A stretch of 46,349 nt of DNA, counting the filler, from Catajapyx aquilonaris (taxonomy: Eukaryota): NCBI GenBank assembly GCA_000934665.2. It is 2 parts of 2 records of this genome, joined end to end, with 100 filler letters (N's around TTAATTAATTAA, not from the genome) between each part and the next. Parts side by side here need not be neighbours in the genome. Positions count along the whole stretch, not along the records: positions 1 to 23,162 come from JYFJ02005743.1; 1 more part is not named here. The stretch is one strand, 5' to 3'. This document shows, piece after piece, positions 1 to 46,349 of this stretch. A program made the position numbers and the translations under genes. Below the pieces are notes generated by a model that saw only the letters and a list, made by a program, of their open reading frames with translations, was not told where the DNA came from and ran no database searches. How positions within the stretch are numbered: position 1 is the stretch's first letter; the number at the start of each line of letters is the position of its first letter.

Positions 1-686
1 ATCTGATCAGTTTTATTTTTTTTTCTCATATTTAGAATGCGATTTTCGCAATGCAGTGAATGTCCTGGGATTCGCAAGGAATGTGTCTTAGGAACTGGGA
101 AAAGATGATTCTGTGACAATCTTTGTTGCTGTAGAGAACTGGTCATTTTCTTTTCTTCCTGAGACCAAATGTCCATTTAAATGGACATCCGAAAAATGGC
201 ATTTTTAGCTGAATGGTGTGACTTTTCTTTACGTGCCTGTACCTATACACCCATAAGGAAGTGGGCTTTTCACTATGCAGTTCAGTTTTGAAATCTAGAA
301 TAGCAAGGTACCACTTTAGCGGGTAAGAAGGGAAGGAGCAAGCCCCATGCCTGGAGTGGTGGCGTTAAAAAAATAATTTCATTGATCTCTAATTGTCTTC
401 TGAGAGGAATTGCTACCACTAATTCCACAAATGAATTTTAAAAACATTGTTTGGAGGATAGAGCACTATGTGAGTGACCCATTAAGTGGTATTTCAATTT
501 TCAGCTTTCATCCGTTCTGCTTTTGTAGCACCAATTGGGTGCTAATGTTTTCATTGGTTGTTTGCCGCCATTTTTGTCGATATTTTAAAACTAAAAATTT
601 TTTCTCGTTTCTTATTGGGAACATGTTCAGAAAATGCAATAGGAACTGACATTGCGTTAAAAAATTCGTCTCAGGTCTCAGGAGGA

Positions 687-865
687 TATGACGCATACGA
701 TGCATTATATTCTATCCTACAAATAATATTGAGGCTTCCAGTTGTGACCCATACGAGATTCAATATCTTCAGTTTAAATCCTGGCTCATGCATGACTCGC
801 GAGAAAATAATAGATATGTTTGCCGAATTACCATTAATTTTAATGCAGCCAAATTCTTCATGTAA
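687..865. repeat. Dispersed repeat fragment (internal part of a DNA-transposon family)
   Basis: 740-865 is the reverse complement of ~34470-34592, inside the long-TIR element 34040-35101. 687-745 recurs at ~6383-6438. Confidence 0.7.
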
Positions 866-1124
866 CAGGGACGGAGAAAAAATTGATATTTGCACCCCCA
901 GCTCAATAAGAAACGATCAAGAGTTGGCAGCCTTCCCGGGGCAAGTGAGACAATCATAAGTAAATATCCGGATGGAACCAGCCAACTTCCTCTTATGCAT
1001 AGCCTATTACCACCGAGTCGTGCGATTTACCGATAAGGTCAGCCAGGGGTCAGCCCTCACCGATCTAGCCTTTTCCTGCAGAGGATGCAGGCCGCGTCTC
1101 GCGCAATCAGAATCAGCTCCGAGG

Positions 1125-3366
1125 ATGAAGTGTTCGACGCGGGTTTTAATCCTTTTCCTGGTGCTGATGGTTTGTGGCCAGACCTGTGCTTCGTCGTCCA
1201 AAGTATACTGGTCAGAGCCGACTCCCAGCAGCCCCGGTAGAGAAGATGACCAGCAGCAGCAGGTATCCAGCGCTTCAGACCTCTTTCTGGTGGACCAGGA
1301 CACGCTGAAGGTCGTCATCGAGTCTGTTCTGAAGTCCCAGATAGGGGTCTTTGTTAGCGCCATAGATGACCGCCTGGGCTACGCAAGTAAGCAGTCTTTT
1401 GCTCCTAATCATAATGTTGCTGTGTGCTCCCATGCTCATGCAGAAACTGTGAAAAGTTTGTCTGGTTGCTCATATTTGCAGCGGAACTAGTAGGGAACAA
1501 CGAGGCTAGGATGGGTCAATTACGGACTGATCTAATGAAGCACGTGGATGACACGGCTGCATCGCTGCCGCAGAAAACTCAGGAAATTATTAGCGACTCG
1601 TTAACGGTACGTATACAGCTGGTGACAATCTGTGGATCCCGTTGTGATAATGGTGTTTCAGACCGTGGTCTAAAGGTTAAGCGGGTTGGATGAGACGCTC
1701 ACAAAGGAAATGGCATCCATTCGGAGCGAGGTGGGCAAAGTAGGTGGTCAGTTGACCAGTCTGGAGGGCAGGGTTCAACAGGTCAGCAGCCAGGTGGCAA
1801 GGGTCGAGCAGAACCTGTCGCAGAAAATACGGGACGGATTTGCGACCAACACTGACGAATCTTTCAAGAAAGTCGCGCAAGAATCTGCCAACAGGTAAAC
1901 GAAGACTCAATGGGGAAGTAGTGTACACATAATTATTTCAGTTCATGAACACCATGTTTTCAGGGTCATAACTAGTTGTGAGACGGGCCAAAGGGAATTA
2001 TCCAGACTCCTTGGTTCGGTTGTAACTGACCTGAACATTGTGAAGGTGAGTCCTGTGGCTACTGTATTGTTCGATAACAAAAACAGTTGTAAACTCCAGT
2101 ATTCCGGCGCTTAATCCGATTTAAGAACTATGCTTATATGGCTATATGTACGGGTAGGGGTGTTCAAGTCATTCCCGGACTTTATTTTTTAACAACTCAT
2201 ACACAAGTGACACAGGTGTCAAACTTGTACCACACCTTCCTTCAACTGTCTTGTATGTTCAGTCACGGGCCAGTCTCCGTAAACAGTAATGTGTGAGAGA
2301 GAAAAAAGATGGCGTCGGATAGTGTCAGCGCAGTAGTGGGACAGCGCGTTATCGTTAAGTTTCTTGTAGCGGAAGGCATCAAAACATCGGACATTGTCAC
2401 CAGACTAAGGAGACAGTATGGGGAGGATACCCTGAGCAGATCGGTGGTGTACGAGTGGGCTGCACGATACAAAGGCAGCCGCAAAAGTGTGCTCGATGAT
2501 CCGGGACATGGTTGGTCGGTGCCGAGTGTGGTGACGCCAGCGAACATCAAGCGTGTGGAGGGTTTAGTGCTCAGTAACCGTCGCGTTAGCTGTTCATGGA
2601 CTTGTGTAGATGACAGGAATCAGTTGTGGCAGTGTTGAGACTATTCTGCATGAACACCTTCTCGTCTCTAAGGTGTCTGCAAGGCATTATTCTACTGCAG
2701 GACAATGCCCGCCCCCACACAGCCCATATTACCATGAACAAAATTCGCACACTCAGTTGGACCACTATTCCTCACCTGCCATACAGCCCAGACCTCGCCC
2801 CCAGCGATTTCCACCTTTTTGGGCCTTTAAAAGAGCATTTTGTCATCGAGACGAATGAGGCAGTGCAAGAAGCTGTCCTGGCGTGGCTGAGGAGGGGGGA
2901 ACTCTCATTCTATGCTGCTGGGATACAAGCCCTTATACATCAGCGGGGAAAATGTTGTGCTGTTGTTGGGGACTATGTCGAGAAATGACCAAGGTTTGAC
3001 ACCTGTGTCACTTGTCTGTGATTTGTTAAAAAATAAAGTCCGGGAATGACTTGAACACCCTCTATATAGAGCCAACATTGAAAGGCTGAACTTGTTTCCA
3101 TCACTTTAGGGCTCCGAGGATAGGATCAGATCGGAGTTGCAAATAGCTTCAAGTGATGTGAAGTCGGCAGCGAACGAATCACACAATACTCTTGGCAAAA
3201 AGTTGAACCAGATACTTGACCAGATATATGAGGAATGCCACGCAAAAGATCCATTCGTTGATTTTACAGGTGAGTGCACTTCACATTTCTAGCCTGCTGT
3301 ATTCTGTAGGCTACAAGTAATAAATGTATAAATAAATGTTTTCAGCCAGCACTTCCGACGACTCTT
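1125..3366 (+). pseudogene. Pseudogene of secreted coiled-coil C-type lectin (paralogue of 13217-16124)
   Basis: Exons 1125-1386, 1482-1606, 1662-1894, 1964-2045, 3110-3269, 3346-~3366, all GT-AG. Signal peptide MKCSTRVLILFLVLMVCGQTCA. In-frame TAA at 1671-1673 where the paralogue has GAA. Homology stops ~20 nt into the first lectin-domain exon; the domain is replaced by repeats and homology resumes at ~5650-5660. It also lacks the paralogue's exons 2-4 and ~100 bp of proximal upstream sequence. Confidence 0.88.
2151..3062 (+). mobile_element. Internally deleted mariner (DD34D-type) transposon in lectin intron
   Basis: ~70-bp TIRs (GGGTGTTCAAGTCATTCCCGGACTTTATTTTTTAACAA...), flanking TA. Transposase HTH region QRVIVKFL..TLSRSVVYEWAARYK and C-terminal LQDNARPH, PYSPDLAPSDFHLF; the WVP linker and first catalytic Asp region are missing. 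The empty site is visible in the paralogous intron at ~15041-15060. Confidence 0.93.
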
Positions 3367-3461
3367 ATGAGTCTTATGCGAGTACAGTGGATATAGCGAT
3401 GGTTAGGAGCACCCGGGGCGGATCTAAAATTTGTCGCCCCCACAATTACAACAGAGCAATG

Positions 3462-3575
<114 letters not shown>

Positions 3576-4034
3576 TTGTGGGTAATGCTTTCACCCCTTC
3601 CGGGGTATATAGCGTGGACCTTTATTGTATTTTATGATGTTAAGTACATGGTGCCTTTTTAATGAAAGCCCGGGCCTACGGGCAGGGTGACAGGAGGGGA
3701 TGTGCCAGCGTGCAGTGCAATGTCGTAGCTGTGGTCATTTTGTGAACTCCCCCGGGTGGTTTAGTCTATTGGAAATACCACCCGAGACGAAGCCAGAGAT
3801 GACCCAGAACTCTGCACGAGATGAAGGTGGTGTCCCCGGGCTGGGATTATTACGCCATAACCTGGCAACAACAGAACCGTTGTTGACTATCCGGCCGTCT
3901 CCTAGGAGACAAACGTCTCCAGACAGCCAGCACGACCTCTCCTGCGCGTCACCATGCGGGAAAAACGGGAAGTTGGAGGCTGATGGCGGGGAGACTAATT
4001 TTATATCTTGCCCATCGGCAGGCATGACTATACA

Positions 4035-4738
4035 TATCCTCTTCAATTTCGTGGACATCTGTACACTGTTACTGTCATTCTACTTTTTTTTTCTTGTCCT
4101 TTTACATGCGTGACTGCATTGCTGTGCTAGTATATACGTTTACCCGACACAAATCACAGGAAGTGGTCACCATGATATGCGCGAGGCACATAATTATTAT
4201 CCACGCAGCGATGCATGCTGTCGGAATCGCGTCTCAATCAGTGTTGCAACATCCAATTTGTGGATTTTATTACTGTATTAATGTTTTCATGTAAGACTTC
4301 AATAATAATAATAACAATTCTACCTGGCTTGCACCTATAAATCCTCTCCGGGCTTGCAAGCTCAGGCTATCTCGGTGGCCACATATTTTTGTAAATGACA
4401 AGGGATGGAATTTTCCTCCCACTGATAGCTACTGCTAACTTATTAGTACCAGTGTTGTCACGAATTTTCCATTGATTTTTGTCAATTATTTTATTTACCA
4501 GATACCGTATAACACAATTATAGGGTACGAGTCTATAGGAATGCGCCATGAGTGTTATGTGTCCCTGTTATCACAAGCTAACGTGCACTTACTCTGATTA
4601 TTCTGTGTTGGGTTTGGGTAACATAATATGCTAGCACAGCCACGATTGTATATAGTCATGCATGTAAAAGGACAAGAAAAGGAACAGGCGGAGGAAAAAT
4701 GATCGTACCAGTACATGTCCACGCAATTGAAGAGAATA
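4035..4738. mobile_element. Degenerate non-autonomous TIR element (unclassified)
   Basis: Imperfect ~80-bp inverted arms 4035-4115 (TATCCTCTTCAATTTCGTGGACAT...CTTGTCCTTTTACATGC) and 4654-4738. Contains a half copy (4401-4455) of the hairpin repeat at 12115. Confidence 0.65.
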
Positions 4739-4750
4739 AAGGTGGGTTTA

Positions 4751-5316
4751 AGGTGGGTTTACATGTGAGCGAAATGATCAGCGAAATGCATCGCGGCGAT
4801 GCATTTCGACCGTGAATTGTAGCGGTTCTGACGTCATGACTCAAGCGATCGCCACGGCATGCCAACAGCATCGCCACAGCATGCCAACAGCATCGCCGGC
4901 GCAAAGGACTATCGGAAGGAGACAAAAGACGATCGGGTTGTTTATGGCTCGAATTTTGGAATGGCGAAGAGACTCCCTCGGCCTGTATCGCGAATATACT
5001 CGGCTTCTGTGGTTTTGGTGGAACAAGGGACCCTTGGGAGTGGTGGTGAGTAGACTTCTTCCCTCCTGACGCCATGTTGGAAATCGAACGAAAACAGGCG
5101 GGTGCCTTTCTGTCACCACACGCCGTCACAGTACAGCCACCCGAATACGCCACAAGTGAGCGACGATGTCGTCGCCATCTCCTTGAGCGATGTCATCGCC
5201 GAGGCCCTCCCTTCTTAAACGCGATTGCTACTTTCGGCCCAAATCACTGCTTTCGTTAGGATTTCATCGCTAGCGATGCAAATCGCTGATCATTTCGCTC
5301 ACATGTAAACCCAGCT
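4751..5316. mobile_element. PIF/Harbinger-like MITE
   Basis: TIR AG(G/C)TGGGTTTACATGTGAGCGAAATGATCAGCGA at both ends, TTA on both flanks (4748-4750, 5317-5319), internal CATCGC repeats, no coding capacity. Confidence 0.8.
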
Positions 5317-6784
5317 TTAATGTGTGCATTTAAGCTAGGACGCTGATGATGGTGAAGCAGGAGATAAATGCAGTTTGCCATATAAGATGCAAAAAGTTAT
5401 AACAAAAATGGAAAATATTTTCAAGTTCTCTAAAAGTGGTGCAAGTGTCATATTTATTGAGGAAACACCCTGTATACCGAGACTGAGCTGTTGAATGAAG
5501 TTAACCCCTTGAGCCCCAGCCGCCTAGAATCTATCATAGGCGCTGAGAACTCGACAGCCAGGTACCAGCTAAACACGCCACCGCCTTTAGTTTTCCGCTT
5601 GCTCGTGCGCTGAAGATACGAACAAGATATTTTACAAATAATAACATCTGTACATCTCTCATAACTACAACAAGCCGACTGTTAGTGGCTGTTGTGATAA
5701 TTATAACCAAATAAGCGATTTTTGTATGAGTGAACTGTACACAAACGTGTGAGGGGTAAATAAACAAGGCCGGGAAATCGTTAAAACCTGTACCATTTTT
5801 TTCTTATTTATACTCTTCATGTCCAGCAGTCGTTCATTTTACCCATTTTTACTCTTTCTTGCTCAAAAACATGAAGAATGTAAATGGGTATTGTCAGATT
5901 ATGCGTAAAAAATATAAGATCACAGGATAGGGGGGAGTGAATCGTGGGAAAAGGAGAGATTTATCGTGAAGAAAATTATAGCCAATTTTAATCATTGCTT
6001 TCTTGTGTAATTGTGGATCATATTCACCTGCCAAACACGATGTTTCTTTTTTTTCCACATGTGCTACCTACCATCCCGACGAGGATGGGATCAATAAACG
6101 AGGCATGAATATTTGATAAAGTGCGCCCGGCATGGCACAGGCCCACGTGGTCATCCCGACCATGCTTCCTGGGATGAATCGCAATCATTTTCCGAAGGAA
6201 AAAATATTAATGGGTGTAAGATAACTGGAAGATGCGGTCTATTTCTATATAAGTAAAATAGTCTACCACGCAAGCAGTCAGAAGTCGGAAGTCGGAAGTC
6301 GGAAGCCTCGGATTCCATGCCGACACACAAAGTTGCCTGGTATATGACAGTAATATACTAAAAGGAGGGCATCTGTTCTTTTATGACGCATACGATGCAT
6401 TAATATTCCATGTACAAATAATATTCAGGCTTCTAGTTCTCTAGGAATTGATAAGTATGGGCTAGAAAATTGCATCAAAGAGCAGGTTAGCTGCCATCAT
6501 TACCGCCTTTATTACTTCAATTTTAGTGACATATGACAGTGATAGTGGCATGTGAGTGGCACAGCTTCGGGGGAGGGGTGGACCCACTTTGCCCACTTTG
6601 TCAAAATAAAATAAAAAGTTCGCGATATGTCAATTGTCGCCTTCCTGGGGTCTCACCTTACAACTAGGAGGAGCGGAGGCCTTGTCAGACATCAAGGACG
6701 TCGATTTTAAATCTTGGTTACACTAGAAGGCTGGGTAAATGGCCGGAAGTGAATTAATTCCTGCCAATTCGTTCTCAGAAAAGT

Positions 6785-6822
6785 TATAAAAAGGTCTGGT
6801 TGAAACAAGGACAGGACTAGTT
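6785..6822 (+). promoter_or_regulatory. Candidate TATA box and initiator-like site for the IR gene
   Basis: TATAAAA at 6785-6791 and TAGTT at 6818-6822, just upstream of GCCATGG (ATG 6827). Position-based inference only. Confidence 0.35.
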
Positions 6823-6826
6823 CGCC

Positions 6827-8848
6827 ATGGGTCTTCACTCGTTGTCATCAGTGCTCGTCTCTCTCCTTCTTCTGGTGGTGGCTGTGGATGGGGAGGTGAC
6901 CCTTGACCTTCGAGCATTAGAGGACAGCGAGTTGTTTCGTGTGACTGAGTTCGTCCATTTGGTCAGCCGGATGTACCCTTCTTGCCTTTTGGTGCCTGCC
7001 ACGGACCAAGGAAGAAGGTTCAACGGGCCTGAACTATCCGGGTTCATCAGGAGGATACACCGGGTGGGGATGACCCCAGTGCTGCCCGTCACCACCACCA
7101 CCGTGACCCGGCAGAAGAGGGGGTCACACCAGGTCAACTCAGGTCAGTTCGAGTACTGGTTCTCTTGGTTGCACAGACCTGGTGCGGTGGAGCACAAGTG
7201 CGCGGTGTACCTGCTCTTGCTCTTCGGGTCACCATCATCATCCGACCACCACCATGACCCGAGGTCACTGGTGGAGCAGGTGGCCAGACTGGTCTCCATC
7301 CAGACGGGAAGGGACAAGTTCGTGGTGTGGGTCAGCGAGGGGGGAGGGAGGAGGCTGGAGGAGGTCATGCTGCACGGGGTCACGGAGAGGTTCCTCTTCC
7401 TGGCGGGGGTGGGCACCTCCTCAGGGGTCCAGGGAGGTCATCCAGGGATGGCCAGGCTGCTCTCCAACTGCCACTTTTGCAAGGGGGGTCATCCCGGGGT
7501 GGTCACGAGGGGATGGTTCGACCCCGGAAGAGGACAAGTGACTCCGTCCGGACTGGAGATATTTCCGGATTATTCCCGAAATTTGCACAACAAGTTTCTC
7601 AACGGATCATTCTTGGTGGACCTGAGCAAAAACGAGCTGCAATTCTTCCTGGAAAACCATTTGCCCATGTTTTCAGAGATAATGGACTTCCTGCCCATCA
7701 GCCAGTCCATGAATTTCGACTGGGTCATTCAATCTCCTGGGTTCGAAGACGGGGTGGTACAGGAGGTACCACTGCCAGACGGCAACTACACCGGAGTAAC
7801 AGGAGCCATCCTCAGACGGAAGGGGGTTTTTGGATTAGCAATGCTTAAAGATCGCATTTCCCTGGTGGTCGACATCAATTTTCCCCATGGGTTTGCCATC
7901 ATCACGTTCGTAACCAGGGCCCCTCGAGTGAGCTACACCTGGGACGCGATGCTCCGACCGTACACTCCGGACATGTGGGCGATGGTGATGGTCTCCGTAG
8001 TCTTTGGCAGCGCAGTCCTCGCCCTCCTCTTGAAGTGGAGTCCCCTCCCCCCCTTCCCTGGCCGCCCCTGGTCCTTCCCCCGCCTCCTCCTGTACTCCCT
8101 GAGGTACCTCTCCTCCACCCTGATCGAAGAGAACCCGAACCTGGTCCCCTCCACCCAACCACCCCGAATATTCATCTCCTTCTGGTGGGCCTTCTCCCTG
8201 GTCATCATCTGTGGGTACGAGGCCCTCTACTTCGGCTTCCTGGCCTCTCCCTTGATGGAGGACCTCCCGGAGACATACAGGGAGCACCGGGAATGGCCCA
8301 AGTGGAGTTGGGGCACGATCGCTTTCATGAAGCCCTATCTCGGCGGTGCTCTTCTGAGCCTGGATTACTTTTCATCTGCGGCCAGGGGCATAATTGACCA
8401 CGTGGACCTCAACACGTGTATGTTGGAATCCATCAACTCCGACCACTGCTGCATCGGTACGCGCGATTTCCTGATAGCAGGAAGCTACCAGTTTGCGGAC
8501 AAGGCCGGCAATCTGCAGACAAAATTTGCGAAAGAGAACGACGTGGTAATATACGGTGGTATCCTGACCGAGAAGCACAGCCTAATCTCTCCGATCATAT
8601 CCAGGATGGGGAAGTATGTCAGAGAGTCAGGCTTGCACGAGATGTTCCGTAGGTCCTTCGAGTTTGCCTGTCTGGCCATGGGAATAGGTGATGCCCGGAA
8701 GAAGGACCTCCTCCTCAAGAGGCTGATGGCCCTCAACGTCACCCAGATGAGCGGAGCCTTTTACTTTCTGTCTGCCTTTACTTGGGGACTGAGTGTTTTG
8801 GTTTTCTTTGCAGAACTTTTGACATGCAGAAAAAGTGTTTTATTTTAA
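6827..8848 (+). CDS. Divergent ionotropic receptor (IR, variant iGluR chemoreceptor), intronless, 673 aa
   Basis: Signal peptide; S1 motif PDGNYTGVTGAILRR; pre-M1 TFVTRAP...AMLRPYTPDMW; M1; pore region; M3 RIFISFWWAFSLVIICGY; S2 ending VRESGLHE; M4 LNVTQMSGAFYFL...SVLVFFAE. Size and single-exon layout are typical of divergent IRs. Confidence 0.93.
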   Translation: MGLHSLSSVLVSLLLLVVAVDGEVTLDLRALEDSELFRVTEFVHLVSRMYPSCLLVPATDQGRRFNGPELSGFIRRIHRVGMTPVLPVTTTTVTRQKRGSHQVNSGQFEYWFSWLHRPGAVEHKCAVYLLLLFGSPSSSDHHHDPRSLVEQVARLVSIQTGRDKFVVWVSEGGGRRLEEVMLHGVTERFLFLAGVGTSSGVQGGHPGMARLLSNCHFCKGGHPGVVTRGWFDPGRGQVTPSGLEIFPDYSRNLHNKFLNGSFLVDLSKNELQFFLENHLPMFSEIMDFLPISQSMNFDWVIQSPGFEDGVVQEVPLPDGNYTGVTGAILRRKGVFGLAMLKDRISLVVDINFPHGFAIITFVTRAPRVSYTWDAMLRPYTPDMWAMVMVSVVFGSAVLALLLKWSPLPPFPGRPWSFPRLLLYSLRYLSSTLIEENPNLVPSTQPPRIFISFWWAFSLVIICGYEALYFGFLASPLMEDLPETYREHREWPKWSWGTIAFMKPYLGGALLSLDYFSSAARGIIDHVDLNTCMLESINSDHCCIGTRDFLIAGSYQFADKAGNLQTKFAKENDVVIYGGILTEKHSLISPIISRMGKYVRESGLHEMFRRSFEFACLAMGIGDARKKDLLLKRLMALNVTQMSGAFYFLSAFTWGLSVLVFFAELLTCRKSVLF

Positions 8849-9267
8849 TAATTCTCCCAATGTGACAGGTGACAACAATCTGTAAGAAATAGTGACACAA
8901 GAGTTACACTTGTGTCCGCCTAGTCAAGTGTGGAAAGCTTTGAGGCCAAGGATCAACAATAAATTATGTGTTAAATAGTAAATATCAAGTACAAACATCA
9001 CTCTTTTTTGCCATAGTTTGTAGCTGGAAGTTTAACCTAGTTCAAGCTATTCAACTGGCGGACCTCCACGATATACCCCCAAACGAGGGGGGGGGGGGNN
9101 NNNNGGGGGGGGGGGGGGATTGTGCCAGCGCGTTTTTTTGGGACAACGACGCCACGCACCCCGCTTGCAGCAGGCGTAAACTAGCGAAATTAGGCATATT
9201 CCTTTACATTGATAAATGTACAAAGGTGACAATCACTAAGAGAATTCGCTATTTGTTGCTATAGTAA

Positions 9268-9268
9268 T

Positions 9269-9335
<67 letters not shown>
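9268..9335. repeat. (TAAG)n microsatellite
   Basis: Perfect tetranucleotide run. Confidence 0.95.
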
Positions 9336-9336
<1 letters not shown>

Positions 9337-10144
9337 GTAGATTTGTTTATTCCCATTTGGAGCCCTAGGGCCCCGTGTATAGGAAGGAGTCGTTACATAG
9401 ATAATTTAATATCGACCCTCGTACCCTATAGCTTTATAGCACAAAACCTCATGCATTTTCGTTGGGTCCAAAGCCTTGTTCAACTGGTGCGTGGTCCATG
9501 TGGATCATTCCCTGTCAATTCCTGGTCAATTCACCTAGTCCCCAGACCCTTGGGTTGTCAGATCATGACGAAATCCGGCTAGTCGTTTTGGTTACGTCCC
9601 AGAAGAATACCATTTGAGCGGTTTTGCGATGTACCCCCCCCCCTACCCGGAGATATGCCCACTGAAAAAATGCATTTTCCGGCCTTTACCCGCCTTTTCG
9701 GAAAATAGTGATCTCAATGGGATATAATTATCTCGTGAACCAATTGATACACAGACGTCTTAGACCACTCTCTTTGAAGGGATTCGAGAGCCTTATATCT
9801 ACCTGAACCATAAAGATACGGAATTTGACTTTTTTTTGAAACTTTTGTCTCAATTTGAAAATATAATATTTTTTTTGAAAATTCACCTACCAATTTAAAA
9901 ATACGATTTTTAAATATGTTACAGCTGAGACTTTTTCCTTGACATGTAAAAATATGCAGGAGGCAATTTTCCATTTTAGGAAGAAAAATGCATCTGAAGG
10001 AACCACTGCTCAGCGGGGGCATGCAATGCACCCTAATTGACGCGAATCGGTCCCTGAAGGCTCCATGAATGGTGCTCTCCAAATAGACAGCTGTGTCATG
10101 GGACGACTCTGAGAGTTCCTAAGGGGAAATACATCACTATATTT

Positions 10145-10146
<2 letters not shown>

Positions 10147-10187
<41 letters not shown>
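10147..10187. repeat. (GA)n microsatellite
   Basis: Dinucleotide run. Confidence 0.95.
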
Positions 10188-10189
<2 letters not shown>

Positions 10190-10453
10190 GGATTTCTCTG
10201 TGACGCCCTGAGGAATGCAAAAAGCCCATGTTGTCTAATTTGCAGAACTGTACTGAACTGAAGCCAATATTATAATGACATATATTAACATTAACTTAAA
10301 TGTTTACAATAACTACGTCGTACAGATTATATGCAGATTGGGAAGGGCCAGTTAGGGCCTTAAGTGCACTGGAGAATGCGAAACCAGATTTATTTCAATG
10401 CCAGTTACCGTACTATACATTTGCAAAGATCTGTCTGATCATAATATTATATC

Positions 10454-10693
10454 GGGGGAGGCGTGGTGACCGAGATGGTCACTAACGTCTCGGCTTGAAC
10501 TGTGCGGAAGGCAAGGCGGAAGGTTCCTGGTTCGATCCTCGGGATTTCCCTTTCGCCTGCGTCAGTGGGTCCCTGGCCAGCACCTAAGAAGGCGTCTTGG
10601 CAACCTAAGCCTTATTCTGGGGGACTGCACATGACCCTTTTCAGACATTGAACCTGCACCCTATAAATCCCTATAATCCTTACCCATATCCTT
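10454..10693 (+). mobile_element. tRNA-derived SINE
   Basis: A-box-like GTGGTGACCGAGATGG and B-box GGTTCGATCC, followed by a non-tRNA body and an ATCCY-rich end. Confidence 0.6.
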
Positions 10694-11332
10694 TCATCCC
10701 TGCACGGTGTTTATTGAAGAGTGAAAATGATAAAGGGGGCAAGTGCCAAATTTTTGAAGCTGAGAAAAATCGATCGAGGTTTCCGATTATCAGGGTTAAT
10801 GAATGCACAGGTGTCGCCAGGATAATAATCGGAAACCACAGATAATTAAAAAAAATCGTCGTAGACACCGTAAAAATGAGATATTCACAGGTTTTAATGT
10901 ACTATTGTATGCGGATAGTGTATGCTGGTTTAACTAAGGTTTAATCAAAATAATCAAACGTACCATATATTTTTATTTATTCTAGAAAAAGGGTGTTATA
11001 TTTCTTTGTTCCCTAGACATATTGACATTTTTTCGAGCCTTAATTTTTAATCGAATATTTACTTTCATCACATTTCTAACAACAACAGAAATGATTATAA
11101 TAACCAAAATAATTACGTATTTACATTATGTACTCTACACTATTACATGTAAAAAAAAGCTGCCCATTTTACTCGCGTATACAATGTGTACCCAATTCAA
11201 CGTTTTTCTTTTAAAAAATTTCGCAACGGTTTCGCACTTTATATCACATAGAATAAGAGGTGTTGAGATATGAAAGTTGTTTTGTATTGCTAGCAATACC
11301 GCACTTTATAGCGGAAGTTCTAAGACCCAATG

Positions 11333-11623
11333 CAATAATAAATAATAATTCATACCCCGTTATCAGCCACCGGCTCTTTACGGGGGAAGTTTGTTTTGCC
11401 TGGAACTCTTTCTCTTTGCTTTTCATTTTTACTGTGCTCTTCGGGATAGGATAGGGACGGAAGGAAGCGGCTGTGGCCTATTTATTATACGGAAACAACT
11501 CCGGAATTCTCCTGGAAGGACCGTGGGAAACCACGGAAAACCACGGTCAGAGTTGCCGGCCCCGGGATTCGATCCCAGGACCTCCCGATTCGGACACCAT
11601 ATCCCCTCCTCCAAACTGCTTCG
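11333..11623 (-). mobile_element. tRNA-derived SINE (family A), 5'-truncated
   Basis: B-box GGATCGAATCC; body GGTTTTCCGTGGTTTCCC...AGGCCACAGCCGCTTCCTTCC shared with 43179-43536; (TTA)n tail; 16-bp TSD GTTCTAAGACCCAATG at 11317-11332 and 11624-11639. Confidence 0.88.
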
Positions 11624-12114
11624 GTTCTAAGACCCAATGTATTGCATGCAATACAGTCCTTTTACTCAGGAATGGTGCAGAATTTTAAAACATGTGTAGG
11701 ACGGTTATTTGTTCCCAGTGCGACATTACACCTCGACACAAAATCTGGAACATGTATGTTGAAGAGAATCAGGAGCATGTGTGTTGAATAGAACTCTTTC
11801 GGGTCTGAGGAGGCGATGTTTGGAAATTTCCTGCTATCAAATAAGCCATCTGGGGCATTTGGAGGTTTCGCATATTAGTATTGGCCTTGGGCCATTGAAG
11901 TTTTTTAGTACATAATCTCAAAATTTTTATTTTTGGCAGTTACCCCCTGTACCATTTATTGCCAGTTTTGTAATAGGCGTATTATTATATTATCCTGACT
12001 ATAACATATTATGCTGTCGAGTGTATCGATACATAGACTATTTGAATGCCGCTAAGGCACCAATCATCAAATGTTTGACCAGTGGAATTACTATCTAATT
12101 CATGTAGGAAAGGG

Positions 12115-12225
12115 GTGGAATTTTCTTCCCACTGACAGTTACTGCTAACTTATCAGTGCCAGTGTTCGCAATGGTACTGCTAACTGCTAAGTTAGTAGTA
12201 ACTATCAGTGAGACGAAAATTCCAC
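12115..12225. mobile_element. Short hairpin MITE
   Basis: ~38-bp inverted arms GTGGAATTTTC..C.CACTGA.AGTTACT.CTAACTTA; a partial copy lies at ~4401-4455. Confidence 0.7.
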
Positions 12226-13216
12226 ACAAGGTTTTTAAGACTATATAAAAATGCAATGCTCAAGTGACGTTCATTCTATGATAACAATCCCAACAACTCT
12301 TTGCGACGCTCCATTAGCCCAACTGCCCATCTTTGAAGGGCAAGAACAAATAAGTCAAAATTTCAATTCCTTATTGGCAAGTGTTATCATCATTATTAGC
12401 AGCAGAAATCTGAAGACAACGTGTAATTGCTAGCTTCTGTTCGCAGTTAGAAAAAAAAGTTCTAATATCCAGTATCATAATGTAGATCATGTGATGAACT
12501 TCATCGAGTGTATAACCAGCAAGGATAATAAATTAGGGCCACGTTACTGATTAAAGTGATTATCATGCACCTTGTATTTTATGCGTGCCCATTATCTCTG
12601 TAATGAGGCTGATGAGAGAATAAATAATCTCTCTTTATGAAATGTCATGAGGGTCACGTTGTACAAGTTGACTCATTGTAAAACGATCTGCAGAATTATA
12701 ACATTTTGTAACCAGCACGGAGGCGTACTGCACGTGTATACATCTTCTACACATCTTTCTGTAAGAGTGAGAGAAAAAAAAGCAGCTTTGACATGACCTT
12801 TACCATGACCTTTACGGTATGAGTTAATATTGTATTTGGCTCTTACACATTTTTATAGTTTGGGTATATACTATAATGTTGGAATCATATCAGAAAATTA
12901 CTTGCGCCTCGTTGCAACTGCATTCGGCCAAGAAACAGGAAATGAATCATACGTATAGAAACCTCTCTCACTTTGTAATCATAAGTGAATATCCGGATTG
13001 ATCCAGCCGACTTCCTCTTTTGCATGTATAACTCGTGCCATTTACCGATAAGGCCAGCGGTCACCGATCTAGCCTCTTTTCCTTCAAAGGAATCATCGCC
13101 TGGTTATCGCAATTCAAGCGAATTCGCGAAGGTCACGAGCAGTATCTGACCTCCTCTATAGGTTGGTATGTGCATAAAGTTCAGGCCACGTCTAGCAATC
13201 AGAATCAGCTACGAGG

Positions 13217-16124
13217 ATGAAGTGTTGGACGCGAGTTATAACCCTCCTCCTGGTGCTGATTTGTGGCCAGACCTGTGCTTCGTCGTCCAAAATCTACTGG
13301 TCAAAGCCGACTCCCAGCAGCTCCGCCGGAGGAGAAGATGACCAGCAGCAGGTATCAAGCGCTTCAGACCTCTTTCTTGTGAACCAGGACACGCTGACGG
13401 TCGCCATCAAGTCTATTCTGGTGCCCCAGATTCGGGTCGCTGTTAGCGCCATAGAGGACCGCCTGGGCTACTCAAGTAAGAAGTCTCCTGCTCATAATCA
13501 TAATGCTGTGTCCTCATGCACCACTTCTATACTTTGTAGCAAAACAGTTGTCAGACAACTTCGAGGACACTTCTGATCAGCTGAAAAAAGATGTGAAAGA
13601 GTTGCTGGAGCAGTACGTCAAGGCCTGCGCGTCCTCCGTGTCATCAGCTCTTGAGGCTGGAGAAGTCAATCGAATCGACCAGATCAACGCTGTGTTACAG
13701 GTCTGGCCATTTCACTGCACCGAAAGACAACACTGATTTTGTTGCAATCACATTTTGGAATTATTTCCATATTATGTGGTGTTGGAATTTTGCATGTACT
13801 GTATCCCTGCTTGTTTATTATTATTATTTTGATCATGCTGCGAAGTCTGGTGTTAAAATTAATCAATATGTGGTTGCAGACCATTATCAGGCAAGTAAAT
13901 GATGGCGTGGAGAACACGATTCCTGGCCGAAAGCCTGACATGAATGCCGACACGGTCAGTTTGGCAGTCCTGGATCACAAGGTCACCTTGTTGAGCAAGC
14001 AGCTGACCGCCCTGCAGCAGACCCTGCCCCAACTGACCGAAGAAGGCATTTCCTCGATGATCAGGGAAGCCCTCGAGGAGATATCCGACACACATTCCGC
14101 CAGGTACGACGAATATCCTCTCTCTTCGAGCGTCGTGACTGTCGACGAGATGGTGTTTCCGAATGTAAATAATAACTGCGATTCCTTCCCAGCGTGGCGA
14201 CCAATTGCTGCGGACAGGGCCAGCAGCGAGTGTTGGCAGCACTCGACTCTCTGGCGAGTGACGTCGCAGCTGTGGACTCGAAAATCTTCCAGACCAGTGA
14301 GAGACTACATATAGATTCACTTTCAGAAACTGTCAACAATATGAATGGTTGCGTTCCTGTTTGCAGCGCGACTGGTTGATAGGAACAACGAGGCTAGGAT
14401 GGGCCAATTACGGACTGATCTAATGAAACACGTGGATGACACGGCTGCATCGCTGGCGCAGAAAACTCAGGAAATTATTAGCGACTCATTGACGGTACGT
14501 ACTGTACGTACAGGTGGTGACAATCTGTCTATCCCGTTGTGATAATGGTGTTTCAGACCGTGGTCGAAAGGCTAAACGGGTTGGATGAGACGATGAGAAA
14601 GGAAATGGCATCCATTCGGAGCGAGGTGGTTAAAGTAGGTGGTCAGTTGACCAGTGTGGAGGGCAGGGTTCAACAGGTCAGCAGCCAGGTGGCAAGGGTC
14701 GAGCAGAACCTGTCGCAGAAAATACGGGACGGATTTGCGACCAACCCTGACGAATCTTTCACGAAAGTCATGCAAGAATCTGCCAACAGGTAAACAAACA
14801 CCCAATGGGGAAGTGTATGTAACACATAATTGTTTCAGTTCATGAAGACAAGCCATGTTTTCAGGGTCATAACTAGTTGTGAGACGGGCCAAAGGGAATT
14901 ATCCAGACTCCTTGGTTCGGTTGTAACTGATCTGAACATTGTTAAGGTGAGTCCAGTGGCTACTTATTGTTCGATAACGAAAATAGTTTTAAACGCAAGT
15001 ATTCCGGCGCTTAATCCGATTAAAAAACTATACTTATATGGCTATCTATACGTAGAGCCAACATTGGTCAATTTTTTTTTGAAAGGCTGAACTTGTTTCC
15101 ATCATTTAGGGCTCCGAGGATAGGATCAGATCGGAGTTGCAAATAGCTTCAAGTGATGTGAAGTCGGCAGCGAACGAATCACACAATACTCTTGGCAAAA
15201 AGTTGGACCAGATATATGAGGAATGCCACGCAATAGATCCATTCGGTGATTTTAATGGTGGGGGCACTTCACATTTCTAGCCTGCTATATGCTATATTTT
15301 GTGCAAATAATCATAAATAAATGTTTTGCAGCGTCGGCCACTTGCGACGACCCTTTCATCAAAGTGGGGTCGAAATGCTATCACTTCAGCGGGTCAATGA
15401 CAAAGACCTGGTTCAAAGCGTCGCTGCACTGCAGGTCACAAGACGCAACCCTGCTGACCATCGAGACAGAAGAGGAAGGAAGAGCCATTCGACAGCACCT
15501 CATCAATTGTAAATCAGATAGTTATCAACCTCTATACCGGGAGTATCAAAAGTGAGCTCACAATGCAATCTGGGGAGGAGTCTCGGACAAACTGCGAAAA
15601 TACGAAGTGCGAAGCATAATTTTGTTCTCGACATATTGATGAGCACAGAATAAAAGATGTGCGGAGCGAATTTCGGCTTGGAAAAAGATCCGATTGACCA
15701 TCAGATGAGCTCACTTTTGTTATATTAGATTCCACTTACGTTAGATCTTAAGACGCGCTCCAGACGCGGTCGTTGACTCTACTGAGACCGACTCAGTCGA
15801 GTCGAGCCAACAAGTAATCACGTCTCGAGCGCGTCTATACTGCATCCATCCATCATGTCTTGACCGATGTATTTCTTTGATTGAACAGCAAAAGTGCAGG
15901 CCGTGAGCTTCATAGGTGCTTGCGACGTGGGCAGTCATGGAGAGTGGTTCTGGGAGTCGAGCAAGAGGAGGCTCCAGTACACGGACTGGAGCCCTGGAGA
16001 ACCAGACGGGTTCAGGAAGGGTCTGAACCAGCACTGCGCCCAGATGAAGGAGGCCCTCATCTACAGGTGGAGCGACGCAGAGTGCTACCAGCCAGCCAGC
16101 TTCATCTGCGAAAAGAATCTATAA
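13217..16124 (+). CDS. Secreted C-type lectin with long coiled-coil stalk, 10 exons, ~583 aa
   Basis: Exons 13217-13475, 13540-13700, 13880-14103, 14193-14296, 14367-14494, 14557-14789, 14865-14946, 15110-15257, 15332-15508, 15889-16124. All GT-AG, phases compatible, 1752 nt open. Signal peptide, heptad-rich stalk, C-terminal CTLD (CDDPF..KCYHF..TWFKASLHC..LLTIE..FIG..YTDWSPGEPD..HC..WSDAEC..FICEK). Confidence 0.9.
15547..15836. mobile_element. Two small MITE-like inverted-repeat elements in the last lectin intron
   Basis: 14-bp perfect TIR CAAAAGTGAGCTCA (15547-15719) and a 16-bp TIR AGACGCGCTC(C/G)AGACG (15751-15836). Confidence 0.55.
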
Positions 16125-16712
16125 CTATAGTTGACTGTCAGTGGCTGTTGTGATCATTATAACCAAATAAGTGATTTTTGTACGAGTGAATTGGACACAA
16201 ACGTGTGAGGGGTCAATAAAAACAAGGGCGAGAACTCATGAAAACCACCACCTTTTTTCCCCATACAACTCCTTTTTCTCCATCTATATCCAGTCATCCT
16301 TCTTGCTCAAGAATATGACAGGAAAGATGTTGTCAGCTGCTTCAAATTAATAATGTAAGTTATAAGATCGCAGGATAGGGATGTATAGGAATCATGGAAA
16401 CGGATAGATTTATCATAAGGAAAAATCTGACAAATTTTTATCAATGCTTTCCTGCGTAATTGTGGATCATATTATATGACAAAATGATTATTTAACACTT
16501 CATGTTGGAATCTTTTCGCCGGGCTTACGGCCCTCTTTTTTCCCCAGTGCTGCGCCCCATGCCGACGAGTATGGGATCAATAAAAATTGCGTGAATATTT
16601 TGATAAAGTGCGCGCGGCATGGCACATGCCCACGTGGCCATCTCGACCATGCTTCCTGGGATGAACCGCCATCACCTTCAGAAGGTAAAAATTATTTTTG
16701 AATTTAAGATAG

Positions 16713-17504
16713 CTTCCCTGGCCGCCCCTGGTCCTTCCCCCGCCTCCTCCTGTACTCCCTGAGGTACCTCTCCTCCACCCTGATCGAAGAGAACCCGAAC
16801 CTGGTCCCCTCCACCCAACCACCCCGAATATTCATCTCCTTCTGGTGGGCCTTCTCCCTGGTCATCATCTGTGGGTACGAGGCCCTCTACTTCGGCTTCC
16901 TGGCCTCTCCCTTGATGGAGGACCTCCCGGAGACATTCAGGGAGCACCGGGAATGGCCCAAGTGGACGTGGGGCGTGGTCGCTTTCATGAAGCCCTATTT
17001 CGGCAGTGCTCTCCAGGGCCTGGAGTACTTCTCTTCAGTGGCGAGTAACCTGACAGATCACGTGGACCTCAACACGTGCATACTCGAAGCCATCAACTCC
17101 GACCACTGCTGCATCGGTGCGCACGACTTCCTGATAGCAGGAAGCTACCAGTTTGCGGACAAGGCCGGAAATTTGCAGACTAAATTATCGAAAAAGAACG
17201 ATATATTAATGGTAGGATCTTATGTGACCGAGAAGCACAGCCTGATCTCTCTGATCATGAGCCGGATGCTCAAGTACGTCAGAGAATCCGGTATCCACAA
17301 TAAGTTCCATAGATCCTTCGAGTATATGCCTGCCTGACCATGGGAATCACAGATGCACGAAAGAAGGACCTTCTCTTCAAGAGGCTGATGGCCCTTAACT
17401 TAATCCAGATGAGTAGTGCCTTTTACCTCCTTTTCGTTGTAACTTGGGGGATGAGCTTTTTGATTTTCTTTGCAGAACTTTTGACACGCAGAAAAATTGA
17501 ATAA
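16713..17504 (+). pseudogene. 5'-truncated, frameshifted IR pseudogene (paralogue of 6827-8848)
   Basis: Aligns to 8053-8848. The equivalent of ~6226-8052 (promoter, N-terminus, S1, M1) is absent. A +2 insertion at ~17323 (GAGTATATGCC vs GAGTTTGCC) gives TGA at 17335-17337; M4 continues in the shifted frame to TAA 17502-17504. Confidence 0.9.
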
Positions 17505-19922
17505 TTTTAGCAGTGACAGATGACTTAAACATGTTAGAAAGAGTAGTGACACATGAGTCAAACACGATTCCTCGCAGTCAAGTGTGAAAATCCGCGGAAT
17601 AAGCTATATTTTTGGACAAGTGAACCTATTGCAACCCGATAATATTGTTGATGTCATTTCACAATATTTCTTGCTGTCAAATCATCATGACTGTGGTAAC
17701 ACTGATACGTAACATGCGAATCCCGCAGCGCTGGGCGCCTGCGAGTTATGCGAAATGGCCGAGTCAGAAAATCAGCTCTCCTGAAAATTGCTTCAATCTC
17801 GATAATTATAGTAGAAGATCACCTCCTCAAATATCGTATAATTATAATACATATTTTTATTTATAACTTTGATATAATTGGCGATAAATTGGGAAAGTAT
17901 AGCATGTATGATTTTCATAACTCCATATAATTGAAATGGCTATTTAAAAATATATTATATCATTCATAACCTTTGTCATGTATAGACATGCTTTCTCGTG
18001 AGAGAGAGTTCACATCATTGTTCCTGTTCTTCATATAGGTGGAAGTAAAACTTATCAAAAAATTAGTCGAGTTAAGAAAATATCAATCGAGGAATTTCAA
18101 CTAAATAATAAAACTATTTAAAAATTTATGCGACATGAATTTTCTCTGCTGAAATTGTGTAACCCTTTGTTTTTTGACTTAAGGACATGAGGTGTATAAT
18201 TAATAAGTCCATTACAATTATAAGTGTATCACAGTATATTACTGTATTGTTTTAAACCTCACTCGCTCTGTTGGTGTTTTTTTTACGTCGCCTTATGCTG
18301 TGGGCCAGGACAACTGATAGTGACTATTCCCGATAGCAGCATGAAACCCTTGTTTACAGGTACCGGCAAGTAATAATTTATTATACTGTATGCCTGTAAA
18401 TATCGGTCCAGTGGCAACAACCGTTTCCAACATGCAGGGTGGCCTGAAAATTTAATTTCCCTCCGTCCCCACCTCTAAAGGAATGATCACTAATTCCTAA
18501 TTATTTTATGGCCTTCGTACTCACTTTGCGTGTAATTCAGCTCATGAAAGTTCGCAGCGTTTCAAACGCCAAATACAGGGGAAAGTTTTGTCTGCAATAT
18601 TAATAAATTACTACGCCTTTTTTGTACGCGTCTTACACAATCTACGTAAAACTACAGGATGGAGTGAATGTTGGCACACAAAAGAAGTAAGAGCGCGGGT
18701 TAATAATGTCGTCACAATCATCGCTACTTGCTGCTCTCTTTGAATATTGCAAGGAAGGGTGCAAAGAAAAAGTATTGGGTCCTCACCGGTTTTTGATGAT
18801 GATCTATGATGGGGTAAAGAGGTCTGTGTGAATGATATTAAGATGTAGGTAGGCACATCCTATTTCACTAGATGGAATAATATACAGAATAAATTACGGT
18901 TTTTAACCCTAATTAAGGTATATAATACCGGTTCATGGAGAGGTTCACTTATATACCTGAATGTACCAGAAATGTGTTTGTTGATTATTATGCATATATC
19001 TTATTGAAGTCAGTGACTTATAAGCGAATGTATAGAATTGGAGGAACTGATGTCTTCTGCACTTGATGCACTCGTTGTGCGATTGATTTGACCCCAGTGA
19101 CCCTTTGTGGCAGAGCAATTGGCAGGATTCCAAGGTCGCAAAAGCCAATGTGATGAACTTTATGGACGGTTGCCCTAATTAAAAAATGTTGCATTATCGA
19201 CACCAACGCGACACCTTGTCTGCTGTGAAGTGTCCTATTTGTCCTGCACATCTATTTTTTCCGTAAATGGCTATATTATAACAGTGATGGATATCTTCGA
19301 ATCTCCTCCGAATGGTGATCTGTGCCTTCTTTATTGGTATTGAGGGTGCGATTTGTAATTAAGGGCAGAAATTGCACAGCATACATGGTGTTTGTTACTA
19401 GTCCAACGGCCGCCAGCGTATTCCTTCTGCCAAAGCAAGTCGAAAATGCAGGGGTGAGAAATGTCGATGGACCAACCGTTAACGAGGTAGACGACTAGAA
19501 ACATTATAGGCGGTGGTTGCCGAAGCTGCATGTGATGATCACTTCTGTGAAAGAGGTGGCAATGCAAATCCCAACAGTCGCGATTTTCACGCTCATGTCC
19601 TGCTCCTTCGGGAACAATATTATTGGCCAATGTTTCTGGTCGTATTAATGGTTGCTCCCTCGACATTTCTCCTCCCTTCAATTTCCACTTATTTTTTTGG
19701 CTCAAGGAATACGCTGCCGGCGGTTGGCTGGACTAGAAAGAAACGCCATAATGCCCGCAATGAAATGGGTACACACACACACGCATACGCCAACATGCAG
19801 CATGTATACGAGCCAAAGGTCAGAGAGTGTTACAAGAGATATCTTATCGCACATTTTCAGCACTTTCTCAGAGGTCACAGGACAAGAGCTCACCGGTTCA
19901 CTGTGCGACATCATTTGGGAAC

Positions 19923-22074
19923 ATGAAGAGTGTACTGACGGCGATCTGGCTCCTGTGCTGGTGGACAGGAAATGCCGGCCACGACAACTATTTTGTGTCG
20001 GCCAAACCATCAGATTCGGAGCTGCAGAATGACGATCCAGGCGTAAGTACCAGCATGTACACTGAAACGAAAATAATGGCATTTATTTGAAAAAGGTACC
20101 TGTTCACATTATTCATTTGGCGGAATAAATTGCTTCGTCTAAATTCACATTCTAATTCATATCTCATATAATATGTGTAATAATGAAGATGAGGCCTTTC
20201 ACTCAGAGAAGCCACCATTTAAAATGCTCACCAGCTCCGGGCATTTTTCAGCACAAGCAATGAGAGACAATTGCGAAGAAGCGACGCGTGACTTGAGAAG
20301 CGACGTGAATGACTGGCTGATGCAGTGCGTCACTTCTTCCAGAGGCTCCGATGCATTCGAGAAACTTAATTCGACACTCGAGGTTTGTCATACCTGCATG
20401 TCGTATAGTCACAGCACACGCGTGAGTGATCCTACTATATGACTGACCCAAATGAATAATGATTTCAGGATATAATTGAACAAATAAGCACGCTGGAAGA
20501 CAGGATTGCGGATATCGAGAGCTGCAGAAACCAAGACGGAGGAGGAGGGTCCGGATCGGCAAGTCTGGAAGTGAAGCTGAACAAACTGAGCGGACAGATT
20601 GCAAACCTGGAGAAAACTCTTCCTCATATTGTTCAGGAGGAACTCGTGAAGCACCTCAGCCGAGTTCCTAGTCCTGGTGGGACTACAGATTTTGATCAAC
20701 TAAGGTCTGCTGCCAATATTGCCATTATGTCATAATTTACCGTATAGATCATCTGCTGGGTGATGTATATTATAGGCTACCCTCGGCATACTACCACACT
20801 CTGTGAATGCCGAATATAGTCGTAGGTTATTCATAAGAGAAGAGGAGGCAAGTCATTATTTCTCTTGGAAAATAAGGACATTTGAGGCCCCCCTCCCAAC
20901 CCCCCCAATGGTTATTTCGGACAATGTAACAGGCGTGACTTTGTCCTTTTCAGCCTTGTGTCCAGCTGCTGCGAAGGCCAGGCACGAAACTCGAGGTCAC
21001 TGGCATCTCTGGCAGCTGACATCACCGTTATAAAGGTCAGAAGTTTACTAGAATGCATGGGGACGGGTTGTATTATTGTTATGAAACACCTAAGGAAAGA
21101 GATGTTTTGTAGATTTCACTCGTCATGCAGAATGTATTGTTATGGCGTCATTAACACTGAATCCACTGCCTTGTGACGTGTGCAGGTCGCCGAGGAGAGC
21201 ATCGCCGTCGATGCTAAGAGAGCGGCGGAAGCGGCCACGTCGTCAGCTAAACAATACGACGTCGCCATAATTGGCAGAAAGGTGGATCGCTTGATGGAGC
21301 ACTGCGGGCAGACACCTGCGGATCTTCCTCCAACTGACAACAATAAGGGTGCGTGGTCTGAGACTCTCAACTTGCATGCAAGAGCTGCACGTTGCGCGAT
21401 GCCATAAAGTACTGGTACAGATGTCACGTTCCCATTGCTATTATAATTCCAGTGACCTCTCCACCGGTGACATCACCTCCAGTGACCCGCGCGGCTCCAG
21501 TGACAGCAGCAGCAGAGACCTCTCCTCCTGAGGCAGACCCACCAATAATGACGGGTCCGAAGTGCCAGTATCCCTTCTTCACCCTGGGAGACGGATGCTA
21601 CCACTTCTCCGGACAGAGGACCAGGATGACATGGGACGAGGGCCAGACCTACTGCAGGTCACACGGAGGCGACCTTCTCGTCCTCGAGACCAAGGAGGAA
21701 GGCGCCGTCATCAGGGAGTACCTCAAAACATGTGAGGCTTCTTACTTGAGCCTGTACACTATATCCCAGCAGTGTCGTTTATATGTATTATTGGCCATGA
21801 TGATCCCATCACCCTTGCTTGTGATTTGGCAGCAAAAGTCCAGCTGGACTCGTACATAGGAGGCAGTGACAGGGGCCAGGAGGGAACCTGGTACTGGCTG
21901 GACCCTTCCCGTCCAATCCTCTGGCATGACTGGGGAAGGAGGCAGCCCAACAACCTGGGTCGGATGGAGCACTGCCTGGAGGTGGCCAAGGCCTTCGACT
22001 TCAGGTGGAACGACAACAGGTGCGACAGGAAATACAGCGTCATCTGCGAGCTGCACGGATACCACGCCGATTAA
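19923..22074 (+). CDS. Secreted C-type lectin with short coiled-coil stalk and Pro/Thr-rich linker, 7 exons, ~418 aa
   Basis: Exons 19923-20046 (donor ambiguous; see findings), 20252-20382, 20469-20704, 20954-21035, 21186-21348, 21453-21731, 21833-22074. Signal peptide MKSVLTAIWLLCWWTGNAG; CTLD CQYPF..GCYHF..TWDEGQTYC..YIG..DWGRRQPNN..EHC..WNDNRC..VICE; intron phases match the 13217 gene; AATAAA near 22219. Confidence 0.85.
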
Positions 22075-22276
22075 TAAGGCAGCTCTGATGCGGAGGACGC
22101 ACGCCTGACCGCAATAATACGTATAATTATTATGTTTGCGAAGCATTTATAAGCATGCATATGACAACACGGTGTGGGTCCAATGAATTATGGAATATGC
22201 CATGAGTGTACCTGGGATAATAAAATATAATTATTAATTACACTGGAAGACCGTCACGATCCTGCCAATTTTGATT

Positions 22277-22528
22277 TAGAGGTGATATTTCCCGTTTAAA
22301 GGTGACCACGGCAGCTCCCATCTCAGCACGTCACCTCTAAACCTGTGTCACCTTAAAATCCTCCTGTCATTGTCCCCTATACATTGACGTCACCTTTATT
22401 GATGCGGAAATTACTTCCTCCTGTCACCTTTATTCAACGAATCCCCTATAATTCCCTACTGCCGCATTACGGATCACCTTTAAAACAACTCTAAAGGGGA
22501 TATTAAAGGTGACCGGACTAAGAGTGTA
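22277..22528. repeat. Cluster of eight TCACCT/AGGTGA motifs, probably subterminal repeats of a CACTA-like MITE
   Basis: Motifs at 22280, 22300, 22331, 22348, 22390, 22424, 22474, 22507 in both orientations; the right end reads CACTCTTA on the minus strand. Confidence 0.5.
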
Positions 22529-23162
22529 CACTCTACTCGCCGGAGCGAAGGAAGCCATATCCTCAGACCTATTTACCGATTTACCCACTAATTAACCTAT
22601 ACGCCCTTTACACCTATCCAAACAAACAACCTCACCCTCAGCCACGTCCATGGTCCTATTGACACATGAACGTCTAGGCTTCACACTAGCAACACCCTGA
22701 CACTGGCCCACCTGGTCCAACCATCATGATTGTGAACTCTGAAGTTATGCGTGCAAAGTCTGTATAGCTCCTAGTAATGCCTCACCCACACGTACACAAA
22801 AATATGAAATACATATAATTAGTCACACTGCCACTTCCAGCAGGGAAAATAAACACGGGAAATTGGGTTACTTTGTTCAAAATGTGAGCTCCGCAAATCC
22901 GTCGATGTTTGGTGGGTTACCAACTTTTCCCGACCTTCTCCACTCGCCTGACTGCGGCCAACAATCTGGCCCTCCCCTCCACATCACTTTGGAACCGAAA
23001 AAAGCCATTTCTGGCTTACTTACTCGAGATATTGTTGCAGAAATAAGCCGCATGCCGCCGCATTAACCGGAGTGATTCTGGCTGCAACTTCCAGCTGCAA
23101 TACCCTAGAACGTCAGGGGTACCAACTTAGCCATTCACGCGAAATAATTACGCAATTATTAC

Positions 23163-23262
23163 NNNNNNNNNNNNNNNNNNNNNNNNNNNNNNNNNNNNNN
23201 NNNNNNTTAATTAATTAANNNNNNNNNNNNNNNNNNNNNNNNNNNNNNNNNNNNNNNNNNNN
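23163..23262. other. Artificial assembly spacer (44N + TTAATTAATTAA + 44N)
   Basis: Exactly symmetric 100-nt gap with a 12-mer giving stop codons in all six frames. Confidence 0.95.
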
Positions 23263-23738
23263 GTTCGTCTCTCAGGAAAACTGCTTATACCCTCGGAATC
23301 AGGATTTCTTGCCCGATTTTTAGAACACAACTTGTATTTTGAGTGGAGTGTCCCTTTAATGTAACTGTCAATTGTGCTTGAATTATCGCAAAATAATTCC
23401 GACAAGTCCACCGCGGTTGGCCTTCTTGTATTTTGTGAACAGTTCCAAAAATTTGTACTTTGGAATAATTCCCAACTGTTTGATTTTGTGTCCATTTTTG
23501 TGCTTTTCTTTTTGTGCTCAAAAATTATGCCGGTGGAAACAGGCCTTTACCTGCTCTGACTCTTTGCATTTTTATTACCTAGATTCTAGAATATTTTGCA
23601 GCAAACCCAGAAAACAGCCAGTAATTCCATAGCTCATTGGTAGCAAGTTCCAGATGCAAATTCCTCTTGACTCAGAACTGTGAGATCAAAAAGAAAACCT
23701 CTCAAAATTTCACTGCTACTAGATCATGAACCTGGCCT

Positions 23739-24940
23739 CAGTGCCGGATTTAGGCATGTGCGAAGAGTGCAACTGCACCAGGGCCCCTCACCAAAAAGGC
23801 CCCCCCACCATGCATAACCACCAAAATAAAACAAAAGCCATGCGCTTGGATTCATTAAAATTAGCAAAAGCATAGGAAAGTCTATCGTTTATCCGCACCT
23901 AGCGACGAGGCGGGGTTGGGAGGACGTGGTGGGCTCCAAACATGTTGGCTACGGATTGCAAGCAATCGGTTGCCGGCAGAGCACAACAAATAGTGTCTTC
24001 TTACCCCTGCCACGCGAACCGATCAGACGAGTGCTAGGACCACAGTATTAATGAAGGAGGTGGGAAATATGTAAGCCGTGATGGTAGCTGCAGTCCATTA
24101 ACCCAAAGAACGACATGATGTCACACCATAAGCCGTGTTTTATGAGCGTGTGCAGTAATATGCCTGCAGAGTGAGTTGTGGGCATGATTGGAGGGGAGAG
24201 CAGGGTGGAGGCAGGCGGAACTTGGCGTCATGGCGTTCCTTGATTTAACGGACTGTGTGAAGGTGTACTTTGCGCTTGGCCTGCGGCGCACAATGAGGAC
24301 CGCATTGTACGCGTATACAAACCCACAATAAGTGCCCAGCTCCGCTATCGCTCCGCAAAAACTACATATATCACGCACAGGCGACGTACCGTGCCTGGCA
24401 GGGCCACAACATTGGACAGTACTGTTGCGGTAACAAAACACCATACAGCAACACCACGACAAAGGGCTATTCCATCCACTTAATCACCTCAAAATCCCGA
24501 ATTGAATCCCCGAAATGATGAAAATAACATTGACATTTACCCGGATCATAATACACGTAGGGCCCCTCTCCGCATCGTTTGCAGTCTTGCCTACAAGACC
24601 CACCTCCATACACCACGCCACTATGGTCTTCATGCCTCCTTGGCACATTGAGAAAAATTCTAATTTGGCTGGCAGCAGTATCAAGGCACCCGATTGTTTG
24701 CGACGCAACGTTGCCAAGCGTCGGGAGGCCCCCCACCTGACCAACTCCGACGGCGTTGTTAAGGTGCGGATAAACAATAGTTTATCCAAAGCATAAACTG
24801 TAATTTTATTTATGTATCATTAACATAAATATTTAAAAAGTGATTTAGGGGAAGTATGGATCACTACTAATCCAGTAGCACAAGGGGGCCCCCACCAAAA
24901 AAATCTGCACGAGGGCCCCCCGTTCAGTAAATCCGGCGCT
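23739..24940. mobile_element. Non-autonomous hAT-like element
   Basis: Termini CAGTGCCGGATTTA / TAAATCCGGCGCT, subterminal GGGCCCC motifs at both ends, TSD (C)CTGGCCT at 23731-23738 and 24941-24947. Confidence 0.8.
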
Positions 24941-25460
24941 CTGGCCTGCTGCTGACCACCTCTTCAGACCTCGTCAAGTCTCCCCCTGACACAGAGGAGT
25001 GTAGATATTTGGAAAACATTACGAAAAAGCAGGTATAGGACACCTTTACGTTGCAAAGATCTTCTGGCATTTGCTTGTAAAAAAATTTCTTCTTCAGGTA
25101 CAAATGATTCAAATGATTGGATACACCCTTCTAAACAGCAACTTTGGGAAAGAATGATTTGCCACTTCAGTGATTTTATAATCACAAAATCACACAGGCA
25201 GATTCTCCATTTAGGTACTTTAGTCAGATTATTTGTAACTTATAAATGTCATATTTTATAATCCTAGTAAGTTTATTCTGTATTCACCAATTGTATAAAC
25301 CAGGCCATACATACTATTCCAAACACAGGATCCACAGATTATACAAGGTGAAGGGAAACTCGCGGACAATCGCCAGGTAGACTCACGGTTGTTAGAGTAT
25401 ATCCTTCCTATGGTTGGACCGTCCGGCTAGTGGGCGGTGATTGGTGGAGGGGGAAAACGT

Positions 25461-26837
25461 CACGGTGAGGATAAATTCAAACTGGGATAGGGCTTTCCAT
25501 GCAATGCCATTTACTTTACGTAATTATTTTCACACACTTCTAAGTGAGCTAAAAATTTGAGAATTGGCAGACCTGTAACCCAGACATCCAAGACAACGTC
25601 AAATGTCCCGAATCACACATTCTCGCCCTGGGGCCGGCCCACGGGCGAAAGTTCTTAGGCAAGGCAAAAAGGGCATAATTCCCTTCTTGGCTAACCGAAT
25701 GACACAAATTGGCACACTGAACACTGACATTGAAATGAAAGTAGTGGTAAAAGCACGAGAACCTAATCGCTCTGCTTCGGGGCGGCCAAGAGGCTTGTAT
25801 AAAAGTGGGAAGATGCACAGAAATTGTTAGAGGATACTGAAATACAAGTACTTCATGACTTTATTGTTTATTGCCATTGCCAACACCGACGATAATATTT
25901 TCAGATATGATGAAGTATGATTCTGTTAAAGATTATATTAGTATTTTACGTCAGTACAAGTTAAGTGCAATAAAGGATGAAACATAATAAGACTGCAGTG
26001 GTATTTTGACAATATTTTGGCACATCAGGCTTTTGTTTCAGAAGGAAAAGTGGACATCTGCGTACCGTATATTGGGGGCCTAACTTCATTACCACGCACA
26101 TGCATCTGGGTGCATCACGTGCACAAATATTTTGGAGAAGCTGCTTTTTTATTAGCTGCGCTGACTCACGGCTGTTCGTGTAGTTTATTGTTTGTCCCGC
26201 TGGAGTCCCGTCATTTTGTCCGGGTCCGAACCTTCATAAGATTACGTTTTTTAAACGAAACATTTCTGGAAGAGAGGGCAACACGTGCAGCAGGTAGGAA
26301 AAAGAAGAAGTGGAAGAAATCTGCCGTTTAATTTTTATCGCGGATTTTGCAGACATTGCCACGTACATTATTATTATTATTATTATTGCAACAACAAGAA
26401 CATCATCATCATCATCACCACCATAATAATAATAATAATCATCATTATCATCATAATAATAATGTGTTATGTTGTGGTACATGCAAAGGTACATGTCTTC
26501 ATATACGTGCAAAGTGTGTGGTGGTGTGGATTGTGTTACAATCTTTGCGTAAGTTTGTCGGTGGTTCAATGTCAGTGTTCAGTGTGCCAATTTGTGTCAT
26601 TCGGTTAGCCAAGAAGGGAATTATGCCCTTTTCCCTTGCCTAAGAACTTTCGCCCATGGGCCGGACCCAGGGCGAGAATGTGTGATTCGGGACATTTGAC
26701 GTTGTCTTGGATGTCTGGGTTACAGGTCTGCCAATTCTCAAATTTTTAGCTCACTTAGAAGTGTGTGAAAATAATTACGTAAAGTGCATGACATTGCATG
26801 GAAAGCCCTATCCCAGTTTGAATTTATCCTCACCGTG
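25461..26837. mobile_element. Non-autonomous Chapaev-like (CMC) element with ~274-bp TIRs
   Basis: Near-identical TIRs 25461-25734 and 26565-26837, CACGGTG...CACCGTG termini, 4-bp TSD ACGT; internal (ATT/ATC/AAT)n at ~26368-26463. Confidence 0.8.
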
Positions 26838-27351
26838 ACGTCACGCCAAAAGCCACGGTCACGTGACAAGAGCAAATCTGTCGGGACGGCTCCCCCCTAA
26901 AACTAATATACTGTAGGGATGTGTAATTAGTTTTGGATGCAGTCACATAGGTAATGCGTACGGTGCCGTCCAAGTTTTGTGACGTCACATCCGCTCTGCA
27001 AGCTTCAAAGAAGCAAAAGCCAGCTTGAGGCCCTCCAAATAATCCAGCCTTGGATCCATAACACATCGTCCATGTGCAATAGGTGCTTACCAAATAAATC
27101 CCCATTTAGAACAGCATACCCAATCTTTATAGTTTAGGCACTCCAGGATTACTTTTTACTAGAAAATACCAGATTATTTGATTGGTGTCTTCTACCTGTA
27201 TACCATGCATAGAGCATACCATGCATACCATGCTCTTGGGACCACCCTGAACATGGATGAGGATGCAGCTAAATGAAACTTTGATGTGATCATAGCATTC
27301 TCATCTGTAGCTAATTCCAGCGCTCTAGGCCAAGTTGTACCACCTAATGTA

Positions 27352-28276
27352 CGAGGAGTGATCAAAAAGTAAGGTCTCCAAGTCTGTAACCTTTATTCTG
27401 TATGAACACAAATGACGAAACTTACAGGGTAGATGAGGACAATGGACATCTACTTTTCTACATAGTTTCCACCCCGAAGAATGCACTTATCCCATCGCCA
27501 GACCAGTTTCTCAATCCCTTCCCAATAGAAAGGGGTGCCCTGTTGACAGCACCAGTCACGCAGCCTTCTTCACCTCATCGTCGCTTCGGAAACGCTGACC
27601 TACCATGTCTGCTTTCAGGGCTCTGAATAAGTGATAGTCTGTGAGGGCTAGGTCGGGACTATAGGGTGGGTGAGAAAGAACTTCCCAGTCGTATCCCTTC
27701 AGCAAAGGCATGGTGTCCCTCGATGTGTCCGGACGGGCGTTGTCGTGGAGAAGGATGACCCCAGCAGTGAGCAATCCTGGTTGTTTCCACCTGATGGCCT
27801 TCTGCAACTTCGCCAGGGTCACTGCGCTCCGAATTGATAGTCGCAACTTCCAGGATTGCTCACTGCTGGGGTCATCCTTCTCCACAACAACGCCCGTCCG
27901 GACACATCGAGGGACACCATGGCTTTGATGAATGGATACGACTGGGAAGTTCTTTCTCACACACCCTATAGTCCCGACCTAGCCCTCACAGCCTATCACT
28001 TATTCAGAGCCCTGAAAGCAGACATGGCAGGTCAGCATTTCCGAAGCGACGATGAGGTGAAGAAGGCTGCGTGACTGGTGCTGTCAACAGGGCACCCCTT
28101 TCTATTGGGAAGGGATTGAGAAACTGGTCTGGCGATGGGATAAGTGCGTTCTTCGGTGTGGAAACTGTGTAGAAAAGTAGATGTCCATTGTCCTCATGTA
28201 CCCTGTAAGTTTCGTCATTTGTGTTCATACAGAATAAAGGTTACAGCCTTGGAGACCTTACTTTTTGATCACTCCG
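27352..28276. mobile_element. Palindromic mariner derivative made of two inverted 3' halves
   Basis: Arms 27352-27780 and 27850-28276, each carrying GVILLH(D/N)NARP..PYSPDLA...HLF and the 3' TIR (GGAGTGATCAAAAAGTAAGG); TA on both flanks. Confidence 0.93.
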
Positions 28277-28344
28277 TAGATCATCGACTGGAGGTCTGAC
28301 AGATGTTACCAATTGCAGTTTATCAGTTAGCAATGAGATTACAT

Positions 28345-29051
28345 GAGGTGCTGAAAATCAAAAACCACCAGCTCCAAAAAACAAAAAAAATTAGTTAGCA
28401 CCGGCAATGCATTCCTCATGCCATGGAGTACATAATACCTTAATATGGTATTTAAAACCCTACAACAAAGCCGTCAAATGCAGGGGTGAAAAGCGACCTC
28501 CGTAACAAAAACCGCCAGCTCCATCCCCACTCGCAGAAAATTACAGATCAAAAGCCGCCAGCTCCATCCCCACTCGCAGAAAATTACAGATCAAAAACCG
28601 CCAGCTCCATCACGAAACTAAAGCTGACATGGGAGACAGTACATACTGTGAAGCTCGTATGGATAACGATGGTGCGAATGAGATTTGCATTTAACAGAAC
28701 ACCTTGCATAATGTAATGGAACATTGGTATGTAAGCGTGGAATAAACTTAAACATTTACACACCGGATAAACTTGTGTTTCATGTTTCCCTCACTCAATT
28801 TTGCATAAAAAACCGCCAACTCCAGCTGTTGCAAATCAAAAACCGCCCAGTGGCGGAATGGACGGTTCACAGCTCATTAGGTAATGGCGGATGATTTCAT
28901 GATAACTTACCAATGGTTGTGTTGCTAGTAAAGGTATCTATAGCCGCTACATTCAGGTGTCTACGTTGACATACGGCGAAACTGTAGGTTTTTCTCGTTT
29001 TTCTCCGTTACGTTTATGACGGAGCTGTCGGTTTTTGATTTTCAGCACCTC
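28345..29051. mobile_element. Non-autonomous Sola2-like TIR element
   Basis: TIR GAGGTGCTGAAAATCAAAAACC...AGCTCC, GAG...CTC termini, 4-bp TSD ACAT (28341-28344, 29052-29055), internal AAAAACCGCCAGCTCC repeats and a ~42-bp tandem duplication at ~28512-28600. The family call rests on termini and TSD only. Confidence 0.72.
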
Positions 29052-31389
29052 ACATCTGCTATTCTGCTAATTCTGACTCCCTTCTGACAAAGCTGTCAAG
29101 TGCAGCTTCCCTCTCAGTATTATCATGCACCCAGCTCCTTATTTACACCAGCAAGAGCTAATGACACCAGTAACATTAACATGTTGTATACTAGATCCTT
29201 GCTATGGCTCTAAATATTAGTACAAAGTCTGAACAGCATGTTGTTCTATGAGACTTTCCAGTAGCCTACCTAGCTAATCTATTCACTTCTACACCATTCC
29301 TGAAACATCACATCACAGTTGTCCCAAATGTCAGTCGTACATAAACCCACCCTCCTAGGCTATGACATTGTTTATGAAAGGCTGTAAGAGCCAGTTGTAT
29401 CAATGCAAATTAATCAGAAAATCTCTCCTTGTCAGATTATAATTATATGGTGAGTGCCAGTACATAATCATAAATTTTTAATTTGCTTTCATACAACGGG
29501 CCCTAAGTTACAAATCCGTTTCTTACAACTCTCCATCAGATCCCATTAGTCATACCACCATATTAGTAATTACGCATAATCCTATGCATATCAACAAACA
29601 CCCAATGTTTGTAATTACAAAACACATTGCCCGAGAACGTCCTCGCTTATTCCCTCACCCCATGCATGGAATACACCTACCCGCAACGTGCACGACAACT
29701 ACTTACATGGGCACTGCATAAGCATGCCTACCGCCATGTTCAGACCCATCATGTGCTCTGCGGTATGACACTACACGAATTTGGTACCAGCACACGTGAA
29801 TTGAAGGTGGAAAAAATGGCTGCATCACTTTCCCTTGGGTGACCTTGCCTTCCTCTGGGGAATTATGCAGGCTCCACTTTCCCCTCCGTTTTGCTTTCCA
29901 GATGAAGATGGCCAACAGATTATGCAGGACCCTGCCCACTTATACTCGCTAAACCAGGGCAGACAACAAACCTGTTTGCCTCTCTTGGGCGACTTACATA
30001 TGTGAGAAGCCATATGCAAGCAATCCAGCTGGACGTCACCAAGGCCAAGTGATTCAGAATACACGCGCCCCAAACATCGCGTCGGACACAAATCGGACCT
30101 AATTATGGAACCAGATGGTAGGTGGCAGGGCGCTCAGGCTACTCAATACGGTACCACTCTGCCCTGCTCTGCCGGACCTTGAGGCCATTTGGTAGGACTA
30201 GGAGCTGTAGGCTGGGGGGACACCTTAGCCATCTGGGGGTTGGCTACAGAAGGATATGCTCAAGGTTTAAACGCTGAGAATAAGGCGCAAATAGCCATTG
30301 CACAAGTGGAATGGGTGGTGGGTTATTTGAAAGGCGACAGTAGTGCGTAATGGATTCCCAAATCAAATCAGCTGCTGCTTAGAATCAGATCTGATGTAGA
30401 CAAACAGCATCTAGTGAATAATGTATACTTGATGCTGTTTGTCTTATAAGTAGTGATTGAATCAGGTGTTGCAATAGGTGAACCTAGTCCGATCTGTTTG
30501 GCAAGATGGGACTATAGGACAACATGGGTAGGGTTGGAGGGAACAGGTCAAAAGGAGTGTATAGCATGAGATGGGTTAGGTGAGAAACTTGTGCATAATT
30601 GTACAAGCCAATATGTATAAAACTGCCTGTATGACTTTATTGGGAGGTGGTCATCATACACATCAGACAACTATTATGTAGCTAGGTGGGTCACCTTATT
30701 GCTCACAATGGAGATAATCACTCATCTCTAATATAGATGGTCCTGCAAAAAGTCCTTAAATGCCACCTGAATTTTATTTGTATTAACCTAACTCATCTTA
30801 ACCTACTCTATTTAATCACTTCAAAATAAAACCTTTATTTCGCAAATTATTTGATACTTACATTGGCAGTCATGGGCAGATTCACGGTGATGTACTGTGA
30901 CACTTATTTTCCTATCAGAAATCCAGTATAGAGATCAGTGAGTAGGACAGACTAGCCAGATAGCCCAGATTACCTGCCACAGTGTCCAGGTTGAAAACAG
31001 TGACATGTCAAAACACCTTAAAAATAGGTAGAAAGTCTCACTTTCCATTTCCAGAATTTTCTGATAGGCTTTCAATTTCAAAATCTCATTCCAAAAATAT
31101 CACGTCACCATCTTTGAGATGATTCAGAATAACACCCTTGGACACAATTTTGAATTTAAAACTTTCATTTTCAACAAAACTGAGTATGATAACCATGTTC
31201 TTCAAAGAGCTTCAAGAAAGACCTATTACACTTCATTTGCTTGTCTTTCAAGAGTTACAGGTCTCCAACAGCACATGGCTTACCAAAATAAGGATCAAAT
31301 TGCATGCCTGTTTCACACTGGAATAAGTTTCTGCAACCATGATTTGCAGCTGGAAACAAACTTTCTGGTGGTTGATACAGTGCCATACA

Positions 31390-31939
31390 CAGGAAATCCC
31401 CAGTTTACGAACGACCGGACTTACGCCTATTCGTACTTAGGAACAGGCCCCCAAGGCTCTCCAGTAGGATCATTTGGATGGTGTTATGCAATAATGTGTC
31501 AACCCACAAAAATGTCAAGATTGAATTAAGCCAATGAACATATACCCAAAGAATCGTACTGCAATCAGTTAAAATCAATCAGGCGAAATGTGCATACTTC
31601 TGCCATAAATGACCAAAAAGGACACTGCATTAATTTCACGGGTGTGACATTCAAAGCTGTTTCTCAAAACTGTTCTCATATGGGTTGACTCATTATTGCA
31701 TAACACCATCCATTTATAAATTATCCATCCACTTTTAATCACTTCTGCATATGTTGACTGACACCAAGGTCAACATAATACTGTATAATTAATAAATTAT
31801 TGGGGAACTAAGTTCTTCTGCGTATGTAAGCAGTTTGTTGGAGAAGCATATTTACGCTGCATGTATGCACTGTTCCTCATGTATTCGAGTTACGTACATT
31901 TTCAGGGACGTAACGTGTTCGTAGACTGGGGACTTCCTG
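31390..31939. mobile_element. pogo/Tigger-like MITE
   Basis: TIR CAGGAA(A/G)TCCCCAGT(T/C)TACGAAC at both ends; TA on the right flank. Confidence 0.7.
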
Positions 31940-32018
31940 TATATTATACATGAACAGAAGATGACCATTGGCAATTGACCTACGGCCCTAGCACGGGGTA
32001 CCAAAAAAAACACACACA

Positions 32019-32326
32019 GCCTTGTCTTCACTAAGGCGTGGGGACGTGAAAATTCAACTTTTCGAAGCTAACCTAACCTAACCTAACCTACCCTACCCTA
32101 CACTAACTAAGTAACCTAGGCTGAGAAAAATTGACTTTTGTGAAACCCTACAACTGAAAATAGTGGGGACATGTCCCCACTAATTTACACATGCCCCCAC
32201 TCTAATAGTACACAGTGTGTGAGAAACACTGTGGGGACCGAGAAATGTCCCCACAATGCGGACTAGTCCCCACAGCTTCAGTAGAAACCCAGACCTACGT
32301 CCCCAGACCTTATTGAAGACATGAAC
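32019..32326. mobile_element. TIR element with internal (CCTAA)n, flanked by (CA)n
   Basis: TIR TGTCTTCA(C/A)TAAGG..TGGGGACGT; repeated GTGGGGAC/GTCCCCAC motifs; CCTAA repeats at ~32068-32100; CACACACA on both sides. Confidence 0.65.
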
Positions 32327-33289
32327 ACACACAAAAAAAAAACGCCAGATATGAATGAGCAGGTTGAGCACGAGACCGAAAACCGTCTTTTTAAATATAC
32401 CGAGCGAAATATGAAGCTCATATTGAAACAAACCAAACTGACACTGAGACCAAAACTGTAGACACTTCTTAGCATTTCAAAACTTAAATCATTTAGATAT
32501 GTCTACAAGTTTTCGAATTATAGGGTTTCAAAATCGGCACATTCTTTTTCGATCACCCTGTAATTCATAACATGCAGTTTCCATTATTTATAAACTTCTG
32601 CTTTGGCAGTATAAAATCCCAAATATGGACAAGATAGAGCCTACCCCAGATATAAGAGCCTAGGCTGTAAGCAACCCTCAATTACAGCCAACTCAAAAGG
32701 CTGGTCCCAGCTTATGTTTTCATATAATTATGCCCTATGCATTTGTATATAGGAAACATCAGATATATGATACCTTACTGATTTCTGTGGTCCCTTGATG
32801 CCTTATATCTGGAGTCTACTGTATTATATTTCAGAGTCAGACTCAAGATAAAGCAAGGGGGGATGACAACACCTGTTGTACCACCAGCCCTTATCTAAAA
32901 AGTAAAACTTCTTAGGTCTTTGCTTGGAATGTTCTTGTCCTCACAAAAAAATTATTTCCCCGTTTCCAGGACACGTGATTTCCTTCTGGCAGTATTTAAA
33001 TTGTTAACGTGCAATTCCCAAGTCAGAATGACTGTTAGTGACAATTTCTGTATTATCCATGTGAAGACATCAGAAATGTTGCACACTCTTACTCCATGTT
33101 GATAAGTCTGGGTTGAATGGCATGAACAGCCAACTTCTGGGGCACAAGAAAAGTAACAGATCTCCTTTATTACCATACTTTATTGTGTCATTGCTTTTCT
33201 TTTGGCTACCAACTTGAAAAACATCCTGTGAGATGCAGTTTATGGGTGTGTGTCAGGTGATAAAGTATGTACTAAACATCACACTTGGA

Positions 33290-36200
33290 TCAGCATAGTA
33301 GGCGAATTGTGCCGCTGTCAGCTCCCAGAAGCAGCATTTGGTTGAGTGGGAGAACTCTCATGCTGGTGAGGACTCCTTTGAATGTGTCAGAGCGAAGACG
33401 GGTGGACGAAAAGGATGAATTAGCATCCACCGATGTATGCACACCGATGCGGTTAGCCGTAGTGCCCGAGATCAGTTCAGTCCCATATGAACACAGACAA
33501 TGCACAGGTTCGCTTGGTCCCCTGTGAAAATGAGACATGTCACTTGCCTTTTATGACCTATCATTTACAACCCTGACTTACCTGAGGTGGAATCTGAATT
33601 TTCCTTCATCACTACTCCAGACAGACACAAGCTGATCTAGAGAGCTGCTTACAAATGTGTTGTTGTTGACTGCCACAATTTGCAAAACCTGCAATAAGAA
33701 ATGTTATAAAACATAGAATCGACAGCTCAAGCTACATCATACCTCTCCTTCATGGCCTTTACATGAGCCCAACAACATTCCAGTGCGTACATCCAGTACA
33801 GACAGGGCACCTGTTGAATGGCCCACAGCAACCCAGTGCCCATCAGGGCTCACAGCCATGCATCGAATTAGTCCCGCTGGACCCAATGATGCCTGCATAT
33901 AAAAAATCAATAAGTGCTTACTAAGCTTACATTATATTCAAATAACAAAACATTGCATAAATCCTCTCTTGCAGTCATGGCAGCACCCTTCACAAACAAA
34001 AATTGAAGTGCTGTATGACTACACTATGAAACATGATATTTGTCCATGAAAATTATTGCTATTTCCATGTTCCTTATTAGGTCACAAGTAACTCATAATG
34101 GGCATTCATTTTGTCTTTATTGGTCTTTGACTTCGGGGCAGTCAAAAACCAAAATCCTCAAATATAGCATGTTTTTCCCAATCAAGAGGGCCTAAATGTT
34201 GCTGGACCATCTCGTATATTTCTGAAAATAATCACAGCTGTACACACCTATGCCGTAACACTGCATGTCAAGTTCAGGCAAATTGTGAAATACAGTGGGA
34301 GGGAAAAAATCGCGAAATTTTGAAAATGGGGCCTTTTTTGGATTTTTTTTTCAGTCCCCTATTAACATATACATAAAGTGACAGAGAAACGCGAGCAGAA
34401 TGGGTCAGTAAAATTTGTGTTTTTGTACAATGCACTCAGAAAAACATGTATGTCATTTCATCAATCACATGTCCAAGAATTTGGCTTCATTAAAATTAAT
34501 GGTAATTCAGCAAACATATCTATTATTTTCTCGCGAGCCATGCATGACCTAGGATTGACACTGAATATATTGAATCTTGTATGGGTCACAACTCCTGTCA
34601 CCAAATATGGCTGCTCTTACGCAAATACATCATAAACACTTGGACACGTTACTGAGCATGTGACCGACGGAATGCCATACATGTTTTTCTGAGTGCATTT
34701 TTGAGAAAATGAAATTCCATAGGCGCATTCTACTTGAGTATCTCTTCCATTTGATGTATAGGTTGATTGTGTTTTGACCACTTCCAATAACTGAAAGAAA
34801 TTATCCAAAAGTTTCAAAATTTCGCGATTTTTTCCCTCCCCACGTTATTTCGCAATTTGGCTGAAACTTGATAGGCATTGTTATGGCATAGGTGTGTACA
34901 TCTGTGATTTTTTTCAGAAAAATCTGAGATGGTCTAGCAACATTTAGGCCCACTTGATTGGGAAAAACATGCTATATTTGAGAATTTTGATATTTTGCCT
35001 GCCCCGAGGTCAAAAACAAATCAAAGACAAAATGAATGCCCATTATGAGTTACTTGTGACTTAAGGGACATGAATATGATGATGAATTTCCATGGACAAA
35101 AAAAAAGGCAAATTTTGTTGCATAGAGCCTGGAGTCACCCTACTCTTTAGCTTACCCAAGTGCCCATATTTTAATAAATATGGCTATAATAGTAGTGTTC
35201 TAGCAAATGAAGTATGCTTAGTGGAAGGGCGGCATGGTGGTCTAGTGGTTACGCTACTGGCCAGCCAAGCGGGAGGCCGGGGTTCATATCCCGTCCCCGT
35301 CACCTCTGCTTGGCCGGGTCTTTTTCCGCTTTTCACATGACATGCTGGAGCAGAATTGCACTCCCTTCTCTGCTCGGGGCCAGGAGAAAATGCCTGGTGT
35401 TAAAGAATGTCAGAAATGGCTATCACACGGCGCCCTCCCTTGGGAACTTCCCCTTCCCCCCTAAGAGGGCCACGAGCCATATCACGGGGTAACCAAAAAA
35501 AATGACAGTATTGGCCCCCACACTAAAGTATAAACCAGCCTTTATGCAAAACCAGCTCACATGAATGCTGTCGTGTCCATTTGAAAGTCTAATGATGCAA
35601 AGCAAAGTTATGTCAGTGTCATTGAAGGTCTTGTTTTTCCCACCTTCACTCAATAATCCAACCACTTGAGCAATTGGACACCACGTCAGAAATTAAATGG
35701 TGTATATGTAAGTGGCCTGGTCTAACCTCACCTTGAGTTCATTAACGTAGCCACATGTTCGAACATCAATAAACCGGACAGTAGCATCCATAGTGGCAGC
35801 CAGGAGTTGCGTGCTTGGTGGTGGCATGGCCCGAAGTACATTGACAGGGCTACCTCGAGGGTTGTCCATTTGTCGCACTAGCATACCCATAAATGGGTCC
35901 CAAATGTGCACTGTTGAATCGCATGAAGCAGCTAGACGAAGTGACTCCAGAAAGGTGACACCAAACACTGATTTCTTGTGATTGGTGTATGTCCACTGGC
36001 AGTATGTGGTGCTTTGCCCATCACCCTAGAATAACAAAAAAAAATTGTACTACCAACTAGCTTAAGATTCACAGAGTCCTCTACTGCTATTGTCTACCTG
36101 TATAAACATGCAGAGTAATTGTTGTTAATAACATACTGGTTTAGTTTAAAATCTGCTATTAGGTGATTCTTCACCAGAACAGCAATATGGGCACTTTTCC

Positions 36201-39200
36201 ACCAAATTTTGACTAATGTTTGGAGTGCATCCAAAACAATAAAAGTGTGCAATTCAAAAAATTAATTATATATTTTTGGGTGCAATTACAGTGTTTTTTA
36301 TACTTGTAATTTATATATATATGAAACATTTCGATCAGCTACAGGCTCTTGCCAATTCTACTACATTTTAATGCAATTATGTCATCACATTAATCAGTAA
36401 TTGTGGAGTGACCAATCAAAACGCAACAAACGCCAAAATTTTCAAAATCGAGTTATAGGTGGTAGCATGTCCTTGAGGCTCGGGTCTACGTGTGTGTTAG
36501 ATTGTGACATTTCTAAATGCAATATCTACCGTGTTATAAGGGCTGGAAAATGGAGTGTTGCTTCAAAACGCAATATGTGACCCATACCGGCTACTTCAAA
36601 ACGCAACATGCGTCAAGCAGCCTATGAGAGAGTGCGATGCGCAACTGTTACAAATGGCCACCGATATCTTACCAACCCCATGGAGTAAGCTAATCAACTC
36701 ACACAGTACTACAGTAGTACGGATGTTGTTCTCATCGACTCGCTCCAACCCCGAAGGGTGTATAAGTAATAAAAATTTTAAAAAATAGCTAATAATGTTC
36801 TCATGATTAGCAATGTGTTTAGATAATAATTAGTGTCAAGGATATGGTATCATGGTTCCTGCTGATAGAAGAAACTAAGAATTTATCACAGTTTAATAAT
36901 ATGGTCAATGATAATAATCGATCAAAATGCAACATCTGACACATGTGCCCAATCAAAACGCAATAAGTCAAATTTTGATTAATTTTTTTCTCGTGACTAG
37001 ACAACTCCTGATTTCATTAACATACACCATTAACCACCTCTGCATATGGGCATAATGTACTGCACATTTTGTTTCTTGGTCACATTCCATTTGGGAGCAA
37101 TCGGTTTTTGTTGAATATATCGAAATGGCTTTGTTGGCGTTTGTTGCGTTTTGATTGGTCACTCCACAATTATGATCACTGTCATTTTGCATATGCTTGA
37201 GCATCCATGAGGGCAAGGCCCATAGGCTGGGCTTGTCACACAAGCGTATGTTAGCCTGACGTTTGGCAATCTCCCTCTGGATGAAAATAGCTACTAGCAA
37301 AAGATCTCATGTTCTGGGCAATAATTATCCAGGCCACAGCTGACTTTTTTTGCTCTCACGTGATGAAGAGGAGTTGTACAGCTATGAGCATAAACTTGGA
37401 GACGGCAGGCCCTAACCTTCGGCAGGGTGCTCTTCCAATCTCAGCTATTACGGTATCAATTGTACTGTTATAAATACACGAACACACACCTGAAACAGCT
37501 AACTCGGTCGAAAAAGAGTCTATTAATTTGAGTCGGATAAAGAAAGGTCGGAGAAGGCCCGCAGCGTCTCCAACTTTATGCTCGCGGGTGTACCTGCTGC
37601 CAGAAGGCCAAGCTACCTACACCTAAGTGACACAAACAGAAGTAAAAAACATTTGTTCAAGATTCCAATGTGTGAACCAGAGGGCATCCCAGCCTCAAAG
37701 CCCATATGAAGTAAGTCACATGCAAATATGAGACATGAATCTATGCCAGAAGATGGGGTAGGCACCTATCTTCATATTCATTTTTTTTCTTCAACTCCTG
37801 ATAGTGGCAGCTGCTTAACGCTCTTGCCAAATGGCACCAACATTCACTTAATGAGTTATTAATCAAACAATTATGGAAACATACAACAAATTCCTACCTG
37901 ACTTCTCAAAGACCAGAGCTTCACAGTTTTGTCCTTGCTGCAACTTATGAAGCTGTTCTCATTGTCCAAGACATACACACCCCTCACACTGTTCACATGC
38001 CCCACAAATGTTTGCAACTTAATCTGCTTGAAGTTGAATCGAACATCTTTCTCTGCTCGGCCAATTTCATGCTCCCAATATGCCAGCCAATTTCCTTTCA
38101 AATGCCTGGAATATTGCACATATGTTTATCACATTTTCAAACAGAGGCATTACAGAGACATAAAACACTCGTAAAAATTGAAATCACCTGCTGTTGTTTT
38201 CCATTATTCTGCAAAAATGTGAAACATTTCGATCAGCTACAGGCTCATTAGGGCTTGACGGAACACCTGGGCTTGGATGATCTACTTTCTGCAAGTGAAT
38301 AAATACAACATAGCAGAATGAAGGTTAACTCTGATTCACGTATCAATTTTACAAGTTTGGACATATCTCTTTCCAGCCTGTTGATTACAAGGCTGCAAAA
38401 AAAAAAAAAGTGCCTAACCTGCAAGTCAATTCTGTTTCCAATAATGGCCACATTACTCCCAAGATTCCCAGTGACACCTCCACCACGCATGTCACCTAAT
38501 GATGGCTCCGGAGGCATCCCAACTGGTATAGGAGCAGCACTTCCTACAAGTTAAATTCAGATTTAAAATTTAAAATTTATCAAGAACCAAACACTTAGTA
38601 CTTATTATTATCATGTTTATTGACCCTGTGTAAACATAGCTCCTATGCACGTATTACTGCCTGATATTACTGCATAGGTGATTCACTGCATAAAGAAAAT
38701 TAAAAGAAGTGTGTAGGAAAGAGTGGAAGAACTTGAGACACATGGGAATGATAATGAAGAGGGGGGGATAGAAGTCGGTGGTGTATTGTTTACAGGATTA
38801 TTACATCAGCATTGGATAGAAGGTGGACAGAGAAAACAAAAAAATTATAGACCAATTGTATAGTACAGTACTACATCACTCAAAAAAATGAAGACAATTT
38901 GGGATTCAAACCAAACACAAAATCGTCTCCATCTTTTTGAGCAATATGGTACATCTCACGCTACTAATTATAATTAAATAACTAATTAATTAGTACTAAT
39001 TATAAGGTTACACAAACATGTCTGCCAATAGTGGGCAAATCTTTTGTGCTATGTAGATAATCATATTATAATAAATTCAGCTCTAACAAGAAGCTCCATG
39101 AACCAAAATTAGCTGCCTCCCAATAAGTATTTGCTTGTTACAATTGTCAACACTTGGTAGAATAAATGTCTGCTCAGAGATGTGTGCTGGTGAAATTTCA

Positions 39201-42200
39201 GAGATACTTGCCTCTGTCACTTCATCTTCAGTTGATAAAAGAGTTACAGAGTATATTCCAATTGAAGAACCTGTTTCTGTTAATATTATTTTGTCACACA
39301 AAGTAGCTTATTATTAAGTGGTGTCAAAAAAATTACTGCTAATATTAGATGGCATGGATGCACTCATTTTAACCACTGCAGTAGGGCCTAGTTTGTAATC
39401 AATGATATCAATTGGTTATGAATGGGTCATTACTAATGTTCCAAGCTTGAAAATTCCTTGCAATCAAGGCCTGAAGGAATGCACTACCTTAGTGTCAGAA
39501 AATTGCTCACCAAAAGAAACATTTCAATCGGAACGCCCTGCATATGAGAATGTAATTTGAACTATAAAATTTCCTGCTGAAAGAACTTTGTCTAGTCCTC
39601 TTCAATTCTATTATAAGGGAATTATACTAAAATTTGAATGTAACTGCACCTGTGCCCAACTCTTGTTTCAATTTCATGTCATGCTGTAAGTACAGCTGGT
39701 GTATCAATTCTCCATTCTTCAATGTCTTGTTAGAAGGACAATTTGTAATAACTTCATAAAAGTCCAAATAAGCCATGTGCGCCAGTGCTGGGGTGAACAC
39801 TTGCCGAAGCTCTTCCAGTGCCTGTAATATGTACAATGAGAATCAAGTTCCCTTTGCAACCATAAAGTCTCTTACTTTTCGTTGCAATTCTCTGGCTTCT
39901 TCTGAATCCCTGTTGTTAACAGGTGGGGACAATGAACCAAAAGAACCCACTTTGCTTTTTTCAGCTGCACCTTTCACTGTAATTTGAATTGTGCCTGCCA
40001 CCATACATTCATTTGTTTGCACATCACGGCAAATATCAACAAAAGTGCTGTCATCTAATGACCTGAAAATGGACTGCATCATAATTTTCCAAGGAATCGT
40101 GAATAAAAATAGCAATACCTGGGAGAACTATCCTTTCCACATTCCTTCTCCAGTGCTCTGAGTGTTTCTGCAACCGTGTCGGGCCTGTAAACTCGGTCAA
40201 AACCCAAAAAGAATCTGTGTAACACAGATAACATATGTTTGCATGTCATCTCGGTTCCAATCCTCTTGTGAATCACACTCATGGCTTCCAAGGTCTTGTG
40301 TGCCAACACCAACCGAGCTGTTCCACCAGATGGAAAGGTTCGGCAGAGAGAACAGAAGAGACGAACCACTGGCATCAAAATGTTGCGAACCAGCATGTCC
40401 TGATAATGGTGGAACCCCCATTATAATAGCAAAGTTCTTGTTGTAAGCACTTTGTGACTATACCTGCAACTGATCCATTAAAGTGGAGTCAGTGAGGTAT
40501 GGGACAATATGAGTGAGGAGAGCCATGCAGCCAACAAGTCCACCCTCCAGGTTGGGAAGCAGTTTTCGTCGAGATGAAGCAATTAGTTCAGCCATGTTGG
40601 GGAAGTATTGCAACTGAATCAACTGCTCACCATACAAAGCTGAAAGTATACCCATTAATTTTTTTTATTTTTCTATTTACCCCGTGATAGGGCGGAGCCC
40701 TTTTTAGGGCGGAAGGGGAGGTTCCTGAGGGAGGGCACTGTAATTATAGTCATTTCTGACTTTCTGAAATACACCAGACCTTTTCTCCTGGCCCTGGGCA
40801 GAGTAGGGAGTGCAATTCTGCCCCGGCATGCTGGGTGAAAAGCGGAAAAAGACCCGGACAAGCAGATCGGTCGGGATTTAAACCCTGGCCTCCCTCTTGG
40901 CTGGCCAGTGGCGTGACCACCAGACCACCATGCCTCCCTTCAATATATATACCCATTAATTCATCCTCTCATATTGCATAAGTGCAGTTATTAATGGTAC
41001 AAAATTCAGCAAGTCCCTGACTTACAAAAGTGGATTGGTCTGCAACATTAGAGGGGCCCAAAAAACTGCATACACACTTTCATAGATGTTATCTATGAAC
41101 TATTTTCGAAGTTGAATCGAATAATGTGTAGTATAATGATCTCTCAAAGAATGTCGTTACTCACATGAATGCTGGCATCACCACGTGACCGGCAGGACAC
41201 TCAAACAAATTGGCAGAGGCATGGTTGTGGTTCGAGGAGTGCAAGACCATTTTAAAGGGGTATTTCAAATTTGTATTCGTAAATGTGAGTTGTTTCAACA
41301 CATGGTACAGTGTTAGACATTAATGGTGTCGTACTGGTGGCACCATGAGCCGATGGAAGCAAAGGAGTGAATCAAAGCTATGAATTAGCAACCAGTACAT
41401 CGCATCACTTCGATTAGTTCCTTTACCACCATCGGCTTGGCGCCACCAGTACAACCCCATTAATGTCCAGCGCTGTACATGAGGATGAGGAGTTTGTGGA
41501 AGAAATGGTTTGATCTGATGAAGCACAACTGAAGCTTATAGTGGAACAATGAATCAGCATAATTGTGTGTTTTGGGCTCCAGAAAATATGCACATTAATG
41601 TGGAAAATGCAGTCAATTTAGTTTCCTGTAATCAGAGGTTTCTGGATGCTTAATGGTAACTACTTTAAGCACCTGTTGTAATTGTATAAGTCAAAGGTGA
41701 CTTATGTTCATCCCTTGATACCTGAATTTAGTATTACAATTTTTATACAGTTTTTTATTTTGTTGAAGTGTGTATACATTTTTTGGGGCCACCCGTATGT
41801 CAATCGAATTTTAATTAACTCACAACATGTTTTTTATTATACTGCAAACTGTACCATTGGACCTTATTAATTGAAACTGGAATCACTGTCTTATCCAATT
41901 GAGGTCATTGTGAGCAGGAAAGGATCACTAGCTTCAGAAGAGGGGTACAAATGTCTGTCACATGCAAAGTAAGTGGGGGAATGAGTCTTGCCAGGCAGGT
42001 TCGAATTGCCATGAGTTGAAATTTAATGCGCTTTCTCGCAATTGACAGGTTTCTTTTACATCACCAGTTTGTTCTGTAGATTTTTTGAGAATGTCCGAAA
42101 TTTTTTACATACAAGGTGTGATCAAAAAGTTCCCGGACTGTGTTCATAAAAACGTTAATATTTACTTTAAGTCCTAATTTCCACTGCCACCTTCAAAGTA

Positions 42201-43175
42201 GTTACCTTGGGCACGTATACAACTATCCCAGCGAATTTTCCATATTTGGAAGCACCCCAAAAAATTGGCCAACCGAAGCGTGTTCAGCACCTGCTGCGAT
42301 TTTGCTTCGAGCTCTTTAGTGGAGTCAAAATGGCTCCTTTCCTACCCAAATTTCATTTTAGGGAAGAGGTAGAAATCACATGGTGCCAGGACAAACGAAT
42401 AGGCAGGGTGTGGAACAGTCGTCATGTTATTTTGTCAGGAAATCCCTGACTACGCGTGAGGTGTGTGCAGGCGGCATTGTCATTGTGCAGCAACCAGTCT
42501 ATGTTCTTCCATATCTCCGACCAATTGTGCCTAAATCGTCTCAAACCATCGCAGTAAGACTTGCTGTTGACAGTTTTACCAGGAGGGAGAAACTCCATAT
42601 GCACAATTCCTATAATGTCAAAGAAAATGATCAGCATTGAGTTGATTTTGCTGCAAACTTGGCGCGGCACTTTTGAAGCTGTTAACCCACTCATATGTTA
42701 TTGCTGGTCTTACAGATTGCTCATCAAAAGCCTTGTTCAGCATTCGGTGGGTTGCAGCCGAAATTTTGTTGAGCTGGACGCAAAATTTAATACAAATCCT
42801 TTGCTCCCTAACATCAGCCATTTCGAAAAATCGCAGAAGCACAAGAACACAGTGTCAAGATAACTGCCGAAACTCGGAAACATGTGTACCTATGAAGACG
42901 ATATTTTTCAGACTAATAGCTGAAAGGTGCTCCTAGCTCCCCCTAGCGTCACAAGTTCGTACCTCCACTAGTTTGCACGGTATACCGAAAATCCGGGAAC
43001 TTTTCGATCACACCTCGTAAGTCGGAAGCTGCATAAGTTGGGTACTGGCTCTTCATGTATAATAAATTTCAATGGGATTTTACCGTATCCAGGCAAGCAA
43101 TGCCTTCATGCACATTTTCAAGAATGCAATCAACCAAAATTTAGCAAGTATCATAGGTGTGATTAAGCAGTACAT

Positions 43176-43252
<77 letters not shown>

Positions 43253-46230
43253 TTGTGCCCCGTGCTAGGGCCATGGGCCCTCTTAGGGGGGTGGGATACC
43301 ACCACATTTTTAAATTTTGTCTGAAACTCTTGCTTTCGTTTTTACTTCTCGTATATGGGGATGGGATAGGGACGGAAGGAAGCGGCTGTGGCCTATAATT
43401 ACGGACACGACCCCGGAATTTTCCTGGTGAGACCATGGGAAACCACAGAAAACCACGGTCAGGGTCGGCGGGCACCGGGATTCGAACCCAGGACCTCCCT
43501 ATTAGCAGTCGGATACCATATCCCCTCCGCTACCACTTAAGCAGTACATGTATGATGTATCAAAAGGTGAGGCAGCATTTCCTACCTTAATCATCAGAAA
43601 AGGAGTTTATCAAATGCCAGTAAAGTCACTTTATTGAAAGAGTAAAAACCTCATCTGCCTTGAACGGCAAGAACATGCAATCTTAATATCAAGATTTTAG
43701 TTGATGCTAGTATAGCCTACTGCTGATTGACAGTACAGGGTGTCCCTAAATAATTGTCAACATTTGAAAGTTGTTTAATTTCTATTAGTTGCGGTGTGCA
43801 ACGACAAGACTGACATAGAACGATAATCGAGATCAAATGACTGTAGAAGAATTTTTGACGGCCATGGCATATAACACGCAGATGTGAATAAGAATAACAG
43901 GGAGTGAAAGAAAATAAAGGGATATCAGGGTATGTTAAGTGGATGGAAAGATGTAAAGGAAATGTGTCTAAGGAGGAAGAAGTGAGGCGAAGTGAAAAGT
44001 ATAATTAGGGATTAGGGTGGGGTCGAACAATAGAGAAAGTATGTATTGCAGATGTATATTGAATAAGACCAAGATGTATATATGCGATGTTGTAATAAAG
44101 GTTTCAAAGGTGTTAAGGGGAAGAACGAGACGTTAGTGTGTGTAGTTATTAAGGAGGTGTCGGGGATGTATATTTTCGGTAATAAAGCTGTCGGATTTTT
44201 TTTTCAGTCTGTATTGTCTTTAGGTATTACGTACCAGACCCAATCCCATTATGAACTCAATGAAAATGTGTTTTTTTTGGAACTTTAAGACGTCATAACT
44301 TTTGCAAATATGGGCCTCCGCATGAAATATTTCATTTTGGGTATCATATATTGTGCTGTATTAGCATGTTAAATTTCATCAAGATCCGTCATTATCACCC
44401 TGTGACCTTCCCTTGTAAGTATAATTATTTCAGTTAACAGTTGCCCCAATAAATCTTTGTCATTGGCAAAATCCATTAGAACCAATGTAGAATGAGAGAT
44501 CTTGCCTCTCAGTCTTCCCTACACTTAAGTTGGTAGAATTTGAATGGGATACCACATTAAATTGTGCAAACTACATATTTAAAACTGAATTTTAACTGTT
44601 CATACGATTCAAAGAGCATGGGATTATCTTAAGGGAAGTAATTCCACACAGAGTAGCTAAATAACAAAGAAGACCAAAATGTCACTTCTGGGCTTAAGTG
44701 TTCAGCAGTTATTTCAGCAGCTGGCAGTGTAATGGGAGGCATAAAAGGAATTGCGTTCCTACACATTCCCCATGTACAGTTCTGGACATTAATTCAGTCG
44801 TGCTGCTAGCAACATTTTCCGAGGCGGCAGATGTGCACATCGAAGTGATGGAGTGCAAGCTGTGCGAGTAAGAAATGGTAGGCCTTGGGTGACGTCACTG
44901 GCTGGGGACAAGCCTTTTCTCCATTGCCCCTAGCCGGTGACGTCACCGAAGGGCTATCATTTCTTACTCGCACGGCTCGCACTCCATCACTTTGATGTGC
45001 ACTTCTGTCGTCCCGGTAAATGTCACTAGCAGTACAGCTGTGAGCATAAAGATGTGGACGGAAGACCAGAGCTCTTCCTCTGCTCAGGGGCTCCTTGCAT
45101 GACCTCCACCCCTCACCAACAGCACCAGGGTAGGCCTACTAGTCTCGGACATGCCGAGAACACTGTATGTTGTTTGTGTAATGATGACACTGGCTGCTCC
45201 TCTACTAGCAAGGGGGAGTACTACAGTCCACATCTTCATGCTCATGAGTATACAGTACATCACAGCTGGTACACATGCTTGCACTCAAGAGTTACACATG
45301 GCACAACTCACCTGCAATTGAAGAAAGGCATTCGAGCACCTTTCCAGCACTCTCATCTCCCAATACAATTCTCCTCTGGCCATATCCTGGAGATGTGTTC
45401 AGGGAGGTCTGAAACTGCATCTGCAGGTTTTCCTCTCCGATGTAGCACAAAGTCAGCATTCGCAACAAGTTTCGGGTCAGGTGTTTGGCAGTTAGCACAG
45501 GACCCAGACGGTGTGCCAACCACACCACACTATCAGCACACAGATCAGAAATGTTGCACTCATGATCTGGCTTCCTTGGCCGGCTCTCATCTCTGAGCTT
45601 TGGAGGAGACCTAAGGTCATCCTTCACCTCATTCCAGTGCATAGCCAGGTCTTCAGAATATACTGGTAGTGAGTGGGGTAGCTTCACTCCACTTGATTCT
45701 GATGACAATCTTGGGATTGAACATGACACATTGCGTTCTAAATTGTCCAGATCAGGGTCATCCAGGTCATCAAAGCAGTCCTTTTTCTCTGCATCTTCAG
45801 ATATGGCTCCTGGTGATGGAAGCATACTATCATTGAGAGAGGCAGCATCAGCACTGTTGCTGTCAGATGAGTCCAGGTACTTCTGTTCCAGCTGGTCCAT
45901 TATGTCCAAAGGAGCTTCTGAGTCAGAGACACTGCCTCCTTCTGCCTCTTCATTGGGCTCAAATACAAAAACCTCTGCAAATTAAGAATTAGTACTTCAT
46001 ACAATGCTGTTGCTCATAAACAGTGATCATCTAATTAACTTCACAAGAGAAACCCCACCTGGTTCTGTGTTAGGACCATCATCTTCACCACCAGTGTCAT
46101 GTCCACTGCCATCTTGAATTTCACTCTCTTGCTTGGGCAGTGTTGCTTGTGAGGAGTCTTCATCAAATGGTGAAAGTAATGTTTCACTGGTGGTCACCTC
46201 TGGTTCTGGAGAACTGTGAACCAAACACTC
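33290..46230 (-). CDS. WDR81: WD repeat-containing protein 81 (BEACH/WD40 endolysosomal protein), 3' portion; the gene continues beyond the window
   Basis: Minus-strand exons 46230-46059, 45974-45312, 40639-40464, 40399-40119, 40062-39876, 39821-39650, 38543-38419, 38288-38188, 38105-37898, 36025-35732, 33892-33743, 33688-33582, 33521-33290 (TGA). Phase-compatible GT-AG junctions. Diagnostic peptides [108 protein letters not shown]. Confidence 0.93.
34040..35101. mobile_element. Long-TIR non-autonomous DNA element in WDR81 intron
   Basis: ~250-bp core inverted arms 34081-34325 and 34812-35060 (GTCACAAGTAACTCATAATGGGCATTCATTTTGTCTTT...), with weaker symmetry extending to ~34040/35101. Confidence 0.8.
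35224..35502 (+). mobile_element. tRNA-derived SINE (family B)
   Basis: A-box TGGTCTAGTGG, B-box GGTTCATATCC, body shared with 40661-40947, A-tail. Confidence 0.85.
36403..37167. mobile_element. Non-autonomous Sola1-like TIR element
   Basis: Perfect ~34-bp TIR GTGGAGTGACCAATCAAAACGCAACAAACGCCAA, AATT on both flanks, internal TCAAAACGCAA repeats. The family call rests on the AWWT TSD only. Confidence 0.72.
37379..37590. mobile_element. Tc1/mariner-type MITE (~212 bp)
   Basis: TIR CA...GAGCATAAA(C/G)TTGGAGACG with TA flanks; termini related to 45035-45250. Confidence 0.7.
40661..40947 (-). mobile_element. tRNA-derived SINE (family B) next to a WDR81 splice acceptor
   Basis: Homologous to 35224-35502; A-rich tail; 14-bp TSD TATACCCATTAATT at 40647-40660 and 40948-40961. 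Confidence 0.9.
41051..41795 (+). mobile_element. Degenerate, deleted Tc1-like transposon
   Basis: Imperfect TIRs (GGCCC.AAAAAA..G.ATACACACTT) with TA flanks; broken transposase remnants SDEAQLKL / [15 protein letters not shown] at ~41510-41590. Confidence 0.75.
42112..43017 (-). mobile_element. Internally deleted mariner transposon in WDR81 intron
   Basis: ~27-bp TIR C(A/G)AGGTGTGATC(A/G)AAAAGTTCCCGGA, TA TSD; minus-strand transposase pieces [15 protein letters not shown] and [30 protein letters not shown]. Confidence 0.92.
43179..43536 (-). mobile_element. tRNA-derived SINE (family A) with long (TTA)n tail
   Basis: B-box GGTTCGAATCC, body as in 11333-11623, (TTA)n tail 43179-43252, 16-bp TSD TTAAGCAGTACATGTA at 43163-43178 and 43537-43552. 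Confidence 0.92.
44801..45034. mobile_element. Foldback MITE (~110-bp arms, ~12-nt loop)
   Basis: 44801-44911 is the imperfect reverse complement of ~44924-45034. Confidence 0.8.
45035..45250. mobile_element. Tc1/mariner-type MITE (~216 bp)
   Basis: TIR ...TGAGCAT(A/G)AAGATGTGGAC with TA flanks; abuts the foldback element. Confidence 0.65.
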
Positions 46231-46349
46231 CTGTTGTTAACTACTACTATGCATTGACAGAAAGTATAAACATAGTAAAAACATCTTTGCCAGCAGTACA
46301 GTCAACTCAACTTAGGGGCCATCCATATACCATGTGACAGTTTGGGGGG

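What the first reader, a model, noticed from the sequence alone, without database searches (positions are those of the whole stretch)
953..17590. Lectin + ionotropic-receptor cassette duplicated as a unit, with reciprocal gene loss
Seen: two colinear units, each a secreted coiled-coil C-type lectin followed by a divergent IR on the same strand. Unit 1 keeps the IR (673-aa ORF) and loses the lectin (TAA at 1671, CTLD replaced by repeats). Unit 2 keeps the lectin (583 aa) and loses the IR (~1.8-kb 5' deletion, +2 frameshift). One working copy of each remains, in swapped order. Both dead copies show in-frame indels or conservative substitutions, suggesting both pairs worked for a time. Known: divergent IRs and CTLs each expand in tandem arrays in arthropods; I do not know of an interleaved CTL-IR repeating unit. 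Inference (speculative): either hitch-hiking in a segmental duplication, or a linked module in which a secreted glycan-binding protein is co-expressed with a chemoreceptor.
Basis: partly seen in the sequence, partly recalled or inferred. Interest (0 to 1): 0.75.

Follow-up and report, generated by a model that had tools for sequence, protein, structure and literature searches.

The report
Local lectin–receptor duplication, likely hitch-hiking
A secreted sugar-binding-type gene and an unrelated taste/smell-type ion-channel gene were copied together and each lost one copy, most likely an ordinary local accident, while the channel gene's family shows a more interesting habit of keeping two parts nearly identical between copies and letting the ligand-sensing parts drift.

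Summary
The anatomy is confirmed: two colinear lectin+IR units. Unit 1 has a dead lectin (TAA 1671, lectin domain gone) and an open 673-aa IR. Unit 2 has an open 583-aa lectin (all 9 introns spliced in run X5) and an IR killed by a 1.83-kb deletion. The linked-module reading is not supported. At least 23 close IR copies exist in the assembly and only 3 sit beside this lectin; three lectin-less copies carry the IR's upstream DNA without it. 'One working copy of each' also fails: a third, open lectin copy (contigs C7224 and C10936) and many open IRs exist. Best reading: local tandem duplication plus complementary loss in a fast-turnover IR family (hitch-hiking, about 0.85). Side result: the IR family is a gene-conversion mosaic. 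Four-fold synonymous distance is 0.03-0.05 in the N-terminal and pore tracts against 0.21-0.32 in the ligand lobes S1/S2; in a second clade of 19 genes it is 0.005 against 0.56-0.60; GC3 is raised in the tracts. This resembles protocadherin regional conversion. I found no IR report of it in two searches, but the scan noted it before on other DNA of this genome.

The parts
1125..3366 (+). LEC1 pseudogene: exons 1 and 5-8 of the coiled-coil C-type lectin; exons 2-4 deleted in frame; TAA at 1671-1673; lectin-domain exons lost
2158..3060 (+). Mariner-like element in LEC1 intron 7: 67-bp terminal inverted repeats at 95.5%, broken transposase frames. 'Mariner-like' rests on recalled motifs; Pfam gave no hit.
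3367..5676 (.). 2.3 kb of unrelated and repeated DNA, including (ATA)38 and dispersed repeats, where unit 2 has the 0.78-kb lectin-domain region
5677..6826 (+). Lectin 3' flank and IR upstream region. From 5909-6081 onward it is shared with three lectin-less IR copies. TATA-like box at 6785-6792 (inference).
6827..8848 (+). IR1, open single-exon divergent ionotropic receptor, 673 aa
6962..7426 (+). Homogenised N-terminal (ATD-like) tract of IR1, codons 46-200
   Evidence: four-fold p 0.034 among 8 genes, GC3 about 0.81
7940..8260 (+). Homogenised M1-pore-M3 tract of IR1, codons 372-478
   Evidence: four-fold p 0.050 among 20 genes, exact runs up to 414 bases, GC3 about 0.85 (codons 361-480)
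13217..16124 (+). LEC2, open 10-exon gene, 583 aa: signal-like N terminus, long heptad-rich helical region, one C-type lectin domain with EPD and WSD motifs. Exons 13217-13475, 13540-13700, 13880-14103, 14193-14296, 14367-14494, 14557-14789, 14865-14946, 15110-15257, 15332-15508, 15889-16124.
16133..16711 (+). Unit-2 copy of the spacer, cut off by the deletion; junction at 16711/16713 with one extra base and no microhomology
16713..17510 (+). IR2 pseudogene (codons 410 to end); first 224 bases identical to IR1; 2-base insertion at about 17323
19923..22074 (+). LEC3, distant C-type lectin gene (QPN/WND motifs, 38% identity to LEC2 in the last exon), no IR paired; exon structure not fully built

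Best explanation
Shown: a segment holding one lectin gene followed by one single-exon IR was duplicated head to tail, and each unit later lost one gene, so the surviving order is IR then lectin. Shown: a third copy of the IR-to-lectin junction exists on C7224, whose IR has an IR2-like S2 lobe and an IR1-like M4 and 3' flank. Inferred: that hybrid is a product of unequal crossing-over between misaligned units, which is also the likely source of the array. Inferred: the two genes are neighbours by chance. An IR from a family with over a thousand candidate copies came to lie behind a lectin gene, the pair was carried along by local duplication, and redundant copies decayed independently. The lectin most likely works as a secreted oligomeric pattern-recognition or adhesion protein, and the IR as a tuning chemoreceptor subunit that needs a co-receptor (both inferred from family knowledge). 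Shown at sequence level: the IR clade evolves by region-limited gene conversion that keeps the N-terminal and pore tracts alike and leaves S1, S2 and M4 divergent.
For: Lectin subfamily in the assembly: two window copies, C7224 (5' half), C10936 (3' half) and a fragment on C3143; the DNA search scored 9 of 9 candidates and the exon-6 search 12 of 12. Close IR copies: at least 23, of which 3 are beside this lectin. 0 of 6 other copies with at least 5 kb of upstream DNA read, and 0 of 11 with at least 7 kb downstream, have it. The 62 contigs with IR hits and the 73 with lectin-domain hits share only the window's contig (C7224 is in neither list). C952, C4036 and C9903 share the IR upstream region from 5909-6081 onward but no lectin exon. 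Nearest S2 relatives of IR1 (C4787, 10%) and of IR2 (C8814 6%, C13474 7%, C952 8%, beside C7224 7%) are mostly copies without this lectin seen, while IR1 vs IR2 is 21%. Rough chance level: about 3 of 73 lectin loci would have an IR within 5 kb either side under random placement of 1,293 candidates.
Against: 14 of the 21 other close IR copies run off a contig end, so their flanks are only partly seen; the bound comes from the lectin searches, and the assembly is fragmented. The tight arrangement (same strand, about 1.1 kb behind the lectin stop) is expected only about 0.17 times by the same rough model. C952 carries a 450-bp piece of another lectin subfamily 14.7 kb upstream of its IR on the opposite strand, so this IR subclade may have a longer history near lectin genes. 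At least three copies of the junction persisted, and both genes show some purifying selection. No related genome and no tissue data were available.
Confidence: 0.85

Rival explanations
1. Linked functional module: the secreted lectin is a perireceptor partner, co-regulated with the IR, capturing glycans or microbes and presenting a ligand to the receptor.
For: Same strand and 1.1 kb apart; at least three copies of the junction; one intact gene of each kind survives side by side. Shrimp MjCC-CL shows that a coiled-coil lectin can bind a surface receptor, though that receptor is Domeless, not an IR (PMC5645147, abstract).
Against: 20 of at least 23 close IR copies have no such lectin in the DNA seen. 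Each unit broke the pair rather than dying or surviving whole. The IR's upstream region travels without the lectin. LEC2 has EPD/WSD and Gln at the position of the Ca-site Glu of langerin, so sugar binding is itself unproven.
Confidence: 0.06
2. The lectin locus is the cradle of this IR subclade: the IR arose here long ago and copies left it by DNA-mediated duplication, so the adjacency is old but still without function.
For: Lectin-less copies share the spacer to different 5' end points (5909, 6076, 6081, then about 6786), as erosion or variable-length copying from one source would give. C952 also shares IR2's downstream flank to 17665 and at 18630-18870.
Against: The direction cannot be rooted: conversion scrambles the coding sequence and the shared upstream part may simply be a conserved promoter. 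This is a variant of the best explanation, not a different function.
Confidence: 0.35
3. Assembly artefact: units 1 and 2 are haplotypes joined in tandem, or IR pieces are misjoined across identical tracts.
For: Short-read-type fragmentation; identical tracts of 200-400 bases inside the IRs could misphase flank, S1 and S2; C7224 plus C10936 could be a second haplotype of the IR1-LEC2 interval; no laid contig spans the whole stretch.
Against: The units differ by 11% at synonymous sites, 15% plus 27 gaps in the spacer, and by different large deletions and insertions. The IR-to-lectin junction runs through unique DNA and is found a second time on C7224. The IR2 deletion junction has no overlap an assembler could use. 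Neighbouring LEC3 has no second haplotype in the assembly, 5 of 5 candidates scored. My estimate that C7224/C10936 is an allele rather than a third unit is about 0.25.
Confidence: 0.05

Closest known systems
Divergent ionotropic receptors of arthropods (Croset et al. 2010, PMC2924276, passages read) and the large intronless IR expansions of Campodea augens (PMC6938034, passages read)
   Same: Single-exon iGluR-derived channel in a very large, species-specific, pseudogene-rich family. The Campodea paper describes arrays, segmental duplications and individual genes moved around the genome.
   Different: No lectin partner is described in the passages seen. The word 'conversion' occurs 0 times in the main text of the Campodea paper and of the Blattella paper PMC6175461; their supplements were not read.
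Tandem duplication followed by complementary (random) loss, the standard route to swapped gene order (recalled, best known from mitochondrial genomes; no call)
   Same: A-B becomes A-B-A-B and then (a)-B-A-(b), reversing the order of the live genes.
   Different: Nuclear, two unrelated multigene families, with at least one more unit and many outside IR copies, so nothing forces one copy of each to be kept.
Regional gene conversion in clustered protocadherins of fugu (Yu et al. 2007, PMC1852091, passages read) and divergence peaks under conversion (Fawcett and Innan 2011, PMC3924837, passages read)
   Same: Near-100% nucleotide identity limited to part of a large exon, raised GC3 in the tract, tracts that differ between subfamilies, and the presumed specificity domains spared.
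   Different: Here the genes are chemoreceptor channels on many separate contigs with mostly unrelated flanks, and clade A has two separate tracts that bracket S1. Chromosomal linkage is unknown.
Coiled-coil C-type lectin MjCC-CL of kuruma shrimp (PMC5645147, abstract and section list)
   Same: Secreted-type protein with a coiled-coil region and one C-type lectin domain.
   Different: Orthology was not tested; LEC2 has a helical region of about 350 residues and non-canonical EPD/WSD motifs; no function was tested.

Membership tests
Divergent ionotropic receptor | iGluR-type S1/S2 ligand domain and M1-pore-M3, M4 channel | tested here: met
   Profile of 109 sequences hits kainate and delta receptors at E 6.6e-92; model pLDDT 88, Foldseek top hit GluK2 at E 1.4e-21. 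The Pfam Lig_chan score alone, 24.3 bits, is under the 30.8 cut-off.
Divergent ionotropic receptor | Single-exon coding region and lineage-specific expansion with low identity to other species | tested here: met
   One 673-codon frame; 1,293 first-look candidates in the genome, 66 scored; full-length outside relatives 21-32% identical.
Divergent ionotropic receptor | Shortened amino-terminal domain (one lobe) | tested here: inconclusive
   About 200-residue alpha/beta domain in the model; the profile aligns from GluD1 residue 164 onward; the lobe was not superposed separately.
Divergent ionotropic receptor | Expression in chemosensory neurons with a co-receptor; ligand gating | not testable with these tools
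   No tissue data or assay.
C-type lectin | C-type lectin domain with conserved cysteines and WIG-like core | tested here: met
   Pfam Lectin_C 29.9 bits on exon 10 (cut-off 22.6) and E 8e-4 on exon 9; aligns to langerin at E 9e-10.
C-type lectin | Canonical Ca/sugar site (EPN or QPD, following Glu, WND) | tested here: not met
   EPD, Gln and WSD at the aligned positions. It is a lectin-domain protein; sugar binding is unproven.
C-type lectin | Secreted, with coiled-coil neck | tested here: inconclusive
   Only one hydrophobic window (residues 3-21, KD 1.61), no later membrane segment, heptad bias in several 28-residue windows; no dedicated predictor was run.
Functional two-gene cassette | Pairing recurs at independent loci | tested here: not met
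   3 of at least 23 close IR copies, all from one duplicated segment.
Functional two-gene cassette | Congruent gene trees | tested here: inconclusive
   Only three lectin copies; the IR is a conversion mosaic.
Functional two-gene cassette | Co-expression and conservation in related species | not testable with these tools
   No relatives are held for this genome; no tissue-resolved RNA.
Regional gene conversion (protocadherin type) | Synonymous homogenisation limited to part of the gene | tested here: met
   Clade A four-fold p 0.034 and 0.050 vs 0.209 and 0.320; clade C 0.005 vs 0.600 and 0.560, 19 genes; clade B weaker, 0.148 (3 pairs only) and 0.193 vs 0.380 and 0.423.
Regional gene conversion (protocadherin type) | Raised GC3 in the tract | tested here: met
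   Clade A about 0.81 and 0.85 vs 0.60 and 0.70; clade C 0.79 vs 0.38 and 0.45.
Regional gene conversion (protocadherin type) | Tract more alike among paralogues than among orthologues of a sister species | not testable with these tools
   No related genome held.

The most novel reading that the evidence does not exclude
The IR expansion of this animal is built on a constant/variable plan: conversion between dispersed genes keeps a clade-specific N-terminal lobe, and in some clades the pore, fixed as the co-receptor docking surface, while selection shields the S1 and S2 lobes and recombination in the constant tracts re-pairs them into new ligand pockets. Cryo-EM work places the tuning subunit's single ATD lobe against the co-receptor ATD (bioRxiv 10.64898/2026.09.30.755715, passages read), which fits but does not test this.
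Probability: 0.3. Interest if true: 0.65.

Novelty: new member of a known kind. Interest (0 to 1): 0.33.

Why it matters
The lectin-IR pair is a clean nuclear example of duplication with complementary loss and says little about function. The conversion mosaic matters more. It means whole-gene IR trees and ages in this lineage mislead, that short-read assemblies break and may misphase such genes, and that the divergence peaks point to the parts that set ligand specificity, which makes S1/S2 swap experiments on a constant frame straightforward to design.

Tried and rejected
Word-index protein search with IR1 found nothing at E<=0.001; the HMMER search gave 429 distant relatives. The Atlas look-up did not complete. 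Single-sequence folding of IR1 failed, pLDDT 36; the alignment-based model replaced it. No RNA holder was listed. X5 has no cover over the IR2 pore tract (16704-17045); this is a blank and is not used for or against co-expression. Summed contig depth over that tract is about 15-25 times that of the neighbouring unique DNA, but the tool states that depth is no copy number, so it is not counted as evidence. The list of laid pieces was cut (225 not shown), so I cannot say whether one contig bridges the deletion junction. The haplotype search with 17400-22400 was swamped by a MITE (40 of 467 candidates scored) and was redone on LEC3 alone. A search for a fourth IR clade did not complete and was not repeated. 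Positive selection alone was rejected as the cause of the S1/S2 divergence: dN/dS there is 0.37 and 0.29 and synonymous sites diverge too. Retro-copy homogenisation is disfavoured because the tracts are 5' and central, not 3' (inference). The S1-vs-S2 tree conflict (AU p 3e-4 and 4e-10 on 5,000 replicates, fewer than the program advises; Mantel rho 0.31, p 0.03) could partly come from misphasing across identical tracts. No complex prediction was run, since I do not claim binding. Literature: five-term search on C-type lectin plus ionotropic receptor listed 20 of 288 papers, 19 of them without the lectin term; searches on IR plus gene conversion listed 20 of 39 and 6 of 6 papers, none on this pattern by title or abstract start. 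Subscription journals and supplements were not seen.
Full report
Observation. The window's first 23,162 bases are contig C3424 of a 285.6-Mb, 20,583-contig animal assembly. Self-comparison shows five colinear blocks between 952-8936 and 12977-17590 at 71-90% identity. Unit 1 holds a dead lectin (LEC1) and an open IR (IR1, 6827-8848, 673 aa). Unit 2 holds an open lectin (LEC2, ten exons, 583 aa) and a dead IR (IR2, 16713-17510). Contigs of run X5, whose kind is not on record, skip all 9 of 9 predicted LEC2 introns at GT..AG and reach 16248, so they behave as spliced RNA and confirm the model. LEC1 has TAA at 1671, has lost exons 2-4 in frame, carries a 0.9-kb inverted-repeat element in intron 7 and ends about 20 bases into the first lectin-domain exon. 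IR2 lacks 1,829 bases including the start and 409 codons, with a clean junction of one extra base, and has a 2-base insertion near 17323. Contigs lacking those 2 bases are listed in X1-X3, so the frameshift is less secure than the deletion.

What the genes are. IR1 is an iGluR-derived channel: a 109-sequence profile hits kainate and delta receptors at E 6.6e-92, and the alignment-based model (pLDDT 88) matches GluK2 at E 1.4e-21. It is single-exon and its full-length outside relatives are 21-32% identical; the two that carry names are from a springtail and a lobster, so the taxon is not resolved beyond arthropod-like. This fits the divergent IRs of Croset et al. (PMC2924276, passages). LEC2 has a signal-like start, a long heptad-rich region and one C-type lectin domain. 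Against langerin it reads EPD, Gln and WSD at the calcium/sugar site, so glycan binding is not established.

Is the pair a module? The lectin subfamily is small: a DNA search (9 of 9 candidates scored) and an exon-6 protein search (12 of 12) find the two window copies, a 5' half on C7224, a 3' half on C10936 and a fragment on C3143. The IR clade is large: at least 23 copies at about 78-90% amino-acid identity, a lower bound because 66 of 1,293 candidates were scored. Three of the 23 lie beside this lectin: IR1, IR2 and the IR on C7224. None of 6 other copies with at least 5 kb of upstream DNA read, and none of 11 with at least 7 kb downstream, has it. Three lectin-less copies (C952, C4036, C9903) share the IR's upstream region from 5909-6081 onward, that is, from just behind the lectin's 3' end. 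Of 62 contigs with IR hits and 73 with lectin-domain hits, only the window's is in both lists. Against my reading: 14 of the 21 other copies run off a contig end; the close same-strand spacing is expected only about 0.17 times under a rough random model, although about 3 looser adjacencies are; and C952 has a 450-bp piece of another lectin subfamily 14.7 kb from its IR on the opposite strand.

A third unit. C7224 reads IR 3' end, 6 kb of different DNA, lectin exons 1-3; C10936 reads lectin exons 6-10, spacer to the equivalent of 6368 (past the IR2 deletion point), then a repeat. Both lectin halves are open, and X5 holds both the window-type and the C7224-type exon 2 (nine differences at 13590-13668 that match). 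The three lectin copies are about equally far apart (pS 0.10-0.15), except that the lectin-domain exons of C10936 and LEC2 are identical over 136 codons. The C7224 IR is 7% from IR2 in S2 but 99% identical to IR1 in M4 and shares IR1's 3' flank, as an unequal crossover product would be. Whether this is a third tandem unit or another haplotype is open; LEC3 next door has no second haplotype in the assembly, which favours a paralogue (my estimate 0.75). Either way the loss is not a forced one-of-each outcome.

Did the dead copies work? LEC1 vs LEC2 gives pN/pS 0.43 in exons 5-8 (p=0.024), no higher than between two open copies (0.58), but 1.10 in exon 1 and 0.67 overall (p=0.17). IR2 has 9 codons not found in any paralogue and is 4% from its nearest relatives in each half of S2, so it died recently.

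Mechanism. Most likely (0.85): chance neighbourhood, local tandem amplification by unequal exchange, independent decay. The Campodea paper describes the same background for another very large intronless IR family: arrays, segmental duplications, single genes moved about, 37% pseudogenes (PMC6938034, passages). Duplication followed by complementary loss as a route to swapped order is recalled knowledge. The functional module (0.06), the cradle variant and the artefact reading are set out under rivals.

Side result: the IRs are conversion mosaics. The 224 identical bases of IR1 and IR2 are not special to this pair. Across clade A, four-fold synonymous distance is 0.034 in codons 46-200 (8 genes), 0.209 in S1 (20 genes), 0.050 in M1-pore-M3 (20 genes), 0.320 in S2 (22 genes) and 0.407 in M4 (domain limits). 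GC3 is about 0.81 and 0.85 in the two tracts against 0.60 and 0.70 in the lobes. In a second clade, 19 genes on 16 contigs taken from the 40-46% hits, a tract of about 115 codons is nearly invariant (four-fold p 0.005, GC3 0.79) while S1 and S2 are at 0.60 and 0.56 and the pore region is not homogenised (0.41). A third clade of 7 genes shows a weaker version on few pairs; five further genes formed no cluster and were left out. Only 38 of 171 upstream-flank pairs in the second clade align at all. dN/dS in S1 and S2 is 0.37 and 0.29, so recent copying plus positive selection does not explain it. S1 and S2 trees of 19 genes reject each other, though misphasing across identical tracts may contribute. 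The pattern matches regional conversion in fugu protocadherins, including the GC3 rise (PMC1852091, passages), and the divergence-peak model (PMC3924837, passages). I saw it before consulting earlier notes; three notes of this scan report the same kind of pattern on other pieces of this genome. Two literature searches and term counts in two IR-expansion papers showed no report for IRs; supplements and subscription journals were not seen.

Verdict. Observation confirmed; module interpretation not supported; an ordinary duplication-and-loss event. Interest 0.33, of which most comes from the conversion mosaic; class: new member of a known kind.

Noticed in passing
window 6962-7426 and 7940-8260; loci L002-L019, L070-L088: Region-limited homogenisation of IR paralogues in three clades, each with its own tract sequence; clade C keeps about 115 codons nearly invariant across 19 genes.
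   Followed up: yes
window 15332-15508 and 15889-16124 vs L031: The two lectin-domain exons are letter-identical (136 codons) between LEC2 and the C10936 copy, while the intron between them is 90-97% and the spacer about 80%: probably conversion in the lectin too, or allelism.
   Followed up: partly
L034:4160-4566 (C3143): Fragment of the lectin in which a piece resembling intron 2 is fused to the last exon and 3' flank; the same loose end appears in X1 and X2 at 15951.
   Followed up: partly
C952:58925-59375 (L037): 450-bp piece 90% identical to lectins on C10284 and C12239, with no lectin domain found, 14.7 kb upstream of an IR that shares IR2's flanks, on the opposite strand.
   Followed up: partly
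window 19381-19750: About 370-bp element with terminal inverted similarity (MITE-like); 467 first-look candidates in the genome.
   Followed up: no
window 19923-22074: Third C-type lectin gene with QPN/WND motifs and a Thr/Pro-rich linker; single copy.
   Followed up: partly
window 25457-26841: 278-bp inverted repeats at 97% flanking microsatellite-rich DNA.
   Followed up: no
window 27559-27978 (-): Second mariner-like transposase remnant (motif recalled, no family search).
   Followed up: no
window about 35700-46000 (-): Multi-exon gene with WD40 repeats; resembles WDR81 from recall, not tested. It lies beyond the N gaps at 23163-23262, off contig C3424.
   Followed up: no
window 32068-32118: About 10 copies of CTAAC, the reverse strand of TTAGG, the common arthropod telomere repeat (recalled), at an internal site.
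   Followed up: no
window 34039-34471 vs 34657-35100; 35224-35501 vs 40668-40941: Two pairs of inverted repeats at about 80% identity, probably decayed transposon copies.
   Followed up: no
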